Positions 1-64,000 of a DNA stretch of 64,000 nucleotides are shown one piece after another. How positions within the stretch are numbered: position 1 is the first letter of the stretch; the number at the start of each line of letters is the position of its first letter. The stretch spans positions 13,650 through 77,649 of the forward strand of contig JACPHU010000009.1 in NCBI GenBank assembly GCA_016188495.1, given 5' to 3'. Source of the DNA: Candidatus Uhrbacteria bacterium (lineage in GTDB: Bacteria > Patescibacteriota > Patescibacteriia > UBA9934 > GWF2-40-263). The translations under genes were made by a program, and so were the position numbers. The notes under the pieces were generated by a model, which saw only the letters and a program-made list of their open reading frames with translations, ran no database searches and was not told the origin of the DNA.

Positions 1-1002
1 CCAGCTTAAGAAAGGAATAGATGTGGCGATATATTCTCTAAAACGGTTGATCGTTGTCGTTGTTTTGTCTTCAATCAAATCCCATTTATTTGCCACAACA
101 ATAACAGCTGAACCTGACTGCTTGAGAAGTCCTGCAAGTGTTTTTTCTTGTGTACCAATAGGTTCACTGATGTCGATGACTAAAATCGTGACATCGGCAA
201 ACTTGATCGCGTATTCATTTCGTTCCACGGCTGCCGCTTCCAACCCTCCTGATTTTCTTACTTTGCCTTGTTTGCGCATTCCAGCTGTGTCGATGAAAAT
301 ATAACGCTTGTCTCCCACACTGATGAGCATGTCATTTGGTTCACGGGTTGTGTGAGCGATAGGACTAGTGATGAAACGTTCCTCGCCTAAGATTGCATTA
401 AGGAGCGTTGATTTACCCACGTTTGGTTTTCCAATGACGGCGACCTTGATTCCTTCTGTTTCAACGGGATCGGTTGCTGGTTTGCCTATTTCTTCTAATT
501 TTTCGTAGACAACGTCCAAAAGATCTCCCACGCCTGTTCCACGGATCGCAGAGATAGGAAGCGGTTCAGAAAGTCCTGCAAATCGCCATTCCGCTTCCGT
601 GACGCTTAGTCGTTCAGAAAGTTTTTCCGCTTTGTTGGCAACGACAATAATAGGTTTCCCTGTTTTTTTTAAATAGGTTGCAAAGGCCTTTTCTTGAGGC
701 ATGGCTCCTGATTTTGAATCTACGACAAAGAGTAACAAATCGGCTCTTGCCACGGCCGCTTCGGATTGTTTGAGAATTTGTTTCTCCATTTCATCATTGA
801 GGTTTACATCCATTCCTCCTGTATCGATGAGTCTGATGACGCGTCCTCTCCAAAGACAATCTCCCTCGTTGCGGTCACGAGTGGTTCCAGCGACATGAGA
901 AACAAGCGCTTTTTGCGTTTCAAGAAGTCGGTTGAAAAGAGTTGATTTTCCTACGTTGGTCCTGCCGACAAGAGCGACAACGGGCGGTTGGAGAGAGTTC
1001 AT
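1..1002 (-). CDS. der: GTP-binding protein Der/EngA, N-terminal ~334 aa; the C-terminus runs past the window start
   Basis: Reverse-strand translation starts MNSLQPPVVALVGRTNVGKSTLFN at ~1002. A second G-domain P-loop (KVAVIGKPNVGKSTL) follows further in. This is the tandem-GTPase architecture typical of Der. Confidence 0.85.
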   Translation of the reverse strand, partial: MNSLQPPVVALVGRTNVGKSTLFNRLLETQKALVSHVAGTTRDRNEGDCLWRGRVIRLIDTGGMDVNLNDEMEKQILKQSEAAVARADLLLFVVDSKSGAMPQEKAFATYLKKTGKPIIVVANKAEKLSERLSVTEAEWRFAGLSEPLPISAIRGTGVGDLLDVVYEKLEEIGKPATDPVETEGIKVAVIGKPNVGKSTLLNAILGEERFITSPIAHTTREPNDMLISVGDKRYIFIDTAGMRKQGKVRKSGGLEAAAVERNEYAIKFADVTILVIDISEPIGTQEKTLAGLLKQSGSAVIVVANKWDLIEDKTTTTINRFREYIATSIPFLSW

Positions 1003-1048
1003 GTATCTATTCTAGATTGATTTAGGAAACAACACAAAAAACATTCAA

Positions 1049-1070
1049 AAATTCCGGCTTCCCGGAATTT
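1049..1070 (-). terminator. Rho-independent terminator for the LCP gene on the minus strand
   Basis: Palindrome aaattccgg-cttc-ccggaattt. On the minus strand it is followed by a T-run (ttttgaatgtttttt). Confidence 0.5.
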
Positions 1071-1082
1071 CTAGAGGATTTT

Positions 1083-2825
1083 TTAGTTTTTAGCAAGTGA
1101 TGATGCATTTTCTCCAAGGATAATTAAGAAATCCAAATCGTTCTGTGTCGCAAGATCTTCATAATCGTTGCTAGAGAAAGTGAGTTCTTTTGGCACAATA
1201 TCTCCACTAATCATCCATCCTGTGGCAGAAAGCGTAACGTCTGCCTGCAAATAATCGCGAAGCGCCTTTAATTCTTCTGTATGTTGGCCATTGGTGAGGT
1301 CATAAATGACCGTGTGCTCATATCCGCGGCTTGCCGCATTTCCGACTTTTACTACCTCAAATCCCTGGCCGTCTAATAATTGTGATGTTTTAAAGGCAAG
1401 TCCTGAAATATTCGTTCCATTTTGAATTTCAACCCGGATAAATCTCGGTTTTTCTTCAGAAGCTTTGGCAAAAGATGTGGTGAGATTTTCTTCTGGAGTA
1501 AAAATGTTTTCAGTAATATGTCGCAGCTCATACCAATCGTCGTTTTTTGGGAGAAGCACATACGCCCCGTTTACTACCGTTGCATAAAGAGGAGAGGATT
1601 CAGAAGCATCGATGACATGATGAGTCATTTCTGAACTGTTCATGTCTTTGAGTTCTTTGGCTAAGCGTAAAATTTCCCAGACGTCTAAATTGGTAGCGAC
1701 ATTGGCCTGAAGTGTTTCCATCATCTTGGTAATCCGTGAAGGATTCAACAGGGTGGAGGCGGAAAGAATTTTGTCTTTTGCCGCAAGAATGATTTTTTGT
1801 TGACGTTTCGATCGAGCAAAGTCAGATCCTTCGCCGTTGTTTCCATGACGCGATCTGGCAAATTTTAGTGCAGTGACTCCATCCAAGTGAGTCCAACCTT
1901 CTTGGAAGGTGAGTGTTTCATAACGACAGGAATAATCTGGACCCAGCTGAGGCTTGATTTGTTCTACGGTTGCTTCTGTCGAGGAGGGTTGATCAGTTGT
2001 TGTTGGTTGAGTGGTTGTACTTGGTTCTGGTGTTTGTTGGACCGTTAGTTGCGTATCAGTGGGGGAGTTGAGAGTTGCAGATGCTTCCGTCGGTTCTGCT
2101 GCAGATTCCACAAACCCACAGGTGTCATATTCTTTTCCTGGCGTTGGATAGTTGTAGTCGCTAAAGCTTTGATCCACATACACATCAACACCTCCGATCG
2201 CATCTACAAATTCAGCGAAACCATCAAAATCGACGCGAACGTAGTAATTGATTTCTTCATCTAGCACGTCTCCGATGACCTGCGAAGCAAGCGCGGGTCC
2301 GGCTCCAGGTTCATTCATCTCGCCATAGGCATTGGCATGATTTACCTTTCGGTACCCGTATCCAGGAATAGGAACAGTCATATCTCGCGGGAGCGACATC
2401 ATGGCCAAGGATCCATCGGAAGGGCGGTAGCTGGTAAAAATAATGGTGTCGCTCAGCTGTGGCCCATCATGACCCTCTCCTCCAATTCCCATAAGCAAAA
2501 GATTCACACGGTCGTTTTCCTCTCCTTGAAGTTTGCGTTCATCGGAGGAGACAAAATGTTTGAGAGTGGAAAGAAACGAGATATTTGGAAAACTCCCCGT
2601 ACTGTCCGATGTAGAGTCTACTTGGTACGAAAAGACGGTTCCTGCTGTTGCCGCAATAATGACAATAATCGCAAGAGTGCGTCCAAAAAAAAGAACCGGC
2701 GATCGCCTTGAGGCGCGCAGGTGATGTTTTTCTTTCAAGAAATCAATTTGTGGTTTTTCCATAACTCCTCGGACATCATTGTATCGAGAATGGCTTCTTG
2801 GTTCAAGGATAGCATAGGTTTCCAT
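1083..2825 (-). CDS. LytR-CpsA-Psr (LCP) family cell-envelope polymer transferase with a C-terminal extension
   Basis: 580-aa ORF with an N-terminal TM segment. LCP core LLLMGIGGEGHDGPQLSDTIIFTSY...MMSLPRDMTVPIPGYGYRKVNHANAYGE...YYVRVDFDGFAEFVDAIGGVDV. Confidence 0.8.
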   Translation of the reverse strand: METYAILEPRSHSRYNDVRGVMEKPQIDFLKEKHHLRASRRSPVLFFGRTLAIIVIIAATAGTVFSYQVDSTSDSTGSFPNISFLSTLKHFVSSDERKLQGEENDRVNLLLMGIGGEGHDGPQLSDTIIFTSYRPSDGSLAMMSLPRDMTVPIPGYGYRKVNHANAYGEMNEPGAGPALASQVIGDVLDEEINYYVRVDFDGFAEFVDAIGGVDVYVDQSFSDYNYPTPGKEYDTCGFVESAAEPTEASATLNSPTDTQLTVQQTPEPSTTTQPTTTDQPSSTEATVEQIKPQLGPDYSCRYETLTFQEGWTHLDGVTALKFARSRHGNNGEGSDFARSKRQQKIILAAKDKILSASTLLNPSRITKMMETLQANVATNLDVWEILRLAKELKDMNSSEMTHHVIDASESSPLYATVVNGAYVLLPKNDDWYELRHITENIFTPEENLTTSFAKASEEKPRFIRVEIQNGTNISGLAFKTSQLLDGQGFEVVKVGNAASRGYEHTVIYDLTNGQHTEELKALRDYLQADVTLSATGWMISGDIVPKELTFSSNDYEDLATQNDLDFLIILGENASSLAKN

Positions 2826-2872
2826 TGAAGCGCTTGAAATCTAAAATTTTTCATGATACGTTTCGCTCATTG

Positions 2873-2949
2873 GGGCGTGTAGCTCAGTTGGTTACCCGCC
2901 CGACTGAACGACGAGGATTTCTGTTCAGTCGTTCGGGCGGGGAGCGCTA
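2873..2949 (+). pseudogene. tRNA-Val 5' fragment (first ~22 nt plus D-stem return) interrupted by a 47-nt palindromic insert; not a foldable tRNA
   Basis: gggcgtgtagctcagttggtta matches positions 1-22 of the downstream tRNA-Val with one mismatch. It is followed by the hairpin cccgcccga...tcgggcggg (inner stem ctgaac/gttcag), then gagcgct. No anticodon or T arm follows. Confidence 0.55.
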
Positions 2950-2988
2950 TTTCGTATGTGAATACTTAAAGAGAGTCAAAAGATTTAT

Positions 2989-3065
2989 GGGCGTGTAGCT
3001 CAGCTGGTTAGAGCGCTGTCCTCACACGACAGAGGTCAGAGGTTCGAGCCCTCTCACGCCCACCA
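2989..3065 (+). tRNA. tRNA-Val (anticodon CAC)
   Basis: Cloverleaf: acceptor gggcgtg/cacgccc, D arm gctc-agctggtta-gagc, anticodon stem ctgtc/gacag with loop cTCACac, T arm agagg-ttcgagc-cctct, encoded CCA. Confidence 0.9.
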
Positions 3066-3066
3066 C

Positions 3067-3100
3067 ACAAAACACCGAAGTACTTCGGTGTTTTGTGTTT
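3067..3100. terminator. Rho-independent terminator after tRNA-Val; also lies downstream of the minus-strand REC gene
   Basis: 13-bp stem acaaaacaccgaag/cttcggtgttttgt followed by a T-run. Confidence 0.7.
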
Positions 3101-3196
3101 AGAGTATTCTTGTGAAATTTTCAGAATAAAGAAAAACGGTAAACGTGATTGAGGAATATTCCTCTCTACGTTACCGTCGCGTGTGTTGTATGGGGT

Positions 3197-3541
3197 CTAC
3201 TTGTTGGTGCCAAGGACTTCTTCGATTTTTGGGAGCAGATCCTCATTTAAGGATTCCTTATTTACAAATGGAACCCCATTCATTTCTTCTGTCGACAGAA
3301 CAATGGTTTTTACACCATCTGCTTGTAATTGTGCGGCCCATTTATGGCCGTCATGCCTGTCTTGGATACTTCCGTCGCATAGCACAAGATCGATTTCCCG
3401 ATCGTGTGCTTCGTGGTGACGTTTAGCTTGAGCCAAGTTATTGAAGAGGATGACTTCATAACCAGCTTCGGTCAGCAGTTCTCCTATCAACTCGCTCAAT
3501 ATTTTCAGGTCATCTACATAAAGGATAGATGCTTTGGTCAT
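3197..3541 (-). CDS. Stand-alone response-regulator receiver (REC) domain protein
   Basis: 114 aa with YVDDLKI (acidic pair), DLVLCDGS (phospho-acceptor Asp position), IVLST, and a conserved Lys near the C-terminus. No output domain. Confidence 0.6.
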   Translation of the reverse strand: MTKASILYVDDLKILSELIGELLTEAGYEVILFNNLAQAKRHHEAHDREIDLVLCDGSIQDRHDGHKWAAQLQADGVKTIVLSTEEMNGVPFVNKESLNEDLLPKIEEVLGTNK

Positions 3542-3664
3542 TTTTTCCCTTTCTTTGCAGATTCTTTAATAGCCTGACGTTTTTTTACTTTGATGTCAAT
3601 GTCGATTTATTGATAATAACTAGATTCTTTGATACGCTAGGAACGATTTTATTACTCTAAAATT

Positions 3665-4273
3665 ATGCAAAATCGGTTTTCTGCGTTTGAAGATAAATTG
3701 TATCAACGTTTTGGTCCGGTTGGGGGAGCGGTTGCATCCTTCTTTGTCGAGGTTATCCAGATCGTTCTTCTCTCCAGTGCCATCATCATTCCGATTCGTT
3801 ACTTCCTGATTCAGCCTTTTTATGTCAAAGGCGCTTCCATGGAACCGAACTTTTACGACCATGAGTACCTTATTATTGATGAATTGAGCTTCCGATTTCG
3901 TGAGCCAGTTCGTGGAGAAATTGTGGTTTTTCGCTACCCACGTGACCCAAGCCAGTTTTTCATTAAACGAGTCATTGGTTTACCTGGGGAAACAGTTGAA
4001 GTGACTGACGGGAATATCATTATTTACAATGCAGAACACCCAAACGGATTAACCCTTGAAGAAGATTATTTGGGCGATGAGCAAACCAATGGAAAAGAAC
4101 GAGTGACATTAGGCGAGAATGAATATTTTGTCTTTGGAGACAATCGAGATGCCTCTTTGGATTCTCGAAGTTTTGGACCTGTTACCCGCAAAGATCTGAT
4201 CGGACGTGTCTGGGTCAGAGGCCTGCCTTTTTCTCGAATGGGAACGTTTGAGGCCCCTGATTATAACCTTTAG
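3665..4273 (+). CDS. lepB: Signal peptidase I (S26 family)
   Basis: N-terminal TM, catalytic GASMEPNF (Ser), FIKRVIGLPGE (Lys), and YFVFGDNRDASLDSR box E. Confidence 0.88.
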   Translation: MQNRFSAFEDKLYQRFGPVGGAVASFFVEVIQIVLLSSAIIIPIRYFLIQPFYVKGASMEPNFYDHEYLIIDELSFRFREPVRGEIVVFRYPRDPSQFFIKRVIGLPGETVEVTDGNIIIYNAEHPNGLTLEEDYLGDEQTNGKERVTLGENEYFVFGDNRDASLDSRSFGPVTRKDLIGRVWVRGLPFSRMGTFEAPDYNL

Positions 4274-4309
4274 AGATCTCTTTAATCTGCTTTAACCGTG
4301 TGAAACCCT

Positions 4310-5725
4310 ATGCCACTTAAAAAAGAAAAACCTGTTCCGCCCAAGAAAATCACTAAACCTGTGGTAGAAAAGGTGGTAGAAAAGAAAGAGAAAGACGAGG
4401 AAGAAGGAGGAAAATCTTCCAAGACGTTTGAACTTTTGCGTGGATTTCGAGACATTTTGCCTGAAGAACAAGGAAGATGGAACTTAGTACGCGACACTGT
4501 TCGCTCTATTGCAGAATCCTATAGTTTTGATCGTATTGATCTTCCTATTTTGGAACGTTCTGATTTATTTCAAAAAACGGTTGGAAAAGCTACGGATATT
4601 GTTGAAAAGGAAATGTATGTTTTTACAGATCCTTCCAATCGTTCTGTTGCCTTGCGACCTGAGGCAACGGCCTCTGCGGCGCGAGCGTATATCAGCCACG
4701 GCATGTTAGACCGTCCGCAACCGGTGAAGATGTGGTATGTGGGACCTATGTTCAGACACGATCGTCCTCAAGCTGGTCGTTATCGACAATTTTATCAAGC
4801 AGGGTTTGAAAGTTTTGGAGTGGACGAACCGATTGTGGATGCCCAGCTGATCGTGTTGGGAGCACAAATTTTTCGTGAACTCGGGTTGGATATCAAAGTG
4901 GAAATCAATTCGATCGGTACCCCAGAGTGCCGACAGGCTTATTTAGCAGAATTAACTTCCTACTTCCGTCCGCATCGCAATAAGTTGTCTGAGGATGACA
5001 AGCGCCGTTTACAAAAGAATCCATTGCGAATTCTTGATAGCAAAGAAGAAGCGACACTTGAATTGCTTCAAGGCGCTCCGCAAATTCTTGATTGGTTGGA
5101 TGATAAATCCAAAGAGCATTTCATGAAGGTCTTGGAGTTTTTGGAAGAGGTTGAAATTCCTTACGTGCTCAATCCTCATTTGGTTCGCGGGCTCGATTAT
5201 TACACTCATACCGTATTTGAATTCGTTTTGGCACAAGACGAAGGCGATAAATCGCAAAGCGCTCTTGGCGGGGGAGGACGCTACGATGGGTTAATCCAAC
5301 TCTTGGGTGGCCGACCCACCCCTGGATGCGGATTTGCGTTGGGATTAGAGCGTATCGTTCGTGCGTTGGATGCCAAGGGGGTCAATCCGCCTGAGCGCTC
5401 AAAGCCTTCCGTCTTTTTTGCTCAACTGGGAGACGCAGCCCGACGTGTCGGTTTGAAACTGTTTGAAGAGTTTCGACGCGCAGGCGTTCCTGTTGTAGAA
5501 GCGTTTGGAAAGAGCGCTCTAAAAGGCCAACTTGAATCGGCAAACAAGCTTGGTGTTCAATTAACCCTGATTCTTGGACAAAAAGAGGTGTTAGACGGAA
5601 CCATTATCATTCGCGATATGGAATCCGGTGCTCAAGAGATTGTCGATGTCAAAAAAGTCGTTCAGATTGTGAAAAAGAAACTTCACAAAGAACCTGCTCC
5701 TGCTGAAGCGCCTGTTTCAGAATAA
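4310..5725 (+). CDS. hisS: Histidine--tRNA ligase with a ~40-aa Lys/Glu-rich N-terminal extension
   Basis: Class II aaRS motifs GFRDILPEE, RPEATASAARAY, MWYVGPMFRHDRPQAGRYRQFYQAG and GGGRYDGL, plus a C-terminal anticodon-binding domain. Confidence 0.9.
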   Translation: MPLKKEKPVPPKKITKPVVEKVVEKKEKDEEEGGKSSKTFELLRGFRDILPEEQGRWNLVRDTVRSIAESYSFDRIDLPILERSDLFQKTVGKATDIVEKEMYVFTDPSNRSVALRPEATASAARAYISHGMLDRPQPVKMWYVGPMFRHDRPQAGRYRQFYQAGFESFGVDEPIVDAQLIVLGAQIFRELGLDIKVEINSIGTPECRQAYLAELTSYFRPHRNKLSEDDKRRLQKNPLRILDSKEEATLELLQGAPQILDWLDDKSKEHFMKVLEFLEEVEIPYVLNPHLVRGLDYYTHTVFEFVLAQDEGDKSQSALGGGGRYDGLIQLLGGRPTPGCGFALGLERIVRALDAKGVNPPERSKPSVFFAQLGDAARRVGLKLFEEFRRAGVPVVEAFGKSALKGQLESANKLGVQLTLILGQKEVLDGTIIIRDMESGAQEIVDVKKVVQIVKKKLHKEPAPAEAPVSE

Positions 5726-5747
5726 TGATCGAAATTTAACAAGTTTT

Positions 5748-5780
5748 TAAAACCTCCTAATGAAAATTAGGAGGTTTTTG
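5748..5780 (+). terminator. Rho-independent terminator after hisS
   Basis: aaacctcctaa-tgaaa-ttaggaggttt followed by ttttt. Confidence 0.7.
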
Positions 5781-5879
5781 ATTGACAAAAAGTGTATTTT
5801 CACTTAGTCTCCAGTGTTCGTGAATATCCAATTTACGGCATTATTTCTTTGTTTTATTTGATTAAGGAGGAAGAAAGAC

Positions 5880-6980
5880 ATGAATAAACGGCTTGAAGGT
5901 GCGTGGTTTCATGATTTTGAACCGATAACGGTTGTATTGCGAAGAGAAAAGAAAGAAGATTTTTCTTGTATTGCAACCCCTGTTCTTTTTAGCGGTTTCC
6001 CTTCATCAGAAGAAGCTGGATTCGGCCTGCGATTCAAGTCTTTTGAACAGGTTGAGTTTCCTCGGGATGCCTTTCATAGTGAAGATCGTGGATTGTATCT
6101 TTGTTCCAATGTGAGTCCTCACGATCTCTTCGCTTTTTGGCGAGCTTGCCAGTTGCTTCCAAAATGTACGTTTCTTGATTCGGGAATCGTTCAGCTTCAT
6201 TTGTTTGATGTCACACAACGATCACCGCGTTTTGTTGAGGAGTATTCAAAAAAAACCGTAAACGAAACATTGGTCGGTGGGCAACAGAATCTTGATACGA
6301 TTATGCAGACACCTGTTCCTGATTGGCTGGTTGATAAGCTCATTGAGCTTTGGTCTGTAAATGGATCGAGTCCCTTTCATCATTGCGTTAGGGAAGAGGT
6401 TCGTGCGGGCCTTCTTGCTTGGCGAAAAGAGTTTGATACTTTGGGGATTTTGTCCCCAAAGGAGTTTGATCGTCTCAATGATCTTTGGGAAGAAGTGCGT
6501 CCGCAGTATCTTCCTGTCATGCGTCAGATGGTAGACGTCGTGGGTGGATGGGAAGTCTTTTATGTCCATTCTGATGAAAAAATTGCGTTGTCAAAGCAGC
6601 GTGAGGCATTGCTCAAGCTTTATGAAGCAGGGGCTCACCAAAAGTACGGATTGTATGCCACAGCCGCTGCGGCGTTCATTGCCAGCGAACGGGTAGATGA
6701 AGATCTTTTGGAAACGTTCACGGGCTATATGATTCCACCCTTGTACACGGCTCGTCGGTACGATCGGAAGGAGAATCACTATCTTCATCAGACTTCTGCT
6801 TGGGTGGCAAAGAAGGAACGTAAAGGGAAGCCATACAACCCGGATCAGGTTTTGATGGCTCGGGAAAAAATTGTTGAGATTCTTCAACAGTATTTTCCAG
6901 GTCTTACTCACGAACAAAAGATCGAGAAAGTTTTGAAAGAACGGTTTGGTTTTGATCTGAAAAAGAACAAAAGTTCATAA
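5880..6980 (+). CDS. Hypothetical protein (366 aa), no recognisable domain
   Basis: Long ORF preceded by a strong SD, aaggaggaagaaagac-ATG. No motifs recognised. Confidence 0.6.
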   Translation: MNKRLEGAWFHDFEPITVVLRREKKEDFSCIATPVLFSGFPSSEEAGFGLRFKSFEQVEFPRDAFHSEDRGLYLCSNVSPHDLFAFWRACQLLPKCTFLDSGIVQLHLFDVTQRSPRFVEEYSKKTVNETLVGGQQNLDTIMQTPVPDWLVDKLIELWSVNGSSPFHHCVREEVRAGLLAWRKEFDTLGILSPKEFDRLNDLWEEVRPQYLPVMRQMVDVVGGWEVFYVHSDEKIALSKQREALLKLYEAGAHQKYGLYATAAAAFIASERVDEDLLETFTGYMIPPLYTARRYDRKENHYLHQTSAWVAKKERKGKPYNPDQVLMAREKIVEILQQYFPGLTHEQKIEKVLKERFGFDLKKNKSS

Positions 6981-6987
6981 TCCTGCT

Positions 6988-7013
6988 AAACGACTTATTA
7001 TAGTCGTTTTTTT
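6988..7013 (+). terminator. Rho-independent terminator
   Basis: aaacgact-tattat-agtcgttt followed by ttttt. Confidence 0.65.
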
Positions 7014-7046
7014 CTTATAAAAATTATTTAAATAATGTCATAATAT

Positions 7047-7075
7047 ATTGACAAAACGTTCATTTTATGGTATAT
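7047..7075 (+). promoter_or_regulatory. Consensus sigma-70-type promoter (TTGACA-17-TATATT) for the Usp-like/CDF operon
   Basis: ttgaca aaacgttcattttatgg tatatt read directly; ~80 nt upstream of ATG 7155, which has SD aaaaggagag. Confidence 0.6.
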
Positions 7076-7154
7076 TTTTCGGTTCCCAAAATGATATTTC
7101 TCGTTGTATTTTTTGTTTTTTTTGGGTTTGTTCCTTACATGAAAAGGAGAGAAA

Positions 7155-7820
7155 ATGTCCGCATCAGACTTTTCAGTCGTTTATAAGCCGATGCTATATG
7201 GACCCGTTGGAGAAAGGCTTGCCTTCGTTTCGGAACAAATCGTTTCGAAGGTCTCATCTCGTTTTTCAGCGGTCTCCTTTGCGGGATCGTGCGAACAACT
7301 CCCTTGTCCTGGTAATGCTCTGTTGGTTCTGGATCGGCCTTGCCAGAGGCGGGATGTCCATGTTCTCCTGCCGATGGAGTCCAATAAACTCAAGGTGGAG
7401 CATGGGCGATGCGTTCTGATCCCCTTTGGTAGCGGAGATTCCAGTCTGCACGCCGCACAGGTGGGGGTACGGCTGGCAGCGGATTTTCGCCTTCGTGTGA
7501 TTTTTTACCACACGACCTGGCGCAAGCCTGGACTGGAGAGTGAAGATGGATGGAGTCATCTGAGCGATGGCGCCCGCTCCAATGCAAGTAAGTTCAAGGA
7601 ACTTGCTATGGGGCGGGGATTGACTCACGGTGTTTTTATCGAGATCGCTGCCCCTACCGTGAAACACGGGATCATTGGGGCGGCATTGCAGAAACAGGCG
7701 ACCATGATCGTGGTGGCGCGGGGAAGCGAGATTCGCAAGGGGTCCTATGTTGACCAACTTGCCGTGATGTCCCCGGTGCCCCTGTTTATCGTGGCCGATT
7801 CAAAGAAGAAGGAGAGTTGA
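7155..7820 (+). CDS. Universal stress protein (UspA)-like alpha/beta domain protein
   Basis: 221 aa with Usp-like segments VLIPFGSGDSSLHAAQVGVRLAA...IVVARGS...GSYVDQLAVMSPVPLFIV. GC-rich relative to flanks. Confidence 0.5.
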   Translation: MSASDFSVVYKPMLYGPVGERLAFVSEQIVSKVSSRFSAVSFAGSCEQLPCPGNALLVLDRPCQRRDVHVLLPMESNKLKVEHGRCVLIPFGSGDSSLHAAQVGVRLAADFRLRVIFYHTTWRKPGLESEDGWSHLSDGARSNASKFKELAMGRGLTHGVFIEIAAPTVKHGIIGAALQKQATMIVVARGSEIRKGSYVDQLAVMSPVPLFIVADSKKKES

Positions 7821-7821
7821 G

Positions 7822-9042
7822 ATGAGGCAAAAGATCAAGGCGTTTTTGCTGTCAGCGTACGGCCCTATGGCAGCAGTTGTGGCCATGTATAGCGTAAAGG
7901 GCCCTGTCAAGATTTGGGTAGGTCACGCAGCTGGCCTTACGGCGATCGTCGCCGACGGTTATCACAATGAATCTGATTTCACACAAGGTCTGCTGGCGAT
8001 GTGGCTTATCCGCCTGATCGCTGCGGCTGCAACGCGTGAATTCCCTCTGGGAAAGAAAAACCTGGCGAGCTTGTTCAAGGTGTTTGTCGGAGTATGTCTG
8101 GGATATCTGGCGATCACCGCCGGGTTTCAGAGCCTTCAGACGCTTTGGGACGTCTGTATCAATCACGGGAGTTTTCCGCTCAGGTTTTCGCAGGAGTATG
8201 CTCCCATCGCTTTGATCGTCGCGATGGTGAGCGTGGCTCTTTCCATACCTGTGAGCGAATACCAGATTCGCACAGGTGAACGCCTCAATAACGGCATTCT
8301 CATTGCCGATGGCAAAGAGACCCGCAGTGACGCCATTTTGGAAGTCGTGATTGTGGCAGGGATTCTGGGCCAGATGATCGGTGGCTGGGCGTGGATCGAA
8401 TATCCGTTGACCCTGGTCGTCTGCGTGTTCATGATCCAAACCGCTCGCGAGCTCATTGCCGATGGACTGGATGCGCTCCTGCAGCGTTCCATCGGCGAGG
8501 AACATGAGAATGCCATACAGGAAATTGTTAAGGACATGTATGGTGTTCAAGGTGTAGATCAGATTATCACCTTCAAAATCGGGCCCATGGTCATTCTCAT
8601 CATGAAGGTTCTCAGCCGTCATGGGGCCGAGGTTACCGACATCATGAAAAAGGCTATGGCCATGCCCCTGGCTCGTTATCTTGGCAAACAGGGGTTCGAG
8701 GATGGAAAATTCTTCATTCGGTTCGCTCAACCTGACCCCGATGCTCGTCGTCGGGCCGTGGCGATCGAACGAACCAATGGTATCAGTCGTGTTGCTCGCC
8801 GTGTGGGTGAAGCAACTCATATAGCCATTTGTGATATCGAGCACGACCGAGTCGTTCGCGATCCGGTCGAGGATGTTCATCGTCTTAATCCGGCACAGAT
8901 CGCTGAGTTTCTGGCACAGAAGAACGTTCGAGAGATCGTTTTGTCTGAATCTCCAATGGATTCGATGAGAAAAAAGTTTCGCGAGTTTGGTATCGAGATC
9001 GTGTGTGGTCCTTCCACAGATCTTTCTGTCTATGAACTTTAG
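7822..9042 (+). CDS. Cation diffusion facilitator (CDF) transporter with an extra C-terminal NifB/NifX-like (dinitrogenase FeMo-cofactor-binding fold) domain
   Basis: Six predicted TMs with the CDF metal-site pattern VADGYHNESD (TM2) and IADGKETRSD (TM5). Then a cytoplasmic CTD plus a ~110-aa tail IAICDIEHDRVV...NPAQIAEFLAQKNVREIVLSE...FGIEIVCG. Confidence 0.65.
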   Translation: MRQKIKAFLLSAYGPMAAVVAMYSVKGPVKIWVGHAAGLTAIVADGYHNESDFTQGLLAMWLIRLIAAAATREFPLGKKNLASLFKVFVGVCLGYLAITAGFQSLQTLWDVCINHGSFPLRFSQEYAPIALIVAMVSVALSIPVSEYQIRTGERLNNGILIADGKETRSDAILEVVIVAGILGQMIGGWAWIEYPLTLVVCVFMIQTARELIADGLDALLQRSIGEEHENAIQEIVKDMYGVQGVDQIITFKIGPMVILIMKVLSRHGAEVTDIMKKAMAMPLARYLGKQGFEDGKFFIRFAQPDPDARRRAVAIERTNGISRVARRVGEATHIAICDIEHDRVVRDPVEDVHRLNPAQIAEFLAQKNVREIVLSESPMDSMRKKFREFGIEIVCGPSTDLSVYEL

Positions 9043-9052
9043 GAGGTTTGTT

Positions 9053-9193
9053 ATGACATCGTGGCAGACGCAAGGTCAGTACGAATATGAGTACGACCAG
9101 AATGGCTATACCGGATGGTGCCGTTGTGTCCAAGGTCGTATGGCTGATGGCTACTGGCCGGAGTGGAACAACACTACCGGCGAAACACGTTAA
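9053..9193 (+). CDS. Small hypothetical protein (46 aa, Tyr/Trp/Cys-rich)
   Basis: ORF preceded by SD aggagg 7 nt upstream. Ends just before a terminator. Confidence 0.3.
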   Translation: MTSWQTQGQYEYEYDQNGYTGWCRCVQGRMADGYWPEWNNTTGETR

Positions 9194-9199
9194 GTTTCT

Positions 9200-9235
9200 A
9201 CCCACCCTCTGAATACGTTCACGGGTGGGTTTTTG
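9200..9235 (+). terminator. Rho-independent terminator
   Basis: cccaccc-(15-nt loop)-gggtggg followed by ttttt. Confidence 0.65.
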
Positions 9236-9258
9236 ATTGTCATAATTGTCATAATTGC

Positions 9259-9288
9259 TTGACAAAAAGGCTATTTTCGTGTATTATA
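9259..9288 (+). promoter_or_regulatory. Consensus sigma-70-type promoter (TTGACA-17-TATTAT), preceded by direct repeat gtcataatt x2
   Basis: ttgaca aaaaggctattttcgtg tattat; ~65 nt 5' UTR, then SD aagagga before ATG 9357. Confidence 0.6.
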
Positions 9289-9356
9289 CGCGGTTCGTAA
9301 AGATTCGCTTTGCGATAAGATTTGTTGTTTTACAACCTGAAAAAGAGGAATAATCT

Positions 9357-10646
9357 ATGCAGTTTCCTTCAGATCAAGCAATCCGTCAGGCTGTTAAAGC
9401 TCTCCATAACGCTCCCCACTTGGTCTATATCTATCAGACCGGTGTGACCGGCGGGTTATGTCAGTGGTTGTGGACGCCTGGCGCATCCAGGACGATTATG
9501 GGATTCAATTTTATTTATCCTCAGGAATCCCAAGATGAAGTATTGGGTCACACTCCGGATAACTACTGTTCGGAGCTGAATGCTCTCCAACTTGCGGCTG
9601 CAGCTCGTGAGGAAGCGACTCGCCTGGCTCATAAGCGTAAGCTTTCGACTCATCCCGTCATTGGTATCGGTATTACCGGAGCGGTGAGTACGGATCGAGT
9701 TCGTCGTGGAGAGGATCGGGTTCATATCGCGGCCGCGACCAGTCAGGGCATGCATGTCTTTACGGTAGTATTCCTCAAACCGGTGGTTGAAGAGGCTCCG
9801 TTAGTAGAAGATGAAGAGGCACGTACCGCACGTCTGCTTAAGGAGGAGGAAATTCGTGCTGCTCATCGACTAGAAGAGGGGAAACTCGCAGATCTATTAG
9901 CGCTCAATCAGATCCTCCAGCTTGCTGGAATAGATCAAGTTCCTCTTTCCGACCTGAGCCTTCTTTCATTGTCCACTCCTTATCTTTTTTCGGGTCAGTA
10001 CGCAGATGAGTTTACGTTGGGGGATACTGAAGTGAAGTTAGCCGACGTCTATCAGACCAACTCGGTCGATAAGATGTTATCTCCTGCAGGTGAAGTTATC
10101 GATATCCAAACAGATGACTTCCGTCTGGATCCTGATGAATGGATTCGTTTTCCCGGTTCGTTTGCTCCACTGCATCACGGTCATGAAGAAATGGCAGAAA
10201 TGTTGGAGCGTCAGACGGGCAAAAGAGTCGTCTTCGAAATTTCCGCTACGCACCCGCAGAAGGGGTTTATCGGAAACGAGGAAATTCTGCGCAGGGTCAG
10301 TCAGTTCCGTTATCGGTGGAACGTACTGGTTACGCAGGGAGCGGGACTCTACGTTGAGAAGGCAGAATTGTTTCCTGGCGTCCCAATGTTGATCGGCGCC
10401 GATGCCGTTCTCAACATGCTCAACGAGAAGTACTATTCGGATGGAGCAAAGGGAGTTCGTCGGACTCTCGAGCGTCTTTCCGAACTTAAAACTCGATTTT
10501 ACGTGGTAGGCCGAGAGGTTGACGGTCAGTTCTTGACTCGAGACGATCTCCCGATTCCGCCACGGTTCGCAGCTCTGTTCTTGGATGTGAGCTGTCGTAA
10601 CGACGTGTCATCCTCTCAGATCCGTGCTCAGCAGCAGGGATGCTGA
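9357..10646 (+). CDS. Fusion protein: N-terminal CinA-C/PncC-like (NMN deamidase fold) domain plus C-terminal NadD-like nucleotidyltransferase (HxGH) domain
   Basis: N-terminal half aligns to the PncC pattern (TGG...PGAS...GFNFIY..ES.DEVLG...IGIGITGA...RVHIAAAT). C-terminal half has FPGSFAPLHHGH (HxGH) and SSSQIRAQ (the ISSTxIR motif of NaMN adenylyltransferase). Confidence 0.6.
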   Translation: MQFPSDQAIRQAVKALHNAPHLVYIYQTGVTGGLCQWLWTPGASRTIMGFNFIYPQESQDEVLGHTPDNYCSELNALQLAAAAREEATRLAHKRKLSTHPVIGIGITGAVSTDRVRRGEDRVHIAAATSQGMHVFTVVFLKPVVEEAPLVEDEEARTARLLKEEEIRAAHRLEEGKLADLLALNQILQLAGIDQVPLSDLSLLSLSTPYLFSGQYADEFTLGDTEVKLADVYQTNSVDKMLSPAGEVIDIQTDDFRLDPDEWIRFPGSFAPLHHGHEEMAEMLERQTGKRVVFEISATHPQKGFIGNEEILRRVSQFRYRWNVLVTQGAGLYVEKAELFPGVPMLIGADAVLNMLNEKYYSDGAKGVRRTLERLSELKTRFYVVGREVDGQFLTRDDLPIPPRFAALFLDVSCRNDVSSSQIRAQQQGC

Positions 10647-10668
10647 TAGTCCCTTCAATAATCTTACT

Positions 10669-10702
10669 ACCGATCCAGACGTCTGGATCGGTTTTTGTTT
10701 TT
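10669..10702 (+). terminator. Rho-independent terminator
   Basis: accgatccagac/gtctggatcggt (12-bp stem) followed by ttttgttttt. Confidence 0.75.
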
Positions 10703-10817
10703 GGGGTTGTCTTTTTTGTTTCTCATGTTACGCTGGGTAGGTGAATACACTGATCCCCCTTGTGTAACCCTCAAGGTACCCCCTAAAGCTAGACTTTAGG
10801 GGGCATTATGCATTTTT

Positions 10818-12854
10818 ATGAATTTTCAACTTCAATCTGACTACCAGCCAGCTGGCGATCAGCCTAAAGCGATCGTGTCTTTGGTTCGTGCGATCAATGC
10901 GGGTGAGCAATTTCAGACATTGCTGGGTGTGACGGGTTCTGGGAAGACGTTTACGATGGCCAATGTCATCGCTCAAACGCAAAAGCCAACGCTTGTCATT
11001 GCGCATAACAAAACACTTGCTGCACAGTTGTGTAATGAGTTTCGGGAGTTTTTTCCTGAAAATGCCGTGGAGTATTTTGTCAGCTATTACGATTACTACC
11101 AACCAGAGGCCTACATGCCACGCACGGACACCTATATTGAGAAAGAATCTCAAATCAACGAGGAAATTGATCGTCTGCGCCACTCGGCGACACAGGCCAT
11201 TTTGTCCCGTCGGGACGTTATTATTGTGGCGAGCGTTTCCTGTATTTATGCGCTTGGAAGTCCAGAGGAATATAAACAGACGGTTCTGCATATAGAAAAG
11301 GGAACGATGTTCGAGCGAAACGATCTTCTTCGTAAACTCACCGAAATGCAGTTTGAACGAACGTCAGCCGACCTTACCCGTGGACATGTGCGAGCACGTG
11401 GGGATGTGGTCGAAATCATGCCGATGAACGAGGAGATTGTGTATCGCCTTTTGTTTTCCGACGAAGGCGGATCCGGTTCTGTCGGGGAAAACGAGCGTGT
11501 GATCGACATTCAGTCGCTTCACCCCGTGACTCGTAAGCTCATCAATCCTTTGCAAGACGTGTGGATTTTTCCGGCCAAACATTACGTCGTTTCCCAACCG
11601 CGTCAGAAAGACGCACTTCGTGAAATTCGAGAGGATCTTGCCGCGCGATTAGACCAGTTTGATAAAGAGGGAAAGGTTTTGGAGGCTGAGCGACTTTCGC
11701 GCCGTACGCGTTATGATTTGGAAATGATTCAGGAGATCGGCTATTGCACAGGCATCGAAAACTACTCGCGTCATTTTGACGGGCGTTTGCCAGGCCAGCC
11801 GCCGTATACGTTATTGGATTATTTTCCAAAAGATTTTTTGACCATTATTGACGAATCCCATGTAACCGTCCCGCAAGTGGGCGGCATGTACAGCGGGGAT
11901 AAGGCTCGAAAAGAAACGCTCATCGAGCATGGCTTCCGGCTTCCTAGTGCCAAAGACAACCGTCCGTTGCAGTTTTCTGAATTTGAAGAGCGTCTCGGGC
12001 AAACCGTTTTTGTGAGCGCGACGCCTGGTAAGTACGAAGCCAAGGTCTCTTCGCACGTCGTAGAACAAATTATTCGCCCAACCGGACTGGTTGATCCTGA
12101 AGTGTCTATTCGACCGGTCACAGAAAAAGGGGAGTACCCAGGTCAGGTAGAAGATTTAATCTCTGAGATCCAAAAGCGTGTTGCGGAAAAACAACGTGCG
12201 CTTGTTACAACACTCACCAAAAAGATGGCAGAGGACCTCACAGAATTTTTGCTTCAAAAATCTATTAAAGTTCAGTATCTCCATTCAGACGTTCAGACCC
12301 TTGATCGCATTACAATTCTCTCTGATTTACGAAAAGGGATTTATGACGTAGTGGTGGGAGTAAACCTTTTGCGTGAAGGGCTTGATCTTCCGGAGGTTAC
12401 GTTGGTTGCGATTCTTGATGCGGATAAAGAAGGGTTCTTGCGTTCTGAAACAGCCATTATTCAGACCATTGGTCGAGCCGCTCGAAACGTAAAAGGAGAA
12501 GTGATCGTGTATGCGGATCAGCTCACAGGGTCTCTGGATCGAGCGCTCAAAGAAACGGATCGTCGTCGCAAGATTCAGCTTGCTTATAATAAAGAACATG
12601 GCATTACTCCAAAGTCTATTCAAAAAGAGATTAAAGATATCCGAGCCATGTTGAGTGGTGAGGAGGAACATTCGATTGAAGGAATTTTGAAGCTGGAGAT
12701 GACCGCTGAAACGCATGAAATCGAAGACGTCTTGAAAGAGAAAGAATATGAAATGAAGGAGGCAGCAAGGAAACTTGATTTTGAAACCGCTGCCATTTTA
12801 CGAGACGAAATCGCGATACTTTCTAAAGAATTAAACTCAAAGAAAAAGAAGTAG
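10818..12854 (+). CDS. uvrB: Excinuclease ABC subunit B
   Basis: 678 aa with GVTGSGKT Walker A, helicase motifs, [13 protein letters not shown] beta-hairpin, and the C-terminal UvrB/UvrC interaction motif [18 protein letters not shown]. Confidence 0.95.
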
Positions 12855-12989
12855 AACTTACACACTTGGCCCATTTTGGGTTTATGGGGCCCCTGCGACT
12901 CATCACCGTATTATGAATACGGCTCTGTCGTCGCTTCCCCATGCACCCAAACTGGACTCAATTGTGCAAGTTCTAATAAGAGAAATGGT

Positions 12990-15524
12990 ATGCAAGATAA
13001 AATTAAAGTAAAAGGAGCCAGAGAACATAACCTTAAAAACATTTCTGTTGAAATGCCTCGCAACAAGCTGATTTGTATTACCGGTGTTTCTGGTTCTGGA
13101 AAATCAAGTCTTGCCTTTGATACGATTTTTGCCGAGGGTCAACGTCGATACGTGGAAAGTTTATCCGCCTATGCCCGTCAGTTTTTAGGACAGATGGAAA
13201 AACCAGATGTCGATGAAATTGAAGGATTATCTCCCGCGATTTCCATTGATCAAAAGGCCCATGGAAGCAATCCACGTTCAACCGTTGCCACAATCACGGA
13301 GATTTACGATTATTTACGTGTCTTGTTTGCCCGTGTGGGTCAGCCGCACTGCGTAAAGTGCGGAGAGAAAATTCAAAAACTCACAAATGAAGAGATGGTG
13401 GATTTGATTATTCACAACAGTTCAACATGGGAAAAAACAGGTTCTATCAAAATATTGGCGCCGGTGGTGAAGGGACGTAAGGGTGAGTATTATCAGCTTC
13501 TATATGATCTTTATAACTCAGGATTTGTTCGAGTACGGATTGATGGAGAAGAACATCGTTTAGATCAACCCATTAAGTTGGCTCGTTATAAACAACATAC
13601 GATTGAAATCGTGGTCGATACGATTCCTGTCTCTGCGTTTAAGACCAACGAAAAAGATACTCGTCAGCGTTTAGCCGATGCGCTTGAAATTGGGGTAGAT
13701 CGTGGAGAAGATGTGGTGAATATTATTTATCCAGATAGCAGTGAACAACTTTTGTCCGCAAAGTTTAGCTGTCCCAAAGACGGATTTTCATTTCCAGAAA
13801 TTGAACCGAGACTTTTTTCTTTTAACTCTCCTTACGGTGCCTGTCCTGAGTGTACGGGTTTGGGAACGGCTGAGCTTTATTCAGAAGAGTTGTGTGGAAA
13901 ATGTTCTGGCGCACGACTGCGCGAAGAGGCTCTGTTTGTTTGGTTACCTCCAGGACAAGGTGATAAAAGAAAAGGAATCTCCATTGTCGAAATTTCCAGA
14001 ATGTCTATTTCAGAGTCTGTAGAATATTTTAAACACGTTTCTTTTGATGAGAAACAGCAGCAGATTGCCGGATCTGTCTTAAAAGAAATTGAGAACCGTT
14101 TAACGTTCATGTTGGACGTAGGGCTTCATTACCTCACGCTTAATCGTATGGCGGGAACTCTCTCTGGTGGTGAGGCACAACGCATCCGTCTTGCCTCTCA
14201 AGTTGGTTCTCGATTGGTAGGAGCTTTGTATGTATTGGATGAGCCTACCATCGGACTCCATCAGCGCGATAACGATCGTTTGATTGAAACCCTTGAAGAT
14301 CTCCGTGATCTTGGAAATACCGTGTTAGTGGTCGAGCATGATGAGGATACGATGCTCGCATCAGATTACATGATCGAAATCGGTCCAGGAGCTGGAGTCA
14401 ATGGAGGGTATCTGATTGCGGCCGGGGATACAGCAGAGGTGTTAAAAGACAAAAATTCTCTTACCGCCGCTTATTTGCGCGGAGATAAAAAAATTGACGT
14501 TCCAACAGAACGTCGTGCTCCTGGTAAAGATGTCATCAAAATTAAAGGCGCTTCACAAAATAATTTGAAGAACATCGATGTAGAAATTCCACTACGAAGA
14601 TTTGTCTGTGTGACAGGAGTTTCAGGTTCTGGAAAGTCCACCCTTGCTTATGAAACCATGTATAAAACGATTTCTCAGAAATTGTATGGAGGTAAACAAA
14701 CTCCTGGAAACCACAAAGCGGTATTGGGCGTTGAATATTTAGACAAAGCTATTTTGATTGACCAAGGAGCCATTGGTCGTACCTCTCGTTCAAACCCCGC
14801 AACCTATACCGGTTCCTGGGAACCTATTCGAGACATATTTGCCCAGACATCCGAGGCTCGTTATCGCGGATATAAAAAAGGACGATTTAGTTTTAATCGT
14901 CCAGGGGGCCGTTGTGAAAATTGCGAAGGTCACGGTCTTATCTCTATTGAAATGCATTTTTTGCCTACGGTGTACGTGACCTGCGATGTGTGTAAAGGCC
15001 GACGGTTTGATCGAGAAACTTTAGAGATTACTTACAAAGAGAAAAATATCTTTCAGGTACTGGATATGGAGGTAGAGCAGGCTGCTGAGTTTTTTAAAGA
15101 AATTCCTGCGATCTCTGACCGTCTTGAAACACTTAAGCGTGTAGGTCTTGGATATGTGAAATTAGGGCAATCCGCCCCGACTCTTTCAGGAGGGGAGGCG
15201 CAGCGCGTGAAACTTTCTACAGAACTCGCCAAACGTCAGACAGGAAAAACCCTCTATCTGCTTGATGAACCAACAACGGGTCTACACTTTGAGGATGTAA
15301 AAAAATTGCTTGAAGTTCTGCATGAGCTTGTTGATAAAGGAAATACTGTGGTGGTGATCGAACATAACTTAGACGTGATCAAAACAGCCGATTGGCTCAT
15401 TGATTTGGGTCCAGAAGGTGGGGATTTGGGAGGAGAGCTGGTGATCGCCGGTACCCCAGAGGACGTTGCCCGTCATAAGGGAAGTTATACAGGGCAGTAT
15501 TTAAAACGGATATTGAAAAAGTAG
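12990..15524 (+). CDS. uvrA: Excinuclease ABC subunit A
   Basis: Starts [18 protein letters not shown]. Two ABC modules ([14 protein letters not shown]...LSGGEAQR...LYVLDEPT; [14 protein letters not shown]...LSGGEAQR...LYLLDEPT) and Zn fingers CxxC. The upstream part of ORF 12876 lacks homology. Confidence 0.93.
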
Positions 15525-15637
15525 GTGGATAGAACTTAAGTCGCCCATTATATTCCCTGAGCGAGGAGTCCTCGACGAGTCGAAGGGTGCAGATCATGCT
15601 AAAATTATTCTGTCATTTAATGTTCTTAATGTATTTT

Positions 15638-16348
15638 ATGAAAAAAGTTTTTCTTGTATTCAGTCTAGCCTTGTTTCTTAGTGGAGGAGGATGTGTTTCC
15701 ACACCAGTTCTACAAACAGAAACAACGACTCAAAATGAACCTGTTTCTGAAAAAACGACACAAGAAGCCGTTGAAGAACTTCAAACAGAAGAGGAATTTA
15801 CTGGTCCAACAGAGACATCGGATCCGCTCACTGAGGATGAATTGGGATTTTCAGTCGAAGCTCCCGAAGATTGGGGTGAATTTTCTGCTGTATTGTATAG
15901 ACAATGGTGGCCACAGGAGCCTGGTTTGGGGGAAGATAAAGAATATCGAGGGGTCTTTAGTCAGCAATCAGCTGTTATCTACCGCACGACGTTAAGTGCT
16001 GTGGCTCGAGGAGGATATGTTGGCGATGTTCAGGGGTATCTCAAACAATCGGATGGTTATTATCTATTGTCCCCCGGAGCTTCCACAGGACCTCAAATAC
16101 AGGTTCCGACTGAATATATCGTAGGAGAAATTTCGTTAGCAAATGCTACAGCTTTATTATTAAAAGGTTCTTCTCAAGGTGAAGAAGGTCCAAGTTTTTT
16201 CCCGAATGACCCTGATGAATTTGTTGCTGTCATCAACACTCCTAAAGGTTCTGTGACCGGCGGCGTCTTTATTGCCAATATGGATGGTCAGCCCGTTGTG
16301 ACTATGGAAGCATTTAAGGCGATGTTATTGGGAGTTCTATTGGAATAG
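15638..16348 (+). CDS. Hypothetical lipoprotein
   Basis: MKKVFLVFSLALFLSGGGC lipobox, then a Thr/Glu-rich linker. No catalytic motifs recognised. Confidence 0.6.
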   Translation: MKKVFLVFSLALFLSGGGCVSTPVLQTETTTQNEPVSEKTTQEAVEELQTEEEFTGPTETSDPLTEDELGFSVEAPEDWGEFSAVLYRQWWPQEPGLGEDKEYRGVFSQQSAVIYRTTLSAVARGGYVGDVQGYLKQSDGYYLLSPGASTGPQIQVPTEYIVGEISLANATALLLKGSSQGEEGPSFFPNDPDEFVAVINTPKGSVTGGVFIANMDGQPVVTMEAFKAMLLGVLLE

Positions 16349-16356
16349 AATTTTTC

Positions 16357-16402
16357 AAATCAAAAGAAGGATCACGCAATGTGATCCTTCTTTTGATTTT
16401 CC
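16357..16402 (+). terminator. Rho-independent terminator (19-bp stem)
   Basis: aaatcaaaagaaggatcac-gcaat-gtgatccttcttttgattt. Confidence 0.75.
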
Positions 16403-16553
16403 CAGGGTAAACACGCCATCAGTTTGGTTTGTAGAGAGTCCCATTTCCTGTTGGGGTATATGTCCAAATAGGTTGACAAAACTCTATTTTTATGATAAAG
16501 TTATTAGGTTTTTATTGAACATATTGTCAGTAAACCCTTGATTCGGAGGTTTT

Positions 16554-17090
16554 ATGGAGATGCATAAGGCACCGGTGTTATGTATGGTCGATTATGGCGA
16601 AGTGTTCTTTACCACTCAGTCCCTGGCTGATCAGCGGGGGGATGACTGGAGTAGTGCTCCATATGAGCATAATGCTGGAGATCCCTACGAACCCTGTTGG
16701 CACAACAGGCCCGACCAACAGAGAGAGGCCCCATGTCGGTGTGAGCGTTGCCAGAAGGATTGGAATGAAGATGGTTCCCCGAAGTGGGAGATCACTTCCT
16801 TCTGTATTGAGGGGGTCGAGTTAGCGGAACCCATGGATCTGCTGACTCGGCATTACATCAGTGTGAAGGATGTCAACCGTGGAATCGTTCCATGGCTGAC
16901 CAATGGTGTATGGGATGAGGAAGCGAACGAGGACTGGGATCCGTGGGGAGATGTTCCTGCCGTCTTGACCCCGCCGGCTGACGGAAGTCCACTCATTTCC
17001 ATCATGGCCGGGACCAGCCTGGAGGAGTTCACCCGTCTCATCGAGTCGATCGGTGGAACGGTTCGGTTGTATGAACCGACTCCAGAGTGA
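16554..17090 (+). CDS. Hypothetical acidic protein with a CxnCxCxxC motif
   Basis: 178 aa, preceded by SD ggagg. Contains CWHNRPDQQREAPCRCERC. GC-rich compared with surrounding genes. Confidence 0.5.
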   Translation: MEMHKAPVLCMVDYGEVFFTTQSLADQRGDDWSSAPYEHNAGDPYEPCWHNRPDQQREAPCRCERCQKDWNEDGSPKWEITSFCIEGVELAEPMDLLTRHYISVKDVNRGIVPWLTNGVWDEEANEDWDPWGDVPAVLTPPADGSPLISIMAGTSLEEFTRLIESIGGTVRLYEPTPE

Positions 17091-17112
17091 AGAGCGGACT
17101 CGTCAATTAAGC

Positions 17113-17186
17113 TCGCGCACTCGCGCCAGCGGAAATAGCTCACTCATGTGAAGCTTCCGCTGACCGTGGGTGCGCTATTTTTTTTG
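17113..17186 (+). terminator. Compound hairpin terminator
   Basis: Outer stem gcgcac/gtgcgc encloses cagcggaa...ttccgctg (with an inner agctcac/gtgaagct stem), then tattttttttgg. Confidence 0.55.
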
Positions 17187-17212
17187 GAATGAACATGTTG
17201 TTGAGAATAAAA

Positions 17213-17244
17213 AACAGGACCACATTGCATGGTCCTGTTTTTTG
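17213..17244. terminator. Bidirectional Rho-independent terminator between convergent genes
   Basis: aaaaacaggacc-acattgca-tggtcctgtttttt; A-run and T-run flank the stem. Confidence 0.75.
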
Positions 17245-17245
17245 G

Positions 17246-17755
17246 TTATTGCACGATGAGTGTTCCTGCCATTCCCGAGGATTTGTGGGAACCGATGTCG
17301 CAGTAGAACGAATAGCTTCCAGGTTCGGACGGCGCGGTGAAGAGGAGGGACTCGCCTTCGTTGATGCTGAAGTTGATGCTTGAGGCGGGTAATACGAACG
17401 TATGCATGCCGGTATTTTTGGCAAAGGTGATTTTGACGCGTCCGCCTGCCGGGGCCGTGATGGTGTTTGGCGTAAAGAAGTAGTTGCCGCTTTCCATACT
17501 GACCGCCGTTTCTGTTTCAAGCCCGAGCGTGACTTCCGTCACAGGCACCGCCGTGGTACCACCCTCGCTGTTTTCGTTTCCTGTAACAGCAACGGTTCCG
17601 GTCTCCGTCGTCACCTCAATTTCCGGCGTCGGAGAGTTGGCTTGTTCCTGCGTGTTCGTGTCTTTTGAAGCAGGCAGGGTTGAATCGGCGGGCGTCTGGG
17701 CACACCCAGCCCCAAGCAAGGTAACAACCAGTAAAAGAGAAAAAAGAGAATTCAT
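17246..17755 (-). CDS. Cupredoxin (plastocyanin/azurin-like blue-copper) domain lipoprotein
   Basis: Signal peptide plus lipobox LLGAGC. Type-1 copper ligand pattern GMHTFV ... YSFYCDIGSHKSSGMAGTLIV (His, Cys, His, Met). Confidence 0.75.
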   Translation of the reverse strand: MNSLFSLLLVVTLLGAGCAQTPADSTLPASKDTNTQEQANSPTPEIEVTTETGTVAVTGNENSEGGTTAVPVTEVTLGLETETAVSMESGNYFFTPNTITAPAGGRVKITFAKNTGMHTFVLPASSINFSINEGESLLFTAPSEPGSYSFYCDIGSHKSSGMAGTLIVQ

Positions 17756-17758
17756 AAT

Positions 17759-18013
17759 CTACGTTGCTAAATTTGCAATGACCAACTTGAGAAGATCAAC
17801 AGCTAATCTTGGATTTTGTGTATCTGCTATGTCCTTAATGCGATCACAAAATTCACTTATCTCTCCTGGGTGCTGGCGAATAAACGTTATGACAACAGGC
17901 ATATTGTTTTCAGCATCAGTGAATAACATTGATACAGCCTCGCCCACATCTTTAATTTCATGTGTTTCTCTTTTTGATTCTGATCTAAAATTGTTCTGTT
18001 CTCTCGTGTTCAT
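17759..18013 (-). CDS. Hypothetical protein (84 aa)
   Basis: ORF directly upstream of, and co-oriented with, the cupredoxin gene. No motifs recognised. Confidence 0.35.
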   Translation of the reverse strand: MNTREQNNFRSESKRETHEIKDVGEAVSMLFTDAENNMPVVITFIRQHPGEISEFCDRIKDIADTQNPRLAVDLLKLVIANLAT

Positions 18014-18059
18014 AACGGTTTTTTAATAATATAGGTATTATGTTTAAAGCTTACCATCC

Positions 18060-19460
18060 ATGTTTTTTAGACGCAATATGATTCCTCCTGAGGTTATTGT
18101 AGAAAATAACGAACTTCCCGATACTCCTGGAGTGTATTTTTATTATGATCGAACGGGAGAGTTACTCTATGTGGGAAAGGCGACGTCGCTTAAACGACGG
18201 GTGGGGTCTTATTTTACCAAAGCTCATGAGCGTCGGATTGAAGAGCTGGTCAGCCAGATTGCCCGGATTGACTATGTCCAGACACCTACCGTGATTGAGG
18301 CATTGGTTCTAGAGGCTAATCAGATCAAAGCGTTGCGTCCTAAGTACAATATCCTGCAACGAGATGATAAAACTTTTTTATATCTGGTGATTACCAACGA
18401 GCCGTTTCCTCGTCCGCTTCTGATTCGTGGCCATGAATTGGAGGTGATGGGAGTGAATCCGTTTCAGACGACTCTGTCGCCTGTGGCGAAGAAAAAATTT
18501 TTGCGCGTATTCGGCCCCTATATTAGCGGTCGTTCACTCAAGATTGCGCTTGAACTTGTCCGCAAAAGCATTCCTTGGAGCGATTGCCAACCCCCGGAAA
18601 TCACCGGGCGTACCAGGCCTTGTTTTAATTCTCAAATCGACAAATGTCCCGGCGTGTGTTCCGGAAAGATTTCCAAGCAAGCCTATCGAACCTATATCCG
18701 TCAGCTCATTCTTTTTTTTGAAGGGAAAAAAGCGCGGTTAGAACGAGAGATGGAAAAAGAAATGGAGCAAGCTTCCAAAGCTCTGCGTTTTGAAGAAGCG
18801 ACTGTGTTACGCAGGCGTCTTGGGGCCTTGCAGCATATCCAAGACGTCGCGCTTCTTTCCAAAGAAGATCATGAACTTCCGTTTAAACAAACCCGACCTC
18901 AAGAGGGAATTGATCTTCAAGGACGTATTGAAGCCTACGATATCAGCAATATTTCAGGAACATCGGCTGTTGGGTCCATGGTGGTGTTTGAAGAGGGAAA
19001 ACCAGCAAAAGCGAAATATCGAAAATTCAAAATTAAAACCGTGAATGGTCCTAACGACGTGGCGATGATGGAGGAAGTCATTCGACGCCGGCTCAAGCGC
19101 GCTCAAACCTCTCCACTGAGTTGGTCCTTGCCTCAAGTGATGGTGATTGATGGAGGCAAACCTCAAGTCAATCGGGTACAACATATTTTGGATGAGCTGA
19201 AGATAAAGGTTCCCATTGTGGGGTTGGCTAAAGGCTTTGATCGCAAACAGGATCGCCTCATTTTCGACCGGACGAATACCGATCTTGCGCGTGTCGTCCA
19301 TCGTGGAAAAGAGGTATTTCAGAAAGCGCGCGACGAAGCGCATCGATTCGCGGTTTCGTATCATCGTGCCTTGCGAGGAAGGACGCTGATTCTTTCTAAA
19401 AAGAAAAAGACTTCAGGACGAAGTCTTAGGGCAGCGGAGGAAATAATAGATCATGAATGA
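18060..19460 (+). CDS. uvrC: Excinuclease ABC subunit C (short form, 466 aa)
   Basis: GIY-YIG motif GVYFYYDRTGELLYVGKATSLKRRVGSYF, UvrB-interacting region EATVLRRRLGALQHI, and an RNase-H-like endonuclease domain with IEAYDISN. Confidence 0.85.
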   Translation: MFFRRNMIPPEVIVENNELPDTPGVYFYYDRTGELLYVGKATSLKRRVGSYFTKAHERRIEELVSQIARIDYVQTPTVIEALVLEANQIKALRPKYNILQRDDKTFLYLVITNEPFPRPLLIRGHELEVMGVNPFQTTLSPVAKKKFLRVFGPYISGRSLKIALELVRKSIPWSDCQPPEITGRTRPCFNSQIDKCPGVCSGKISKQAYRTYIRQLILFFEGKKARLEREMEKEMEQASKALRFEEATVLRRRLGALQHIQDVALLSKEDHELPFKQTRPQEGIDLQGRIEAYDISNISGTSAVGSMVVFEEGKPAKAKYRKFKIKTVNGPNDVAMMEEVIRRRLKRAQTSPLSWSLPQVMVIDGGKPQVNRVQHILDELKIKVPIVGLAKGFDRKQDRLIFDRTNTDLARVVHRGKEVFQKARDEAHRFAVSYHRALRGRTLILSKKKKTSGRSLRAAEEIIDHE

Positions 19461-19788
19461 GTTGAGCTGTTTCTCGATTATCAGGAAGCGCTTGCGTACA
19501 GCCTGCCTCGCGCATCTTGACACACCATCCCACGATATTACTGACCGCTATCATGGGACCGTCAAAACGTGCACGGAAATGTCTTGCCAGTGAGAAACTG
19601 GTTGCGCGAATTCGCCAGTCGATTCCTCCCAGTACAATCAAGTCATACACATCTAATCGGTCGAGAGTCTTTATCTGACATATTTCCTGAGCGTTTATTT
19701 GATAAATGATCTCAGATCGTCCGTCTACCAATGAGAGCGCGCCCGAAAGGCTGGAATGCGAATCACAGATAGCAAGGATGTATTTCAT
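19426..19788 (-). CDS. Degenerate receiver-like domain protein
   Basis: 120 aa with REC-like spacing (ILAICDS, DLIVLGG, IAVSN, CVKM), but the acidic pocket is substituted. Its 3' end overlaps the uvrC 3' end. Confidence 0.35.
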   Translation of the reverse strand: MKYILAICDSHSSLSGALSLVDGRSEIIYQINAQEICQIKTLDRLDVYDLIVLGGIDWRIRATSFSLARHFRARFDGPMIAVSNIVGWCVKMREAGCTQALPDNRETAQLIHDLLFPPLP

Positions 19789-19861
19789 GTTCGATCTCCT
19801 CTTTCCCTGATAGAGTTATTCTGAGCCTACCAGGTCTTCCTAAAAAACAAAAATCGTTTGT

Positions 19862-20113
19862 ATGCAAAAAAAACAATCAGAATTTATGACAGAAACAGCT
19901 GGATGGATCGGCGTCCTCTTGATTCTTTTTGCCTATGCTCTTTTGAGTTTCGGATTTATCTCTTCCCAAAGTTTTTGGTATCACGGATTGAATTTTTTTG
20001 GAGGTATTGGAATTATTGCTGACGCTTTAGCCGATAAAGATTATCAGCCCGTTGTTCTTAATCTCATTTGGATGGGAATCGCCGTTTATGCGATCATCCA
20101 AATTGTTCTTTGA
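19862..20113 (+). CDS. Small two-TM membrane protein
   Basis: 83 aa with two hydrophobic helices. Confidence 0.5.
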   Translation: MQKKQSEFMTETAGWIGVLLILFAYALLSFGFISSQSFWYHGLNFFGGIGIIADALADKDYQPVVLNLIWMGIAVYAIIQIVL

Positions 20114-20146
20114 TTTTTTCTCATCTACTCAAAGCAGATCAGTACC

Positions 20147-23100
20147 ATGCTTATGTCATATATTCCTATTGTCTTTAGTAAACGCCATCTTCGTGATCAT
20201 GTTGATTCTTCTTCGTTTAAACGAGGCACTGAATATGAACAGAAGCATCGTGTTCTTTCTTGCGAATACGAAAATTTGACGGTTTTCGGAACCGTTCGTG
20301 GGAACGCTTATGTTCCGTATGCAACAGATTTTATTCTCGGAGAAACAGGAATAGAAGCATCGTCTTGCTCGTGTCCTTTGGGTGAGGTATGTAAGCATGT
20401 CGTTGCATTGGGACTTGCGTTTTTACACAAGGCAACAGGTAGTTACGAAGGTATTTGGATGAGTGAAAAAATGAAAGAGACGACAAAGGTTAATGTCAAG
20501 CGAAAAACTGCTCCTAAACGAAAGAAGGCTGTTGTAGCAACTCCAACTTGGCAGAAATCTGCGCAGCAATGGTTTTCTTTCGAAGAACGTGAAGCCGCAT
20601 CGGGCACGCTGCCCACCACGGGTCGACTCCAGCTCATGTTTCGTTTTGAACGCGATCCTTATGTCAATTTATGGGAATCCTCATCTTCCCTCGCGCAGAA
20701 GTGGCAGCTTCAAATTCGTCCGCGGGTTTTTTATCCACAGACAGGCAAAACGTCTCTTACGGACATTACATGGAAACAGGTAACCTCCCAATGGTTTTAT
20801 CAAACTTTTCGGGTCGTTTCAGAACAGGACATCCTCCTTTTGCGTCAATTGGCTGATGCGTTGGGTTTGATGCTGTATGGCACTTCTGGGGTGTGGGCTC
20901 CTGTGCGGGATCCGTATGCGCGATTTGTGTGGAACGCGCTCACCCAGACCGCACAAAAAGGCGTTGTGTTTCTTTACGGAGAAAAAGCAAACCAGTCGGT
21001 TATTTTTCTGGAGACAGAGCCATTGAGGGAACGCCTTCAACTCACAGAGGAATCCAACGGAGACATTGCGACATCTTTTGATTTTGTCAAGGGAGAAACA
21101 GGGGAACCGATCGAACGTTTCCGCATTTTTCCCATCGGCGATCCTCCCGCGTTCGTCGGTTATCTTTCCGATTCGTTTTCTTCGTCCTCCAAACCATCGT
21201 TTGTTCCTGTTCTTACGGCACTAGGTCCCATTCAACACAGGACGAATGTCAAAAATCAGCGTTCCAGCCTGCGAGTACCTAAATCAGATCGCAGCACTCT
21301 TGAAACGGAATATCTTCCAAAACTCGCAAAAACGTTCGTGATTGAAAGCCAGATTCCGGATCTACGCGTTCCAACCATGGTGACACCCCGTCTTCTTATC
21401 ACCATTCAAAAATCCGGAGCGCAAGGAGTACGCGTCAAAGCGCAATTCAGCTATGAACAAAATTGTCTTCCCCTTCATCATGGTAAAATATTCATTGAAA
21501 CCAAAAAGGGGATGGTTATTCTTACGCAACCAGAAACCGAACAGACGCTGGAGGCGCGTTTGTTCCATACGCTTTCCACGTTTCAAGAAGCCATTGAAAA
21601 AAGAGTAGATTCTCCTTCGGGTTCGAGTGTCCGCGTTAAGTCCTCCTTTACCCTCAAAGCAATGGCGGCTGCACGTTTTCTATTGGAAACCGTTCCTCTT
21701 CTTGAACAGGAAGAGGCCATTGAAATACAAAAGACAGACAATCTTCCTTCCTTTGAAAAGTCAGAAGCTGAGCCTGTGGTCGCGTTTTGCGTTGATGCTT
21801 CTCAAGACGATTCAGACTGGTTTGATTTGCAAGTGAATGTGTCAGTAGGAGGTGCTACTGTTGCGTTTGCTCCGCTCTTTGCCGCATTATCCCGCGAAGA
21901 AGATGAATTACTCTTGGAAAACGGCACGTATTTTTCTCTGCGTCAGCCCTCTTTCGATCGTTTGCGTGAACTTATTCGACAAGCTCGCGAGCTCAAGCCA
22001 ACGGAAGGTGGATGGCAAATGTCGCGTTTTCAGGTCGGATGGTGGGAAACATTAGAAGCCACGGGCATTGTGCAAGAGCAGGCGGATACTTGGACGCAAG
22101 CCGTAGAAGACTTGCGTCGGCTCTCCTCTTTTTCCATTCAACGGGAAACTCCTCCCATTTCTCTTCTCGCATCTTTACGTCCTTATCAGGAAGAAGGCTA
22201 TGCCTGGCTCAAATTTTTGTATGATCGCCGGTTGGGAGGCGTGCTTGCCGATGATATGGGATTGGGAAAAACCGTCCAAACTATTGCTCTTTTAGGAAAA
22301 ATTATTGAGGAAGGAAAGATGAAAAGAATAAAGGCAGGACCCCCTTTTCTCATCATCACCCCGACGAGCGTCGTTGACACATGGGATCAGGAGTTTGAAC
22401 GATTTGCTCCTTCTATACGCCGCGTAATCTTTCGACGCGGGTCGCGCGAACAGCAGTATGCGCAGCTGCCGTCTTGCGACGTGCTGGTAACGTCCTATGC
22501 GCTTCTCATACGCGACTTTAATCGCTTGGAGAACATTCCTTTCGAACTTGTTGTCCTGGATGAAGCGCAATGGATTAAAAATCACCAGTCCAAACTGTAT
22601 AATCTCGTACGGCGGTTAAACGCTAAGAGGCGCATCGCTCTGACTGGAACACCGCTTGAAAATAATCTCTTTGAATTTTGGTCCATTTGTTCGGTCGCGG
22701 CTCCCGGTCTATTGGGTCCGCCAGACTATTTTAAGCAAACGTATCCTCTTCCGGCGGAACAGCCCGAAATTTCTGCCGCATCCATGGAGTGCCTTCGCAA
22801 AAAAGTCGCACCATTTTTTTTGCGCCGAACCAAAGAACATGTGGAACAGGATTTGCCGCCCAAAACGGAACAGATTCTTTCCATTGAACTTTCTGATGCC
22901 CATAAAAACATTTATGACCTCCATTTGCAGAGGGAGCGTCAAAACGTGCTTGGGCTTTTGTCAGAAGGAGGCATGCAAAAGAATCGTTTTCAAATTCTCA
23001 AGTCCCTGACTCGTCTGCGTCAGATCGCCCTGCATCCAGGACTTGTCGGTTCTTCCCACCGATCTATTCCTGTGGAAAAACTGGAACGTCTTGCTTGGGA

Positions 23101-23578
23101 ACTTTCCGAGTTGTCGCAAGGCGGACATAAAGCCTTGGTTTTTAGCCAGTTCACTTCGTTTCTCGCTTTTGTAAAAAAACGGTTGGATGCTGAAAAGATC
23201 CCCTATGCCTATCTGGATGGTTCCACTAGAAATCGACAAGAGATCGTACGACAATTTCGTGATTCCAAAGGACCGCCGGTTTTTCTGATTAGCCTGAAGG
23301 CCGGTGGCGTCGGCCTGAACTTGATTGAAGCGGATTACTGTTTTGTTCTTGATCCTTGGTGGAATCCAGCGGTTGAATGTCAGGCAGTCGATCGCGCGCA
23401 TCGCATCGGACAAACGAAAAACGTATTCGTTTATAAAATGATTGCGAAAGGTACGATCGAAGAAAAAGTCCTGGCTCTCCAGGAAAAGAAAAAAAAGCTG
23501 TTTGACAGCCTCTTTGGAGGTAAGGATGGTTTTACCGCCGTGACCGAGGAAGATGTAAGAAAACTATTGGAGGAATAA
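20147..23578 (+). CDS. SNF2-family helicase with an N-terminal SWIM zinc finger
   Basis: SWIM: CSCPLGEVCKHVVALGLAF. SNF2_N: LRPYQEEGYAWLKF...DDMGLGKTVQTIALL...DEAQWIKN. C-terminal helicase: ALVFSQFTSFL...DPWWNPAVECQAVDRAHRIGQ. Confidence 0.88.
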   Translation: MLMSYIPIVFSKRHLRDHVDSSSFKRGTEYEQKHRVLSCEYENLTVFGTVRGNAYVPYATDFILGETGIEASSCSCPLGEVCKHVVALGLAFLHKATGSYEGIWMSEKMKETTKVNVKRKTAPKRKKAVVATPTWQKSAQQWFSFEEREAASGTLPTTGRLQLMFRFERDPYVNLWESSSSLAQKWQLQIRPRVFYPQTGKTSLTDITWKQVTSQWFYQTFRVVSEQDILLLRQLADALGLMLYGTSGVWAPVRDPYARFVWNALTQTAQKGVVFLYGEKANQSVIFLETEPLRERLQLTEESNGDIATSFDFVKGETGEPIERFRIFPIGDPPAFVGYLSDSFSSSSKPSFVPVLTALGPIQHRTNVKNQRSSLRVPKSDRSTLETEYLPKLAKTFVIESQIPDLRVPTMVTPRLLITIQKSGAQGVRVKAQFSYEQNCLPLHHGKIFIETKKGMVILTQPETEQTLEARLFHTLSTFQEAIEKRVDSPSGSSVRVKSSFTLKAMAAARFLLETVPLLEQEEAIEIQKTDNLPSFEKSEAEPVVAFCVDASQDDSDWFDLQVNVSVGGATVAFAPLFAALSREEDELLLENGTYFSLRQPSFDRLRELIRQARELKPTEGGWQMSRFQVGWWETLEATGIVQEQADTWTQAVEDLRRLSSFSIQRETPPISLLASLRPYQEEGYAWLKFLYDRRLGGVLADDMGLGKTVQTIALLGKIIEEGKMKRIKAGPPFLIITPTSVVDTWDQEFERFAPSIRRVIFRRGSREQQYAQLPSCDVLVTSYALLIRDFNRLENIPFELVVLDEAQWIKNHQSKLYNLVRRLNAKRRIALTGTPLENNLFEFWSICSVAAPGLLGPPDYFKQTYPLPAEQPEISAASMECLRKKVAPFFLRRTKEHVEQDLPPKTEQILSIELSDAHKNIYDLHLQRERQNVLGLLSEGGMQKNRFQILKSLTRLRQIALHPGLVGSSHRSIPVEKLERLAWELSELSQGGHKALVFSQFTSFLAFVKKRLDAEKIPYAYLDGSTRNRQEIVRQFRDSKGPPVFLISLKAGGVGLNLIEADYCFVLDPWWNPAVECQAVDRAHRIGQTKNVFVYKMIAKGTIEEKVLALQEKKKKLFDSLFGGKDGFTAVTEEDVRKLLEE

Positions 23579-23592
23579 AAAATAAAAATGAT

Positions 23593-24225
23593 ATGGCCAT
23601 GGAGTTAACCCATGTTCGTTTTGCTCAGGATTTAAAAGAAGTTCTAAATGTGCAAGATGACGCAGCTTATTATGCAGGAGCGGTTTATCCTGATTCGAGA
23701 TATCTGACAAAGATTGATCGTTCACTTACTCATGGAGGTAACAGCCCAAGAGATCCTTTTACTCCTGGGTTGTCAGATTTTGAAAAAGGTTGGGCAACGC
23801 ATTTGTTTTATGATCGGAATGCTCATCCTCAGTATATTGCTCTCTCACCTTATTCAATCGAAGAAGCGCAACAAGGGAATCGTGTTTGGCAATTTATGTC
23901 TGCCGCAAAAATTGTGGAAGATTTGCAGAGTTACTCAGTCATGAACGGGAATGTGGAAATGATGTTGAACCTTTCTTTTCCCGTATATCCGAATAATGAA
24001 GATTCTCAAATCATGCGAACCTACAGTGCTATTCAAAAAACGTTGTATGGCCATCCGCCTAAGATTAAAGATTATCGTTTGTTTTGGACAAATTTGAACG
24101 GACAATCAGATGTCATCGATGCGGTGATGAAATGCACAAGAGATCTTCTTGACAATGATGATGCTCGGCAACGCATCCAAACGATTTATTCGAGTGTACT
24201 GAATGAGATATTGAATAATCAATGA
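23593..24225 (+). CDS. Hypothetical protein (210 aa), His-rich putative metal-binding
   Basis: ORF 14 nt after the SNF2 stop. Motifs THVRFAQD, AYYAGAVYPDSRY, GWATHLFYDRNAHP; family not identified. Confidence 0.5.
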   Translation: MAMELTHVRFAQDLKEVLNVQDDAAYYAGAVYPDSRYLTKIDRSLTHGGNSPRDPFTPGLSDFEKGWATHLFYDRNAHPQYIALSPYSIEEAQQGNRVWQFMSAAKIVEDLQSYSVMNGNVEMMLNLSFPVYPNNEDSQIMRTYSAIQKTLYGHPPKIKDYRLFWTNLNGQSDVIDAVMKCTRDLLDNDDARQRIQTIYSSVLNEILNNQ

Positions 24226-24289
24226 GATATTAAAATATTTTTGTTGCTTGTTTTTTTTCGCAAAGTTGTTATGGTAAAAAGAGTAAAAA

Positions 24290-24580
24290 ATGATACATGA
24301 TATGGGAAAAGTTTTTTTTGATAAGCACTATAATTTTTTTAAAAAAGATAGCCGTATTTATAATGACGAAATTGATAGAAAGATCGATTTGGTTATTGAG
24401 GCGGTTGAAAAAGGAACTATTTCAAAAGAAAATGCTGTTGAGTTGTTACGAATAGTACTCTCCAAAGAATTGGAAGAAGATGTCCAGTTTCTTGCTTCTC
24501 ATGAATTAACCTTACATCCTAAAAAGTCTCTCTTCGTTTTTTTATTGAATCATTCATCTGTTGTTGAACGTTATGTCTGA
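24290..24580 (+). CDS. Hypothetical protein (96 aa)
   Basis: ORF only; AT-rich. Confidence 0.35.
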   Translation: MIHDMGKVFFDKHYNFFKKDSRIYNDEIDRKIDLVIEAVEKGTISKENAVELLRIVLSKELEEDVQFLASHELTLHPKKSLFVFLLNHSSVVERYV

Positions 24581-24974
24581 TGAAACACCTGCTCACGTTA
24601 CGGCATCTTCAACGACAAAAGAAACAAGACGAGAGGATTTACAGATGCTTTTAACACAATTATCAGAGACGAGTCATAGTCCCAAGTTGACCACAGATCA
24701 AGTAACGAAATTGATAGACCAGCGTTCTAGGGTCCAGGAATATATTCGTGAAGATAAAAAAGAATTTTTTGAACTTGCAAAAATAGATAGAACCAACAAG
24801 CTTCACTTTCTTTATGTTGGAGCCGTAGCAATAATTATCCTTTGTTGGATTGTTCTTAAGTATAAACCAGAATATTTTTCTCAATTATTACAAGCCATCG
24901 TCACCACGTTAGGTGGTTACGGAATAGGTAGATATCAAGGAAAAAAAGAAATTCAGGAACAGGAAAAAGAATAA
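24561..24974 (+). CDS. Hypothetical membrane protein (137 aa, one TM)
   Basis: ORF overlapping the previous stop; hydrophobic segment FLYVGAVAIIILCWIVL. Confidence 0.4.
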   Translation: MLNVMSDETPAHVTASSTTKETRREDLQMLLTQLSETSHSPKLTTDQVTKLIDQRSRVQEYIREDKKEFFELAKIDRTNKLHFLYVGAVAIIILCWIVLKYKPEYFSQLLQAIVTTLGGYGIGRYQGKKEIQEQEKE

Positions 24975-25027
24975 GAAATTTTTGAAGCGTTGAATCCTTA
25001 GGTTATCCACAACTAAATCATTCATGT

Positions 25028-25056
25028 AAAAAATCCCTATATAAGGGATTTTTTTT
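25028..25056 (+). terminator. Rho-independent terminator
   Basis: aaaaaatccct-atata-agggatttttttt. Confidence 0.75.
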
Positions 25057-25081
25057 GATGGTTGGTGATGGTTTGTTTTGG

Positions 25082-25110
25082 TTGACCCGTGTCAGGTGGT
25101 GGAATATAAT
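25082..25110 (+). promoter_or_regulatory. Consensus promoter (TTGACC-17-TATAAT) of the dcw cluster, embedded in GTGG(T/G) repeats (putative MraZ boxes)
   Basis: ttgacc cgtgtcaggtggtggaa tataat, then ggtggtaggtgg aaataa gtgggg. Confidence 0.6.
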
Positions 25111-25194
25111 GGTGGTAGGTGGAAATAAGTGGGGATTGATCGGCAGTTGCTGATTGATGCTCACTTTTATTTAATCCACTTTCACCAGCTTCCT

Positions 25195-25626
25195 GTGTTT
25201 ATAGGCGAGTATAAACATTCAATCGATGAAAAAGGGCGTCTAGCGATTCCTTCAAAGTTTCGCAACGACCTCGCGACGGGGGCTGTTGTGACGCGAGGTT
25301 TAGACACGTCCCTCTTTCTGTTTCCCAAGGAGGAGTGGGGCAAGCTTGCAGAAAAGCTTGCTAGTTTGCCCCTGGGACAATCCAATTCGCGCGCCTTCGC
25401 CCGACTCATGCTTGCGGGTGCTATGGACGTTGAGTTGGACAGACAGGGGAGGGTCGTGTTGCCAGAATACTTGCGTCAATACGCGAATCTTCAGAAAACG
25501 ACCATTATTGCCGGCCTTTATAATCGGCTTGAGATTTGGGATGAAGAAAAATGGGAGGTTTATAAGAAAAAAGTTGAAAGCGATGCAGACGCAGTCGCAG
25601 AACAGTTGGGGCAGTTAGGTATTTAG
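25195..25626 (+). CDS. mraZ: Transcriptional regulator MraZ
   Basis: GTG start giving VFIGEYKHSIDEKGRLAIPSKFR, which aligns with the canonical MraZ N-terminus. Two SpoVT/AbrB-like halves. ORF 25129 would add a non-homologous extension. Confidence 0.8.
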   Translation: MFIGEYKHSIDEKGRLAIPSKFRNDLATGAVVTRGLDTSLFLFPKEEWGKLAEKLASLPLGQSNSRAFARLMLAGAMDVELDRQGRVVLPEYLRQYANLQKTTIIAGLYNRLEIWDEEKWEVYKKKVESDADAVAEQLGQLGI

Positions 25627-25765
25627 AGTCTTTTCATCATTTGGATGTCGAAGTTTGGAGTGCTATTGAGGGGTTTAGTTGAACCTTTTCCCTGAAGGGC
25701 ACTTCAATCTTCGGCAACCAAACTCTTAAATGTTTTGTTTAGGGATTTGATAGGAGGAGGATTTT

Positions 25766-26632
25766 ATGGAACACAAACCCGTCCTTCTTACTGAGGTGAG
25801 CAACTACCTCAGACCGGAGCCGAATCATTTTTTTATAGACGGCACTGTGGGGCTGGGAGGGCATGCGGCGACCTTATTGTCGCATGTCCTTCCTGGCGGC
25901 CGTCTGCTAGGTATCGATCGTGATGCCACAAATTTGGAACGAGCGAAAAAGCGCTTATCTGAATTTAAGGAAGCTGTCGTTTTGGTATGCGACAGCTACG
26001 CCAATATGACTGTTCACGCACAAGCGCACGGTTTTGGCCAGGTTCATGGAATTTTGTTAGACCTAGGTTTTTCCTCAGTTCACGTGGATGATCCAGAACG
26101 AGGTTTCTCCTTTAAGTCTGACGGCCCTTTGGACATGCGCTATGACCGTACTCAATCACTGACGGCTGAAGAGATTATTAACAGCTGGTCAGAGGATGAA
26201 CTTGCGAGAATCTTTCGACAGTATGGTGAGGAACGTCAAGCGCGTCTGATTGCTCAAACAATCACGGCTTCTCGAGCACAAACACCTCTTGTTCGCACCC
26301 ATGAGCTTGCTGAGTTGATTGCACGCACCGTGCATCAACACGGAAAGATTCATCCAGCGACACAGGTGTTTCAAGCATTGAGAATTGCCGTAAACGATGA
26401 ACTTGGAGAACTTCAACGTACGCTCCCAGAGTGTGTAAAACTTCTTGCTTCCGGTGGTCGTTTGGCCATCATCAGCTTTCATTCTCTTGAGGATCGTATC
26501 GTCAAACAGTTTTTTAAGACGCATCCGGATCTGAAGGTGCTGACAAAGCGACCTGTTGTGCCAACACAACAGGAACAGTTTGAAAACCCTCGATCCAGAA
26601 GCGCAAAATTACGCGTTGCAGAAAAAATTTAA
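25766..26632 (+). CDS. rsmH: 16S rRNA (cytosine1402-N4)-methyltransferase
   Basis: MEHKPVLLTEV...DGTVGLGGHA...LLDLGFSSVH...ISFHSLEDRIVK. Confidence 0.92.
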   Translation: MEHKPVLLTEVSNYLRPEPNHFFIDGTVGLGGHAATLLSHVLPGGRLLGIDRDATNLERAKKRLSEFKEAVVLVCDSYANMTVHAQAHGFGQVHGILLDLGFSSVHVDDPERGFSFKSDGPLDMRYDRTQSLTAEEIINSWSEDELARIFRQYGEERQARLIAQTITASRAQTPLVRTHELAELIARTVHQHGKIHPATQVFQALRIAVNDELGELQRTLPECVKLLASGGRLAIISFHSLEDRIVKQFFKTHPDLKVLTKRPVVPTQQEQFENPRSRSAKLRVAEKI

Positions 26633-26661
26633 CTCTATTCTAGACACCCCCACCCCTGTCT

Positions 26662-27030
26662 ATGAGCTTCCCCGTTGCTTCACAATCAATGTCTCTTTCT
26701 GAGCATGCTTCCTCTGAACGTTTTTCCTTGCGTGCTTGGACTGCCAGTCATGTGGTTGCATTGAATATTATTTCTTTGGCTCTTATCTTGTGTTTGGTCG
26801 TTGGATATATTATTCAAGTCAACGCGAGCATTTCCAAGGGGTATCAAATCCGTGATTTAGAGACGACCGTCGATCAGCTTTCTGCGTTAAATGAGAAAAT
26901 TGAAATTCAAAGTCGAAAGGCACAATCCCTTCAGCATGTCGCTTCCTCAGTAAAAATGTTGGGTTTTGTAAAATCGGACATGCCTGAGTACCTGGATCTT
27001 TCCCAATCCTCTTACGTGTTTGCAGAATAG
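26662..27030 (+). CDS. FtsL-like cell-division membrane protein
   Basis: Position after mraZ-rsmH. Single TM (VVALNIISLALILCLVVGYII) followed by a short coiled coil. Confidence 0.5.
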   Translation: MSFPVASQSMSLSEHASSERFSLRAWTASHVVALNIISLALILCLVVGYIIQVNASISKGYQIRDLETTVDQLSALNEKIEIQSRKAQSLQHVASSVKMLGFVKSDMPEYLDLSQSSYVFAE

Positions 27031-27191
27031 AAGATAACGGCTTGCATCATTTCTGTTTGATGTTCAAACAGATCTTCTTGATCAAAAAATAGCACAATGA
27101 GTGCTTTTTTGATTGACAAAAGTATCAAATATTGACAACCTGCCTTGGGGGTTACGGTTGAGAAACGGTTTTTTCGTACATGTGAGGAACC

Positions 27192-27800
27192 ATGCCAGGG
27201 ATACAAAAGGATCTACGAGTCGAGATGAAAGTGAAAAATAACATCCTCTATCGCGCCATCTTTGATTCGGGTTCATGGAAAACTATTAGCACGTTCTGTC
27301 GACATTTCGGCCTTAGTCAGACCAGAGTCGGTGCTCTCCTTAGTTTGAAGATCAGTCCTTTGCGAAAAGATGGTTCTTATTTGAAACTTTGCAAGGACCT
27401 TTCTGCTGTCCTGGCTCTTTCATGCGATGAGCTGTTTCCTCTTCATTTATATAATAAAACAGGGACAAATCTGGTCATCAGGGAAATTTCCTGGGAAGAG
27501 GCAGCGAGATTCGTCTCTAGTGAATTAACAGAACAACAAAATCTTCCTGATGACCTTTTTTTCAGAAAAGAATTGCAAGAACAATTTTCGATCGTTCTTG
27601 GCACGCTCACTCCCTTGGAAGAAAAAGTTATCAGGCTCCTTTATGGGTTTGACGAATCTGAACAGACTCTCGAAGAGGTTGGTGACAGATTTTCTCTGAC
27701 GCGCGAACGTATTCGACAAATTGAACTTAGGGCAATAGGAAAGCTTAGTCGTGTGAGGCGTAGGAAATATATTGAGCCTTTCCTTGAGGTATCGCCTTGA
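27192..27800 (+). CDS. Sigma-70 region-4 (HTH) domain protein lacking regions 2 and 3
   Basis: C-terminus LEEKVIRLLYGFDESEQTLEEVGDRFSLTRERIRQIELRAIGKL is a typical sigma region 4.2. The N-terminal 130 aa have no sigma region 2 motifs. Confidence 0.55.
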   Translation: MPGIQKDLRVEMKVKNNILYRAIFDSGSWKTISTFCRHFGLSQTRVGALLSLKISPLRKDGSYLKLCKDLSAVLALSCDELFPLHLYNKTGTNLVIREISWEEAARFVSSELTEQQNLPDDLFFRKELQEQFSIVLGTLTPLEEKVIRLLYGFDESEQTLEEVGDRFSLTRERIRQIELRAIGKLSRVRRRKYIEPFLEVSP

Positions 27801-27810
27801 GTAAATCTTG

Positions 27811-27839
27811 TCACCGAATAAAATAATTCGGTGATTTTT
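27811..27839 (+). terminator. Rho-independent terminator
   Basis: tcaccgaat-aaaata-attcggtga followed by ttttt. Confidence 0.7.
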
Positions 27840-27884
27840 ATTTCCCTCCTTTTTTCCTTCTATGCTACCATTCCCTCATCTTTT

Positions 27885-29060
27885 ATGATCAACTTCTCCC
27901 CCCTATGCACCAACCTCAAATCTTCCCTTGAGACCATCCGTTCTCTCAAGACAGATTTTGACGCAGCTTATGCAGCAGCAATCTCTTCCGGTACCCCTGC
28001 TGAGATACAAAAAGCCCAAGATCTCAAACAAGCTCTTGAAACTCAGACTCGTGAGCTTCAGGAGAGAGTCAATACGCTAGAAGCAGAACATCTCTATGAC
28101 CTAAGAGCCCAGTATGAGAGCCAAGTGACGTTACTCAAGCGTACAGGACTGATTGAAACAAAAACTTCTACCAATGAGACAGGACAAGAACAAGAAGTTT
28201 CTTTTATGAGAGATATCCATGGCAATGAACACTCCATTCCGTCATACGAAACCATCATTCATCGCTTTGCAGAGCAAAAAGAACTTTTTCTCACCAAAGC
28301 CGATCAGGGATTCACTAAGTTCCTTCTGGTTCCTTTTGGAATGAGTCTGGATCAGATGATTGAGAAGTTCAGAGCGTATTTGTTGGAGTACAAGAAAGAT
28401 CATCCGGAGTTTGGTCGTCTTGATCCTACAAAAGAAGATGCCTCAGACGAACCCACCTGGGATCCTTTATGGGTGGACAAAGAGTACACAACAGGAGCAG
28501 ACGTTAACGGTACCTTGGTATATGACCCACAGATCTTTGACAAGGAGCACCACAACGGGGTGACCAAAGCACGGATTCTTGAAAGGCAAAAAACTGACCG
28601 AGATCCAATGCTTGGATGGCGTATGTTATTCCTGCAGACAGACAAGGACGGGAAAGGATTCAAGGCAATTCCCAGAATCGGTGAACGTGAAATCCAAGGA
28701 GAGCAGTTTCCGCGTCTAGACTTAGAAACAGATAAAACACCCAAGGAGTATCTTGCTCGTGAGCTTGTCGCATCACAAAACTCTGCCTCCCCCTATTACG
28801 GCGAGTCTGGTATGAGTCCAGAGGAGTGGTTGGTGATGTTCATGAGCCATCTGCAGGAGACAGATAAACCTATAGATCACTATCAAGGCAATAATAGAGA
28901 GTACGACATTAGTACCTATCTCACAGGTGCCTACTTTCCTGCTTCCCGCGGTGTCCTGTACGCGGGCTCGTATCAGCACGGTCGACAGATTAGTTTGTTA
29001 CAACGCAATCCGATCTTTGGTGGTGGAATCATCGGTGTTCGTTGTGCCGTGAGGGGATAA
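27885..29060 (+). CDS. Hypothetical protein (~391 aa)
   Basis: Long ORF. Start placed at MINFSPL because the upstream in-frame codons lie inside the terminator. N-terminal coiled coil; no motifs recognised. Confidence 0.5.
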   Translation: MINFSPLCTNLKSSLETIRSLKTDFDAAYAAAISSGTPAEIQKAQDLKQALETQTRELQERVNTLEAEHLYDLRAQYESQVTLLKRTGLIETKTSTNETGQEQEVSFMRDIHGNEHSIPSYETIIHRFAEQKELFLTKADQGFTKFLLVPFGMSLDQMIEKFRAYLLEYKKDHPEFGRLDPTKEDASDEPTWDPLWVDKEYTTGADVNGTLVYDPQIFDKEHHNGVTKARILERQKTDRDPMLGWRMLFLQTDKDGKGFKAIPRIGEREIQGEQFPRLDLETDKTPKEYLARELVASQNSASPYYGESGMSPEEWLVMFMSHLQETDKPIDHYQGNNREYDISTYLTGAYFPASRGVLYAGSYQHGRQISLLQRNPIFGGGIIGVRCAVRG

Positions 29061-29107
29061 AATTGGTTTTTACTTTTGTATTTTTAAGCGATATATCATT
29101 TGTATTT

Positions 29108-30478
29108 ATGATCCATTTTTATAACACCTTAACTCGTCAAAAAGAGGAATTTACGGCTATTCACGAAGGAAAAGTCGGGATGTATAGCTGTGGTCCTACG
29201 GTGTATTGGTTTGCCCATATCGGAAACATGCGCAGTTTTTTGTTTGCCGATATTTTGCGCCGAACGCTTGAACTTAATGGGTATGAGGTAAAGATGGTCA
29301 TGAATATTACCGACGTCGGCCATCTGACAGGAGATGTGGATGACGGGGAAGATAAAATGTTGGTGGCAATGCGACGCGAAGGAAAAACAGCGCAGGAGAT
29401 CGCCTTGTTTTATACGCAAGCCTTCATGGAGGATTTGCAACAGCTCAACATTAAACCAGCCCATCTTTATCCAAAGGCGACGGATCATATTCCTGAACAG
29501 ATCCAAATGGTTCGCCGATTAGAAAAAAACGGCTTTACGTATAAAACATCCGATGGCATTTATTTTGATACCTCCAAACTCCAACAGTATGGACGACTTT
29601 CGGGCCAGAAGAGCGAAGAGAAAAAAGCGGGGGCACGTGTAGAGATGGGGGAAAAAAGGAATGCAACGGATTTTGCCCTTTGGAAATTTTCTCCTCAAAA
29701 CAGTTCTCGCGACATGGAATGGGATTCCCCATGGGGGATAGGGTTTCCCGGATGGCATTTGGAATGTTCGGCTATGTCCATGAGGTATCTGGATGTTCCT
29801 TTTGATATTCATACAGGCGGCGTGGATCATATCGCCGTCCACCACGAAAACGAGATCGCTCAGACACAGGGTGCAGAAGGAGTTTTAGAGGCCAACGTCT
29901 GGATGCATAGCGAGTTTCTTACGGTCAATGACGGAAAGATGTCCAAATCTTTGGGTAATCTTTATACCGTGGAAGATTTACGCCAAAGAGGCTTTGATCC
30001 TCTTGTCTACCGTTACTTTGTGTTGGGAGCACATTATCGGTCCAAATTAAACTTTACGTTCGAGGGTCTCGAAGCTGCCAAAAATGCTCTCCTTAAACTT
30101 CGCGAAACCGTACGAGACTGGGATCACCCAGACATCGGATGTGCAGAAATGGAACAGAATTTTTTAGAAGCATTGAATGACGATCTCAATACCCCCCAGG
30201 CTCTGGCGATTGTCTGGGAGATGGTAAACGCTCCATTACCTTCTTCTGCTAAGGCCTACTCGCTTTTGTGGATGGATAAGATTCTGGGGTTACGTTTAGA
30301 GGAATTCATCGCTCAACCTCTTCAAGTTCCTTTAGAAATACAACAATTAGTAAATGAACGAGAACAGGCACGTCTTGCGAAAGACTGGGCGAAGTCAGAT
30401 CTTCTCCGTCAGGAAATAGAACAACGGGGATATTTCATTGAAGATACGCCAGAGGGAACAAAAGTGAAGAAAAATTAA
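29108..30478 (+). CDS. cysS: Cysteine--tRNA ligase
   Basis: MYSCGPTVYWFAHIGN (HIGH-type) ... KMSKSLGN (KMSKS), plus a Zn-binding Cys. Confidence 0.92.
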   Translation: MIHFYNTLTRQKEEFTAIHEGKVGMYSCGPTVYWFAHIGNMRSFLFADILRRTLELNGYEVKMVMNITDVGHLTGDVDDGEDKMLVAMRREGKTAQEIALFYTQAFMEDLQQLNIKPAHLYPKATDHIPEQIQMVRRLEKNGFTYKTSDGIYFDTSKLQQYGRLSGQKSEEKKAGARVEMGEKRNATDFALWKFSPQNSSRDMEWDSPWGIGFPGWHLECSAMSMRYLDVPFDIHTGGVDHIAVHHENEIAQTQGAEGVLEANVWMHSEFLTVNDGKMSKSLGNLYTVEDLRQRGFDPLVYRYFVLGAHYRSKLNFTFEGLEAAKNALLKLRETVRDWDHPDIGCAEMEQNFLEALNDDLNTPQALAIVWEMVNAPLPSSAKAYSLLWMDKILGLRLEEFIAQPLQVPLEIQQLVNEREQARLAKDWAKSDLLRQEIEQRGYFIEDTPEGTKVKKN

Positions 30479-30499
30479 TATTTTGCTGTTTTTATTAGG

Positions 30500-30536
30500 A
30501 ATTCTGTCAATAAATATTGACAGAATTGTTTTTTTC
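30500..30536 (+). terminator. Rho-independent terminator
   Basis: aattctgtcaata-aa-tattgacagaatt followed by gttttttt. Confidence 0.75.
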
Positions 30537-30614
30537 TGATAGATTTTTCCGTTCTGATTTCCGTTCATTTTGAATTAAACAGAGAACAATAAGGATAGAG
30601 AAAGGAGACGAGCG

Positions 30615-31448
30615 ATGTTGTCCATTTTATCTGAGTCTTATTCAATTCTGGCGTTTGCCGTCGTGGCGTTTTTCTGGTTTTCTTATAAGCTCATAGATCT
30701 ATGTGAGTCTTATCAACAGACGCCGGGTAAGTTGATTTTTGCGACGATTGTCAGTGTTATTAGCACTATCATTTGCTTCATCGCGGGATGGATTGAGGCT
30801 GACGACATTGGAAGGTCTATTCCTTATTTTAGTACCCTGGCCGTACTGCTCGCTTCTTCCTTTTCCTTGTATTTCATAAAAAGCATCCTGGGAAAGGTGT
30901 TGGATGGGTGGCTCTGGGGATGGAAGATCTTTTCTACTCTAGGATCGAAATTCTTTTCTCGATTTAAGAAATTCGACCGGCGACAGCTTGTTTCCGAGGA
31001 TCGCATGGCTCAGGCTGATCGGATCCTTGAGCTCGTTCCTTCTCTAGATCGCATCGATCTTCGAAGCAAGGTGGGCGAGATCGTCGCACACTTTCTGCCA
31101 ACACTCCATGAGCAGAAACAGCGATTGCAGCAGAAAATTGAAAGGGTCAAAACTCTTGGCAATGCCGATGTCGTGCGTGAAAGCCTGAAGGCTCTGGAGC
31201 AGCAGATGGTTCTCAACGGCAAAAATATCCAGTCCTGTCATGATTTTCTCAACGCGGCCGAAGCCAAGCTTCTCGCTGCCAGCGAAGATGGCCAAGGATT
31301 GGAAGGGCTTTCCGATCTGTTTACAGGTCTGCTTTCGCAGATTCAGGTGAAATGTTCGGCCCTCGAACAGACCAATCGTCAGTTGCAGGAGATCGATGCG
31401 CCAGTTACTGGATTTCAGAGAAACCAGACAGTTGGTCAGATCTCTTGA
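30615..31448 (+). CDS. Hypothetical membrane protein (four N-terminal TMs plus a coiled-coil tail)
   Basis: 277 aa with hydrophobic helices in the first 110 aa. SD aaggagacgagcg before the ATG. Confidence 0.5.
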   Translation: MLSILSESYSILAFAVVAFFWFSYKLIDLCESYQQTPGKLIFATIVSVISTIICFIAGWIEADDIGRSIPYFSTLAVLLASSFSLYFIKSILGKVLDGWLWGWKIFSTLGSKFFSRFKKFDRRQLVSEDRMAQADRILELVPSLDRIDLRSKVGEIVAHFLPTLHEQKQRLQQKIERVKTLGNADVVRESLKALEQQMVLNGKNIQSCHDFLNAAEAKLLAASEDGQGLEGLSDLFTGLLSQIQVKCSALEQTNRQLQEIDAPVTGFQRNQTVGQIS

Positions 31449-31464
31449 TCTTCAGAGAGAACGC

Positions 31465-31500
31465 AAACCGCATAAGTTGCATACTTATGCGGTTTTTCTT
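31465..31500 (+). terminator. Rho-independent terminator
   Basis: aaaccgcataag-ttgcata-cttatgcggttt followed by ttctt. Confidence 0.65.
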
Positions 31501-31524
31501 TATTGTGGTAAAATAATCGATGAT

Positions 31525-32082
31525 ATGCCTAAAGATGCACGATTTATTGATCCGGAGTCATCCAAAAAAAAGAGAGGCCGTGTTGAGACGCGTGAAGCGT
31601 CACCCGTTCCTTCTACATTGGAAACGGTTTCGGAACTTCCCTCCGCCGTTGAGACCAAGCAAGAACAACCCGAGCATTTTTTAGAAGGGGAAAGAGAGAT
31701 CGTACAAAAAGAAGCCTCATTGCCAGGCCGTCTTTCAACGACTCGCAAAACGGTTGCCAAGAAAAAAATTCAAGAAGATCGTTTGGAAGAGGAAATTGAG
31801 GATATTTTAGAAGAGGATCTAAAAGAATTATATTTATCTCTTCCTCCGAAAAAACAAGCCGAGTTCCGTTTGAAAGGAGAAGAAACGCGTTCACGCATTC
31901 GACAACTCGCCGGATCGTTGAAAATCAATGCAAAGAAAATTTTTCAACTGATCCGTGCGTGGTTAAAGGTGATTCCTGGCGTGAATCGATTTTTTCTTGA
32001 ACAGGCGGCGAAAATAAAAACAGATAAAATTTTGATGGTTGCAGAAGAAGAGCAAAAACAAAAACAAAAAGAAACCATGTGA
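31525..32082 (+). CDS. Hypothetical charged (Glu/Lys-rich) protein, ~185 aa
   Basis: Start moved to MPKDARF because ORF 31396 would read through the terminator. The stop overlaps the start of the following ATPase gene (ATGA). Confidence 0.45.
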   Translation: MPKDARFIDPESSKKKRGRVETREASPVPSTLETVSELPSAVETKQEQPEHFLEGEREIVQKEASLPGRLSTTRKTVAKKKIQEDRLEEEIEDILEEDLKELYLSLPPKKQAEFRLKGEETRSRIRQLAGSLKINAKKIFQLIRAWLKVIPGVNRFFLEQAAKIKTDKILMVAEEEQKQKQKETM

Positions 32083-34616
32083 TTTCCTTATTACAATTCG
32101 GCTTAGAAACAGATCCTCAATTGATTAAAACCGTAACAGCGTCGGCAGATTTTTCCATCCCGCCGTTTATCTTGTGGGGGTCGTTGCTGTTGGTTTTTTT
32201 GTTTTGTCTATTGTACGTATTGAGGTTTTTTATCAGACGTCTTTCGCTGGCCAGACAGGCTACGTTTCATCGTGTCACACTGCTGATTACGTTGCCAAAA
32301 TTCAGGCGCGAAGAAGAAAGTGAGAAAGGTCCTTCTAAGGATCAGGTCAAAGAAGCGATTGCTGCTGCGGAATCTTTTTTTTCCTCTCTTGGAGGTTTAA
32401 CGGTGCATCATGGTTTTAAATCGTGGCTGTTTGGACGTCATGACGAGTTTTCTTTTGAGATTGTCGTTGAGAAGAAATTGATCAAATTTTTTGTTACCGT
32501 TCCTGTCGAATTGCGTGATTTTTTGGAACAGCAATTATCGGCTGCTTATCCTGATTCGTTTACAGAAGAAGTCGAAGATTACAATATTTTTAAACCGGAC
32601 GGTGTCATTTTAGGAAGCCACCTCGTGTTGCGCCGTATCAGTTCCTTTCCGATTAAAACCTATACACAATTAGAGAAAGATCCTTTAAATACGATCACAA
32701 ACGTATTATCAAAAATTCCTGACGGAGACGGAGCCGCCTTTCAATTTCTTGTTCGGTCTTCTCAAGCAAAATGGAGAAACAGAGGAATAAAAATCGCTTC
32801 AAACATGCAACAGGGAATGAAGCTTGAAGAGGCTCTTCGTGGAAAAAAGAAAGGCAAGAGCAGTAGCTGGATGGAGTTGTCCGGCTTGAGCAGTCCCAAT
32901 AAGTCTCAAGAACCGCAGAAAGATTATCGTCTTTCTCCTTTAGAAGAACAGGTAGTCAAAGGGTTGGAAGAAAAGGCGAGTAAAGCCGGAATGGATGTGT
33001 GTATTCGGTTAGTGACTTGTTCGAAGTCAGCTGCTTCTGCACAAACTCTTTTGCAAAACATGCTCAACGTGTTTGCTCAATACAATATTTATGAGTATGG
33101 CAATTCGTTTGTAAAATCACTTCCTCATCGCAAAACGCGTTTAATTAAAGATTTTATTTATCGAGCTTTCGATGAGCAGCGAACGATCGTTCTCAACGCA
33201 GAAGAAATGGCGAGTTTATGGCACCTTCCTTTGCCTTGGACAGAGACTCCTAATATCAAATGGTTAGGATCTCGAAAAGGTCCCGCACCATCAGGGATTC
33301 CCGGACCAGAGGAAGGGGATATTGAGTTGGGTTACAACATGTTTCGCGGTATTAAAACTCCTATTTGGATGAACGCGATTGATCGTACTCGTCACATGTA
33401 CATCGTCGGAAAGTCGGGTTCTGGTAAATCTCAGCTGATTGCCAGGCTTGCGATTCAGGACATTCAGGCAGGACACGGCGTGGCCGTGGTAGAGCCTCAT
33501 GGAGATTTGGTGGAGTTGATTTTAAGGAATATTCCAAAAGAGCGGGTGGATGACGTTATTTTGTTTGATCCTTCCGATCTGGAACGACCGATGGGTCTTA
33601 ACATGCTTGAAGCCCCCACAGAGACCATGAAGGATTTTGCGGTTCAAGAAATGATTTCTGTTTTTTATAAATTGTTTCCACCGGAAATGATTGGTCCGAT
33701 GTTCGAGCACCAGATGCGCAATTTCATGCTGACTCTGATGTCCGACTTTGAAAATCCAGGGACGATTGCAGAGATCCCCCGCATGGTCACAGATAAAAAA
33801 TTTCAAGATAAGTGGCGGGCAAAATTGAAAGATCCTGTCGTTCGAAGCTTTTGGGAGGATGAAATTGATAACACCAGCGACTATCATAAATCAGAAATGA
33901 TGGGATATCTCGTTTCTAAAGTAGGACGTTTCGTGGAAAACGAGATGATGCGCAATATTATCGGCCAATCAAAGTCCAGCTTCAGTTTTCGTGAAGTGAT
34001 GGACCAGAAGAAAATTTTGCTCGTTAACCTTTCCAAGGGAAAAACAGGAGATGTAAATGCGGAACTATTAGGTTTGGTTATCGTGTCCAAGCTGCAGATG
34101 GCCGCTTTGACGCGTGCGGATATTCCAGAAGATCAACGCCATGATTTTTATCTGTATATTGACGAGTTCCAAAATTTTATTACGGATTCCATCGCAACCA
34201 TTTTGTCTGAAGCGCGTAAATATCGTTTGAATTTGATTATCGCCCATCAATACATCGGGCAGCTGGTAAAAAATAACGATACGAAAATTCGCGAAGCGGT
34301 GTTTGGAAACGTGGGAACAAACTTTGTGGCCCGTATCGGTCCTGAGGACGTAGAAACCTTAGGGAAAATTTATTCCCCCGAGTTTTCTGGATACGATCTT
34401 ATCAATTCAGACAAATTTACCTGGTACGTAAAAATGATCGTTGATAATGCCCAACAGAAACCGTTTACCTTGAACTTTACCCCTCCGCCAAAAGGCGACA
34501 CAGAGTTGGCCTCAGCCATCAAACAGCTATCGCGTCTAAAGTACGGAAGAGATCGTGCGCTGGTGGAAGCCGAAATTATGGAGCGCACTCAATTAGATGG
34601 TTCAGGGCGTTTATAG
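32079..34616 (+). CDS. TraD/VirD4/TraG-family (T4SS coupling-protein-like) P-loop ATPase with a membrane-anchored N-terminal domain of unknown function
   Basis: 845 aa with two N-terminal TMs. Walker A MYIVGKSGSGKSQLIARLA, Walker B FYLYIDEFQNF, downstream LNLIIAHQYIGQL. The first ~400 aa have no recognisable homology. Confidence 0.6.
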   Translation: MISLLQFGLETDPQLIKTVTASADFSIPPFILWGSLLLVFLFCLLYVLRFFIRRLSLARQATFHRVTLLITLPKFRREEESEKGPSKDQVKEAIAAAESFFSSLGGLTVHHGFKSWLFGRHDEFSFEIVVEKKLIKFFVTVPVELRDFLEQQLSAAYPDSFTEEVEDYNIFKPDGVILGSHLVLRRISSFPIKTYTQLEKDPLNTITNVLSKIPDGDGAAFQFLVRSSQAKWRNRGIKIASNMQQGMKLEEALRGKKKGKSSSWMELSGLSSPNKSQEPQKDYRLSPLEEQVVKGLEEKASKAGMDVCIRLVTCSKSAASAQTLLQNMLNVFAQYNIYEYGNSFVKSLPHRKTRLIKDFIYRAFDEQRTIVLNAEEMASLWHLPLPWTETPNIKWLGSRKGPAPSGIPGPEEGDIELGYNMFRGIKTPIWMNAIDRTRHMYIVGKSGSGKSQLIARLAIQDIQAGHGVAVVEPHGDLVELILRNIPKERVDDVILFDPSDLERPMGLNMLEAPTETMKDFAVQEMISVFYKLFPPEMIGPMFEHQMRNFMLTLMSDFENPGTIAEIPRMVTDKKFQDKWRAKLKDPVVRSFWEDEIDNTSDYHKSEMMGYLVSKVGRFVENEMMRNIIGQSKSSFSFREVMDQKKILLVNLSKGKTGDVNAELLGLVIVSKLQMAALTRADIPEDQRHDFYLYIDEFQNFITDSIATILSEARKYRLNLIIAHQYIGQLVKNNDTKIREAVFGNVGTNFVARIGPEDVETLGKIYSPEFSGYDLINSDKFTWYVKMIVDNAQQKPFTLNFTPPPKGDTELASAIKQLSRLKYGRDRALVEAEIMERTQLDGSGRL

Positions 34617-34816
34617 GAGATTTCTTCAAAACTCGCGATCTTACCTTTCACGGGGCCCCATTGGCTCGTCAGTCTTCGGCAAGCTCAGACTGACCCTGAG
34701 TCTATCGAAGGGTCACTGTATGTGAATACAGCTCTGTCGCCAACCCGCCCGGCCTTATGTCCGTTCGGACGGGTTTCCCCGTTCAAGGCAATCTCATCGA
34801 GTTTTGAAGAAATCTC
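34617..34816. repeat. MITE-like palindromic element, copy 1 (200 bp)
   Basis: Terminal inverted repeats gagatttcttcaaaactcgcgatctt...cacgggg / ccccgttcaaggcaatctcatcgagttttgaagaaatctc with internal hairpins. Homologous termini recur at 57512-57641. Confidence 0.7.
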
Positions 34817-34832
34817 TCAACATATTTTATTT

Positions 34833-35453
34833 ATGATGCAGGAATACGACATTGACGAAACTCTTTTTGATTGCGAGCCCGATGTTGAAGTTCATGCCAA
34901 TAAACGTGAACATGCAGATACTCGTAATCGACTGGCTTTGCAGATGCTCAAACATACCAGAGACAGCCTCAATCACGTGATCCAGTTATTAGAAGAGGGC
35001 GATACGACCAAAGCAACCCGGCAATTGGTAGATTTTGTTTCTCGTAAAAAAACGACGGAGGCTGACTTAGAATCGGCTACGGGCTCGCGGGTGATCGAGG
35101 GGGTTTTTGACGGCCAGGGAATGGTTGGAGGAGATGGGATCCGATATCTTGTTTCAGAAAATTACGCCTCTAAGTCCAAGCTGGTTGAGGGAGACATGCT
35201 TAAGCTGATCATTCAGCCGGATGGAACTCATATTTTCAAGCAAATAGGGCCTGTTGAGCGTCGTCGGTTTGTTGGAGTGCTCTCACAAGATTCATCCACA
35301 CAAAGTCCCGTTGTTGTCTGTGGCGACTGCGTGTATAAAGTACTGGCAGCCAGTGTTTCTTATTTTAAAATAATTCCTGGCGATGAGGTCGTGATCCTCC
35401 TTCCTGCGGGTGGAACCTCTGTTTGGGCGGCGGTCGAACGCTTAAATTCATAA
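34833..35453 (+). CDS. Hypothetical protein (~206 aa)
   Basis: Start set at MMQEYD, immediately after the repeat element; ORF 34722 would begin inside the element. Confidence 0.45.
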   Translation: MMQEYDIDETLFDCEPDVEVHANKREHADTRNRLALQMLKHTRDSLNHVIQLLEEGDTTKATRQLVDFVSRKKTTEADLESATGSRVIEGVFDGQGMVGGDGIRYLVSENYASKSKLVEGDMLKLIIQPDGTHIFKQIGPVERRRFVGVLSQDSSTQSPVVVCGDCVYKVLAASVSYFKIIPGDEVVILLPAGGTSVWAAVERLNS

Positions 35454-35472
35454 AGCTGCCCCTTTTTTATTT

Positions 35473-36975
35473 ATGGCAAAAGTGCTTTATCGTGTTTATC
35501 GACCATCTACGTTTGAACAGGTAAGCGGACAGGAGCATGTTGTTTTGACCATTCAAAATCAATACGCTTTCGGATCTTTAGCTCATGCCTATCTTTTTAC
35601 AGGTCCTCGGGGAGTAGGAAAAACAACGATGGCGCGCTTGATTGCGAAGCTCGTCAATTGTGAGGCTCCTCAAACAAACGAACCGTGTAACGCCTGTTCT
35701 GCCTGTCTTGCGATTATTGAGGGACATACGTTGGATATTTACGAAATTGATGCGGCTTCTCATACAGATGTCGACAATGTCCGCGAAAACATCATTCAAT
35801 CCGTTCGGTTTGTTCCAAATCAGCTAAAGAAAAAAGTGTACATTATTGACGAGGCACACATGCTTTCGTCTTCTGCGTTTAATGCTTTACTTAAAACGCT
35901 TGAAGAACCTCCTGAACACGTCTTGTTTCTTTTGGCCACTACCGAAATTCACAAAGTTCCAGAAACCATTATTAGCCGATGTCAGCGTTTTGATTTCAAG
36001 CGTCTGAGCTCCCAGGAACTGGTGAAACGAATGCAGGGGATTGTTAAAGAAGAAAACGTGGAAGTAGACGTAGAGGTTCTTGAAGAAATTGCCCGTCATA
36101 GTGGCGGATGTGCGCGCGATGCGGAAAGTTTACTCGGCCAAGTATTGGCGTTGGGCGACAAACAGATCACCCTAGATCAAGCGCGTTTAGTGTTGCCTGC
36201 GACTCAGCGAGTATTGGTAGAATCGTTTACACATGCCCTCCAAGACAAACAGGCAGCTCAGGCGATTCTGTTGTTAAATACCTATCTCGAACAAGGCGTT
36301 GATTTGGATTATTTTATTTCCGATATCATTGGATGGTTTCGAGATCGTCTGTTGGAGACGGTTTCTGTCGCCCCAATGTCTGATCACATTCCTTTTTTTC
36401 AACACGCACTTGAACAGTTATTAAGAGCTCAAAAAGAATGTGGACGAGAACAGATCCCTCAGCTTCCTATTGAGTTAGCCATCCTTAAAATTTGTGGGTT
36501 GAATTTTCACCAACAGGGGGTTGATTCAAGCCCGGTGATTTCTAAATCTCAAGATAAAACCGTCTCTATTGAAGTACCACCTGAAGCACCTCTTCCACCA
36601 AAAATAGAAGAAGCTGTTGTTTCAGAAGTGGTAAAAACAGTTTTTGATACGGTTCCTGTGTTGAGTTTGGATCAAGTGAAACAGAAGTGGCCTGAGGTGT
36701 ATGAGCAAATCAAAGCTTGTAACGCTTCCTTGCCGTTGATGATGCAATCTTGTGAAATTACCGGGCTTGACGGCGATCATGTGGAATTGGGATTCGAATA
36801 CGATTTATATGTTCAAACCGTGAATCAAGAAAAAAATCGTCTTGTGATTGAGGGGGTACTTGAACAGGTTTTAGGTAAGCGATTGCGTGTGAGAGCCATT
36901 CAGTCAAAGAATAAGCCCGAACAGGATGAAACGATACAGAGTCTTGTACAAGAATTCGGAGGAGGTCTCATTTAG
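35473..36975 (+). CDS. dnaX: DNA polymerase III subunit gamma/tau
   Basis: YRPSTFEQVSGQEHV...GPRGVGKTT (Walker A) ... zinc module CEAPQTNEPCNACSAC ... IIDEAHML ... SRCQRF. Confidence 0.92.
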   Translation: MAKVLYRVYRPSTFEQVSGQEHVVLTIQNQYAFGSLAHAYLFTGPRGVGKTTMARLIAKLVNCEAPQTNEPCNACSACLAIIEGHTLDIYEIDAASHTDVDNVRENIIQSVRFVPNQLKKKVYIIDEAHMLSSSAFNALLKTLEEPPEHVLFLLATTEIHKVPETIISRCQRFDFKRLSSQELVKRMQGIVKEENVEVDVEVLEEIARHSGGCARDAESLLGQVLALGDKQITLDQARLVLPATQRVLVESFTHALQDKQAAQAILLLNTYLEQGVDLDYFISDIIGWFRDRLLETVSVAPMSDHIPFFQHALEQLLRAQKECGREQIPQLPIELAILKICGLNFHQQGVDSSPVISKSQDKTVSIEVPPEAPLPPKIEEAVVSEVVKTVFDTVPVLSLDQVKQKWPEVYEQIKACNASLPLMMQSCEITGLDGDHVELGFEYDLYVQTVNQEKNRLVIEGVLEQVLGKRLRVRAIQSKNKPEQDETIQSLVQEFGGGLI

Positions 36976-36983
36976 AGAAAGAA

Positions 36984-37007
36984 AAACCCGCTGGTGTACA
37001 GCGGGTC
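36984..37007 (-). terminator. Hairpin terminator, T-run on the minus strand (for the 37026-37361 gene)
   Basis: acccgct-ggtgtac-agcgggt. The minus strand reads acccgct...agcgggttttt. Confidence 0.55.
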
Positions 37008-37025
37008 TGAGAGAGATCTCTGTTC

Positions 37026-37361
37026 TTAAGGTTTTTTCTGCTGTCTTACGTTGAACTCCCCATCAGAAGTTTGTTTTCCGTCACGGGTTATTTTGAAACG
37101 ACCCTTTATCTGGCCATTTGTTTGTTCTGCGACTCCACCGATTCGGTGGATTTCAGGATGACCGGATTGTCCATTGGTTGCCCAAGGTTCATTTTCAAAG
37201 CGGCCTTGTTGCACATGAATTTCTGCTTCTCCCACCCCATGGATGGTTAGACGATGTTTTCCTCCGTCGATTTCCACCATGTCTACTCTGCGTGCATTCC
37301 TATTTCCATTGGGGGTGGTGATATGCGCATGCCCCTTGTACGTTGGTCCGGTTTCAGACAT
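37026..37361 (-). CDS. Hypothetical small protein (111 aa, Gly/His-rich)
   Basis: ORF with a plausible terminator downstream; no recognised motifs. Confidence 0.4.
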   Translation of the reverse strand: MSETGPTYKGHAHITTPNGNRNARRVDMVEIDGGKHRLTIHGVGEAEIHVQQGRFENEPWATNGQSGHPEIHRIGGVAEQTNGQIKGRFKITRDGKQTSDGEFNVRQQKKP

Positions 37362-37683
37362 CGATACCTCCTTATAGTGGTTTAAGATCTTGAAAGACAG
37401 TAATTTTTTTCTGTTTATTTGTCAAAAAGAAGAAGTTTCCTCTCTTGAAAGAAAAAGAGAGATTAGGTACTATTTCGTGGTCAAAGATACATTTAGTGAG
37501 CTTTCGCAACATGAGCTTACATCCCGGATCTGACTAGGTGTCAGATTCCGGTCGCTAAGTTTGGAAATGTTCAAACTCCGTTTGATTATTTCGTTTACTA
37601 CGCTCCCGGAGGCGGTAGAAACCGCATCCGGTCGCTCCGTTCGGCAGAAACAAGATCTGATCTTGTTTCTGCGCTCACTACGC

Positions 37684-37757
37684 TCCCGGATCGTCTAACG
37701 GCAGGACGACTGGTTCTGGTCCAGTTAATCGGGGTTCGAATCCCTGTCCGGGAACCA
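37684..37757 (+). tRNA. tRNA-Gln (anticodon CTG)
   Basis: U1-A72 acceptor tcccgga/tccggga, D arm gtc-taacggcag-gac, anticodon stem actgg/ccagt with loop ttCTGgt, T arm cgggg-ttcgaat-ccctg, encoded CCA. Confidence 0.85.
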
Positions 37758-37759
37758 AC

Positions 37760-37796
37760 AAAAGAACTCACCTTATCGGTGAGTTCTTTTGTTTTG
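37760..37796 (+). terminator. Rho-independent terminator after tRNA-Gln
   Basis: aaaagaactcacc-ttatc-ggtgagttctttt followed by gtttt. Confidence 0.75.
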
Positions 37797-37931
37797 AGGA
37801 CAGGGATTCGAACGGGAAGGGTTTTGGGAAGCACCTGTTTCTCCATCAGGCCTGATTTTGAAATTTCCTGACGAGGATCGAAAAGATAGCGATGAGGAAC
37901 AATTCTGGCCATTTCTGCCAACACCTCCAGC

Positions 37932-37978
37932 CGAAATAATCATTTCTGTCAACTCTTATTGACAGAAATGATTATTTT
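37932..37978 (+). terminator. Perfect 19-bp hairpin (terminator-like) containing TTGACAGAA
   Basis: aaataatcatttctgtcaa-ctctta-ttgacagaaatgattattt. It shares the tctgtcaa/ttgacaga core with the cysS terminator. Confidence 0.55.
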
Positions 37979-38002
37979 TGGTAAAAGAGGACCTTCGGAA
38001 TT

Positions 38003-39256
38003 TTGGATTCTGGAGAAGAGAACGTCGTTCTTTGGAGGGTAAAAAACATGAAAAGACCGGATGTGCGAGTGCAGCAGTTCGATCCGACCGATTTCGTGAT
38101 CAGGGCAAATACGGAGATGTTCATCACAAACAGACAAGATTGGATCTTTCGTTGGATTGAAACCAAAGAACAAAGTTTGCAGATGGCGGAGAAGCACCTT
38201 AAGGAGCTCGTCAATCTCCAAGCTCGTAGGTGTCCTACGTGGCATCGTGTTCTTGCGGGCATGATGGTCTATTATCCGCTCTTCAAATGGCGGAGAGCCT
38301 TTTGTGCCTGGTCTTTGAAGAAAGTGATCATTCCTTTCTTCTTGATCGTCACCTTCCCGCTTCGCTGGTCGTTTAACAGGCTGAAGGAGTGGTTAGACGA
38401 TAATACGGATCTGGTTGCGAAGGGGATTTCTCGTATTCCACAGATCCTGAAGCTTCTGTTGACTGGATCTGGACTGTTTGCTCTATTCTTTGGTCTCTGG
38501 GTGGCTCTCGATTATGGTTACTACAGAGACATAGCTAATGGCGCCAAGACGGTCGCAACGACCGTGGTTATTGAAGCGCCTCTTAAGGTAAAAGCGTCTG
38601 TGGTTGATTGGCATTTAGATCGAGTGCGTACCGAGCAACAGTTACGTTTGGAAAGACAGAAGATTATTGAAACTCATCGAAAGTGGGAACAGGAAAATCC
38701 AACCGAAGCTGCTCGTCTCAGAGCAGAGGAGGAGCGCAAACGTCTGGAAGAGTTGGAAAGAGAACGCGAAGCGACAGAACGCAAGTGGGAAGAACGGATG
38801 CTGGATATTCTTGGCTTTCTTAAGGCCATTGGAGCTCTCCTTCTTGGCGGTATTTGCCTCGTCTTAGCGACTACGGGTTTTCTTCTGGTCTTGTGGTTGC
38901 TGGCCAAGACGATCAAACCACTCCAGCGTTTCCTTAACGCTGTGTATGAAATCAGTTTGACTCTCATTGCACTGCTATTCATTGGTTTCGAGAAATACAC
39001 ACCCACCTTTTATCGGTGGACAGAACGTTCCATAGATTTTGTCTTCGTTGAATTCCCAGCTCTCGTTCGCAAAGGGTGGTCCTTGGTGAAATATGCGTGG
39101 GATTGGGCTTGGGGTAAGCTCTGTCCCGCCCTGAGCGTCCGTGGCGCGCAAGATATGTTGCAGGACGTTCAGGCGCAGCTGGCACAGCTGCGTGCTCAGA
39201 ACAATCCTCCGCAAACTTCCCCGGCGCCTGAAGTTGAAGAAGAGGGGGAGGAATAA
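38003..39256 (+). CDS. Hypothetical polytopic membrane protein with a central charged coiled coil
   Basis: 417 aa with TM helices at both ends and a central ERQKIIETHRKWEQENPTEAARLRAEEERKRLEELEREREATERKWEER segment. Confidence 0.55.
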   Translation: MDSGEENVVLWRVKNMKRPDVRVQQFDPTDFVIRANTEMFITNRQDWIFRWIETKEQSLQMAEKHLKELVNLQARRCPTWHRVLAGMMVYYPLFKWRRAFCAWSLKKVIIPFFLIVTFPLRWSFNRLKEWLDDNTDLVAKGISRIPQILKLLLTGSGLFALFFGLWVALDYGYYRDIANGAKTVATTVVIEAPLKVKASVVDWHLDRVRTEQQLRLERQKIIETHRKWEQENPTEAARLRAEEERKRLEELEREREATERKWEERMLDILGFLKAIGALLLGGICLVLATTGFLLVLWLLAKTIKPLQRFLNAVYEISLTLIALLFIGFEKYTPTFYRWTERSIDFVFVEFPALVRKGWSLVKYAWDWAWGKLCPALSVRGAQDMLQDVQAQLAQLRAQNNPPQTSPAPEVEEEGEE

Positions 39257-39264
39257 TCAACACG

Positions 39265-39304
39265 AACCGCTTTCTATCTATACAAAGAAGAAAGCGGTTT
39301 TTTA
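39265..39304 (+). terminator. Rho-independent terminator
   Basis: aaccgctttct-(13-nt loop)-agaaagcggtt followed by tttt. Confidence 0.65.
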
Positions 39305-39566
39305 TTGACATGGCTTAGATCTGACTTTTGAAGGCGCAGACCATGTCGTAGTGGAAGAGACATTCTCCCTGCAGACAAAGGGAGAGTCTCAGGAAACAAC
39401 AATCACTTATCCCTATTATCGATATGACCGAATCGTTGATGTCTGAGTCGATTTTTAGTCGGGGGACGGTTACTATGCCTTCGATCTTGTGAGCAGACAG
39501 TGGGACGAAAAGGAATAAGATATTTTCTTTTTTAATCAGATAGTCAGACGTGTTTAATCTGTCAAT

Positions 39567-39603
39567 AAAATCACCGATGTGCTATCGGTGATTTTATTTT
39601 TTT
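39567..39603. terminator. Bidirectional Rho-independent terminator
   Basis: aaaatcaccgat-gtgct-atcggtgatttt, with A-run and T-run either side. It sits downstream of the minus-strand GT gene. Confidence 0.7.
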
Positions 39604-39643
39604 AAGATTTAAAGATCATCGTTTGGTTATGAAATAAACATTC

Positions 39644-40765
39644 TCACGTTATCATTCCTTCCAGAATCGGAATGATTGTATCCTGACCTGAGCCTCGTAA
39701 TAAAATGGTTTTATCATGACGAATATTTTGTTCGAATGTCGGAAGATGTTTTTCAAAGTTCTTTAATGCGTGTTTTGTAAGACCAGGAGCAGATATGCCG
39801 AATCCGCCCTTTTGAATGACGGCCGCATTCATATGTTGTTCGTACGGCGCAATCGCAATGGCATAGACGGGGATTCCAAGATACATACATTCAGACAGCA
39901 GCGAATGACCGGCGGTAGCAATCATACCGTGACAGCGTGCGAGTAGAGGTAAAAATTGTTTGTCACCATGTGGATGGATATGCCAGTTGGATTGCCGTTG
40001 CTGTCTGAAGAATGTGACCTCTGACGCTTGTACAAAAAGATGCAGATCTGTTTTTTTAATGGATTGCAAGGCTTGTACGGTTTCTTTTTGTGATTGAATA
40101 AACTTGCGCGCGGCGGAAATGTAAACAAGAAGCGATGGATTGAGACTTTTTGATCGTGCAAGTTCGCGTACCTTTTGTTTGATGATGGAAGGAAAAATTT
40201 CTACATCGTCAACAGCCTGAGGGGATCGTGTGACATGAAAAAAAGAACAAGCGATGCGTTTTGCGGCATAGGGGAAAAACATGTGTAAGCGCGCAACCTC
40301 ATCTTGATAGCTTAACCCGTGTAGGATTTTTGGAAATTGGCCGATCAGATATTTGCTTTGTTGATCGATCGTTACAAGTGGGGATTGATACAGATAAGCG
40401 TATTGTGCGCTGAGTGGTTCATAATCTGTAATCACAAGATTCGGTTTGCCAATAAATTCCTCTGCGCGTTTCATGGCCATGAGATTTGTGCGCAAGTAGG
40501 TGCTCGACTGATTGATGGGTTCTTTTGCCGCTTTCCAAAAATCCAGACCTGTTTTGGATCCGGTGAGGAAGGGGATTTCAATGCGTTCCACATGCACAGA
40601 GGCACGGTGCCGAAATTGTTTGCGATAAAATTCCTCGCTTTGCCCATGCGCAAAAATGGTGACACGACCACAGGCGGCGAAATGTTCAACAAGCGGAAGT
40701 TGACGAAATGTGTGTCCATAGCCGATTCCAGAAATGCCAAAAAGAATGTGTGGAGTTTTTTTCAT
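39644..40765 (-). CDS. Glycosyltransferase (GT1/GT28 MurG-like fold)
   Basis: Start MKKTPHILFGISGIGYGHTF (N-terminal Gly-rich loop). C-terminal donor-binding region GMIATAGHSLLSECMYLGIPVYAI. Its start overlaps the HprK-like stop (ATGA). Confidence 0.7.
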   Translation of the reverse strand: MKKTPHILFGISGIGYGHTFRQLPLVEHFAACGRVTIFAHGQSEEFYRKQFRHRASVHVERIEIPFLTGSKTGLDFWKAAKEPINQSSTYLRTNLMAMKRAEEFIGKPNLVITDYEPLSAQYAYLYQSPLVTIDQQSKYLIGQFPKILHGLSYQDEVARLHMFFPYAAKRIACSFFHVTRSPQAVDDVEIFPSIIKQKVRELARSKSLNPSLLVYISAARKFIQSQKETVQALQSIKKTDLHLFVQASEVTFFRQQRQSNWHIHPHGDKQFLPLLARCHGMIATAGHSLLSECMYLGIPVYAIAIAPYEQHMNAAVIQKGGFGISAPGLTKHALKNFEKHLPTFEQNIRHDKTILLRGSGQDTIIPILEGMIT

Positions 40766-41649
40766 AATGTTGAAATGGTTTGCGAGAGATAGGCGAGGCT
40801 GCCTTCGACGCGCACAACAGGAAGTGTTTGGATGGAGTTCCAAAGCTGTGTAATGAGAAACGATTCAATCCCTGCAGGACGTTTATCTGTGAGAATATTT
40901 CCTGCGGTTCCAATCAGTACATCCGCGTTTACGAGATCGAGGAAGAATGGAAAGAGTCGATGAAGTGCGCTCATCGGTGATAGATGTTCTGTTGATTCGA
41001 CTCCATCGTTTAGGCGCACGAACACAATGGCTCGAACCGGAACGTGTGATCGTCTCGAATATTTTTCTTGTGTCATGATGAATGCCTTGCGATTGCCATA
41101 CGCTATTTCTTTGTTCGTGCCTGGGATTGTTTGTGCATGAAGCGTCATTGTTTGTGTGCCAGCAATGGCTTCCATCGAATGGAGGGATGTCCATTCGATA
41201 ATGGTTTTGTTTCCAGCGAAGAGGCGTTTTCCTTGTTGAATGAGTTCAAATGCAATGCGGGTTTTTCCTACTCCCGAATGACCTACAAGCAAAATAGCTC
41301 CTGCGTCATCCTCGACACATGCAGCATGCACAGAAAATAGATGACGATCGAGCCATGCGCGACGTGTGAGGCTATAGAGGAGGAAATACGTATCTGGAGA
41401 AACATGATTTGTCCATGTGTCGTGAAGCACGAAAGAGTACCGACCGGTTTCCTCGAGTGCCTGTGTTTTTCTTGTTTGACGATGGGTCAATACGATATCC
41501 GCAACCTGTGTCATAGGTGCTGAAGCACACTTAAGACCTGGAAGATACGCCTGCGCAAGGACAAGATCATCCGGGTGGAAAGATTCTAAAAAATCACTTT
41601 CGAGTTTGAGAGTGAGATCGCCGGGAAGAGAAAAGAAAAGGCTCGTCAT
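40762..41649 (-). CDS. HPr kinase/phosphorylase C-terminal-domain-like P-loop protein (HprK-related kinase)
   Basis: 295 aa. P-loop LLVGHSGVGKTRIAFELIQQG resembles the HprK GDSGVGKSE motif. No N-terminal HprK regulatory domain. Confidence 0.55.
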   Translation of the reverse strand: MTSLFFSLPGDLTLKLESDFLESFHPDDLVLAQAYLPGLKCASAPMTQVADIVLTHRQTRKTQALEETGRYSFVLHDTWTNHVSPDTYFLLYSLTRRAWLDRHLFSVHAACVEDDAGAILLVGHSGVGKTRIAFELIQQGKRLFAGNKTIIEWTSLHSMEAIAGTQTMTLHAQTIPGTNKEIAYGNRKAFIMTQEKYSRRSHVPVRAIVFVRLNDGVESTEHLSPMSALHRLFPFFLDLVNADVLIGTAGNILTDKRPAGIESFLITQLWNSIQTLPVVRVEGSLAYLSQTISTL

Positions 41650-41702
41650 AGAACTTAATCTATAGGAATGTTACTCTTAGGCAGTCAGATCATCATATCA
41701 CT

Positions 41703-42899
41703 ATGAAACGAATTCTTCTCGTCAGTCCACCGTTTAGCGGCCACCTCAATGTGTTGAAGTTGCTTGCTTCTCAATATGCAGATGTCTATGATTTTTCGCT
41801 TGCTATTACGGGGTGGAAAAATATAGAACCGGATTTTTCTGGTTTTGATGGGGAAGTTGATCTTCTTGCCAAACAAGAATTAGACACAGCGGATCCAGCC
41901 ATGTGGACATTTTCGCGCATGAATGAACTGATTCCAGATTTACGCAACGTTGTGGACCGCATCCGTCCTGATTTGATCGTGTATGATTTCTTTTCTCTGG
42001 AGGGATATTGCGTTGGAAAAGAAAAGGGTATTACTGTTTGGTGTTCGATTCCTGCATTTCTTGGACCAAATGACAACCAGACATATCTTGAACACAAGTT
42101 TGCATTTTCAGAAAACCAAGAGGCTTGGAACCAATTGCAGCGCACGACAGATACGCTTCGCTCTTTGTCTCAAATCGAAATGATCTCAGATGGATTTCAT
42201 CTTCCGGGTGATGTGAATCTTGTATGGTCCTATGAATCCCTCATTCCAAAAAATTATCAAGAGGGCCGAGCAAATGCTCCGTATGTTTTTCTTGGAAGTT
42301 TGACGAAATCTTCGAATCTACGCATAGCCACAAAACGTCCGGTCGTTTATGTATCGTTTGGAACAGTGGTGATGGATAATCTTTGGAATCACCACAAAGA
42401 CATTCAAATGAATCTCCTGGCTTTTTTTCAAATGCTTGCAGAACTCTGGAGTGATGCGGAGTTCGATGTTGTGTGTGTGACACGTGGTAAACCAATTTTA
42501 CAACAAGCCCCCTCAAACTGGCGGCTTGTTGCCCATGCCAATCAATTAGAGGAACTTGCGTACGCAACCATTTTTGTGACACATGGTGGTTCCAATAGTT
42601 TTCATGAGTCGCTCGTGTCCGGTGTTCCAATGGTTGTCGTTCCTTTTTTTGGTGATCAAATTCTTGTCGCAAAACAGGTCGAAGCGCTTCAGATCGGAAC
42701 GTCGCTTGTGCAACAGGACAGTATTGATACAGGGAATGCGGGAACACAATTGAGCGCACACACGGCTGTACGCGTTGATCAGGCTGTTAAAAAAATTTTG
42801 GCCGATGTATCCGAATATAAACGTCACATCGAAATGACGGATTTACACGCGACATCGTTTCCGAAAGTCATTGAGGAATTTTTTCATCGGGAAATATAA
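41703..42899 (+). CDS. GT1-family glycosyltransferase (UDP-glycosyltransferase / MGT-like)
   Basis: Signature region HGGSNSFHESLVSGVPMVVVPFFGDQILVAKQVEALQIG, and N-terminal GHLN. Confidence 0.75.
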   Translation: MKRILLVSPPFSGHLNVLKLLASQYADVYDFSLAITGWKNIEPDFSGFDGEVDLLAKQELDTADPAMWTFSRMNELIPDLRNVVDRIRPDLIVYDFFSLEGYCVGKEKGITVWCSIPAFLGPNDNQTYLEHKFAFSENQEAWNQLQRTTDTLRSLSQIEMISDGFHLPGDVNLVWSYESLIPKNYQEGRANAPYVFLGSLTKSSNLRIATKRPVVYVSFGTVVMDNLWNHHKDIQMNLLAFFQMLAELWSDAEFDVVCVTRGKPILQQAPSNWRLVAHANQLEELAYATIFVTHGGSNSFHESLVSGVPMVVVPFFGDQILVAKQVEALQIGTSLVQQDSIDTGNAGTQLSAHTAVRVDQAVKKILADVSEYKRHIEMTDLHATSFPKVIEEFFHREI

Positions 42900-42908
42900 T
42901 CGAGATAT

Positions 42909-42944
42909 AAAAACACCCAGCGTTTGCTGGGTGTTTTTATTTTG
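42909..42944. terminator. Bidirectional Rho-independent terminator
   Basis: aaaaacacccagc-gttt-gctgggtgttttt. Confidence 0.75.
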
Positions 42945-42961
42945 GGAAAAAGAGAGGGTTT

Positions 42962-43825
42962 TTATGCAAGCAGTCCGAGTCCGACCATCCCGAGGGCTAC
43001 GGCAATGAGTATGAGAATGCGAGAAGGAGGAGTCTGTTTGCTTTTGAATAATGGACTGAATAACAATACGATGAGTGGTTGTAGGCCGCTGACGGTGCTC
43101 ACGAGTCCGGCGGATCCCAATCGAATAGCTCCCATCCGCAGGAGGCTGGCCGTAAGATCAAGAAGTTCATTCAGTACAAAGCGTTTGCGTAGGCGAGTAT
43201 TTTTTAGGGCCATTGTAATTTGACGGCGCGCAGGTGGGACAGCAAGAAGAAGTGTTATTGTGGCGATAAGGACACCAACAGACACCCAGGCAATCCCATC
43301 AAGAATAGAGGTGTGTCTGAAAATGTATTCTAAGAGAGTAAATTCAATAGCCGTTGTAAGCGAGGCGAGCAGCATCCATCCTACGGCAACAGCCGGGATG
43401 TGGTGTGAGCCGGTGGGTTGGTAGCTCGTCAAAAATGAACTTGCAATGAGGAAGATCATGGCGATGTATTCCTTGACAGCGAGTTGTTCACCCAGGAAGA
43501 GCCAGGTAGAAAAGACAACAAGAACGGGTGCGAGATTCCATAGCAGGATGACGTTTGCCGTATGTGTTTTTTCGAGAGCTTTGTAGTACGGCCAATAGAC
43601 GAACAATCCGACGGCTCCACCAAGCAGAGCAGCGACGACAATAGGGGGTGAGGGTGCGGCAATGTTGAGGAGGGGAATGAGTAACACAGGAATCGAGCCA
43701 AATAGGCCTGTGACAAACGTGAGGACATTTGGATCTTGTCGCTGACGTTCGAGGAGATCTGAATCGATAAGGTTGGTGAACCCCCAGAGAGTCGTTGCAA
43801 CGAGTGTGAGTAGAAGCCATGTCAT
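42962..43825 (-). CDS. EamA/DMT-superfamily transporter (10 TM)
   Basis: 287 aa, highly hydrophobic, with duplicated EamA-like halves. Confidence 0.7.
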   Translation of the reverse strand: MTWLLLTLVATTLWGFTNLIDSDLLERQRQDPNVLTFVTGLFGSIPVLLIPLLNIAAPSPPIVVAALLGGAVGLFVYWPYYKALEKTHTANVILLWNLAPVLVVFSTWLFLGEQLAVKEYIAMIFLIASSFLTSYQPTGSHHIPAVAVGWMLLASLTTAIEFTLLEYIFRHTSILDGIAWVSVGVLIATITLLLAVPPARRQITMALKNTRLRKRFVLNELLDLTASLLRMGAIRLGSAGLVSTVSGLQPLIVLLFSPLFKSKQTPPSRILILIAVALGMVGLGLLA

Positions 43826-44254
43826 AGTTCATACATGATAACAAAAATTACCTAGAGTTCTAGGTGATTTTTGTGGTGAGCCCAAGGAAGGCTGTCATGA
43901 ACTACCTCGAACGAGCACGCGAGCTCATGCCAGTTATGATGGGATGGAATCGCGACGTTGCAGGGTTTTTGGAGCGTCCTCGTGGCATCCAGAGCCTTGT
44001 GGTGACGTACTAATGCGACGTATTATTGGAGGCATCAATCAAAACATAAACCTATGGGAACAGAACGAAAAGACGCCTTGATCAATGTGGTGCAACATCT
44101 GCCCGCAGCAGCGCAACGTCCAGCCGATAAACCAGCAGGGACGGTCGTTACGAGTAGTGGCGAGCGTGTCACATTGGGCGAGAAGCCGAGTCACAACACC
44201 GCCATACTCTCTACTCAACAGCGCATGAACACAAAGAAGCAGGGATAATGAGAT

Positions 44255-44677
44255 ATGCAAAGCCACTTTGTGATAGACCCATCCGTAAAAGATCAATTTG
44301 TAGAACTCCGAGCGCAAGGCATGAGCTTTGCGTCGATTTCGTCGCGCCTTAACGTCTCGAAAGGTACGCTCGTCGCGTGGAGCAAGGAGTTGAAGGACGA
44401 ACTCGGTAACATGCGACAAATCCAGCTTGAAGCCATACGTGAGAAGTTCCGCATGGGCTCGCAGCGTCGCATGGAGCTATTCGTCAAGCAGTTGGATGCC
44501 GTGGAAGGTGAACTGGCCACTCGCACCCTCGACATCGTCTCAACGGAAAAACTATTCGATATGCTTGTGAAGCTCGGCCATGAGCTTAACGCGACCGATG
44601 CACCGCTTACGTTCAAGGAACAATCAAAGGAGTTCGTTCTCGACGACATCGCGTGCATGTCTGTTTGGGAAGCATAG
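44255..44677 (+). CDS. HTH DNA-binding protein (phage/ICE-type regulator or terminase-small-subunit-like)
   Basis: 140 aa with HTH QGMSFASISSRLNVSKGTLVAW. Confidence 0.5.
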   Translation: MQSHFVIDPSVKDQFVELRAQGMSFASISSRLNVSKGTLVAWSKELKDELGNMRQIQLEAIREKFRMGSQRRMELFVKQLDAVEGELATRTLDIVSTEKLFDMLVKLGHELNATDAPLTFKEQSKEFVLDDIACMSVWEA

Positions 44678-44827
44678 AAAAATTTGAACATTCCTGTACG
44701 AAAAATGACCGTCCTCGCGGCGGTTGTTTTGATATTTTGAAACGTTCATCAGATGCCAGTAAATAAAAAGAGCGCATCCGACGAGACGTAAGCCGAGTGG
44801 CTCTTGCCCCGCGCGGATGCGCGAGTG

Positions 44828-45439
44828 TCACTTGAGGTGGATCAACTCCATACCGCTCGCTTCCATGTCCGAGTCGTCGGTATGAGTGTCTCCACCCTCG
44901 ACGAGCACAGAGGAATAGTACCCATCGCCACGCCCATACGAGTCGATGAACAGCTTGTGGCCGTTCTCGAACTCGATGACGAGTGCCACGCCGTTCTGCG
45001 TCATGGCAACCACATGGCCGTTGCCAGCGAGTGCGAGTTGCTTGGACAAGAAGGCGGAGACGGCCTCCGCGTGCTGTCGTGCGGCCTCTTCGTGCCTTCG
45101 TTTCTCCTCGTCCTTCCGCCATTGCTCGTTCTTGGCCTTCGCACTCGCATTGGTCAGGGTCATGTGGACACCGACCTTCTCGACCTCGTGCCACCCGCCG
45201 CCTTCGATCTTCTTCCGCTGCTGTTTGACCATGCGCGGCCGCTTGACGATGATTTCCTCGACCTCAGGACTCCCGTGCTGGATGCTGCGGTTCTTCCCGT
45301 CCATGATGAGTCGAGACACGTCTCCACCGTCTGATGCAAGGACGAGCTCCTCGCCCTCAACGCAAGCCGAGGAGACCATCTGCCGCCCAAGAACCCATCC
45401 GCCCTTCCCGATTTCCGCAATCAACTCCTGAATGTCCAT
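44828..45439 (-). CDS. Hypothetical protein (~203 aa)
   Basis: Start MDIQELIAEI preceded by SD gaggag. Competing same-region frames have Leu/Arg-rich, low-complexity composition typical of GC-rich noise. Confidence 0.45.
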   Translation of the reverse strand: MDIQELIAEIGKGGWVLGRQMVSSACVEGEELVLASDGGDVSRLIMDGKNRSIQHGSPEVEEIIVKRPRMVKQQRKKIEGGGWHEVEKVGVHMTLTNASAKAKNEQWRKDEEKRRHEEAARQHAEAVSAFLSKQLALAGNGHVVAMTQNGVALVIEFENGHKLFIDSYGRGDGYYSSVLVEGGDTHTDDSDMEASGMELIHLK

Positions 45440-45570
45440 GATGACTCCTCGGTATATGTGTGAGAGGTGGTATGCCTGCAAGTGAAAGAAACGACTGAAA
45501 AATATACCACAAAACAGCCTTTTGTCAATGGCCGCATGGTCGTTTTTGTGATAAAATGGCCTAAAATCCT

Positions 45571-47286
45571 ATGGAACAGCCAAATACAGACATACAACGC
45601 GTTGCAGAGCTCGTAGCACGCCTCCAAGCCCGTTTTGGTGCTCAAGGCGTCGCGGATGCTGCGGGTAAGGGTGAGTCCCTTCGATACGTCATGTATGTCC
45701 GTAAGAGCACGGATACGGCCGACAAGCAGCAGCGCACCATCGGCGACCAAATCGCCTCGTGCAAGGAATACGCCGACCGCTTCGGGTTGCGTTGGACAGA
45801 GCTCATCCATGAGGAGGAGTCCGCCATGGTCTCCGATGGTCGTCCAAAGTTTCGAGCCATGCTAAACGCCATCAAGGCGGGCACGTTCGATGCCATCCTT
45901 GCATGGGCTCCAGACCGCCTTTCGCGCAACATGAAGGAAGCGGGCGAGATTATCGACATGCTCGACCGAGGCGACATCAAAGACCTCAAGTTCGCCAACG
46001 GGTTCGTATTCGCCAATGAACCGTCGGGCAAGATACTACTCGGTATCACGTTTGTCATGGCCAAGCAGTACAGCGACCAACACTCCCAAAACGTCAGGAA
46101 CGCGATTCATCGAAAGACCGCCGAAGGTAAGTGGGCAGGGGGCCGCGTTAAGCACGGCTACTACCGAAGCACCGCGCATTACCTTCTTCCCGACGGCGAG
46201 AACCATGAGCTCATCAAGGACGTCTTCCGCCTTCGTCTTGAAGGCACGCCGCAGAAGGACATCGCGGCATACCTCATCGAACGCGGCTATCCCGTCCAGA
46301 CGCCGCATACTAAGCATCGCAAGCTCGTCATCGACGACAAGTTCGTCTCGGATATCCTTCACGACGCGTTCTATGTCGGCGCCATGAAGTTCAGTAAACA
46401 ATTCGTCAACCTATTCGACAAGTACGACTTCGTGCCAGCAGTCTCGATCGACGACTTCGAGCGACTCTACAAGAGCGAGGGCGAGAAAATGGGAATCGAC
46501 CTCAAGAAAATTCTCAATCCGCGTGTACAGATCAAGGCCGCGCTCATGCAACAATTTGTTACATGCGGACGATGCGGAAAGTTCATGTCAACGGGCATTA
46601 CCAAGGGCAAATACTATTTTCGTTGTGATTCACCCAAGGCCGTCTTCCCGATGCATGGCAAGTCTACTCGTGCGAAAGTGGTACTCGACGCCTTATACGA
46701 GTTTCTGGAACATCATCCGCTCATCACCAATGCGGGCTACAAGCATTACGTCGCCGAGATGCAGCACATCCTGTCCGAGCAAAGCAAGGAAGCGGAACGG
46801 GAGTTAAAGTCGCTCGTCGCGCAACGTCAGCACGCCGAGGAGCGCATGGAGGACATGAAGGAACTTGCGCGAGGAGCAAAGGGTGACAAGGTGCTTGTGA
46901 AGGAATATCAGGCCGACATGAAGGCGAGCCTTGCAAAGGCAAAGGAACTGTCGGCACAAATTACGAAGCTCAAGATTGAACACCTCAACCCAAAGGAAGC
47001 AATCGCTACATTTGAAGAGTTCCATGAACTGTTTGCAAATCTTGCTCAACTCATACAAAAAATAGACAGCATGGCGGATTTGGATAGTATCATCAAAAAA
47101 ATCTTCATGAACGTCACGGTCACCGACCAAAAAGTCACTCAAATAACACAAAACTCCCCTTTCAGGGAGCTGTGTGTGGACGCCGATTCGGCGATGGTGA
47201 CCCTTCGGAGACTTCCTTGGAACCAATTTATGGAAGAGTTGAGGATGTGGATGCAGTTTCAGGAAATGTGTTTGGCTGAAATGTAA
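45571..47286 (+). CDS. Large serine recombinase (integrase)
   Basis: Resolvase catalytic domain YVMYVRKSTDTADKQ (nucleophilic Ser) and APDRLSRN, a recombinase domain, a Zn ribbon CGRCGKF...FRCDSP, and a C-terminal coiled coil. Confidence 0.85.
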   Translation: MEQPNTDIQRVAELVARLQARFGAQGVADAAGKGESLRYVMYVRKSTDTADKQQRTIGDQIASCKEYADRFGLRWTELIHEEESAMVSDGRPKFRAMLNAIKAGTFDAILAWAPDRLSRNMKEAGEIIDMLDRGDIKDLKFANGFVFANEPSGKILLGITFVMAKQYSDQHSQNVRNAIHRKTAEGKWAGGRVKHGYYRSTAHYLLPDGENHELIKDVFRLRLEGTPQKDIAAYLIERGYPVQTPHTKHRKLVIDDKFVSDILHDAFYVGAMKFSKQFVNLFDKYDFVPAVSIDDFERLYKSEGEKMGIDLKKILNPRVQIKAALMQQFVTCGRCGKFMSTGITKGKYYFRCDSPKAVFPMHGKSTRAKVVLDALYEFLEHHPLITNAGYKHYVAEMQHILSEQSKEAERELKSLVAQRQHAEERMEDMKELARGAKGDKVLVKEYQADMKASLAKAKELSAQITKLKIEHLNPKEAIATFEEFHELFANLAQLIQKIDSMADLDSIIKKIFMNVTVTDQKVTQITQNSPFRELCVDADSAMVTLRRLPWNQFMEELRMWMQFQEMCLAEM

Positions 47287-47436
47287 CTAATCGTGGAATT
47301 ACTGTTTGATTGTGGAGATGGCAAATTTGAGACAATTCCAATAATTGCCCCAATTCCCAACAAACTCCAAATGATTATTTTTCGACGTATAAAATCTAAG
47401 CTTGTTTTCCAATAATCTTGCCATAAGATCGTTGTT

Positions 47437-47991
47437 TTATTTGTTCTTTTCAAGAAATAAATTTCCAGTAAGAATATAAACCAAAATTATTTTTAAACTT
47501 AATCCTAAAAGGATCAACAATATTGAAAAACCAACGAGAAAAGAGATATCGTAGAACAAAATATATTGATTGATAACCATTTTTTCTTGTGTGTGTTCAC
47601 GTATAGACCAATATCCTGAGCAATTAGTCCCAAAGATTGAGCATTCAGTGATAGGGCCATCTTTAGAACTAATTTCAGAAACAAACTTAGAAAATTCTTT
47701 TGGACATTTTTCTTCAAACCAACTTCGATAAAGACTAATTTTGTTGGTAATACTTGGTTGATTAAAACTTTCAAAAATAAAACTTTCATTTTCCTTTATT
47801 TCATTTGGAATATCCTTCTCACTCAAAACACAACCTTCTTGAGCTGGAGATTTTAATGTAATTGCTTGATATCTATACTCATTATCGAATAACTTAAGAG
47901 AAGACAAAACTAATAGAAGCGATAATCCAAGATAAAAAATTTTTAATAATCGAAACCATGGTGAACTAAAAAATCCTTTTGTTGTTTCCAT
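47437..47991 (-). CDS. Hypothetical membrane protein in AT-rich cargo (~184 aa)
   Basis: Start METTKGFF. TM at the N-terminus and near the C-terminus. A 150+ codon ORF in ~28% GC DNA is unlikely by chance. Confidence 0.5.
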   Translation of the reverse strand: METTKGFFSSPWFRLLKIFYLGLSLLLVLSSLKLFDNEYRYQAITLKSPAQEGCVLSEKDIPNEIKENESFIFESFNQPSITNKISLYRSWFEEKCPKEFSKFVSEISSKDGPITECSIFGTNCSGYWSIREHTQEKMVINQYILFYDISFLVGFSILLILLGLSLKIILVYILTGNLFLEKNK

Positions 47992-48034
47992 ATTTTCATT
48001 GTATTGACCCAGATGGAATCTTTGAGAGATCACT

Positions 48035-48187
48035 ATGCCACCTTATGCACCAGATCATAATCCGATTGAACATGTTTGGAATACAGCGAAAGGGGAAACA
48101 ACAAACATTCAACAGGAAAACTTTGAAGCAATGAAAATAACTTTTCATAATTTTATTGATGGACGAAATTTCAATTATGCAATTTAA
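48035..48187 (+). pseudogene. IS630/Tc1-mariner-family transposase C-terminal remnant
   Basis: Translates to MPPYAPDHNPIEHVWNTAKGETTN...FHNFIDGRNFNYAI, the conserved PPYSPDLNPIE catalytic-E region. No upstream DDE domain. Confidence 0.7.
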
Positions 48188-48212
48188 CAGTTTGTTTTGG
48201 GATGGCTATAAA

Positions 48213-48671
48213 TTAGAAAGAGGATATCCAACATAACTCAATTTTTTCAAAAAGTTTTTGCTGATTTTGAGATGAATTCCATTTTTTCAGATTTTCAAAA
48301 AATAAATCTTCGTAATCATTACCTGCTAAAGTATTTAAAGCTTCTAAGTAAACATGTACTTCATTATAAATAGAACTACATGAGCTAGCTTCAGTGAACC
48401 TATTATCATTTACTTGATTGATAAATTCTTGTTCTACTAAATTTAAAAATTCTTTTTTAAGCTCACCTTCATTATTTAAAGAAAAATTATTAATCTGTCT
48501 GTGAAGTTCTTTATTATCCTCATCCAATATATCTGTTTTTCCATTTAAAATAACTTTCTCAGTTTCTAGTGTACCAATTTTGTTCTTCAATATTTCAATT
48601 TCAGTGCATAAGTATGCAATCATTCCAATAAAACTGATTCCAACAATAATCCACAATAAATATTTTTTCAT
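48213..48671 (-). CDS. Hypothetical protein with N-terminal TM/signal anchor and coiled coil (152 aa)
   Basis: MKKYLLWIIVGISFIGMIAYL then a heptad-like region; AT-rich. Confidence 0.45.
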   Translation of the reverse strand: MKKYLLWIIVGISFIGMIAYLCTEIEILKNKIGTLETEKVILNGKTDILDEDNKELHRQINNFSLNNEGELKKEFLNLVEQEFINQVNDNRFTEASSCSSIYNEVHVYLEALNTLAGNDYEDLFFENLKKWNSSQNQQKLFEKIELCWISSF

Positions 48672-49030
48672 ATCTTAGTTAAAAATAATTTAATCATCAT
48701 GAGAGGTTGGCAATAAAGCCCCCAAAATCATAAGTCCTAAAAAGACTAAAATTGCATCTAAAAACATATTATTTTCTTTCTTTTAAAAACACAAAGCCCT
48801 CCGCCAGCCGCAGTCTTTCGACTGCCTGTATCCATTTCTGGGTACAGCCATCCCTGGTTGCTGAACGAAGGGTCCAGTATCAGGGATGGATTTGTGCCAT
48901 GCCTTACATGTGCAAGGTTTAGGCATCTATTTTAATTGTGAGTTTAGTGTAGAGAATTGAGACAAACATGACAAGCAAATAATCAAAAATCTTTAAAATT
49001 TAAAGGATTTTTGTTAAAATATACTCATAA

Positions 49031-49783
49031 ATGAAAATGATTATGAGAAAAGATTTAAAAGAAGAATTCGAATCTCTGATAAAAGAGGGATACGAAATTA
49101 CAAGAATTGCCGATGAAGGTCTAGAACAACACTCGGCTACCGCAACACTAATCCATGAAATTCATCATAAGTTTATAATGTGGAAACAAAGTGCGAAGGA
49201 TCTTTTAAAAGATGAGGCTAAAAATGAAGAATTAGATATTGGATTTCTATTTGAAGGAGATGGAGTACCTTTAATCAAAGCTGGACCAGAATACAGCGAC
49301 CCAATGAGTGAACGATCACAAAAATTATTTACAAACATTCGTATAGCAGCCTCCAGTCATTTGAGAAAAATAAAAGAAATTTATGAAGAGGTGGAGAAAA
49401 ATTTTAAGATTAAAAAATCATTTATTGTCAGAATTAAAAATATTTCTCTTTCCAAGGAAGATTGTTTATTAAAAATAAATGATGGTGAAAAAATAATCTT
49501 CTTTAAATCAAAAAAAGGAAAAGAAGATTTTGAAAAAGAAACCAAACAGTTTAAAATTTTGTACCATCTTTGGGAGTTTCGACAAGAAAAAAAAGGAAGT
49601 AGCATTTTAAAAAAAAGTGAAATTGTTACACTAAAAAATCTTCAAATTTGTAGTCAAAGTAAAAGTGCATCCGCAGTCAGTAAAACTATTGAGAGATTAA
49701 ATAAAAGATTTAAAAAAGAAGGGGTAACTATAGAGATAGAATGTGAAAATGAAAAATGTCGTCTAATTATAGAAAAGACCTAG
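49031..49783 (+). CDS. Hypothetical Lys-rich protein (250 aa)
   Basis: Long ORF in ~28% GC DNA. No recognised motifs. The C-terminal ~70 aa may be a winged-helix-like domain; weak. Confidence 0.45.
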   Translation: MKMIMRKDLKEEFESLIKEGYEITRIADEGLEQHSATATLIHEIHHKFIMWKQSAKDLLKDEAKNEELDIGFLFEGDGVPLIKAGPEYSDPMSERSQKLFTNIRIAASSHLRKIKEIYEEVEKNFKIKKSFIVRIKNISLSKEDCLLKINDGEKIIFFKSKKGKEDFEKETKQFKILYHLWEFRQEKKGSSILKKSEIVTLKNLQICSQSKSASAVSKTIERLNKRFKKEGVTIEIECENEKCRLIIEKT

Positions 49784-49957
49784 ACGGTTTCTTGACTATT
49801 TCTACGACATTATTTTTTTCTATTTTTTTAAAAAACAGTAGGAATTTGTAAAAAGTTTAAAAAAATTCGACATCAAAACAAATATTTAAAACTTATCACA
49901 AAAAACAGTTGCTAAAGTCGAAGTATAAAAGCTTCGATTTTTTTATTCTAAATTTTT

Positions 49958-50218
49958 ATGACTATGACTACGCACGGGATTCAAGAAAATGAAATTTACC
50001 GAACATCGGATTTTTCTCAGGCAATTGCACTTTATTGTCTTGATTTTGTTCTGGAAGCAGTTGATAAAACAACGCCAAATAGGTGTGGATTCTTGTTTAA
50101 ACGGACATGCGAACTTGATCGGGCTATCGAATGGTTCTGGAAACGTGAGCTTCGTATTGAACCTCAGGCTTATTTTCAGGCTTCTAAGGTCTTGCGGACG
50201 CGTCTACATGACCGTTAA
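49958..50218 (+). CDS. Hypothetical small protein (86 aa)
   Basis: ORF upstream of the primase gene. A second ~56-aa ORF at 50224-50394 overlaps the primase start. Confidence 0.35.
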   Translation: MTMTTHGIQENEIYRTSDFSQAIALYCLDFVLEAVDKTTPNRCGFLFKRTCELDRAIEWFWKRELRIEPQAYFQASKVLRTRLHDR

Positions 50219-50359
50219 GACCTATGCTCAGCATTGCCCGAACAAAGGAACTCATCGGCTATGCATCTATCTCGGATGAACAGGCGGAAGCTATCCGAGA
50301 CCAGTTTCGTGATCTCGCAGAATTGATTTTTATAAATTGGAAAACTAACTTGAAACAAT

Positions 50360-52249
50360 ATGACAATGAATCCTCAAACAATCCCAATTAGTGAATACCT
50401 TGACCGGAAGGGTATCGAATACCGGGAACAAGAAAACGAGCTGATAGCACGCTGTATTTTCCACGACTGTGACGATGATAGTAAAGGTATAGAGGCACAT
50501 TGGTATATCAACAAGCACACAAGCCAGTACGACTGCAAAAAATGTGGTCAACAAGGCAACATTTTTACTCTAAGAGAACATTTTGACGATCCAATGTCAG
50601 AAGTCCTTCTTGATGGTGCAAAAGCACTTAACGACCACCCTATAAAGAATGAGTTATTAAATACAGCACAAAACATCTGGAACTCATCAACACAGGTTCC
50701 CAAAGAGTTTGCCTATACGATAAAAAAGAGAATCTCTACGCACGGATCACGCTTCAAGGATGGTAATTTGGTTCTCCCAATGTATAACGGAAACGGCACG
50801 CTAATTTCTCTTCAATTCATTCAAGCAGACGGAAAGAAAAAGTTTCTGCCTGGAGGTAAAACAGTCGGGTCTTATTACATCATTGGCGAAGTGAAAGACG
50901 TTATATGTATTGCGGAAGGATTTGCAACCGCGGCTAGCATTCTTGAAGCAACAGGACATGCTGTCGCCATTGCCTTTTCTGCCGGGAATCTTAAAGCAAC
51001 GGCTCAGGCGATCAAAAACAAGTACACTAATGTAAAGCTAATTGTATGCGCGGACATTGACGATTATGGTCTTACCAAGGCCAAAGAGGCAGCTCAGGTC
51101 GTCAGTGCCTTTCTCGCTATACCTGTCTTTAAACCTGAAGAACGGATCGATGAAAAACCTCCTACGGACTTTAATGATCTGGCTATTTTGCAGAGTGCAG
51201 AAAAAGTGAAGAAAACAATCGAATCGGCAGAAAAAGTAAAAAACAAGTATCAATTCACAGCACTTGCGGACTTATTAGAGGAACCGGAAGAAAAAATTGA
51301 GTGGATCGTTGAAGATCTTCTTCCTCATGGTGGTTTCTCCATCATCGTCGCGAAACCAAAAGTTGGTAAATCTACACTGGTAAGACAACTTGCGTTTTGT
51401 GTTGCAAGCGGAAGCACTTTTCTAGGAAGAACTACGAGCAAGGGGCGCGTTCTCTACTTATCGCTTGAAGAAAAACGTAGCGAAGTGCGGAACCATTTTA
51501 GAATGCTTGGAGCAACCAGAGAGGAAGACATCGGGATTTGTTTTGATCAAACACCAGAAAATGCTCTCGAGTGGTTAAGAGAAGAAATCGATCGATCCGC
51601 GCCAGTGCTGGTCATTATTGATACCTTATTCCGATTCGCACGCGTTTCTGATGTAAATGACTATGCAAAAACACTGGCCGCTCTTGATCCGCTTCTGTCG
51701 CTTGCACGAAGTCACTCCGTACACGTTATGGGCGTTCATCACGCCAGAAAAGGTGATGGGTTTGGGGCAGATACTACATTGGGTTCAACGGCCATTTTTG
51801 GAAGTGTAGATACAGCTATCGTTTTAAAACGAACCGATAGCAAACGCACAGTCGAAACCCAGCAACGCTATGGGGTGGATATGGAACCAACCGTTCTAAC
51901 ATTTGATCCTGATACAAAACGCACCGAGTTAGGCGAAATAAAACAACAGGACGATGTTCAGGGTATCAAAGATGAGATTATTGCTTTTCTTCAATCTGAA
52001 AGTGAATCATCCACAGAAAAGACGATCACTGAAAATACAGAAGGTCGGACTAAGTTAAAACGAAAGGCTTTACGCGATCTTGTTGTCGAAGGTTTGGTGG
52101 CGCGAACAGATTCCGGAAAGAAAGGCGATCCCTACCATTATTCTTGTTCCCTTGTTCCCGCTATATATACGGAACAAGGGAACAAGCAATCGAATGATGG
52201 TGTTGAGCGAAAAACGGACGATCAAATTCTTGAAGAACTTGGTTTATAA
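50360..52249 (+). CDS. DNA primase (CHC2 zinc finger plus TOPRIM) fused to a C-terminal RecA-like/P-loop (AAA_25, RepA-like) domain
   Basis: Zn finger CIFHDCDDDSKGIEAHWYINKHTSQYDCKKCGQQG. TOPRIM VICIAEGFATAAS...VCADIDDYG. P-loop GGFSIIVAKPKVGKSTLV...LYLSLEE. Confidence 0.75.
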   Translation: MTMNPQTIPISEYLDRKGIEYREQENELIARCIFHDCDDDSKGIEAHWYINKHTSQYDCKKCGQQGNIFTLREHFDDPMSEVLLDGAKALNDHPIKNELLNTAQNIWNSSTQVPKEFAYTIKKRISTHGSRFKDGNLVLPMYNGNGTLISLQFIQADGKKKFLPGGKTVGSYYIIGEVKDVICIAEGFATAASILEATGHAVAIAFSAGNLKATAQAIKNKYTNVKLIVCADIDDYGLTKAKEAAQVVSAFLAIPVFKPEERIDEKPPTDFNDLAILQSAEKVKKTIESAEKVKNKYQFTALADLLEEPEEKIEWIVEDLLPHGGFSIIVAKPKVGKSTLVRQLAFCVASGSTFLGRTTSKGRVLYLSLEEKRSEVRNHFRMLGATREEDIGICFDQTPENALEWLREEIDRSAPVLVIIDTLFRFARVSDVNDYAKTLAALDPLLSLARSHSVHVMGVHHARKGDGFGADTTLGSTAIFGSVDTAIVLKRTDSKRTVETQQRYGVDMEPTVLTFDPDTKRTELGEIKQQDDVQGIKDEIIAFLQSESESSTEKTITENTEGRTKLKRKALRDLVVEGLVARTDSGKKGDPYHYSCSLVPAIYTEQGNKQSNDGVERKTDDQILEELGL

Positions 52250-52352
52250 CATTCTCAGACATTATAAGAAATTCTAGGAGATATCCCAATAACCTAACTC
52301 GTCTAATCCTTAATGATTTCGGTCAAAACAAAAGTGAAACAGAGGTAAATTT

Positions 52353-52976
52353 ATGGCAAGAGGCACTTGTGAGGGGCGCACAAAAATATCAATCTTTTGG
52401 CTACGACAAAAGGGATATCTGACTCCTGATATGCCTTGGCGATGGGACTCCTTGAGTTGGACAAACACTTATTCAGGCGAGAGTGCTGGGAGTTTGAGTT
52501 ATCAAATCAAGCTTGATGAGAACAAAGAACCAAACAGCAAAGTAGGGTATATGAGGTTGATGTATACCAATACGAGCGCTTGGTCGGGTGAAAAGACTGA
52601 AATTGATTACGAGATTCCTATTGTCACCACAGGATGCAATTATGGAGGCATTCGTTTCTGGTTCAGATGTCCTCTTAACGCAAACGGCGTTTACTGTGGA
52701 AGACGGATTGGGGTTTTATACAAGATTTCACAGTATTACGGTTGTCGCCATTGCGGAGACCTTGTGTATGCTGCGCAAAATGAAAAAAAGAGTTCTAGGG
52801 ACATGGTTTGCTGCCCTGATCTTGATAAAGCCCACGACAATATCAGACGCTTCCATTACAACGAAAAGCCGACGAAAAAGTACAGAAAATATCTCAAATT
52901 GGAGCAAAAATTTAATGATCAGATCCAGGGATGGATGATTCGCATGGCTTCAGATGATAAAGATTTTGTGCTATGA
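52353..52976 (+). CDS. Hypothetical protein with a Cys4 zinc-ribbon (207 aa)
   Basis: CPLNANGVYCGRR...CRHCGDLVY. Confidence 0.45.
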   Translation: MARGTCEGRTKISIFWLRQKGYLTPDMPWRWDSLSWTNTYSGESAGSLSYQIKLDENKEPNSKVGYMRLMYTNTSAWSGEKTEIDYEIPIVTTGCNYGGIRFWFRCPLNANGVYCGRRIGVLYKISQYYGCRHCGDLVYAAQNEKKSSRDMVCCPDLDKAHDNIRRFHYNEKPTKKYRKYLKLEQKFNDQIQGWMIRMASDDKDFVL

Positions 52977-53139
52977 TACAAGTGTTGACCCAATGCTTTC
53001 ATGCCCGTTTTTTGATCATTTTTGTTGTCCATAATGGGCGGCTTCTGCCAACAAAGTGGTCTTCGGGCTATGCGTTGGGTCAACCAGAGCCGCCCTTTTG
53101 GTTATTAGGATGTAAGAAATTGTAAGATACATAGATCAC

Positions 53140-54684
53140 ATGAAAGCCATCATCTACACACGTGTTAGCTCTAACGAGCAGGTTAAAGGAACCTCACTCG
53201 AAGACCAAGAAACCAAATGTCGAGAGTATTGTGCTCAAAAAAACATTGAGGTTTTGAAAGTTTTTCGAGAAGAGGGTGAGTCTGCCAAAACTGCGGATCG
53301 TACCGAGTTTTTAAGAGCTTTAGAATTTTGTCGAAAGAATAAAAGTAAAGTCGATATTTTTGTTGTGGTTAAAGTGGATCGCTTTGCTAGAAATACAGAA
53401 GACCATTTTGGAGTACGTAAAATTCTACTCGACTACGGTGTGTCTTTGCATTCCGTCACCGAACCAATAGGAAACAGTCCAGTTGAAAAGCTACTTGAGA
53501 CCGTTCTTGCTGGCACAGCAGAATTTGATAATGCAATCCGCTCACAGAGAAGTATTGATGGGATGATCGCACGCGTTCGACAAGGCATCACACCTTGGAA
53601 ACCGCCGATTGGATATTTAAGTAACCAATCAAAAAAACGAGGAGAAAAGAAAAACGAACCTGACGAAATAGATCCTGCAATTTTCCCCATTATTCAACGA
53701 ACACTAAAGCGTTTTTCCAGAGAGGAGATTGAGCAGTCGGAATTATGTGCTTATTTGGATCAGGAAGGTCTATCAAAAATTCGAGGTCGAAAAACTACCA
53801 AACAGATGGTTGAAAAAATTATCGGTCAGTATTTGAAATTTTACGCTGGTATAATCATGAACCCTTGGCTTGAAGGTGAAGAGATCAGGGGATTGCATCG
53901 TGCGATGATTACCGAAGACGAAATGCATCAGATTATCGCCATTCGGACAGGTAAATATATTAAGAAACAGCCACGTAAGAGTTTTAACCCACTTTTTCCT
54001 CTAAAGAAAACAATCGTGTGTGGAACCTGTGACGGAAACCTCACAGCAAGTCGATCAAAAGGGAATGGGGGAGAGTACGGTTACTATCACTGCTACAGTC
54101 CGTCTTGTGAGATGCGAAATAGAACAATTGCGAAAGATATTGTGGAAAGGGAATTCATTCAGCTTTTACAAACTCTGAGACCAAGCAGACAGCATCTATC
54201 TCTACTTCGAGAAACTGTTATGGATCTTTGGGAGGAAAAAAGAGAATTATTTGAATCGGATGCGAGTAAATTTAAGAAACAACTCGATTCCCTCACAGTT
54301 AAGCGTCAGAGAATTTTTGATATGCGTGAGGACGGTTCGTATACCAAGGAAGATTTTTTGGAACGTAAAGCTGAGATCGATAATGAAATGGCCGCAGTTC
54401 GTATATCGTTGAATGAATCCAAGATTGATCAATTTGATATTGAAGCAGCGATCACTTACGCAACGAAGTTCGTTGAGAACCTTGATCGTCAATGGGTGGA
54501 TCTAAAAGATGATCTCAAACCTCGGTTCCAAAAACTGATTTTTCCAGAAGGAGTTCTTTATTTTAAGGATCATGGTTTTCAAACCACGAAATTGTCGCTG
54601 ATGTTACAACAAAAAGAGACCGCTCGTGATGAGCAGTCCCTTTTGGTGACCCCACGGGGAATCGAACCCCGATTTACAGGATGA
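53140..54684 (+). CDS. Large serine recombinase (integrase) overlapping tRNA-Glu
   Basis: MKAIIYTRVSSNEQ (nucleophilic Ser), VKVDRFARNTEDH, recombinase domain, Zn ribbon CGTCDGNL...YYHCYSPSCE, coiled coil. Its last ~41 nt overlap the 3' part of tRNA-Glu on the opposite strand. Confidence 0.85.
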   Translation: MKAIIYTRVSSNEQVKGTSLEDQETKCREYCAQKNIEVLKVFREEGESAKTADRTEFLRALEFCRKNKSKVDIFVVVKVDRFARNTEDHFGVRKILLDYGVSLHSVTEPIGNSPVEKLLETVLAGTAEFDNAIRSQRSIDGMIARVRQGITPWKPPIGYLSNQSKKRGEKKNEPDEIDPAIFPIIQRTLKRFSREEIEQSELCAYLDQEGLSKIRGRKTTKQMVEKIIGQYLKFYAGIIMNPWLEGEEIRGLHRAMITEDEMHQIIAIRTGKYIKKQPRKSFNPLFPLKKTIVCGTCDGNLTASRSKGNGGEYGYYHCYSPSCEMRNRTIAKDIVEREFIQLLQTLRPSRQHLSLLRETVMDLWEEKRELFESDASKFKKQLDSLTVKRQRIFDMREDGSYTKEDFLERKAEIDNEMAAVRISLNESKIDQFDIEAAITYATKFVENLDRQWVDLKDDLKPRFQKLIFPEGVLYFKDHGFQTTKLSLMLQQKETARDEQSLLVTPRGIEPRFTG

Positions 54685-54718
54685 GAACCTGCTGTCCTAA
54701 CCGTTAGACGATGAGGCC
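54644..54718 (-). tRNA. tRNA-Glu (anticodon CTC)
   Basis: Minus strand ggcctca-tc-gtct-aacggtta-ggac-a-gcagg-ttCTCat-cctgt-aaat-cgggg-ttcgatt-ccccg-tggggtc-a-CCA. U33 and A37 are present; the acceptor stem has two G-U pairs. Confidence 0.7.
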
Positions 54719-54867
54719 TTGAAGGAAGATTTATTGGAACGTGCCGAGAATATCATGAGTCTCGATCTTTTTCAAGATTCAAAAAACCACTTAATTTCTT
54801 CATGTACCTACGGACAGACAGGCGCGTCTGACATCCAATTGAGAACGTCCTATGATATAATGATCTT

Positions 54868-56529
54868 ATGTTAGAAGAACTTTTTTTTGAAATTGGAATT
54901 GTTTTGGTCATTGCGGCAGGACTCTCGATGATGTTGTATCGTCTTCGTCAGCCACTGATTGTTGCTTACATCATTACAGGGATCCTCGTCGGTCCTGGTC
55001 TTTTAGCGCTTACCCGCTCAACGGAAGTCTTTGATGTCATGTCTGAAATCGGCGTGGCTTTTTTGTTATTTACCGTGGGACTTGGACTCAATTGGCAAAA
55101 TGTAAAAGATGTTGGTGGTATTGCGTTTGTAACGGGGGTAGGCCAAGTCTTGTTTACCTCCGTGGTCGGATTTTTTGTAGGCACACTCATTGGTTTTGAT
55201 CCCATTACCAGTCTGTATTTAGGAGTCGCTTTTGCCTTTTCAAGTACCATCATCATCATTAAATTGCTCATGGATAAAGAAGACCTCGATACGCTTTATG
55301 GACGTATCAGTGTCGGATTTTTGTTGGTACAAGATTTTATCGCGATGCTCATTTTACTTGGATTGAATGCTGTCGGATCAGGAGCAGACATAAAGACAGT
55401 ATTTTTCAGTATCGGATTTAAAGCCCTCCTGTTAATTCCAGCCCTTTGGTTGGTCTCCACAAAAATTCTTCCTCCCGTGCTTAAATACGTTGCAAGGTCT
55501 CAGGAGTTATTGTTTATTTTTTCTGTTGCTTGGTGTTTTCTCGTGGCTGAGTTGCTGGTGTTCGCGGGTTTTGGCGTAGAGTTAGGGGCTCTCATGGCTG
55601 GAATCACTCTTTCAAGTTCTGTCTACTATCGTCAGATCAATGCCCGTATCAGGCCACTGCGCGACTTTTTTCTCATCATGTTTTTTATTGTTCTTGGAAC
55701 ACGCCTTGGCTTGGATCAGCTTTCTACCACGATTATTCCCGCCATTCTTTTCAGCGTGTTCGTACTCATTGGTAATCCGTTATTGATGATGTTTATCATG
55801 CGCTCACTGGGTTATCATCCTCGGACAGGATTTTTGTGCGGAACAACCGTTGCGCAAATTTCAGAATTTTCTTTCATTGTCATTATCACCGGGATCTCCA
55901 TTGGGCATTTGGATGACTCTGTCTTGGCTCTTGCCACAGCCGTGGGAATCATTACCATCACCGGAAGTTCCTATCTGATTGCCCATAACGAGACAATTTT
56001 TCAAAAGATCCAACCCGTTTTCCGATGGCTTGAACCCAAAACGAGCCTTGCATCAGAACATCCGCCTCTCTATTCCGTCTCCAATACTATTCTTTTTGGT
56101 TTCCATCGCACTGGCGCAGAACTTCTTTCCACAATCAAGCAGTGGAAACAGTCTTATGTCATCGTTGATTTTGATCCCGCGACGATTCGTCAGCTTGCAG
56201 AGGCAGGAGAGCCTTGCGTGTATGGGGATGCAGGGGATGAGCGTTTTCTTGAAGAGATCAAAACAGACAAAGCCCGCTTGATCGTTTCAACGATTCCAGA
56301 TTTTGTCATCAGCGCCGCTTTGCTGACGTTTTTGCAGAGCCGTTCTTATAAAGGAATCACTATTGTAACGGTTCATACACACACAGAAGCGCAGCATTGT
56401 TACGAGCTTGGTGCGACGTACGTGATTCTTCCTTCCGTATTGAGCGGAAAGAAATTTTCCGAGATTCTTGAAAAAAAGAAATCAGTGAAACGTTCCTGGT
56501 CTGTGTTGAAGAAGCAATTGGATGTATGA
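54868..56529 (+). CDS. CPA2-family monovalent cation:proton antiporter with a C-terminal TrkA-N (RCK) domain
   Basis: 12-13 TMs of the Na+/H+ exchanger fold, then YVIVDFDPATIRQLAEAGEPCVYGDAGD (Rossmann RCK). Confidence 0.8.
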   Translation: MLEELFFEIGIVLVIAAGLSMMLYRLRQPLIVAYIITGILVGPGLLALTRSTEVFDVMSEIGVAFLLFTVGLGLNWQNVKDVGGIAFVTGVGQVLFTSVVGFFVGTLIGFDPITSLYLGVAFAFSSTIIIIKLLMDKEDLDTLYGRISVGFLLVQDFIAMLILLGLNAVGSGADIKTVFFSIGFKALLLIPALWLVSTKILPPVLKYVARSQELLFIFSVAWCFLVAELLVFAGFGVELGALMAGITLSSSVYYRQINARIRPLRDFFLIMFFIVLGTRLGLDQLSTTIIPAILFSVFVLIGNPLLMMFIMRSLGYHPRTGFLCGTTVAQISEFSFIVIITGISIGHLDDSVLALATAVGIITITGSSYLIAHNETIFQKIQPVFRWLEPKTSLASEHPPLYSVSNTILFGFHRTGAELLSTIKQWKQSYVIVDFDPATIRQLAEAGEPCVYGDAGDERFLEEIKTDKARLIVSTIPDFVISAALLTFLQSRSYKGITIVTVHTHTEAQHCYELGATYVILPSVLSGKKFSEILEKKKSVKRSWSVLKKQLDV

Positions 56530-57512
56530 GCCATGGATTTTTTGCCGATTCTAAAGAATGGATAGCGGATGATTCTGGCGTGCGAGAACGGTATTTAGCT
56601 TTTTTTGAAAAGCAGTTAGGGCTTCTTCATGAGGGTCCGACACCTGAAACAGGATTCATCCAAAAGGGTATTTTAGAAAGAAAACAGGTTTGTGAGGACG
56701 TAAAATTAAAACAGACAAAACACGGATTGTTTGTGGTTGCCGATGGCGAGGATTGGTTGAGTTCGCGCGAAGCCGTCAGAACGATGTCCCAACATCTAGG
56801 GGAAATATTGGATCAGCAAGCAAAAAATGTGTGCGATCATTCCCACCCGGAAGAGACTCTTGACCGGCTTACCCGCTTTGTGGCGACAGTGTTGAAAACA
56901 AGCGTATTGATTGCGGACCATCGTATTCATGTTGCATGGTTGAATGCTGAGTCCGAAATTTCAGGAACAACGCTCTCTTGCGGAAGGCTTCTCTCTATTT
57001 CAGACACCACAGGCGATTCCCTTCATCGTTTCTTTTTTCTGAATTTAGGAAACAGTCGCATCTATCTCTGTAGAAAAAACAGGACCTTTCAGAAATTAAC
57101 CGTTGACGATACCAATCTTCAACAATGGGTTCATGAAGGCAAGCTGACTCCTGAAGAATTTTTTCAGATCGATCAAGCCCTAAGTCCAAAGCATCTCCCG
57201 CGAAAACTGTTTGCGTACGCAACCCATCTTAATCGTTTTCGTCTCACACGACGTCTTGGAAGAGGGGAGATTTCCGAAAACGCACCATTTGTTTCTTTTG
57301 TTGATCTGCAACCAGGCGAGCGCATCGTCATGACAACCAATGGAGTAAGCGATCAGCTTCTTGAGTCTGAAATACAAGCTCATCTTTTCCAACACAAAAA
57401 CGACCATGCGGCCGAACGTTCTTTGCAGCAAGCCGCCCTAGAGCGTTCTTTAGACGGTAGACATCCACGCGCGATTGCAGATGATCTATCGGCATTAGTA
57501 CACACGGTATAG
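56526..57512 (+). CDS. PP2C-like (SpoIIE/PPM-fold) domain protein with a degenerate metal-binding motif
   Basis: GLFVVADGEDW (canonical DGxGG reduced), LNLGNSRIYL, VMTTNGVSDQL. Its start overlaps the antiporter stop. Confidence 0.55.
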   Translation: MSHGFFADSKEWIADDSGVRERYLAFFEKQLGLLHEGPTPETGFIQKGILERKQVCEDVKLKQTKHGLFVVADGEDWLSSREAVRTMSQHLGEILDQQAKNVCDHSHPEETLDRLTRFVATVLKTSVLIADHRIHVAWLNAESEISGTTLSCGRLLSISDTTGDSLHRFFFLNLGNSRIYLCRKNRTFQKLTVDDTNLQQWVHEGKLTPEEFFQIDQALSPKHLPRKLFAYATHLNRFRLTRRLGRGEISENAPFVSFVDLQPGERIVMTTNGVSDQLLESEIQAHLFQHKNDHAAERSLQQAALERSLDGRHPRAIADDLSALVHTV

Positions 57513-57641
57513 AGATCTCTACAAAACTCGCGATCTTGCCCTTCACGGGCGCCCGTCGACCCCGTTCTCCCTACTCTGAGTAGGGTTCTCGGTGCTCGAC
57601 AGCCCGTTCAAGGCAATCTCATCGAGTTTTGTAGAGATCTC
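57512..57641. repeat. MITE-like palindromic element, copy 2 (130 bp)
   Basis: gagatctctacaaaactcgcgatcttgcccttcacggg ... cccgttcaaggcaatctcatcgagttttgtagagatctc. The termini are homologous to copy 1; the interior differs. It begins inside the TAG stop of the upstream gene. Confidence 0.7.
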
Positions 57642-57699
57642 ATAAGAATCATCCATTAAAAACTTCAAAGGAAGAGATACTCCTGAATTTTTTTGGGTG

Positions 57700-57739
57700 T
57701 TGACAGGAAGAATTAGCACTCTATAATAGGGAGTGCTAA
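57700..57739 (+). promoter_or_regulatory. Consensus sigma-70 promoter (TTGACA-16-TATAAT) overlapped by a perfect CIRCE operator (TTAGCACTC-N9-GAGTGCTAA)
   Basis: ttgaca ggaagaattagcactc tataat; CIRCE ttagcactc tataatagg gagtgctaa at 57713-57739; ~190-nt leader before hrcA. Confidence 0.85.
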
Positions 57740-57925
57740 TTTATGTATGGTGCTGTTTACCAATGAGATGAGATTGCAACGTTTGGGCTGGTAGTCGCTG
57801 AAAGCGTCTAAAAACGGACGTTGATCCTTCGATAAACTCAGGATCAGTCTGAGCTTCTCGAAGACTGAAGCGAGTCTCGGGTACTCAAACGTTGCAAGAT
57901 CGCTCATTGGGGAGCAGTCCCTATT

Positions 57926-58630
57926 ATGCTGGAAACCAGAACAGAACTTATTTTAAAGCTGGTGATTGAGGATTATATTCGTACGGCACTGCCGGTAGGT
58001 TCGAGGTACCTGAATGAGCACTATGCCATCGGTGTTTCAGATGCGACTGTGCGAAACGAATTAGCCGTTTTAGAAAAAGAAGGATATCTGAGGGCTCCGC
58101 ATACTTCCGCAGGGAGGATTCCTACAGAAAAGGCTTACATCTATTATTTGCAGCATTTACGAAATAAGAAGTTTGTCTTGGAAGGATCACCTCTTAAAGG
58201 GTCTTCGTATAAGACCAAAGATACAGAAACGGCTTTAAAGACGATTGCCAAAGAGCTTGTGGAAATTTCTGGAGAAACAGCCATCGTGGCTCTGAACCCA
58301 CGTTGGAGTTATTACACGGGTGTTTCCAACTTGTTTCAAAAACCAGATTTTCGCGATCCAGACGTGATGCTCCATCTGTCAGCGCTTATCGATCAGTTTG
58401 ATGAGGTTATGCAGCAGCTCTACCGCAAGCTTCCGGAGGGTCCCCAAGTCTTTATCGGTTCTGGAAATCCGTTTGGAGAGGACATGGCCACTATTTTGGT
58501 GCGCTACCAGGTAGATGGACAAACCCAGGGACTTCTGGGACTGATCGGTCCGTTACGTATGGATTATTCACGAAACATTGCTCTGATTGAACGGGCAAAA
58601 GAAGTCATTGATCAATATCTTAACGAATAA
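57926..58630 (+). CDS. hrcA: Heat-inducible transcription repressor HrcA
   Basis: MLETRTELILKLVIEDYIRTALPVGSRYL... with an N-terminal wHTH; CIRCE upstream. Confidence 0.88.
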   Translation: MLETRTELILKLVIEDYIRTALPVGSRYLNEHYAIGVSDATVRNELAVLEKEGYLRAPHTSAGRIPTEKAYIYYLQHLRNKKFVLEGSPLKGSSYKTKDTETALKTIAKELVEISGETAIVALNPRWSYYTGVSNLFQKPDFRDPDVMLHLSALIDQFDEVMQQLYRKLPEGPQVFIGSGNPFGEDMATILVRYQVDGQTQGLLGLIGPLRMDYSRNIALIERAKEVIDQYLNE

Positions 58631-58634
58631 CTTT

Positions 58635-59150
58635 ATGTCTGATGAACAGGTGCAGAACTCGACTCCAGAGGAGTCAGAACAAAAAGAACCCATCCAAAAA
58701 GAATCATGCGAAAAATGCGAAGAGTATCTTACCGGTTGGAAACGAGCTCTTGCTGATTACGACAATCTGAAAAAAGATTTGGTTCGTGAACGCGTAGAGA
58801 TCCGTGCCCGTGCTCGTGAAGACTTGGGCCAGCAACTGATCGCGGTACTGGACAACTTTGACCAAGCGGCCAAATTTCAACCAGAGAATGTTCCTCAGGA
58901 AGTCCAGACATGGTTAACCGGTTTGATGTATGTCCGCGCACAATTACAGACGGTTTTACAGGAATTAGGACTCGAACCGTTTGGCGAGGCGGGGACACCA
59001 TTTAATGCCCATTTGCATGAAGCCGCAGCCCAGCGCAGCGAGCCGGAAAGACCAGATCAAGAAATTCTGGAGGTATCTCAACGCGGCTGGAAAATGGGAG
59101 AGAAAATTGTCCGCCCTGCAAAAGTTGTTATCAACAATTTACAAAATTAA
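58635..59150 (+). CDS. grpE: Nucleotide exchange factor GrpE
   Basis: Start MSDEQVQ. RALADYDNLKKDLVRE coiled coil plus the C-terminal beta domain ILEVSQRGWKMGEKIVRPAKVVI. Confidence 0.85.
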   Translation: MSDEQVQNSTPEESEQKEPIQKESCEKCEEYLTGWKRALADYDNLKKDLVRERVEIRARAREDLGQQLIAVLDNFDQAAKFQPENVPQEVQTWLTGLMYVRAQLQTVLQELGLEPFGEAGTPFNAHLHEAAAQRSEPERPDQEILEVSQRGWKMGEKIVRPAKVVINNLQN

Positions 59151-59181
59151 AAAAACTTCGCGATAAAACGAAAAGAAACAT

Positions 59182-61074
59182 ATGCCAAAAATTTTAGGAA
59201 TTGATCTTGGAACAACAAATTCTTGCGTGGCCATCATTGAAGGCGGTCAGCCAAAAGTGCTTGAAAATAAAGAAGGCGCGCGCACGACTCCTTCTATGGT
59301 AGCGGTAAACAAGGCTGGAGAACGCCTTGTTGGATTGCCTGCCAAACGTCAAGCGGTAACGAATCCAAAAAGCACCTTATTTTCTATCAAACGTTTGATC
59401 GGGCGACGTTTTGAAGATGCCGAAGTCACACGCGATCAGAAAGTAATGCCTTATGAAATTGTCCGACGCGGGGAAGGTGTGGCCATTAAAATGGGCGATA
59501 AAGAACACACCCCTGAAGAAATTTCTGCAATGATTCTTCAAAAATTGAAAGCGGATGCTGAAGAGAAACTTGGAGAAAAAATTGAAGAAGCCATTATTAC
59601 CGTTCCTGCGTATTTTAATGATGCCCAACGAGCTGCGACAAAAACGGCTGGCGAAATCGCTGGTCTCAAGGTTCGACGCATTATTAACGAACCGACGGCT
59701 GCTGCTTTGGCGTATGGATTTGATAAGAAAATCGGTCAACAAATCATGGTGTACGATCTCGGAGGCGGAACCTTTGATGTATCTGTGCTTGATGTCAGCG
59801 AGGATACGGTCGAAGTAAAATCAACCAACGGAGATACCCACTTGGGCGGAGACGACTTTGATCGCGTCATTATTGATTGGATTCTTGAAGAATTTAAAAA
59901 ACAAGAAGGAATCAATCTTGCCACTGACGCTCTTGCGCTCCAACGCGTAAAGGATGCCGCAGAACGCGCTAAAATCGAACTTTCTACGGCTGCACAAACA
60001 GAAGTCAACCAACCCTTTATTACCTCAGACGCCAACGGCCCAAAGCATTTGGTGTTGACTCTTACCCGAGCCAAACTTGAAGAGCTTTGTTACGACCTTG
60101 TTCAAAAAACGCTCAATCCGGTAAAAGCTGCGCTCAAGGATGCGGGACTGGATAAGAACGATATTCAAGAAATCGTGATGGTCGGAGGAATGACTCGTAT
60201 GCCATTGGTTCAGAAAACGGTTGAGGAATTTTTTGGAAAGAAACCAAACATTACGGTAAACCCAGATGAAGTGGTCGCGTTGGGAGCCGCTGTGCAGGCT
60301 GGTGTCCTTCAGGGCGAAGTCAAAGATGTGTTGTTATTGGATGTCACCCCGCTTTCCGTTGGAATTGAAACCTTAGGCGGCGTGATGACAAAGCTTATTG
60401 AACGCAATACCACGATTCCTGCAAGTAAATCCCAAATTTTCTCTACGGCCGCAGACAACCAGACAACAGTGGAGATTCATGTGCTTCAGGGTGAACGCGA
60501 AATGGCTGGGGGAAATAAAACACTCGGTCGCTTCATTCTTTCAGGTTTGCCTATGGCTCCTCGTGGCGTTCCTCAAGTAGAGGTGAAGTTTGATATTGAT
60601 GCCAACGGTATTTTGCATGTCACAGGAACCGATAAGGCTTCCGGAAAGAGCCAAACGATCACGATTCAAGGCTCTACAGGATTGTCCGATGCGGAAGTCG
60701 AACGCATGAAAAAGGAAGCTGAGGAACATGCGGACGAAGACAAAAAAGCCAAGGAGCGCGCAGAACATCAGAATCTGGCAGACACCATGATCTATACTTC
60801 AGAAAAAATGCTCAAAGACGCAGGAGATAAAATTACCGATGATGAGCGTAAAGAAGTGGAAGAAAAGATTGCCGCACTGAAAACCGTCAAAGATACAGAC
60901 GATCACGAGGCGATTAAAAAAGCCGCCGATGCCTTGAGCGAATCCGCTCAAAAAGTTGGGGCAAAAATGTATCAAGCCGACCAGGCCGCAGGTCAACCTC
61001 AGACAGGAGAGCCAACCAGCGAACCACAAAAAGATGAACCGATCGATGCAGAGTTTGAAGAGAAGAAGGAATAA
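59182..61074 (+). CDS. dnaK: Molecular chaperone DnaK (Hsp70)
   Basis: [31 protein letters not shown]-terminal EEKK. Confidence 0.97.
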
Positions 61075-61081
61075 AAAAGAA

Positions 61082-61110
61082 GGCGGGGTTTTAACCCCGC
61101 CTGTTGTGTA
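61082..61110 (+). terminator. Hairpin terminator after dnaK
   Basis: aggcggggtt-ttaa-ccccgcct. Confidence 0.55.
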
Positions 61111-61162
61111 GAAGAGTCATATTTCTTTTGATTTAAGGGTTGTCATTTAAAACAAATATATC

Positions 61163-62083
61163 ATGATCCTCGTTACTTCTTATGAAAACCCAGACTTAGA
61201 TGGGACGGCGTGCGCGGTGGCGCTGGCTGAGCTTTTGATTCAAGAGGGTGAAGAGGCGTTGGCAGGAATTTTTGGGAACCTTCATCGGGAAGCTGAGCAT
61301 GTGATGCGTACGTTTAATCTGGAACGTCCATTGGATGCCGCGCTCTTTATTGATCAAGTAGATGAAATTATTTTGACGGACGCCAGCGATCTGCGAGGTC
61401 TCTCGCCTTTGATTGATCCTCAAAAAGTGACTACGGTGATTGATCATCGAAAAGACTATAATCCTGATGATTTTCCAAATGCTGATTTTCAGATTGAACT
61501 CGTGGGTTCTGCAGCCACTCTTGTGACAGAACAATTTATAGAACGTGGATTTATTCCTGGAAAAACCGCTGTTTATTTGCTTGCGGGAGCCATTGTCTCC
61601 AATACGGTGAATTTTCAAAACAAGGTTACGACCCAGCGCGATCGAGAGGCGTTCGACTGGTTGAAAAATCAAAGAGAACTTCCGGAAGACTTTGTTCAGC
61701 AATTGTTTGAAAGTAAATCAACATTTACTCCTGAAAATCTTTTTGTAGAAATAGAGCATGACGCCGCACGATTTGAGTTTGGAGACAAACACATTGGGAT
61801 TGCGCAGCTTGAAATGGTGAATGCACAAGCATTCATGAGTGATTTTCAAGATCAACTCATTGAGGTGTTGCGAGCCCTTCATCAAAAGAACAAGATCGAT
61901 TATGGTTTTTTATCTATTGTCGATATAGATCAAGGACGCACGATCTTTGTCTGTGAAGATGAATATTTGAAAAACTCTTTATCCCAAGCGACAGGCGTAG
62001 AATGGCAAGGGTACACGGCTTATACAAATGGTATGATGATGCGTAAAGAAATCGTACCGCTTCTGCGCGGCGTTATCTCTTAA
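61163..62083 (+). CDS. DHH-DHHA2 protein homologous to family-II (Mn-dependent) inorganic pyrophosphatase, with substituted catalytic motifs
   Basis: Aligns along its whole length with the PpaC pattern, but the His/Asp ligands are replaced: SYENPDLDG for GHQNPDTD, LTDASD for VDHNE, IDHRK for IDHH, SNT for SDS. Confidence 0.6.
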   Translation: MILVTSYENPDLDGTACAVALAELLIQEGEEALAGIFGNLHREAEHVMRTFNLERPLDAALFIDQVDEIILTDASDLRGLSPLIDPQKVTTVIDHRKDYNPDDFPNADFQIELVGSAATLVTEQFIERGFIPGKTAVYLLAGAIVSNTVNFQNKVTTQRDREAFDWLKNQRELPEDFVQQLFESKSTFTPENLFVEIEHDAARFEFGDKHIGIAQLEMVNAQAFMSDFQDQLIEVLRALHQKNKIDYGFLSIVDIDQGRTIFVCEDEYLKNSLSQATGVEWQGYTAYTNGMMMRKEIVPLLRGVIS

Positions 62084-62088
62084 ACTGT

Positions 62089-63153
62089 ATGGCAAAAGAT
62101 TATTACAAAATTCTAGAAGTTGATAAAAGTGCTTCTCAAGAGGATATAAAAAAAGCTTTTCGTAAATTGGCTCATAAATACCATCCTGACAAAGAAGGAG
62201 GTGATGAAGAGAAATTCAAGGAAGCCAATGAGGCGTACCAGGTTTTAGGTGACCCAGAGAAGCGTAAAAAATACGATCAATTTGGTTCCTCGGCGTTTGA
62301 TGGTTCCGGCGGCTTTGGCGGAGGTGGTCAAGGTTTTGGTGGTTTTGATTTTTCTGGATTCCAAAGCGGAGGATTTGAAGATCTCGGCGATATTTTTGGC
62401 GACTTATTTGGTGGCGGACGCTCACGTGGACGTGAACGTCGAGGAAACGATATTCAAATCGATTTCGACCTTACGTTTAAGGAATCCATTTTTGGTGTTC
62501 AAAAAGAGATTGAATTAACCAAGACAAGTCCGTGTGAACGCTGTTCTGGAACCGGGGCAGAGCCAGGGGAGGGAATGCATACATGCGCGGATTGTCAGGG
62601 TTCCGGCGTTCAGGTGAGTATTCAAAGAACGATTTTAGGAAATATTCAAAGCAAGCACACCTGTGCGACTTGCCACGGAACCGGAGAGATTCCCAAAAAA
62701 ATGTGCACGAGTTGTCGCGGAGCTGGGGTAGAAAAAAAGAAACAGACGTTTTCCGTTACGATCCCTCCAGGGGTTGAAAACGGAGCCATGCTTAGGATTC
62801 GTGGTGAAGGCGAAGCCGTAAAGGGCGGCCAACCAGGAGATCTGTTTGTACGTTTGCATGTTCCCGAAGACAAGCAATTTAAACGGGAAGGCCATACGCT
62901 TTTTACAAGTGTGCCTATTGGTTTTACTCAAGCCGCTCTGGGAGACACGATTGAGGTGCAAACGGTTGATGGACCAGTGGATCTTAAAATTCCTGCCGGA
63001 ACACAATCAGACTCACAATTTCGTTTAAAAGGAAAAGGTGTTCCTTCGGGTCGTGGGCGTGGAGACCATATCGTCATTATTGAAGTTCAGACCCCGCAAA
63101 AACTCTCTCGAGAACAGAAAAAATTATTGGAAGAATTAGATTTACGTGCATGA
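62089..63153 (+). CDS. dnaJ: Molecular chaperone DnaJ
   Basis: J domain with HPD (KYHPDK), a G/F-rich region, four CxxCxGxG repeats, and a C-terminal domain. Confidence 0.95.
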   Translation: MAKDYYKILEVDKSASQEDIKKAFRKLAHKYHPDKEGGDEEKFKEANEAYQVLGDPEKRKKYDQFGSSAFDGSGGFGGGGQGFGGFDFSGFQSGGFEDLGDIFGDLFGGGRSRGRERRGNDIQIDFDLTFKESIFGVQKEIELTKTSPCERCSGTGAEPGEGMHTCADCQGSGVQVSIQRTILGNIQSKHTCATCHGTGEIPKKMCTSCRGAGVEKKKQTFSVTIPPGVENGAMLRIRGEGEAVKGGQPGDLFVRLHVPEDKQFKREGHTLFTSVPIGFTQAALGDTIEVQTVDGPVDLKIPAGTQSDSQFRLKGKGVPSGRGRGDHIVIIEVQTPQKLSREQKKLLEELDLRA

Positions 63154-64000
63154 CCTCTTTTACGTTACAAACGCAACGTCAGTTTGCCCGAAGCGGCCAA
63201 CTTGAAACCAAACATGGGGTCATTCAAACCCCGTTTTTCATGCCCATTGCTACCAAAGGATCGGTAAAGAGCTTGTCTTCTGGTGACATGAGGGATCTGG
63301 GTGCGCAGATCATTCTTTCTAATACCTATCATTTGCTGTTACGACCTGGTTTAGAACAGATGACAGCCTTAGGCGGATTACATCGATTCATGGGGTGGGA
63401 AAGACCTCTCTTAACCGATAGTGGGGGATACCAGGTGTTTTCGCTTTCTAAAATGAACAAGACCACAGAAGAAGGCGTTACCTTCCAATCTCATATTGAT
63501 GGTGCTCGCATACATTTGACTCCAGAACTATCGATGCAGATGCAAGCTGCCATTGGATCAGATATTGTCATGCAGTTTGATGATGTCGCAGCCGGGAATT
63601 CCTCTCGAGAACGTTACGAGGAAGCCATGGAGCGATCCCTGCGATGGGCAGAACGTTCCAAAAAAGAGTTTGAAAAAATTCACGATTCTAACATTCCGCC
63701 GCTCCTGTTTGGTATCGTCCAAGGCGGAACGCATGAAGATTTACGAGAGAGATCCGCACAAGGTTTAATAAACATTGGATTTGATGGATATGCGATCGGC
63801 GGGTTATCCGTAGGAGAGGATCGTGCCGATGCCTATCGTATTGCCAAACGTGTGTGTGAAGTTTTGCCTCAAGACAAGCCTCGCTATTTCATGGGAGGAG
63901 GCATGCCAGAGGAGATCGTCGCTTACGTTCAGATGGGAGTTGATATGTTTGACTGCGTCCTGCCAACACGTAACGCCCGCCACGGTACGTTGTTTGCGTG
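63150..64000 (+). CDS. tgt: Queuine tRNA-ribosyltransferase (tRNA-guanine transglycosylase), 3' end outside the window
   Basis: MTSFTLQTQRQFARSGQLETKHGVIQTPFFMPIATKGSVK...LTDSGGYQVFSL. Its start overlaps the dnaJ stop (ATGA). Confidence 0.9.
   Translation, partial: MTSFTLQTQRQFARSGQLETKHGVIQTPFFMPIATKGSVKSLSSGDMRDLGAQIILSNTYHLLLRPGLEQMTALGGLHRFMGWERPLLTDSGGYQVFSLSKMNKTTEEGVTFQSHIDGARIHLTPELSMQMQAAIGSDIVMQFDDVAAGNSSRERYEEAMERSLRWAERSKKEFEKIHDSNIPPLLFGIVQGGTHEDLRERSAQGLINIGFDGYAIGGLSVGEDRADAYRIAKRVCEVLPQDKPRYFMGGGMPEEIVAYVQMGVDMFDCVLPTRNARHGTLFA

What the first reader, a model, noticed from the sequence alone, without database searches (positions are those of the whole stretch)
39644..43825. 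Divergent glycosyltransferase - HPr-kinase-like - glycosyltransferase - DMT transporter cluster
On the minus strand there is an operon coding for an HprK C-terminal-domain-like P-loop protein (P-loop LLVGHSGVGKTRIAFELIQQG, resembling the HprK GDSGVGKSE motif) and a MurG-like GT. The two genes are translationally coupled (ATGA overlap).

Only 53 bp away, transcribed divergently, is a GT1 MGT-type UDP-glycosyltransferase (HGGSNSFHESLVSGVPMVVVPFFGDQ). An EamA/DMT exporter is convergent with it.

Stand-alone HprK-like kinases outside carbon-catabolite control are known mainly as peptide-modifying kinases, for example the precursor Ser-kinases of some lasso-peptide clusters. Two tailoring GTs plus an exporter suggest a small-molecule or peptide or glycolipid modification and export module, not central metabolism.

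I did not find a convincing precursor peptide ORF. Only a 38-aa ORF at 43897-44013 lies nearby, and that is inside the island boundary.
Basis: partly seen in the sequence, partly recalled or inferred. Interest (0 to 1): 0.6.

Follow-up and report, generated by a model that had tools for sequence, protein, structure and literature searches.

The report
Conserved glycosyltransferase–P-loop–glycosyltransferase cassette
Three of the four flagged genes (two sugar-adding enzymes flanking an unusual phosphate-binding protein) form a self-contained, uncharacterised cassette that recurs, often fused into one protein, in ultra-small symbiotic bacteria and archaea and a few other lineages, and probably makes a phosphorylated, doubly glycosylated small molecule rather than modifying a peptide.

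Summary
All four ORFs, both quoted motifs, the ATGA overlap and the 53-bp divergent spacer are real. The window comes from a Candidatus Uhrbacteria (CPR) genome.

The conserved unit has three genes, not four:
- a GT1/UDPGT-like glycosyltransferase (GTB)
- a 295-aa P-loop protein (HPRK-like)
- a PF13528 GT-B glycosyltransferase (GTA)

HPRK-like and GTA are adjacent in all 45 informative related loci fetched. Each locus with upstream sequence also has exactly one third GT-B gene. That gene is either GTB or a distant homologue of cytosylglucuronate (CGA) synthase. Natural fusions join these proteins in several orders. The EamA exporter is absent even from relatives 71-73% identical.

The P-loop protein is not HprK/P. 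It has no HprK N-domain, it scores below all family cut-offs, and HprK's catalytic Asp-Asp is Gly-Asn here. Its whole predicted fold matches ATP-dependent PEP carboxykinase best.

I found no precursor peptide, lasso or RiPP gene, phage copy or defence-system match. Recurrent or fused accessories are nucleotide hydrolases (NUDIX, ITP/XTPase-like) and HAD phosphatases.

Best reading: a soluble pathway that adds two sugars and one phosphate to a small acceptor, possibly a nucleobase or nucleoside. The substrate is not identified. This is a good lead, not a solved system.

The parts
39644..40765 (-). GT-A: PF13528 (Glyco_trans_1_3, MJ1255-like) GT-B glycosyltransferase, 373 aa. It is the invariant partner of the P-loop protein.
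   Evidence: Pfam PF13528, E 1.5e-32. TIGR00661 scores 85.6 bits against a cut-off of 195.9. AF2 model: pLDDT 95.1. Foldseek finds a GT-B fold closest to GT1 natural-product UGTs. It lies directly downstream of the P-loop gene in all 45 informative related loci. The invariant G-x-G-H18-xx-R21, D114-Y-E116 and T284-x-G-H287..S291-E292..E309-Q310 residues fit an active inverting GT1-type enzyme that uses an NDP-sugar.
40762..41649 (-). HprK-C/PEPCK-fold P-loop protein, 295 aa, two domains, predicted phosphotransferase. It belongs to a new family.
   Evidence: PF07475 scores 30.1 bits (below the gathering score of 33.3) over residues 106-154 only. NCBIfam HprK, HprK_rel_A/B, ScmC and FomB all score 16-27 bits against cut-offs of 125-400. 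AF2 model: pLDDT 92.9, pTM 0.90. Best Foldseek matches are ATP-PEPCKs (E 8e-9, TMq about 0.6, whole length); HprK/P C-domain chains first appear at ranks 43 and 45 (TMq 0.34). The P-loop GHSGxGK(T/S) is conserved (G123, H124, G128 and K129 invariant), and HprK's 'DD' is replaced by G146-N147-K148-T149. There are 208 clusters at E<1e-30 among 1.84 billion representatives.
41650..41702 (.). 53-bp divergent intergenic region shared by the two transcription units.
   Evidence: Spacer length. Length and sequence are conserved in the closest Uhrbacteria-like loci (L043, L044, L047) and include the near-palindrome AGA(A/G)T-AAC-ATTC(T/C). The sigma-70 consensus scan found no site in this spacer.
41703..42899 (+). 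GT-B: GT1 UDPGT/MGT-like glycosyltransferase, 398 aa. It is the third member of the type-1 cassette.
   Evidence: PF00201, E 1.1e-13. TIGR01426 MGT scores 88.8 bits against a cut-off of 260. Best PDB relatives are UGT109A1 and YjiC. It sits next to HPRK-GTA in 14 fetched loci (about 10 non-redundant), and never together with the CGA-synthase-like alternative. Fusions of this protein with NTPase_I-T exist.
42962..43825 (-). EamA/DMT transporter. It is adjacent and convergent, but not part of the conserved cassette.
   Evidence: PF00892, two repeats. About 9-10 hydrophobic segments. It is absent next to the cassette in all other loci, including relatives with 71-73% identity.
39564..39598 (.). 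Terminator-like hairpin just downstream of GT-A. It probably marks the end of the HPRK-GTA transcription unit.
   Evidence: 16-pair stem scored on the + strand with a T-run; sequence. Function on the minus strand is inferred only.

Best explanation
The finding is a self-contained three-enzyme cassette carried by a Candidatus Uhrbacteria genome: GT1-type glycosyltransferase (GTB) <-53 bp-> P-loop phosphotransferase (HPRK-like) + PF13528 glycosyltransferase (GTA).

All three proteins are soluble. Because they are so often fused, they probably act in sequence, or as a complex, on one soluble acceptor. Each GT-B enzyme would add one sugar from an NDP(UDP)-sugar. The PEPCK/HprK-fold P-loop protein would carry out a phosphoryl transfer (ATP- or PPi-dependent) on the acceptor or on the first glycoside. 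The product would be a phosphorylated diglycoside.

The acceptor is most likely a small metabolite, possibly a nucleobase, nucleoside or nucleotide. In the sister version of the cassette, GTB is replaced by a homologue of cytosylglucuronate synthase, an enzyme that joins a free nucleobase to UDP-glucuronate. In addition, nucleotide hydrolases (NUDIX, ITP/XTPase-like) are repeatedly adjacent or fused to cassette proteins.

Shown: the gene set, its conservation, the fusions, the folds, the intact P-loop and the GT catalytic motifs.
Inferred: kinase activity, the order of steps, the UDP-sugar donors and the nature of the acceptor.

The neighbouring EamA transporter could export the product in this genome, but it is not part of the system.
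For: 1. Conservation: HPRK and GTA are adjacent in all 45 informative related loci, from CPR phyla, DPANN archaea, Melainabacteria/Obscuribacterales, Micavibrio and other Alphaproteobacteria. Overlapping stop/start codons are common, as in the window.
2. Third gene: every locus with upstream sequence has exactly one of GTB or the 'U390' protein, never both.
3. Rosetta-stone fusions: U390-HPRK, HPRK-GTA, U390-HPRK-GTA, HPRK-GTA-U390, PhyH-U390-HPRK-GTA (1412 aa) and NUDIX-HPRK; GTA-NTPase_I-T; GTB-NTPase_I-T and GTA-GTB-NTPase_I-T.
4. All 15 U390 proteins tested match TIGR04467 CGA synthase over their full length (best E 7e-23). BlsD/MilC couple free cytosine to UDP-glucuronate (PMC3715490).
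5. Accessory neighbours are NUDIX, NTPase_I-T, HAD and histidine phosphatases.
6. The HPRK P-loop motif GHSGxGK(T/S) is conserved, with G123, H124, G128 and K129 invariant, so phosphate or nucleotide binding is under selection. The confident model is a two-domain PEPCK-like fold. The superfamily already contains a small-molecule kinase, FomB (weak hit).
7. Both GTs resemble GT1 enzymes that glycosylate small molecules or extend sugar chains and keep the His/Asp dyad and NDP-sugar motifs.
8. The three proteins have no TM segments.
Against: - No substrate or product is identified. Nothing here tests enzyme activity.
- The window's version has GTB, not the CGA-synthase-like protein. GTB shows no match to TIGR04467, and its profile-profile similarity to U390 is not significant. 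The nucleobase idea therefore reaches the window only by analogy.
- The window has no NUDIX, NTPase_I-T, PhyH or HAD gene in its 64 kb.
- The acidic pair that HprK/P and PEPCK use in catalysis is missing (G-N-K-T instead of D-D). The protein may not be a conventional kinase. It could be a phosphorylase, a pyrophosphate-handling enzyme or a nucleotide-binding scaffold.
- Accessory genes recur in only a minority of loci.
Confidence: 0.5

Rival explanations
1. Peptide/RiPP tailoring. The HprK-like protein phosphorylates a Ser of a ribosomal peptide, as lasso-peptide kinases do, and the two GTs glycosylate that peptide.
For: There are weak P-loop-region hits to HprK-related kinase families (TIGR04352 22.5 bits, TIGR04355 20.2 bits, ScmC 19.3 bits). 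From my own knowledge, HprK-type kinases phosphorylate the C-terminal Ser of lasso peptides (paeninodin), and in pseudomycoidin the phosphate is further glycosylated.
Against: - The family scores are about ten times below their cut-offs.
- No lasso cyclase, leader peptidase, PqqD/RRE or radical-SAM gene was seen among called genes or Pfam hits in the inspected loci, apart from the faint nitroreductase-like neighbours noted in passing.
- No small ORF is conserved across lineages next to the cassette.
- The flanks differ even between close relatives.
- Fusion partners are nucleotide hydrolases and a dioxygenase, not RiPP enzymes.
Confidence: 0.07
2. Envelope glycoconjugate or glycolipid synthesis. 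The two GT-B enzymes build a di-glycosyl lipid or a wall or S-layer glycan, and the P-loop protein phosphorylates the glycan or its carrier.
For: GT-B enzymes of this general type include MurG, which appears among the fold matches at rank 37, and lipid glycosyltransferases. CPR and DPANN organisms remodel scavenged lipids (own knowledge). A DMT transporter lies next door in this window.
Against: - The same cassette occurs in bacteria and archaea, whose lipids and walls differ.
- The proteins have no TM or obvious membrane-anchoring segments.
- The closest structural relatives are small-molecule GT1 enzymes.
- The alternative partner is CGA-synthase-like.
- In the loci with Pfam-annotated genes, the flanks showed no flippase, polyprenyl-phosphate transferase or other envelope gene directly beside the cassette; a Bac_transf gene lies about 7 kb away in L005.
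- EamA is not conserved.
Confidence: 0.15
3. Xenobiotic or antibiotic inactivation. An MGT-type glycosyltransferase, a kinase and a second GT detoxify a host- or competitor-derived compound, which EamA then exports.
For: GTB's best curated family is the macrolide-GT (MGT) subfamily, with weak hits to OleI, Mgt and Rgt resistance GTs. APH-type and zeta-toxin-like kinases are neighbours in close relatives. An exporter is adjacent in the window. The taxonomic distribution is patchy and looks like horizontal transfer.
Against: - All resistance-family scores are far below their cut-offs.
- Obligate three-way linkage and head-to-tail fusion of three or four enzymes points to a sequential pathway rather than to alternative inactivation routes.
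- The PhyH, GFO/IDH/MocA, CGA-synthase-like and nucleotide-hydrolase partners fit biosynthesis better.
Confidence: 0.12
4. A bona fide HprK/P that regulates carbon metabolism through HPr.
For: The only family hits are to the HprK C-domain P-loop region.
Against: - There is no HprK N-domain.
- Scores fall below the gathering or trusted cut-offs.
- The catalytic D178/D179 equivalents are G146/N147.
- The whole fold is closer to PEPCK.
- The protein is obligately linked and fused to glycosyltransferases.
Confidence: 0.01

Closest known systems
HPr kinase/phosphorylase (HprK/P), C-terminal catalytic domain
   Same: It shares the strand-His ... Walker A segment (SVHAAC..GHSGVGKT against SMHGVL..GDSGVGKS), and the alignment continues through the next strand. 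The fold belongs to the same superfamily.
   Different: There is no HprK N-terminal domain. The Asp-Asp pair is replaced by Gly-Asn-Lys-Thr. The scores of 30.1 bits (Pfam) and 26.9 bits (TIGR00679) are below the cut-offs of 33.3 and 240. The protein is always paired or fused with glycosyltransferases.
ATP-dependent phosphoenolpyruvate carboxykinase (PckA)
   Same: It is the best whole-length structural match (E about 1e-8, TMq 0.55-0.61), covering both the N-terminal domain and the P-loop domain. The Walker A ends in GKT, as in PEPCK (own knowledge of the PEPCK motif).
   Different: The protein is about half the size (295 aa against about 530). There is no sequence-level match to the PEPCK families. 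The acidic kinase-2 pair is absent. Identity in the structural alignments is 8-13%.
HprK-related small-molecule and peptide kinases (FomB; TIGR04352/TIGR04355 HprK-related kinases A/B; ScmC; lasso-peptide Ser kinases)
   Same: These are stand-alone HprK-C-like P-loop proteins that work outside carbon-catabolite control. They set a precedent for phosphorylating a small molecule (FomB) or a peptide.
   Different: Similarity is limited to the P-loop region at 16-23 bits, against cut-offs of 125-400. None of their characteristic partner genes is present.
Cytosylglucuronate synthase (BlsD/MilC) step of peptidyl-nucleoside antibiotic pathways
   Same: In the sister (type-2) cassette the position of GTB is taken by a full-length homologue of CGA synthase (15 of 15 members). 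That enzyme joins a free nucleobase to a UDP-sugar (PMC3715490). Nucleotide hydrolases accompany both systems.
   Different: The homologues score 78 bits against a cut-off of 300, so they are not equivalogs. The window itself has a GT1/MGT-type enzyme instead. None of the later blasticidin or mildiomycin genes (radical SAM BlsE, aminotransferase, ATP-grasp) is present. No P-loop HprK-like protein is known in those pathways (own knowledge).
GT1 natural-product and UDP-glycosyltransferases (OleD/MGT, YjiC/UGT109A1, CalG1, plant UGT94)
   Same: Both window GTs have the GT-B fold, the N-terminal catalytic His, its Asp partner and the C-terminal NDP-sugar motif. These enzymes give the best PDB matches.
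   Different: Identity is 12-17% for GT-A. GTB falls below the MGT subfamily cut-off (88.8 against 260). Both belong to dedicated subfamilies tied to the P-loop protein. The more distant actinobacterial GTB homologue examined stands alone.

Membership tests
HprK/P (HPr Ser kinase/phosphorylase) | Score at or above the curated family cut-offs (PF07475 gathering score 33.3; TIGR00679 cut-off 240) | tested here: not met
   30.1 bits and 26.9 bits, covering only residues about 105-154.
HprK/P (HPr Ser kinase/phosphorylase) | N-terminal HprK domain preceding the catalytic domain | tested here: not met
   There is no Hpr_kinase_N hit. The N-terminal ~100 aa superpose on PEPCK, and only HprK C-domain chains are matched (TMq 0.34).
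HprK/P (HPr Ser kinase/phosphorylase) | Walker A GxSGxGKS/T preceded by a conserved His | tested here: met
   H108 and G123-H-S-G-V-G-K129-T are present, and the motif is conserved in the family (H108, G123, H124, G128, K129 invariant).
HprK/P (HPr Ser kinase/phosphorylase) | Catalytic Asp-Asp (L. casei D178/D179) after the next strand | tested here: not met
   The HMMER alignment places 'AGNKT' opposite 'ADDRV'. The family consensus is S-G-N-K-T.
HprK/P (HPr Ser kinase/phosphorylase) | HPr (ptsH) substrate encoded in the genome | not tested
   Only a 64-kb window was available, and it was not scanned for a ptsH homologue.
Lasso-peptide / HprK-related kinases (TIGR04352, TIGR04355, ScmC) | Family HMM score above the cut-off | tested here: not met
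   22.5, 20.2 and 19.3 bits against cut-offs of 200, 200 and 125.
Lasso-peptide / HprK-related kinases (TIGR04352, TIGR04355, ScmC) | Neighbouring precursor peptide and RiPP maturation genes | tested here: not met
   No small ORF is conserved across lineages. No lasso, RRE or radical-SAM neighbours were found.
ATP-dependent PEPCK | Two-domain PEPCK fold with a P-loop nucleotide domain | tested here: met
   Top 35 Foldseek hits, E 8e-9 to 5e-6, TMq 0.52-0.61.
ATP-dependent PEPCK | Sequence family membership, ~530-aa size, and the acidic kinase-2 / metal-binding residues | tested here: not met
   No PEPCK Pfam or NCBIfam hit. The protein is 295 aa. The DD position is G-N.
GT1 / MGT (macrolide-type UDP-glycosyltransferase), for the 41703-42899 gene | UDPGT domain, N-terminal catalytic His with Asp partner, C-terminal NDP-sugar motif | tested here: met
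   PF00201 at 51.2 bits (gathering score 19.5). H14, D95 and THGGxNS..E..PFFGDQ are invariant.
GT1 / MGT (macrolide-type UDP-glycosyltransferase), for the 41703-42899 gene | TIGR01426 MGT subfamily cut-off (260) or a resistance-GT model | tested here: not met
   88.8 bits for TIGR01426; 15-39 bits for OleI, Mgt and Rgt against cut-offs of 700-800.
MurG / GT28, for the 39644-40765 gene | Match to the murG model (TIGR01133) or the GT28 domains | tested here: not met
   GT-A hits only PF13528, TIGR00661 (85.6 bits against 195.9) and, very weakly, PseG. MurG ranks 37 in the fold search, behind GT1 enzymes.
PF13528 Glyco_trans_1_3 (MJ1255-like GT-B) | Pfam gathering score and GT-B fold | tested here: met
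   113.5 bits against a gathering score of 25, full length. The AF2 model has pLDDT 95.1 and a GT-B fold.
CGA synthase (TIGR04467) | Homology of a cassette glycosyltransferase to BlsD/MilC | tested here: inconclusive
   The type-2 partner U390 matches in 15 of 15 members over its full length, but at 78 bits against a cut-off of 300. The window's own GTB and GT-A do not match at E<=0.1.
EamA / DMT transporter | Two EamA repeats and about 10 TM helices | tested here: met
   PF00892, two stretches, 77.1 bits. About 9-10 hydrophobic segments.

The most novel reading that the evidence does not exclude
The cassette is a minimal pathway for a hexopyranosyl-nucleobase (CGA-like) phosphate or similar glycosylated nucleotide analogue. 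It would be made by genome-reduced episymbionts (CPR, DPANN) and by some Melainabacteria and Micavibrio-like bacteria, and used as a toxin, signal or salvage intermediate at the host interface. The HPRK-like protein would be the founding member of a new small-molecule phosphotransferase class of the PEPCK/HprK superfamily, one that works without the canonical Asp-Asp pair.
Probability: 0.22. Interest if true: 0.75.

Novelty: new variant of a known kind. Interest (0 to 1): 0.55.

Why it matters
CPR and DPANN genomes are tiny and are usually thought to lack specialised metabolism. A three-enzyme cassette that is kept intact, moved between phyla and domains, and repeatedly fused into single polypeptides of 650-1400 aa must make something these organisms need.

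It also defines an undescribed branch of the PEPCK/HprK P-loop superfamily with an altered active site. The pathway is compact, soluble and easy to clone, so it can be tested directly in E. coli. If the product is a glycosylated nucleobase or nucleotide, it would extend nucleoside-antibiotic-like chemistry to uncultured symbionts.

Tried and rejected
- RiPP precursor search. All-against-all comparison of 18-120-aa ORFs within 1.5 kb of the cassette in about 36 non-redundant loci found clusters only within closely related genomes, on both strands, which indicates DNA-level conservation rather than a precursor.
- Rfam on the window and on 8 related loci. There is no riboswitch or leader near the cassette. 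A conserved ~200-nt block upstream of PhyH in the Melainabacteria loci gave only weak covariation.
- Defence-system models (PADLOC). Only two very weak P-loop-region hits (E 0.003-0.008) for the HprK-like protein, nothing for the other three.
- Phage origin. Neither HPRK nor GTA was found in IMG/VR viral contigs, which argues against a phage DNA-hypermodification module.
- Sequence search of the PDB with the family profile. Only P-loop-level hits (midasin, HprK, Clp).
- Profile-profile comparison of U390 with GTB. Not significant (probability about 0.9%), although the C-terminal GT-B motifs line up.
- Literature searches (PF13528, MJ1255, Glyco_trans_1_3; HPr kinase + glycosyltransferase + Patescibacteria; HprK/Nudix/PEPCK). 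Nothing describes this cassette.
- An actinobacterial GTB homologue was checked for a known biosynthetic gene cluster. It stands alone next to GH3 and GH15 glycosidases.

Full report
**Observation**

The four ORFs exist as described:
- GT-A, 39644-40765(-), 373 aa from the ATG at 40765
- HprK-like protein, 40762-41649(-), 295 aa
- GT-B, 41703-42899(+), 398 aa
- EamA, 42962-43825(-), 287 aa

The HprK-like stop and the GT-A start overlap as ATGA. The divergent spacer is 53 bp and the GT-B/EamA convergent spacer is 62 bp.

Pfam and NCBIfam give the following:
- GT-A: PF13528 (E 1.5e-32).
- P-loop protein: a sub-threshold HprK C-domain hit (30.1 bits, gathering score 33.3, residues 106-154 only).
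- GT-B: PF00201 and the MGT subfamily (88.8 bits, cut-off 260).
- EamA: two EamA repeats.

Exact-sequence look-up places the window in a Candidatus Uhrbacteria MAG. There the P-loop protein and GT-A are annotated 'hypothetical protein' and GT-B 'glycosyltransferase family 1 protein'. Base composition across the four genes (44-49% GC) matches the rest of the window. A clearly foreign block starts just downstream at about 44 kb.

**What the conserved unit is**

The P-loop protein belongs to a small family. It has 38 clusters at 90% identity. A profile search of 1.84 billion representatives found 208 clusters at E<1e-30.

I fetched 45 informative related loci. They come from these groups:
- CPR phyla: Saccharibacteria, Peregrinibacteria, Uhrbacteria, Collierbacteria, Paceibacterota, Moranbacteria
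- DPANN archaea
- Melainabacteria/Obscuribacterales
- Micavibrio and other Alphaproteobacteria

In every one, the P-loop gene is immediately followed by a GT-A orthologue (43-51% identity), often with overlapping stop/start codons.

Every locus with upstream sequence also carries exactly one further GT-B-type gene, and there are two alternatives:
- Type 1: a GTB orthologue, as in the window. It is either divergent, with a 42-53-bp spacer, or downstream.
- Type 2: a ~390-aa protein with no Pfam domain ('U390'). It is usually preceded by a PhyH dioxygenase. In Melainabacteria the cassette is followed by a GFO/IDH/MocA oxidoreductase and another unknown protein.

The two alternatives never co-occur. 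The closest relatives of the window (71-73% identity; L043, L044, L047) keep the trio and the 53-bp spacer. In place of EamA they carry a zeta-toxin/AAA_33 kinase or other genes. EamA is therefore a neighbour, not a component.

**Fusions**

Among the family representatives there are natural fusions in many orders:
- U390-HPRK
- HPRK-GTA (at least seven clusters)
- U390-HPRK-GTA (four clusters)
- HPRK-GTA-U390
- PhyH-U390-HPRK-GTA (1412 aa, confirmed on its contig)
- NUDIX-HPRK

GT-A and GTB are each also found fused to an NTPase_I-T (ITP/XTPase-like, PF01931) domain. One Collierbacteria locus has HPRK followed by a single GTA-GTB-NTPase_I-T ORF. This is strong evidence that the three proteins work on one substrate.

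**The P-loop protein**

The family alignment shows a conserved P-loop motif GHSGxGK(T/S). G123, H124, G128 and K129 are invariant, and position 130 is mostly Thr, sometimes Ser. Further invariant residues are H108, T149, T165, R187, H230, D238, D243, D86 and R96.

A direct HMMER alignment to L. casei HprK/P places 'AGNKT' opposite 'ADDRV'. HprK's D178/D179 pair is known from the HprK/P literature to be essential. Here it is G146/N147, and the family consensus is S-G-N-K-T.

The AF2 model is confident (pLDDT 92.9, pTM 0.90). Foldseek against the PDB ranks ATP-dependent PEP carboxykinases first (E about 1e-8, TMq 0.55-0.61, whole length including the N-terminal domain). HprK/P appears only as C-domain chains at ranks 43 and 45 (TMq 0.34).

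The protein is therefore a compact two-domain member of the PEPCK/HprK superfamily. It fails the membership tests for HprK/P, for PEPCK and for the HprK-related kinase families. The conserved P-loop implies binding of a nucleotide, phosphate or pyrophosphate. Kinase activity is inferred, and the loss of the acidic pair leaves room for different chemistry.

**The glycosyltransferases**

GT-A's model (pLDDT 95.1) is a GT-B fold. It is closest to GT1 natural-product and plant UGTs, namely SgUGT94-289-3, the kitacinnamycin GT, CalG1, OleD, SpnP and LanGT2. MurG comes only at rank 37.

GT-A keeps an N-terminal G-x-G-H18-xx-R21, D114 and a C-terminal NDP-sugar motif. GTB's nearest solved relatives are the Bacillus enzymes UGT109A1 and YjiC, and it keeps H14, D95 and THGGxNS..PFFGDQ. 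Neither protein has a TM segment.

All 15 U390 proteins tested match TIGR04467, 'hydroxymethylcytosylglucuronate/cytosylglucuronate synthase', over their full length (best E 7e-23, 78 bits, cut-off 300). CGA synthase BlsD/MilC couples free cytosine to UDP-glucuronate (PMC3715490).

**Accessory genes and what was excluded**

A Pfam census of 149 flanking proteins shows heterogeneous neighbourhoods. The recurrent families are NUDIX, NTPase_I-T, HAD and histidine phosphatases, methyltransferases and APH.

Several other readings were checked and not supported:
- No small ORF is conserved across lineages.
- No RiPP or lasso genes are present.
- There is no Rfam element.
- PADLOC gave only two very weak P-loop-region hits, with no meaningful defence-system match.
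- There is no copy on viral contigs.
- The literature searches found no description of this cassette.

**Interpretation**

The best-supported reading (about 0.5) is a soluble three-enzyme pathway. It makes two glycosyl transfers from NDP-sugars and one phosphoryl transfer onto a common small acceptor.

That the acceptor is nucleobase- or nucleotide-like is a reasonable but weaker inference (about 0.2-0.3). It rests on the CGA-synthase-like alternative partner and on the nucleotide-hydrolase fusions. The window's own cassette has the GT1/MGT-type partner, and there is no NUDIX or NTPase gene within the 64 kb.

The rivals are less well supported:
- Envelope glycoconjugate synthesis (0.15).
- Xenobiotic inactivation (0.12).
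- Peptide tailoring (0.07).
- True HprK/P (0.01).

**Verdict**

The finding is not ordinary metabolism. It is an uncharacterised, mobile, frequently fused GT-P-loop-GT cassette with a new PEPCK/HprK-fold family at its centre. It is worth experimental follow-up, but its chemistry remains unknown.

Noticed in passing
window 48810-48925 (-): A LOOT RNA (Rfam RF03000) scores 74.3 bits against a gathering score of 46.4. It lies in a low-GC (28-33%) stretch.
   Followed up: no
window ~44000-50000: This block is compositionally foreign: 52-57% GC at 44-47 kb, then 28-33% GC at 47-50 kb. It carries a large serine recombinase (45571-47286; Resolvase + Recombinase + Zn_ribbon_recom) and an HTH_Tnp_1-like ORF (44255-44677). 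It is probably an integrated element that abuts the EamA gene.
   Followed up: partly
window 32079-34616 (+): An 845-aa protein with a VirD4/TraG-type type IV coupling-protein domain lies upstream of DnaX (35473-36975) and tRNA-Gln (37684-37757).
   Followed up: no
window 41650-41702, and L043/L044/L047: The 53-bp divergent spacer is conserved in length and sequence among the closest Uhrbacteria-like relatives. It contains a near-palindrome, AGAAT-AAC-ATTCT (AGAGT-AAC-ATTCC in the window), which could be a shared operator or promoter element.
   Followed up: partly
L001 ~5290-5490, and the equivalent regions in L008, L024, L030, L031, L035: A ~200-nt block in the intergenic region upstream of PhyH in the Melainabacteria type-2 operons is much more conserved than its flanks. 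It has no Rfam match and only weak covariation, so it may be a leader RNA or an operator.
   Followed up: partly
P0316, P0319, P0334, P0336, P0337, P0339, P0344, P0348, P0349 and others (GTB homologues of ~560 aa): Many GTB-subfamily proteins carry a conserved ~170-aa C-terminal extension (motifs LLFGTNxARKKYV ... LPRIVDIYHD ... MCIKGLDFF). The 9 checked have no Pfam hit beyond the GT domains, and the extensions of all ~24 show no BLAST similarity to NTPase_I-T or NUDIX. It is absent from the window protein.
   Followed up: partly
L043 888-1592 and L047 8379-9083: In the closest relatives, a zeta-toxin/AAA_33-type P-loop kinase occupies the position that EamA has in the window. From my own knowledge, this family includes UDP-GlcNAc kinases.
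   Followed up: no
L001/L002/L008/L024 upstream genes (e.g. L001 552-3914): A conserved trio sits a few kb upstream of the type-2 cassette in Melainabacteria: a nitroreductase-like protein (334 aa), an unknown 504-aa protein and an unknown ~211-aa protein. Whether it is related to the cassette is unknown.
   Followed up: no
P0414: A 595-aa GTB homologue with 33% identity is annotated in the giant virus Fadolivirus algeromassiliense as 'UDP-glycosyltransferase MGT'.
   Followed up: no

What the first reader, a model, noticed from the sequence alone, without database searches (positions are those of the whole stretch)
43860..54718. Composite integrated mobile element at tRNA-Glu with two large serine recombinases
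This is the clearest accessory region in the window.

Background GC (~45%) jumps at ~43.86 kb to a visibly GC-rich block (43.86-47.29 kb). That block carries an HTH protein, an orphan 203-aa protein and serine recombinase 1 (YVRKST...DRLSRN, Zn ribbon). It is followed by an extremely AT-rich block (47.3-49.8 kb) with orphan genes and an IS630 transposase remnant. A ~45% GC block follows (49.9-54.7 kb) with small regulators, a primase fused to a P-loop ATPase, a Zn-ribbon protein and serine recombinase 2 (YTRVSSNEQ...DRFARN).

The stop codon of recombinase 2 lies inside a minus-strand tRNA-Glu(CUC). An integrase gene abutting or overlapping a tRNA 3' end is the classical signature of an element integrated at a tRNA. 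Two recombinases and three compositions suggest either two tandem or nested elements, or an element that has captured foreign cargo.

Serine integrases only need a 2-bp crossover, so the absence of a long flanking direct repeat is expected. A weak match to the tRNA 3' end (tttt-g-tggtga-gccca-agg vs ttttggtga-cccca-cgggg) sits at ~43862-43884.
Basis: partly seen in the sequence, partly recalled or inferred. Interest (0 to 1): 0.72.

Follow-up and report, generated by a model that had tools for sequence, protein, structure and literature searches.

The report
Two stacked serine-integrase elements at tRNA-Glu
Two small mobile elements of an uncultivated Uhrbacteria (CPR) bacterium sit one behind the other at the 3' end of a tRNA-Glu gene, and their serine integrase genes span their own attachment sites, so each insertion swaps the end of an integrase protein and replaces the tRNA's terminator.

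Summary
The 10.8-kb stretch from 43,874 to 54,650 is foreign DNA at an intact tRNA-Glu(CUC) in a Candidatus Uhrbacteria genome.

It is a tandem array, not one composite element:
- E1 (43.88-47.20 kb) is a minimal 3.3-kb element with recombinase SR1.
- E2 (47.20-54.65 kb) carries AT-rich cargo, a LOOT RNA, DUF5659, a 55-aa protein, a primase-helicase, a 207-aa protein and recombinase SR2.

All three junctions share the core TGGTGA(C), which is the tRNA's CCA end, discriminator and last acceptor bases.

In both recombinase families the attachment site lies inside the 3' end of the recombinase gene. Integration therefore cuts off the native C-terminal tail:
- SR1's own tail lies orphaned at the left junction.
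- SR1 now carries SR2's tail.
- SR2 runs antisense into the tRNA.

The recombinase 3' coding region also encodes, antisense, a terminator-like hairpin directly after the tRNA.

Dozens of related loci support this picture. They include a circular 15.8-kb relative with an intact attP, a second E1-E2 array, a solo E1, and a 98%-identical strain whose homology stops at the core. LOOT RNA recurs in E2-type elements.

Mobility and the function of the tail swap are inferred, not shown.

The parts
43843..43873 (-). Former terminator of tRNA-Glu (host-side B arm of the left junction): A-run, hairpin ACCTAGA/TCTAGGT, T-run.
   Evidence: The terminator scan finds (-) 43865..43850. Relatives without an adjacent recombinase show the same layout, terminator then TGGTGAC then tRNA. 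The sequence is identical in the 98%-identical strain L172, where a different element follows it.
43874..43880 (.). attL1 core TGGTGAG. The first 6 nt are the tRNA's CCA, A73, C72 and U71 read on the + strand. Position 7 differs from the tRNA (G instead of C).
   Evidence: Alignment of all junctions on the core. Homology with L172 ends here.
43881..44013 (+). Orphaned native C-terminal tail of SR1 (the P1' arm): PRKAVMNYLERARELMPVMMGWNRDVAGFLERPRGIQSLVVTY*.
   Evidence: An HMM built from three SR1-family proteins with non-tRNA tails (P0149, P0158, P0162) hits this fragment at E = 7.3e-12 among 84,747 fragments. Joined to SR1 at the core it is in frame.
44054..44248 (+). E1 gene, 64 aa, no family hit.
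   Evidence: Homologs sit at the same position in the E1-type elements of L089 (51%) and L172 (41%).
44255..44677 (+). E1 gene, 140 aa, weak helix-turn-helix (HTH_Tnp_1, below the Pfam cutoff).
   Evidence: A 53%-identical homolog sits at the same position in L089.
44828..45439 (-). E1 gene, 203 aa, orphan.
   Evidence: No Pfam, PHROG or PADLOC hit. Called as a gene in the Logan contig.
45571..47286 (+). SR1, a large serine recombinase of 571 aa. Residues up to ...SAMVT (to 47,201) are its own. The last 28 aa (47,202-47,286) are the SR2-type tail.
   Evidence: Pfam. 342 homologs, most ending in tRNA-antisense peptides. The SR2-family tail HMM hits residues 544-567 (E = 7e-6).
47152..47193 (-). 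Antisense hairpins inside the SR1 3' end (P1 arm). One is terminator-like, AGCTCCCTGAAAGGGGAGTT followed by a T-rich tail (47,171..47,152). The other is the small hairpin CGCCG-ATT-CGGCG (47,181-47,193), next to the core.
   Evidence: Terminator scan. Folds of the same arm in L005 and L178 give -23.7 and -21.8 kcal/mol, z about -5. Residue pairs at the two hairpin positions are (A,A) 10, (T,V) 9, (A,V) 2, (T,A) 0, plus 8 sequences with other residues at the first position.
47195..47201 (.). Middle junction core TGGTGAC (P1 arm joined to P2' arm).
   Evidence: The same hybrid junction occurs in L089 at position 7048.
47202..47286 (+). SR2's displaced native tail and P2' arm: LRRLPWNQFMEELRMWMQFQEMCLAEM*.
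   Evidence: 36 of the first 40 nt match the natural attP of the circular relative L088. The control arm matches at 21/85. P0006, 77% identical to SR2, ends ...VVT|LRRLPWNQFIEELRGW.
47437..48671 (-). AT-rich cargo of E2: a 184/198-aa orphan (-), a 50-aa IS630/DDE_3 remnant (48,035-48,187, +) and a 152-aa orphan (48,213-48,671, -).
   Evidence: GC 0.26-0.33. No family hits. A weak DDE_3 hit is on record.
48810..48925 (-). LOOT RNA (Rfam RF03000), transcribed divergently from the p250-to-SR2 gene row.
   Evidence: 74.3 bits against a gathering score of 46.4, E = 4e-12. The same RNA occurs in 20 related recombinase loci and in none of 80 control loci.
49031..49783 (+). E2 gene, 250 aa, orphan, followed by a terminator-like hairpin at 49,914-49,941.
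49958..50391 (+). DUF5659 protein (86 aa) and a 55-aa protein (50,224-50,391).
   Evidence: Pfam 3e-9. The 55-aa protein has homologs in 43 of about 87 recombinase loci and DUF5659 in 14.
50360..52249 (+). Primase-helicase (Toprim + AAA_25), the presumed replication module of E2.
   Evidence: Pfam. phrog_2249 DNA primase 5e-53. 26-32% identity to phage primase/helicases.
52353..52976 (+). 207-aa Cys-rich protein, conserved next to SR2-type recombinases.
   Evidence: Homologs of 38-50% identity in L088, L089 and L093. No family hit.
53140..54684 (+). SR2, a large serine recombinase of 514 aa. The last 11 codons and the stop (54,651-54,684; 12 residues, PRGIEPRFTG, counting the codon that straddles the core) are the antisense of tRNA-Glu.
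   Evidence: Pfam. 1,879 homologs. 70 of the top 120 end in tRNA-antisense peptides and 39 in WN-type native tails.
54607..54643 (-). Antisense terminator inside the SR2 3' end (P2 arm). A 13-bp hairpin is followed by UUUUUGUUG, directly after the tRNA's CCA.
   Evidence: RNAfold -23.2 kcal/mol, z = -5.25. Family-wide, this window has mean z -1.87 against about 0 at control offsets, Mann-Whitney p = 1.7e-10.
54644..54718 (-). tRNA-Glu(CUC), intact. Its 3'-terminal 7 nt (54,644-54,650) are the attR2 core.

Best explanation
The region is a tandem array of two independent integrative elements. Each was inserted by its own large serine recombinase (LSR) at the extreme 3' end of tRNA-Glu(CUC) in a Candidatus Uhrbacteria chromosome.

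Shown by sequence comparison:
1. The order is host terminator, core, SR1's displaced tail, E1 with SR1, core, SR2's displaced tail, E2 with SR2, core, tRNA.
2. In both LSR families the attachment site (attP) lies inside the recombinase gene, about 28-45 codons before the native stop. The shared core is TGGTGA(C), which is CCA, the discriminator and the last acceptor bases of the tRNA.
3. Integration therefore leaves the whole tRNA body host-derived. It detaches the recombinase's native C-terminal helix (the WN motif tail). It fuses the recombinase ORF to the antisense tRNA.
4. In an array, the upstream recombinase inherits the tail of the element downstream of it.
5. The last ~50 nt of the recombinase gene before the core form, on the tRNA's strand, a stable hairpin. 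In the tRNA-Glu group this hairpin is followed by a U-run.

Inferred, not shown:
- That hairpin replaces the tRNA's lost terminator.
- Because it has the same layout as the host terminator arm, the tRNA-proximal junction still looks like a free target. Newcomers can then insert there and push older elements outward, where they decay.
- E2 replicates on its own when excised, using its primase-helicase.
- LOOT RNA is an element-encoded regulatory or replication RNA.
- The tail swap makes the recombinase protein differ between the free and the integrated state, and could bias directionality or stability.
For: Host and site:
- CPA2 is 91% identical to that of Ca. Uhrbacteria GW2011_GWF2_39_13.
- The tRNA-Glu/CPA2 pairing is conserved in 7 relatives.

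Left junction:
- A terminator hairpin plus TGGTGA, as in relatives that have no adjacent recombinase.
- In L172, a strain 98.2% identical over 1.3 kb of flank, homology stops exactly at the core and a different element follows.

Tails:
- The SR1-type tail HMM, built without the window, hits 43,864-44,010 at E = 7.3e-12.
- SR1's present tail matches the SR2-family tail HMM.
- It also matches the attP of P0006 in L088 (36/40 nt).
- Both restored ORFs are in frame.

A free form exists:
- L088 is a 15.8-kb contig with an exact 30-nt terminal overlap, which marks it as circular.
- Its SR2-like recombinase carries the native tail.

Generality:
- Of 64 metagenomic SR2-family loci with a complete 3' end, 28 stop inside an antisense tRNA and 8 read through one. 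The tRNAs are Ala, Glu, Lys and Leu.
- Orphan tails lie upstream in at least 10 loci, next to a terminator plus core where this was inspected.

Other arrays and solo copies:
- L089 has the same E1-E2 order, with diverged proteins (55% and 75% identity) and different cargo.
- L103 has two SR2-type recombinases in tandem.
- L178 has a solo 3.2-kb E1.
- L005 has an SR1-type recombinase directly at the tRNA, ending at the same stop codon and in the same frame as SR2.

Antisense hairpin.

LOOT association: 22 hits in 0.91 Mb of recombinase loci and 0 in 1.15 Mb of control loci.
Against: - No excised circle, empty site or junction-spanning read was obtained for this strain. Mobility today is inferred.
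- Canonical serine integrases do not recombine attP with attL or attR. Insertion next to a resident element therefore needs the relaxed or mimicked half-site that I propose, which is untested.
- The same final structure would arise by the reverse order of insertion, or by integration of a pre-formed E1+E2 cointegrate.
- The exact crossover dinucleotide is not determined.
- The terminator role of the hairpin is inferred from folding. A clear U-run is seen mainly in the tRNA-Glu group.
- Some 'unoccupied' relatives may hold decayed elements. L007 has an orphan tail 8 kb upstream.
- L089 contains a 113-nt stretch between two junctions that the simple model does not explain.
Confidence: 0.8

Rival explanations
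1. One composite element moved as a unit. E1 and E2 first fused as circles by recombination between their two attP sites. The resulting hybrid site (P2 arm plus P1' arm) then recombined with the tRNA.
For: This route gives exactly the observed order of arms, so the window alone cannot exclude it. The same E1-then-E2 order recurs in L089. The circular relative L088 also carries two serine recombinases.
Against: Other combinations exist: an SR2-type element followed by an E1-type in L172, two SR2-types in L103, a solo E1 in L178 and L005, and solo E2-type elements. In L088 the second recombinase is on the other strand and the SR2-like attP is unrecombined. The outer elements in L089 and L172 are decayed and the tRNA-proximal ones are intact, which fits stepwise stacking better.
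Confidence: 0.12
2. A fixed relic. The elements were once mobile, are now immobile, and are inherited vertically. The recombinases have lost function or been co-opted.
For: No excision product was observed. The array is identical in two sequencing runs. An E1-E2 array also exists in a different Uhrbacteria genome. Both recombinases lack their own native tails.
Against: Both ORFs are full length with complete catalytic domains. A 98%-identical strain has a different array at the same core. The sister species (CPA2 91% identical) carries a recombinase only 56% identical to SR1. This means turnover is faster than host divergence.
Confidence: 0.06
3. A prophage or a phage satellite integrated at the tRNA.
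For: The primase-helicase matches phage primase families. Serine integrases are common in temperate phages.
Against: No capsid, terminase, tail or lysis gene was found. Of ten proteins, only the primase hits a PHROG of known function. No close relatives of SR1 or SR2 were found in 2.9 million viral contigs. The elements are 3.3 and 7.4 kb long.
Confidence: 0.02

Closest known systems
Phage-type large serine integrases (Listeria A118/U153, staphylococcal phage integrases, phiC31, Bxb1)
   Same: Resolvase catalytic domain, zinc-ribbon domain and a long coiled coil. The AlphaFold2 model of P0006 has helices at 350-426. The sites are short and share only a minimal core. The gene sits at the end of the element.
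   Different: Only 24-25% identity, and only over residues 1-476. These recombinases have an extra C-terminal region and a detachable tail. The attP lies inside the gene rather than beside it. The target is the 3' end of a tRNA. Stacking next to a resident element is not expected from the known rule that attP does not recombine with attL or attR (abstract of PMC3783163).
tRNA-targeting genomic islands with tyrosine integrases (Islander/TIGER type)
   Same: The integrase gene abuts the tRNA 3' end, the tRNA stays functional, and tandem arrays form at one tRNA (PMC7192596).
   Different: The enzyme family is different. Only about 6 nt of the tRNA are shared, rather than tens of nt. Mageeney et al. 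2020 wrote that use of a t(m)RNA gene by a serine integrase had not been reported, and that their 14/297 cases needed experimental proof.
SSV-type archaeal integrases and mycobacteriophage integration-dependent immunity
   Same: The attachment site lies inside a coding sequence, so integration changes the protein product. Sources: review PMC8371274 listed (not read here), and my own knowledge of Broussard et al. 2013.
   Different: Those are tyrosine recombinase systems. SSV integration splits the integrase gene in two. The mycobacteriophage case truncates the repressor. Here only the last 28-45 residues of a serine integrase are exchanged.
Tycheposons of Prochlorococcus
   Same: Small tRNA-integrating elements with a site-specific integrase, a primase/helicase module and variable cargo. 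They form arrays (bioRxiv 10.1101/2020.12.28.424599).
   Different: 910 of 937 use tyrosine recombinases. The host phylum is different. No attP-in-gene design or LOOT RNA is described there. No homology was tested.
LOOT RNA motif (Rfam RF03000)
   Same: A full-length match well above the gathering score.
   Different: The family carries no assigned function in Rfam (type 'sRNA'). Its placement inside serine-integrase elements, divergent from the replication/integration gene row, comes from this analysis. I found no paper text on it.

Membership tests
Large serine recombinase (serine integrase) | N-terminal resolvase catalytic domain with the nucleophilic serine | tested here: met
   PF00239 covers the full domain: SR1 2.3e-24 (residues 40-188), SR2 4e-31 (residues 3-149). 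The motifs YVRKST and YTRVSS are present.
Large serine recombinase (serine integrase) | Recombinase domain (PF07508) after the catalytic domain | tested here: inconclusive
   SR1 passes (28.5 bits, cutoff 21.1). SR2 has no PF07508 hit at E <= 0.01, although many of its close homologs are annotated with it only rarely.
Large serine recombinase (serine integrase) | Zinc-ribbon domain with an inserted coiled coil | tested here: met
   SR2 PF13408 scores 27.7 bits (cutoff 25.3). SR1 scores 21.7 bits, below the cutoff. The AlphaFold2 model of the 77%-identical P0006 shows strands at 292-318 and long helices at 350-426.
Large serine recombinase (serine integrase) | Recombination of short attP and attB sites at a 2-bp crossover | not testable with these tools
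   Only the shared core TGGTGA(C) and the arm order are seen. The crossover dinucleotide is undetermined.
Integrated element at a tRNA gene | Intact tRNA at one end, and a repeat of its 3' terminus at the other end | tested here: met
   The tRNA is intact. TGGTGA plus the former terminator is present at 43,843-43,879.
Integrated element at a tRNA gene | The site is unoccupied or differently occupied in close relatives | tested here: met
   L172, with a 98.2%-identical flank, diverges at the core and holds another array. More distant relatives have a terminator directly at the tRNA. A strictly empty site in the same species was not found.
Integrated element at a tRNA gene | An excised circular form | tested here: inconclusive
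   Not found for this strain. A related element, L088, assembles as a circle with an intact attP.
LOOT RNA (RF03000) | Score at or above Rfam's gathering threshold over the full model | tested here: met
   74.3 bits against 46.4, model positions 1-121.
Prophage | Virion structural and packaging genes | tested here: not met
   Only the primase hits a PHROG of known function. No close relatives of either recombinase in viral contigs.
Integrative conjugative or mobilizable element | Relaxase, coupling protein or type IV secretion genes | tested here: not met
   No such Pfam domain in any ORF of 43.9-54.7 kb.
Tycheposon | Membership as defined for Prochlorococcus elements (hallmark gene profiles) | not tested
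   Only a functional resemblance, taken from the preprint text.
IS630 insertion sequence | Complete DDE transposase with terminal inverted repeats | tested here: not met
   Only a 50-aa fragment with a weak DDE_3 hit.

The most novel reading that the evidence does not exclude
These Patescibacteria serine integrases form a distinct system in which the attachment site is built into the gene's 3' end.
- The enzyme senses its own state. The free form carries a WN-helix tail. The integrated form carries a tRNA-antisense peptide or a neighbour's tail. This could set the direction of recombination or the enzyme's stability without, or in addition to, a separate directionality factor.
- The same DNA doubles as a replacement tRNA terminator.
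- That terminator mimics the host half-site. This licenses the attP x attR-type insertion that classical serine integrases avoid, and so builds stacks of elements at one tRNA.
- LOOT RNA would be the elements' own replication or maintenance RNA.
Probability: 0.3. Interest if true: 0.85.

Novelty: new variant of a known kind. Interest (0 to 1): 0.72.

Why it matters
- Serine integrases are the main tools for inserting large DNA. Their strict attP x attB rule and their avoidance of tRNA genes are treated as family traits. A 2020 survey stated that tRNA use by a serine integrase was unreported and needed experimental proof (PMC7192596).
- This study found a large, well-populated clade: 1,879 SR2-type and 342 SR1-type homologs at E <= 1e-10.
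  - It targets the 3' ends of tRNA-Glu, -Ala, -Lys and -Leu.
  - It carries attP inside the gene.
  - It appears to tolerate insertion next to a resident element.
- The clade gives concrete, testable att sites and two natural protein forms, with and without the tail. These can be used to study how directionality is set.
- It describes a common class of small replicative integrative elements in CPR bacteria, whose mobile elements are little known.
- It places an orphan RNA motif (LOOT) in a defined genetic context.

Tried and rejected
- **Prophage reading.** Rejected: no structural genes, and no close relatives of SR1 or SR2 in IMG/VR.
- **Defence-island reading for the cargo.** PADLOC gives nothing meaningful.
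- **My first alignment of SR1's end.** I aligned it with L005 through '...FQEMCL' against '...FRELCL'. That was a false register. The true break is after ...SAMVT.
- **The second TGGTGAC at 44,000.** I first suspected another junction. It is only the conserved end (..L[AV]VTY*) of the SR1-type tail.
- **Logan contigs breaking inside the tRNA T-arm.** I considered this as a sign of excision polymorphism. I dropped it, because a shared tRNA k-mer explains it equally well.
- **Exact-core search for left junctions.** It found only one case. A tail HMM was needed.
- **My simple 'hairpin plus T-run' counter.** It gave many hits in control windows and was discarded. Only the folding z-scores are used.
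- **A strictly empty EamA/tRNA-Glu/CPA2 site.** Not found. P0241 gave a differently occupied site, P0242 a short contig with another gene, and P0246 a different genomic context.
- **Supplement of Weinberg et al. 2017 on LOOT.** Not held.
- **Literature searches.** Searches for serine integrases at tRNAs in CPR, for attP within the integrase gene, and for DUF5659 found no prior description. This covers only the held library.

Full report
**1. The observation**

The composition steps are real. Both flanks have 45.1% GC. The block 43,881-47,201 has 53.4%, the block 47,287-49,950 has 29.1%, and the block 49,951-54,643 has 41.7%.

ARAGORN and Rfam find an intact tRNA-Glu(CUC) at 54,644-54,718 on the minus strand.

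- an EamA transporter on the left and a CPA2 antiporter on the right;
- two full-length large serine recombinases, SR1 (45,571-47,286, 571 aa) and SR2 (53,140-54,684, 514 aa);
- a Toprim+AAA_25 primase-helicase and a DUF5659 protein;
- several orphan ORFs and a 50-aa IS630-like remnant.

SR2's stop codon lies 41 nt inside the tRNA.

**2. Host and site**

The flanking CPA2 protein is 91% identical to that of Candidatus Uhrbacteria GW2011_GWF2_39_13. The 80 loci retrieved through CPA2 include many Uhrbacteria and other Patescibacteria, alongside archaeal and proteobacterial MAGs.

The tRNA-Glu(CUC)/CPA2 pairing is conserved in seven of these relatives. In relatives with no recombinase at the tRNA, the tRNA's 3' end is followed by an ordinary terminator. 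The layout is A-run, hairpin, T-run, then TGGTGACCCC.

Window 43,843-43,879 has exactly this layout (AAAAATTACCTAGAGTTCTAGGTGATTTTTG-TGGTGA). The terminator scan detects the hairpin.

The strongest boundary evidence comes from L172, a contig from NCBI assembly GCA_040960375.1.
- Its EamA is 99% identical to the window's.
- Its DNA is 98.2% identical to window 42,561-43,887.
- Homology ends at the core TGGTGA, and a different element follows.

**3. Two families of recombinase with the attachment site inside the gene**

In the sister species (L005), an SR1-like recombinase sits directly at tRNA-Glu. It is 56% identical to SR1. Its ORF ends at the same TGA, in the same frame, as SR2 does in the window (...VTPRGIEPRFTG*).

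SR2 has 1,879 homologs at E <= 1e-10, and the named ones among the best hits are from Patescibacteria. SR1 has 342. The C-termini of these homologs fall into two classes.
- Most end in peptides that are the antisense translation of a tRNA. The G-x-E-P motif comes from the T-loop.
- The rest end in a conserved tail.
  - SR2-type tail: ...LV(x6)WNQIIxELxxWQxL...
  - SR1-type tail: ...P[KR][KR]xxMNFLExxRxxxxxxxWxxxxxxFLxxxxxxxxL[AV]VTY.

At the DNA level I examined 64 metagenomic SR2-family loci with a complete 3' end.
- 28 stop inside an antisense tRNA.
- 8 read through a whole tRNA.
- The tRNAs are Ala-TGC (16), Glu-CTC (6), Lys, Leu, Glu-TTC and Ala-GGC.
- At least 15 carry the WN-type tail and have no tRNA nearby.

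L088 carries a recombinase 77% identical to SR2 that has the WN-type tail. L088 is a 15,841-nt contig whose ends overlap by exactly 30 nt, which is the signature of a circle in a k=31 assembly. The WN tail is therefore the form of the free element, and the tRNA-derived end is the form of the integrated element.

**4. The window is a tandem array**

The break between recombinase body and tail falls at TGGTGAC in every case.
- SR1 in the window ends ...SAMVT|LRRLPWNQFMEELRMW..., which is an SR2-type tail.
  - It matches the SR2-family tail HMM.
  - Its DNA matches the attP of L088 at 36 of the first 40 nt after the core. The sequence at the left junction matches at only 21/85.
- The left junction encodes, in the recombinase frame, PRKAVMNYLERARELMPVMMGWNRDVAGFLERPRGIQSLVVTY*.
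  - An HMM built from three SR1-family proteins with the long tail (the window was not included) hits it at E = 7.3e-12 among 84,747 translated fragments.
- Joining SR1 to this fragment, and SR2 to the fragment after SR1's core, restores two in-frame native proteins.

The order is therefore: host terminator, core, P1' | E1 | P1, core, P2' | E2 | P2, core, tRNA. This is two elements in tandem.

Position 7 of the core is C next to the tRNA. It is G at the window's left junction and T in L172. The exchange therefore lies within TGGTGA, which covers CCA, A73, C72 and U71. The tRNA body is entirely host DNA. This step is an inference from three sequences.

**5. Independent examples**

- **L089** is a contig from another metagenome (ENA ERZ27250210; a JGI contig of 27.9 kb carries the same genes). 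It has the same E1-E2 order at tRNA-Glu next to a CPA2 gene.
  - It shows the same three junction types.
  - E1's genes are syntenic: the 64-aa protein at 51% identity, HTH at 53%, SR1 at 55%.
  - E2's core is syntenic: DUF5659, the 55-aa protein, AAA_25, the 207-aa homolog, and SR2 at 75%.
  - The cargo is entirely different: SocA_Panacea, DUF4328 and HTH_17.
- **L178** shows a solo 3.2-kb E1-type element at tRNA-Glu, with its own orphan tail.
- **L103** has two SR2-type recombinases in tandem, the first with a WN tail.
- **The P0001 locus** shows a solo E2-type element with AAA_21/RloB cargo.
- **Orphan WN tails** lie upstream of the recombinase, on the same strand, in L096, L098, L120, L136, L138, L148, L151, L152, L169 and others. 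Where I inspected them, a hairpin plus (T)GGTGGAC precedes them.
- **L089 and L172** have decayed outer elements, with only a recombinase 3' scar left, and intact tRNA-proximal elements. L008 keeps only a 45-nt SR1-type scar at its tRNA.

**6. An antisense terminator in the recombinase's 3' end**

On the tRNA's strand, the 50 nt that follow the CCA end lie inside the recombinase coding region.
- For SR2 they fold into a 13-bp hairpin followed by UUUUUGUUG (-23.2 kcal/mol, z = -5.25).
- SR1-type arms give two hairpins, the second followed by UUUUGUGUU (-22 to -24 kcal/mol, z about -5).
- The scan tool independently reports the SR1 hairpin at (-) 47,171..47,152.
- Across 37 non-redundant integrated loci the mean z is -1.87. 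Five control offsets inside the same genes give about 0 (Mann-Whitney p = 1.7e-10).
- In the SR1 family, the small hairpin next to the core covaries. The residue pairs are Ala/Ala (10) or Thr/Val (9), with two Ala/Val, no Thr/Ala, and eight sequences with other residues at the first position. These correspond to CGCCG/CGGCG and CACCG/CGGTG.

I infer that the element brings a replacement terminator for the tRNA. This arm has the same layout as the host arm (A-run, hairpin, T-run, core). The tRNA-proximal junction may therefore still be accepted as a target, which would explain the stacking and the decay gradient. Known serine integrases do not recombine attP with attL or attR (abstract of PMC3783163). 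This is the least secure step.

**7. What the elements are**

- E2 has a phage-type primase-helicase (phrog_2249 5e-53; 26-32% identity to phage primases). It has no virion, conjugation or known defence genes.
- Neither recombinase has a close relative in IMG/VR.
- The closest characterised recombinases are Listeria and Staphylococcus phage integrases. They are 24-25% identical, and only over residues 1-476.
- The AlphaFold2 model of the native-tail relative shows the usual domains, a long coiled coil, and the tail as a terminal helix (residues 510-530, pLDDT about 77-84) after a low-confidence linker.
- E2 is best described as a small self-replicating integrative element with exchangeable cargo. 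In function it resembles tycheposons.
- E1 is a minimal element with no replication gene.

**8. LOOT RNA**

Rfam finds a full-length LOOT RNA at 48,810-48,925 (-) in the AT-rich block (74.3 bits, gathering score 46.4).
- The same family is found in eight related loci by Rfam.
- A model built from these hits finds 22 copies in 0.91 Mb of recombinase-selected loci. In the circular L088 the copy spans the contig junction.
- The model finds none in 1.15 Mb of CPA2-selected control loci.
- 14 of 37 loci with at least 5 kb of upstream flank have LOOT 1.1-6.6 kb upstream of the recombinase. In 20 of 21 cases it is on the opposite strand.
- Its role is unknown. I propose regulation of replication or maintenance, with low confidence.

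**9. Prior knowledge**

Mageeney et al. 2020 wrote that use of a t(m)RNA gene by a serine integrase had not been reported, and that their 14/297 cases required proof. My searches found no description of serine integrases whose attP lies in their own 3' end, of such elements in CPR bacteria, or of DUF5659. The library is incomplete, so priority cannot be asserted.

**10. Verdict**

The composite is resolved as a tandem array. The wider finding is a widespread clade of tRNA-targeting serine integrases with an in-gene attachment site, a swapped tail, an antisense terminator and an associated LOOT RNA. This is a new variant of a known kind. Its anatomy is well supported by comparison. Its dynamics and the function of the tail swap are still inferred.

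Noticed in passing
window 48810-48925 (-); L088, L093, L096, L098, L103, L104, L115, L122, L131, L135, L137, L138, L144, L148, L150, L151, L152, L165, L169: LOOT RNA (RF03000) is a recurrent part of SR2-type recombinase elements. It almost always lies on the strand opposite the recombinase, 1-7 kb upstream. It is absent from 1.15 Mb of control loci. None of the 8 native-tail recombinases on long contigs had it.
   Followed up: yes
window 54607-54643 (-) and 47152-47193 (-): The 3' coding ends of both recombinases fold, on the antisense strand, into terminator-like hairpins directly after the tRNA. The small SR1 hairpin covaries (Ala/Ala against Thr/Val codon pairs), so the conserved 'QNSPFREL...D[AT]DS[AV]MVT' motif may be under dual constraint.
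   Followed up: yes
L089 1-3350: A third, decayed layer lies to the left of E1. In order it holds: terminator + TGGTGAC + orphan WN tail (228-290); an 801-aa gene; an SR2-type 3' scar + core + only 13 nt of tRNA (2990-3056); 113 nt of unexplained sequence; then another terminator-like arm + core + SR1-type tail. The simple stacking model does not explain the truncated tRNA piece.
   Followed up: partly
L172 (NCBI JBFOMN010022133.1), whole contig: A near-identical strain (flank 98.2% nt) has a different array at the same core. It holds a decayed SR2-type tail, an NYN-domain gene and others, then an SR2-type arm scar joined to an intact SR1-type tail and a homolog of the 64-aa E1 protein.
   Followed up: partly
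L088 (Logan ERR3094280_160642), whole contig: A circular 15.8-kb relative of E2. It carries a second serine recombinase (461 aa) on the other strand, ParB, a PD-(D/E)XK protein, Z1, an NgoFVII-type restriction enzyme with a methylase, a PIN protein, and LOOT RNA next to an HTH_17 gene.
   Followed up: partly
L008 7860-7907; L007 441-572: L008 keeps only a 45-nt SR1-type 3' scar in front of tRNA-Glu. L007, which I first took as unoccupied, has an orphan WN tail 8 kb upstream of the tRNA, with a subtilase-like gene between. It may hold a decayed element.
   Followed up: partly
window 50224-50391 (+): The 55-aa protein is the most widely conserved companion of SR2-type recombinases, with homologs in 43 of about 87 loci. 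It has no family assignment. It is a candidate directionality factor or regulator.
   Followed up: no
window 48035-48187 (+): A 50-aa fragment of an IS630/DDE_3-type transposase in the 29% GC cargo block. It has no partner fragment and no inverted repeats were looked for.
   Followed up: no
window 54663-54672; L001, L003: Logan contigs of SRR12113419 break inside the tRNA T-arm, with only a 10-nt overlap between the island contig and the CPA2 contig. Probably a shared-k-mer effect rather than excision polymorphism.
   Followed up: partly
window 53140-54684: The NCBI record annotates this recombinase as a 373-aa 'zinc beta ribbon domain-containing protein' (P0008, 100% identical over 73% of SR2). 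The window holds an uninterrupted 514-aa ORF.
   Followed up: no
window 37684-37757 (+); L010 7367-7564: In L010, tRNA-Gln(CTG) lies directly beside tRNA-Glu. In the window, tRNA-Gln lies 6 kb to the left of the array on the other strand. This suggests a rearrangement of this tRNA neighbourhood.
   Followed up: no
L115 11983-12091 (+): A SAM riboswitch lies just downstream of a cluster of three tRNAs, the first of which is occupied by an SR2-type element. Unrelated to the finding.
   Followed up: no

Follow-up and report, generated by a model that had tools for sequence, protein, structure and literature searches.

The LOOT motif came from a screen of metagenomic intergenic regions (Weinberg et al. 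2017, PMC5737381) and entered the database with Rfam 14 (PMC7779021). The literature that we found, which is distinct from the original supplementary description of the motif, mentions LOOT merely as an example for a database or a method. Phage RNA leaders that govern read-through include lambda PR' 6S/tR' with Q, nut/boxB with N, and the put RNAs of HK022. Temperate phages are known to carry morons and superinfection-exclusion genes next to their integrase gene, with lactococcal Sie2009, Ltp of S. thermophilus TP-J34 and T4 Imm as examples, and integrase genes that carry their own attP are known from Myxococcus phage Mx8 (intP/intX) and Sulfolobus SSV1 (int). Here, we analyzed an AT-rich block in a 64-kb window (the whole stretch of DNA under analysis), in which a LOOT RNA lies within an integrative element that carries a large serine recombinase gene. 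Proteins encoded in the window match a MAG of Candidatus Uhrbacteria, which belongs to the Candidate Phyla Radiation (CPR).

Element A and its junctions

The features that delimit the element, which we named element A, and its backbone genes are the following:

45571-47286, plus strand: SR1, large serine recombinase of the older tandem element B (Pfam; PHROG integrase, E=7e-58)
47195-47203, plus strand: left 9-bp direct repeat TGGTGACCC, a displaced tRNA-Glu 3' terminus (putative attL core), inside the 3' end of the SR1 gene
47204-54652, no strand: element A, integrative element of 7,449 bp (homology breakpoint and direct repeats; gene content from ORFs, Pfam and PHROG)
49958-50218, plus strand: DUF5659 protein, backbone (Pfam, E=3e-9; homologues in 15-16 LOOT loci, upstream and divergent in 14)
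50360-52249, plus strand: Toprim and AAA_25 primase-helicase, replication module of element A (Pfam, PHROG)
52353-52976, plus strand: conserved hypothetical protein of 207 aa, backbone (homologues in loci L184, L216, L196 and L127)
53140-54684, plus strand: SR2, large serine recombinase (Pfam Resolvase and Zn_ribbon_recom; PHROG integrase, E=5e-68)
54644-54718, minus strand: tRNA-Glu(CUC), integration target, holding the right direct repeat (54644-54652)

The 9-mer TGGTGACCC recurs in the same orientation at 54644-54652, within the tRNA-Glu gene. SR1 DNA aligns with the recombinase gene of a sister element (L209) up to ...GATGGTGACCC and then diverges, with the breakpoint exactly at the repeat; the last 27 codons of SR1 (47204-47286) are element A DNA. 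A 9-bp repeat alone would be weak evidence; the argument for this boundary depends on the repeat lying just where homology breaks off. Repeat, breakpoint and tRNA-Glu 3' end coincide, so that element A appears to be flanked by defined att junctions. The reading frames of both the L209 recombinase and SR2 run on into the antisense strand of tRNA-Glu, which encodes the last residues of SR2 (...VTPRGIEPRFTG). Two sister elements with the gene plan of element A are likewise flanked by tRNA-Glu 3'-end repeats, a 12-mer in L189 and a 9-mer in L209. SR1 contains the domains PF00239, PF07508 and PF13408, and SR2 contains PF00239 and PF13408 (Pfam); both were classed as large serine recombinases, the type defined by resolvase catalytic, recombinase and zinc-ribbon domains. 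Element B, to which SR1 belongs, occupies approximately 43.9-47.2 kb and has 53% GC. Altogether, these results show that a large serine recombinase inserted element A at the tRNA-Glu 3' end, beside an older and similar element. The earlier note had placed the AT-rich block inside a mobile element, and the order of element A (47204-54652) agrees with this: cargo arm (47204-48809), LOOT, the 250-aa protein P3, DUF5659, a 55-aa ORF, the Toprim/AAA_25 primase-helicase, the 207-aa protein, and SR2 ending in tRNA-Glu. The AT-rich block is the left, variable cargo arm of this element.

The AT-rich block and its LOOT RNA

The block and its divergently transcribed right side contain the following features (P1, P2 and P3 denote proteins; the helices of the RNA, which Rfam also numbers from P1, are always called helices here):

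47259-47453, minus strand: candidate ORF of 64 codons that overlaps P1 at its end and encodes one predicted TM segment (length reached in 97% of simulations)
47437-47991, minus strand: P1, ORFan membrane protein of 184 aa, second gene of the LOOT-led unit (a GTG-extended version reaches 48033)
48035-48187, plus strand: remnant of an IS630-family transposase (C-terminal 50 aa), between P2 and P1 and antisense to the LOOT-led unit (Pfam DDE_3, E=6.5e-6)
48213-48671, minus strand: P2, ORFan of 152 aa, first long gene after LOOT, with an N-terminal TM segment (residues 1-19, Kyte-Doolittle) followed by a helical, coiled-coil-like region
48690-48767, minus strand: candidate micro-ORF of 25 aa, hydrophobic, MFLDAILVFLGLMILGALLPTSHDD (read from the sequence)
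48785-48809, minus strand: LOOT 3' tail, outside the Rfam model, GGCUGG-CGGAGGGCUU and then the U-tract CUUUGUGUUUUU (alignment of 111 LOOTs)
48810-48925, minus strand: LOOT RNA (Rfam RF03000), helices P1-P5 (cmscan 74.3 bits, E=4e-12)
48926-48974, minus strand: putative LOOT promoter and 5' leader, with -35 TTGTCA (48974-48969), -10 TACACT (48951-48946) and leader ACAATTAAAATAGA (48939-48926)
49031-49783, plus strand: P3, 250 aa, with an N-terminal helical region and a conserved C-terminal domain of predicted winged-helix-like fold (approximately residues 135-250)

The LOOT RNA at 48810-48925 on the minus strand, the organising feature of the block, was absent from the feature list of the earlier note.

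The observation made in that note is confirmed, and its interpretation is partly supported. It had described a block of about 2.5 kb at about 28% GC in surroundings of 45-58% GC. GC content is 26-33% in 500-nt windows from approximately 47250 to 49999, and 29.5% over 47204-49950 or 28.4% once the LOOT islet (51% GC) is removed; the description of the surroundings fits the left flank (49-60%) but not the right flank (40-43%), the average of the window being 44.6%. The three ORFs that it had listed, those of P1, P2 and P3, are present at the coordinates given above, and its view that such long ORFs are unlikely by chance held in simulations with first-order Markov sequences built from the dinucleotide transitions of the AT-rich region itself: the observed stop-free runs are 250, 201 and 153 codons, against a longest simulated run of 88 +/- 17 codons, and the probability of a longest run of at least 152 codons was 0.002. 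The GC content of P1, P2, P3 and the IS630 fragment is 0.25-0.29, against 0.41-0.43 in the element A backbone, and their GC3 is uniformly 0.19-0.20 (0.196 for IS630), against 0.33-0.44 in the rest of the element. These values show that the left third of element A, LOOT together with the DNA on either side of it, forms a unit of foreign composition with a GC3 of about 0.2, which sets it apart from the adjacent element genes, as in morons. Because GC3 is uniform and the P3 family is found elsewhere in DNA of about 30% GC, the block seems to have been acquired as a whole from a donor of low GC content, the IS630 scar being already inside, and the layered acquisition in situ that the IS630 remnant had suggested is not favoured. 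The same arrangement was assembled in two further sequencing runs. The remnant itself, reported earlier at 48035-48187, matches DDE_3 as listed and NCBIfam transpos_IS630 (E=9e-8, 31.9 bits, below the cut-off of 100) at profile positions 256-298 of 299, so that the extreme C-terminus (last 43-50 residues) is all that remains of the transposase; it is a remnant, and an intact IS630 with DDE transposase and terminal inverted repeats was not found at this position. This antisense scar between P2 and P1 could mean that the LOOT-led unit is decaying.

The LOOT copy in the window is full length (model positions 1-121 of 121) and its score of 74.3 bits, above the gathering score of 46.4, places it in the family. 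In the cmscan alignment and in comparison with 110 other copies it shows helices P1-P5, the CCUAAAC/GCAUGG internal loop, and GNRA-capped helices P4 and P5. The apical loop of helix P3, GGACCCUUCG (48875-48866), is the predicted 5' strand of a pseudoknot, the 3' strand of which is the CGGAGGGCUU segment of the tail (48803-48794), and the U-tract CUUUGUGUUUUU lies at 48796-48785. In the 111-LOOT alignment, 90.8% of cells pair in this pseudoknot, compared with 73.3% after shuffling (0 of 500 shuffles reach 90.8%) and 43-66% in slid registers, and changes on both sides occur in 10/10 pairs. This covariation supports a pseudoknot that joins the loop of helix P3 to the 3' tail with its terminal U-tract. 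Upstream of LOOT, -10-like hexamers peak at a distance of 19-26 nt (111 loci), and ACAAY occurs within 30 nt in 77/109 loci but in only 2/109 in a control window. A promoter scan of the AT-rich region found 12 promoter-like matches, against 13.8 expected by chance; the site before LOOT sits at the family-conserved offset.

Downstream of the RNA, the candidate micro-ORF has its ATG at 48767, 17 nt past the U-tract (48785), and its stop ends at 48690, 18 nt before the P2 ATG at 48671; ORFs of such length are common at this composition, which leaves the candidate without statistical support. The gap of about 113 nt between U-tract and P2 ATG is above the family median and holds a promoter-like match (48713-48685), so P2 could use its own promoter. 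The sole terminator-like hairpin past the last minus-strand ORF is at 47171-47152, outside the element A boundary. Both minus-strand proteins are of the membrane type, as had been proposed: P2 has its one N-terminal TM segment, and P1 has TM segments at 11-29, 142-160 and 161-179 (Kyte-Doolittle), with a loop of about 110 aa containing 4 Cys and an AF2 model with a pLDDT of 61. P1 matched itself alone among 1.84 billion representatives, and P2 matched itself alone in the sequence search. In line with the earlier statement that they contain no recognisable domain, no Pfam, PADLOC, PHROG or NCBIfam domain could be assigned to either, and no model for Sie, defence or toxin proteins matched them. 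The matches of P2 to PHROG Rz-like spanin (E=1.2e-3), V-ATPase subunit E (E=6e-3) and a hemolysin-annotated family (E=0.027) are weak and compositional. In the PADLOC check (PADLOC-DB 2.0), P1, P2, P3 and the 64-aa ORF had no match at E<=0.1.

P3 is Lys-rich, as previously described (K+R, 20% of residues), but it did not behave as orphan cargo. Six relatives were found by homologue search and alignment; the LOOT/P3 divergent pair recurs in locus L249, and in L250, a tyrosine-integrase element, a P3-like gene is followed by DUF5659. Its AF2 model has a pLDDT of 82, rising above 90 in the C-terminal domain, with the topology H-bb-H-H-bb. The top local Foldseek matches are the wHTH domains of ScpB, PurR and PrfA (about 2 A across some 76 residues; probability 0.97-1.0, yet E=0.17-0.4); among wHTH profiles no Pfam or NCBIfam match was found, and a sequence-profile search of the PDB returned nothing at E<=5. 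A terminator-like hairpin lies 3' of P3 at 49914-49941. P3, the divergent partner of LOOT, is not cargo and is probably a backbone regulator.

The slot downstream of LOOT in other loci

LOOT loci were collected with one strict sequence pattern, and 115 of the 129 matches checked (10 refined viral-contig and 119 genome-collection matches) fold as LOOT. The genome-collection matches are mostly from CPR (Patescibacteria) MAGs and other loci are in viral contigs, the two together supplying nearly all of about 110 loci; some genomes have two copies. Within 116 loci we found large serine recombinases (60), DUF5659 (16), ParB-methylase (18) and HsdM (18), together with terminase-, portal-, reverse-transcriptase- and tyrosine-integrase-like genes. 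The gene 3' of LOOT is co-oriented with it in 103/110 loci (94%) and the gene 5' in 45/112 (40%; Fisher p=1e-18), compared with 70% of the remaining neighbouring ORF pairs. From the U-tract to the next potential start codon, the median distance is 37 nt. At least one TM segment was predicted by a simple hydropathy scan (Kyte-Doolittle) in 73 of the 103 first genes after LOOT (71%), against 218/951 other ORFs, with an odds ratio of 7.0 for an N-terminal TM segment (p=1e-18), and 59 of these 103 genes (57%) are singletons. These data show that LOOT lies directly behind a promoter-like site and that the next gene is almost always co-oriented, usually membrane-anchored and usually unique.

Where slot genes could be annotated, they are most often superinfection-exclusion/immunity, DNA methylase or candidate defence genes. 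Pfam identified Imm_superinfect (twice), Lipoprotein_Ltp, N6_N4_Mtase (six times) and nucleases; PHROG superinfection-exclusion/immunity families have 4, 3, 2 and 1 members there, counts that may overlap, so that at most 10/99 slot genes carry a Sie/immunity label; and PADLOC identified PDC-S11, PDC-S18 and methyltransferases. The L184 element has the backbone of element A with a methyltransferase in the slot. The slot is not purely accessory, since LOOT precedes portal and structural genes in six phage-like loci. The proposal that the block carries an anti-phage or addiction module therefore stands as a description of the slot, of which accessory, anti-phage-type cargo is a fair reading given the Sie, methylase and candidate defence genes of sister elements, but not as an assignment, because no defence or addiction family could be assigned to the block.

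A proposed role, alternatives and related systems

We propose, at odds slightly better than even (a probability of roughly 0.55), that the AT-rich block serves a compact integrative element of a Candidatus Uhrbacteria genome as its accessory arm, in the manner of a moron, and consists of LOOT-led cargo for envelope-level exclusion or defence, with P3 as regulator. LOOT would act in cis as a 5' leader and not as a free-standing sRNA: transcription would start at about 48939 and pass through LOOT to P2 and P1, perhaps including the 25-aa and 64-aa peptides. Read-through past the U-tract, which we infer from geometry alone, would make the pseudoknot and U-tract a checkpoint (attenuator, pause or antitermination signal) or an mRNA stabiliser, and through this control the element would express whichever gene occupies the slot. 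P2 and P1 may act at the envelope of the carrier cell, most likely in superinfection exclusion or a defence-type function, as analogues, though not homologues, of the Sie, Imm and Ltp proteins that fill the slot in other loci; we infer this functional label from their position alone. P3, divergent from LOOT, would be a DNA-binding regulator that opens the replication/integration operon.

The unit could be read differently if LOOT were a free-standing, trans-acting sRNA ending at a pseudoknot/U-tract terminator, the ORFans being cargo that has no connection with it and uses promoters of its own, and the co-orientation being a property of compact, co-directional element genomes. Its Rfam type ('Gene; sRNA') fits this, a GC-rich helix followed by a U-run resembles a terminator, the roughly 113 nt with a promoter-like match separate the tail from P2, and the functional heterogeneity of the downstream genes argues against a riboswitch-type link to one function. 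We nevertheless judge it unlikely, because in 62% of loci a possible start codon follows within 40 nt of the U-tract, which leaves no space for an independent promoter, because co-orientation downstream (94%) exceeds both that upstream (40%) and that of other adjacent pairs (70%), and because the TM enrichment is specific to the first gene after LOOT. An addiction module of type I, with a small hydrophobic peptide (the 25-aa micro-ORF, P2 or P1) as toxin and LOOT as the structured 5' leader of its mRNA, would account for a hydrophobic ORF beginning 17 nt past the LOOT tail, and type I toxins in general are short membrane peptides flanked by structured untranslated regions. There is, however, no evident antisense RNA partner, the first gene in most LOOT loci encodes a protein of 100-400 aa and not a peptide, the micro-ORF itself lacks statistical support, and LOOT is conserved whereas the genes downstream of it are not; we regard a module of this type as highly improbable.

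A lysis or late cassette (holin/spanin-like), with LOOT leading a phage late operon in a defective prophage or satellite, is quite improbable. The 7.4-kb element contains no endolysin, structural or packaging gene, neither minus-strand protein could be placed in a holin or spanin family, the spanin match of P2 is at the level expected from its TM-plus-coiled-coil composition, and the labelled slot genes elsewhere are Sie, immunity, methylase or defence genes. Such a cassette would draw on that spanin match and the hemolysin-annotated one, on the two small membrane proteins and the 64-codon TM ORF, the last indistinguishable from chance, and on the six loci with LOOT before portal genes and terminase-like genes nearby. 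That the block is instead decaying, non-functional foreign DNA, with remnant or spurious ORFans scarred by IS630, is very improbable: in the absence of selection, DNA of 29% GC would be highly unlikely to stay free of stops for 153, 201 and 250 codons (P=0.002), LOOT, pseudoknot and promoter-like site are all intact, the arrangement was re-assembled in the two further runs, and ORFan status is the norm for the slot (57% singletons). What speaks for decay is that P1 and P2 have no homologues, that the IS630 remnant lies between them, that obvious Shine-Dalgarno sequences are lacking and that the P1 structure is predicted with low confidence. The frequent presence of recombinase genes 0.1-2 kb from LOOT would also be explained if LOOT were a host housekeeping RNA gene used as integration target, like tRNA and tmRNA genes. 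This idea, to which we give almost no credence, is contradicted by the att sites, which map to tRNA-Glu in the window, in L189 and in L209, at least 1.6 kb from LOOT and with LOOT inside the repeats; LOOT moreover occurs in viral contigs and twice in some genomes, and here lies in compositionally foreign DNA.

Our preferred reading, an accessory arm led by LOOT, can be set beside the systems introduced above. The copy in the window shares with Rfam RF03000 the whole 121-position model, helices P1-P5, the invariant CCUAAAC/GCAUGG loop and the GAAA loops. The Rfam model stops at helix P5 and is typed as sRNA, whereas the copies analyzed here add a leader, a predicted pseudoknot, a U-tract and a slot position. 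What we would add to the description is the ACAAY leader behind a positioned -10, the 3' pseudoknot and U-tract, the leader-like position before a hypervariable gene, and the range over CPR integrative elements and phages; the original supplement may already note part of this. The lambda and HK022 leaders are likewise structured RNAs placed right after the promoter and followed by a terminator-like signal and then by varied genes, but LOOT has no sequence or structural resemblance to them, and the possible analogy is one of position only.

Like morons, the block appears as an autonomous unit of divergent composition near integrase and regulator, encoding small membrane-anchored proteins, and in sister loci this slot holds true members of the Imm_superinfect, Ltp and PHROG Sie families. 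Neither P1 nor P2 belongs by sequence to any of those families (Pfam Imm_superinfect, Lipoprotein_Ltp, PHROG Sie); their equivalence is positional, and an exclusion role would follow from it. The LOOT slot differs in being headed by a conserved structured RNA of about 160 nt, which to our knowledge is not a described feature of morons. SR1 and SR2 share Resolvase, Recombinase and Zn_ribbon_recom domains with the recombinases of other serine-recombinase elements (staphylococcal SCC Ccr, Anabaena fdxN XisF, and the phiC31, Bxb1 and TP901-1 integrases); XisF and CcrA/B are their best NCBIfam similarities, far below the cut-offs of those models. In the elements described here, the target is a tRNA 3' end, the recombinase frame crosses att, and the elements are very small (4.0-7.4 kb). 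Targeting of tRNA 3' ends is, as far as we know, a habit of tyrosine integrases and unusual for serine integrases. As with Mx8 and SSV1 int, integration gives the integrase ORF a different 3' end: SR2 ends in tRNA-derived codons, and in the excised circle its tail would consist of the 27 codons that are at present joined to SR1. The attP-containing integrases that we know of are tyrosine recombinases, whereas the enzyme here is a serine recombinase.

The AT-rich block and its genes

The earlier note had placed an extremely AT-rich block with three long ORFs inside the mobile element. Both the block (29.5% GC over 47204-49950 vs 44.6% for the whole window) and the ORFs, at the coordinates it gave, were recovered from this CPR/Patescibacteria MAG (Candidatus Uhrbacteria; window proteins under NCBI accessions MBI24733xx, on a contig of 78 kb). 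The features needed here are:

approximately 43900-47203: element B, the older tandem neighbour, with recombinase SR1 (45571-47286)
47204-54652: element A, an integrative element with recombinase SR2
47437-47991, minus strand: P1 protein, 184 aa
48213-48671, minus strand: P2 protein, 152 aa
48810-48925, minus strand: LOOT RNA (Rfam RF03000), whose helices P1-P5 are distinct from the proteins
49031-49783, plus strand: P3 protein, 250 aa

Along the window, GC drops from 49-60% at 44.5-47.2 kb to 26-33% at approximately 47250-49999 and is 40-43% beyond, so that surroundings of 45-58% GC, as previously described, hold for the left flank and not for the right. The right-hand shift falls between a terminator-like hairpin after the P3 gene and the DUF5659 start codon. 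A match to Rfam STnc240, an enterobacterial sRNA, at 49888-49949 (31 bits vs a gathering score of 55) was rejected as merely this hairpin. The three ORFs were rightly considered too long for chance: their stop-free runs span 250, 201 and 153 codons, and the longest simulated run was 88 ± 17 codons (P(longest >=152) = 0.002). The length of a 64-codon ORF (47259-47453) was not significant in a simulation with the block composition.

None of the three proteins has a recognisable domain, as had been noted; scans with Pfam, PADLOC, PHROGs and NCBIfam gave no usable match, and for the suggested anti-phage role the PADLOC scan in particular returned nothing usable for P1, P2 or P3. By hydropathy only, P1 has three TM segments and a loop with Cys, and P2 an N-terminal TM followed by a coiled-coil-like region. 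For P1, an exhaustive HMMER scan over 1.84e9 representatives returned the query alone, as did a homologue search for P2; both are true ORFans. The predicted structure of P1 (pLDDT 61) was judged too low for a fold search. We regard these AT-rich ORFans as probable accessory cargo, ordinary in kind, with a function inferred from position. A 25-aa hydrophobic candidate micro-ORF (48690-48767, minus strand) lies between the LOOT tail and the P2 gene; similar peptides in other LOOT loci with long gaps would go unseen, because the ORF screen had a minimum of 60 aa.

The P3 protein differs from the orphan cargo that it had been taken for. It has six relatives with a common C-terminal region of approximately 110 residues, embedded in DNA of 30-36% GC. 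The closest (45% identity, locus L249) lies 113 nt from a divergent LOOT of 96.6 bits; another (locus L250) has a divergent HTH_17 gene and a restriction-modification system on its upstream side and, on its downstream side, DUF5659, then an HTH_36 protein and a tyrosine integrase. An AlphaFold2 model from the seven-sequence alignment reached pLDDT 82, and >90 for residues 170-250, with the predicted topology helix, beta-hairpin, helix, helix, beta-hairpin. The best local Foldseek matches were all winged-helix domains (E=0.17-0.4); the whole model had no significant fold match in the PDB, and sequence profiles found no PDB or Pfam relative. A first impression of an OmpR-type regulator, taken from the sequence pattern and backed by no profile, was given up for 'winged-helix-like'. 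P3 is probably a DNA-binding regulator that opens the replication/integration operon, not cargo.

The IS630 remnant between the P1 and P2 genes is genuine, and only the last approximately 45 transposase residues are left. It had been taken as a sign of layered acquisition. However, the scar and the P1, P2 and P3 genes share a GC3 of 0.19-0.20 (backbone genes 0.33-0.44; SR1 0.66), which does not favour stepwise layering in this genome. The simplest reading is that cargo, LOOT and P3 gene were swapped in as a single module, the donor being an element from a CPR lineage of low GC. Across the LOOT loci listed, flanks are barely AT-richer than their surroundings (GC 0.40 vs 0.42), so that the window is an extreme case.

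The window locus is contained in DNA runs SRR12113419 and SRR12113422 of the source groundwater community, and the arrangement is covered from end to end by contigs L251 and L252. In a separate assembly from this population (L001, a Logan contig of SRR12113422), the sequence breaks exactly at 49031, where the P3 gene begins next to the LOOT promoter region, and within tRNA-Glu at 54670. Strain heterogeneity would fit these breaks, as would a loss of coverage in the AT-rich arm and at the end of the element.

LOOT RNA and the gene slot behind it

Between the 152-aa and 250-aa genes, a 51%-GC islet missed by the earlier note holds a full-length LOOT (74.3 bits vs the Rfam gathering score of 46.4). 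LOOT is a metagenome-derived motif, entered in Rfam as an sRNA of unknown function; the literature searched, the discovery paper's supplement aside, gave no account of its function or context and names it solely to illustrate a database or a method.

We gathered all LOOT loci with one strict sequence pattern, which yielded 10 stretches in IMG/VR and at least 119 in one-genome-per-species GTDB contigs; the architecture folds in 115 of the 129 stretches listed. An initial looser pattern gave mostly chance matches in viral contigs, only L032 and L043 being real. Hosts among the matches listed are overwhelmingly CPR (Saccharibacteria, Uhr-, Levy-, Moran-, Pacei-, Doudna-, Peregrinibacteria and others). 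LOOT also turns up in a few short contigs assigned to archaea or Firmicutes, and in a number of MAGs under the names Gammaproteobacteria or Bdellovibrionales, some of whose contigs are large, the longest being a 0.9-Mb chromosome. An 886-kb 'Gammaproteobacteria' chromosome (L182 and L248) and further MAGs under these two names carry CPR-type LOOT elements. A 'Nanoarchaeia' contig (L159) is identical to an Uhrbacteria scaffold (L204) in the stretches compared, the LOOT tail and the downstream ORF up to residue 60. In these cases the public record is probably misbinned or carries the wrong taxonomic label. At least three assemblies hold two LOOT loci apiece and LOOT occurs in viral contigs, which indicates a passenger of mobile elements and not a housekeeping gene present once per genome.

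Gene families near LOOT, as loci out of the 116 listed (ORF clustering)
Large serine recombinases: 60/116, 47 of them upstream and divergent
ParB-N6/N4 methylases: 18/116
HsdM: 18/116
DUF5659: 16/116
Terminase-large-like: 9/116
Small-terminase-like HTH: 9/116
Reverse transcriptases (RVT_1), within a few kb of LOOT: 8/116, including L126, L240 and L241
Tyrosine integrases: 8/116
Portal-like proteins: 6/116

By tblastn, the window recombinases, DUF5659, the 207-aa protein and the primase have relatives in LOOT loci, and the P1, P2 and P3 proteins, the 64-aa ORF and a 217-aa ORF of element B had no match in 115 loci.

As its Rfam entry has it, LOOT would be a free-standing sRNA, which could act in trans; its position points instead to a cis-acting 5' leader. 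In the loci listed, the nearest gene is co-oriented with LOOT downstream in 103/110 and upstream in 45/112 (Fisher p=1e-18); for the remaining neighbouring ORF pairs of these loci the share is 70%. Hexamers resembling a -10 box concentrate 19-26 nt upstream of the first LOOT base, and an ACAAY(UKAAU) leader occurs within 30 nt upstream in 77/109 loci vs 2/109 in a control window. The window has a promoter-like site composed of -35 TTGTCA, a 17-nt spacer, -10 TACACT, 6 nt and ACAATTAAAATAGA, followed immediately by LOOT. Conservation continues past the end of the Rfam model into a tail (consensus CUGGCGGGGAGCUUUUUGU) that pairs with the helix P3 apical loop. Over 10 pairs in 111 sequences, 90.8% of cells are paired, vs 73.3% in column shuffles (0/500 reach the observed value) and 43-66% in slid registers; both partners vary in each of the 10 pairs, with a covariation score of 0.67 vs 0.32. 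In the window, CCCUUCG pairs with CGGAGGG. A U-rich run follows this pseudoknot, and we infer that the two may form a checkpoint or a stabiliser. The next gene could start, at the earliest, a median of 37 nt past the U-run (<=40 nt in 62% of loci), which leaves too little room for a separate promoter. Leader position, short gap and tail structure together suggest that LOOT is co-transcribed with the next gene.

Within the RNA, an invariant internal loop, CCUAAAC/GCAUGG (48895-48925, helices P1/P2), closely resembles the 11-nt GAAA-tetraloop receptor, CCUAAG/UAUGG, and the loop of helix P4 is almost invariably GAAA. This suggests a putative tetraloop-receptor tertiary contact, or oligomerisation. 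Helix P2 is a hypervariable module inside the RNA; in L126, L129, L130, L237, L240, L194 and L182, LOOT is near-identical from helix P3 on, and the helix P2 hairpins differ wholly in sequence and length.

The first co-oriented gene after LOOT has at least one predicted TM in 73/103 loci vs 218/951 other ORFs (hydropathy only) and an N-terminal TM in 58/103 vs 148/951 (odds ratio 7.0, p=1e-18). In 59/103 loci listed, this gene is a singleton. Pfam assigned genes in this slot to Imm_superinfect (2), Lipoprotein_Ltp (1), N6_N4_Mtase (6) and tRNA_anti-like (3), as well as to nucleases, surface Ig-like proteins and peptidases; PHROG to four superinfection-exclusion/immunity families (4, 3, 2 and 1 members; best E 1e-58 to 1e-23); and PADLOC to PDC-S11, PDC-S18 and methyltransferases. 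The sister Uhrbacteria element L184 shares the backbone of element A (207-aa homologue, helicase, primase, DUF5659) and has a 631-aa DNA methyltransferase as its slot gene. P1 and P2 fit the membrane-gene pattern of the slot.

Boundaries of the elements at tRNA-Glu

The last 41 nt of SR2 overlap tRNA-Glu(CUC) on the opposite strand, its C-terminus ...VTPRGIEPRFTG being antisense tRNA, and the 3'-terminal 9-mer of the tRNA (TGGTGACCC, plus strand) is repeated at 47195-47203. The repeat was found by targeted comparison with the tRNA; a search for long direct or inverted repeats as element ends gave only chance-level 14-nt pairs (D19) and one 21-nt pair (D4). A direct repeat of 21 nt (20/21 identical), at 54346-54366 in the 3' part of SR2 and at 54722-54742 immediately 5' of tRNA-Glu, brackets the tRNA. 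LOOT as an integration target (attB) was rejected. The DNA alignment of SR1 with its L209 relative (46% identical) holds to exactly the 9-mer and then diverges, the L209 frame running on into antisense tRNA-Glu(UUC). Repeat and breakpoint together indicate that element A (7,449 bp) entered a tRNA-Glu site already holding element B. The host genes are glycosyltransferases and an EamA transporter to the left of the pair, and a Na/H exchanger, PP2C and HrcA to the right.

Element B (53% GC) carries SR1 and the 217-aa ORF (44828-45481, minus strand), which has no family match and lies in a region with overlapping ORFs in all frames; no LOOT remnant was found in it at E<=5. Within the SR1 coding region, just outside element A, a terminator-like hairpin (47152-47171, minus strand; AGCUCCCUGAAAGGGGAGUU then UUGUGUUAUU) has the same sequence words as the LOOT pseudoknot/tail consensus (GCUCC.../GGGGAGCUUUUGUGU), and the L209 recombinase gene has the equivalent CTCCCTGTTTAGGGAG at the matching place.

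Two further elements are flanked by the 3' end of tRNA-Glu, L189 (5.6 kb) by a 12-mer and L209 (4.0 kb) by a 9-mer. L189 shows a minimal plan of attL, three LOOT-led genes, LOOT, a small divergent ORF, recombinase and tRNA. Recombinase frames cross their own att site in the window (54644-54684 and 47195-47286), L209 (7901-7975) and L189 (7889-7927), and the antisense strand of tRNA-Glu encodes the C-terminal residues V[TA]PRG[IV]EP... of these enzymes. The present last 27 codons of SR1 are in frame with the would-be SR2 tail of the excised circle. The circular form would join 54652 to 47204, SR2 then ending ...LLVTLRRLPWNQ..., and the empty site would read SR1 ...GATGGTGACCC, then CACGGGGAATCG of the tRNA. 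With the tail coded across the att site, integration and excision would swap the SR2 tail (10 aa vs 27 aa).

A possible portable leader and its role

The finding is real; orphan membrane genes as accessory cargo are ordinary, and the unusual part is the RNA that leads them. LOOT may be a portable cis-acting leader, comprising promoter, ACAAY, five helices and a pseudoknot/U-tract checkpoint, which CPR phages would use before portal or late genes and miniature tRNA-Glu serine-recombinase islands before a hypervariable exclusion/defence slot. If a phage- or element-encoded factor opens the checkpoint, infection by a LOOT-type phage would turn on the membrane or defence cargo of the island. We consider this reading as a whole improbable, at roughly 15%; if true, the smallest bacteria known would have a defence cassette that is gated by an RNA and induced by phage.

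LOOT was previously an orphan Rfam family from metagenomes, with neither organism, context nor function in the literature searched. Through the window locus and its approximately 110 relatives, it gains a host range (CPR/Patescibacteria) and, as its vehicles, compact serine-recombinase elements and phages. In these loci LOOT keeps a constant place at the head of the predicted transcription unit, has a longer putative structure including the pseudoknot, and may be the gatekeeper of a hypervariable slot rich in membrane and superinfection-exclusion genes, a role that can be tested. The extended structure, the leader position and the pairing with this membrane/exclusion-enriched slot are undescribed in that literature, again with the discovery paper's supplement aside. 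Phage-host and cell-surface interactions are central to CPR biology, which has almost no genetics, and the loci offer a recognisable mobile-element family along with a hot spot for new surface and defence genes.

The tRNA-Glu-targeting recombinases with att-crossing frames may also interest developers of serine-integrase tools; tRNA targeting is unusual for serine recombinases. Integrase frames that run across their own att site are known from Mx8 intP/intX and SSV1 int. The SR2-type frame resembles both, but the enzyme here is a serine recombinase.
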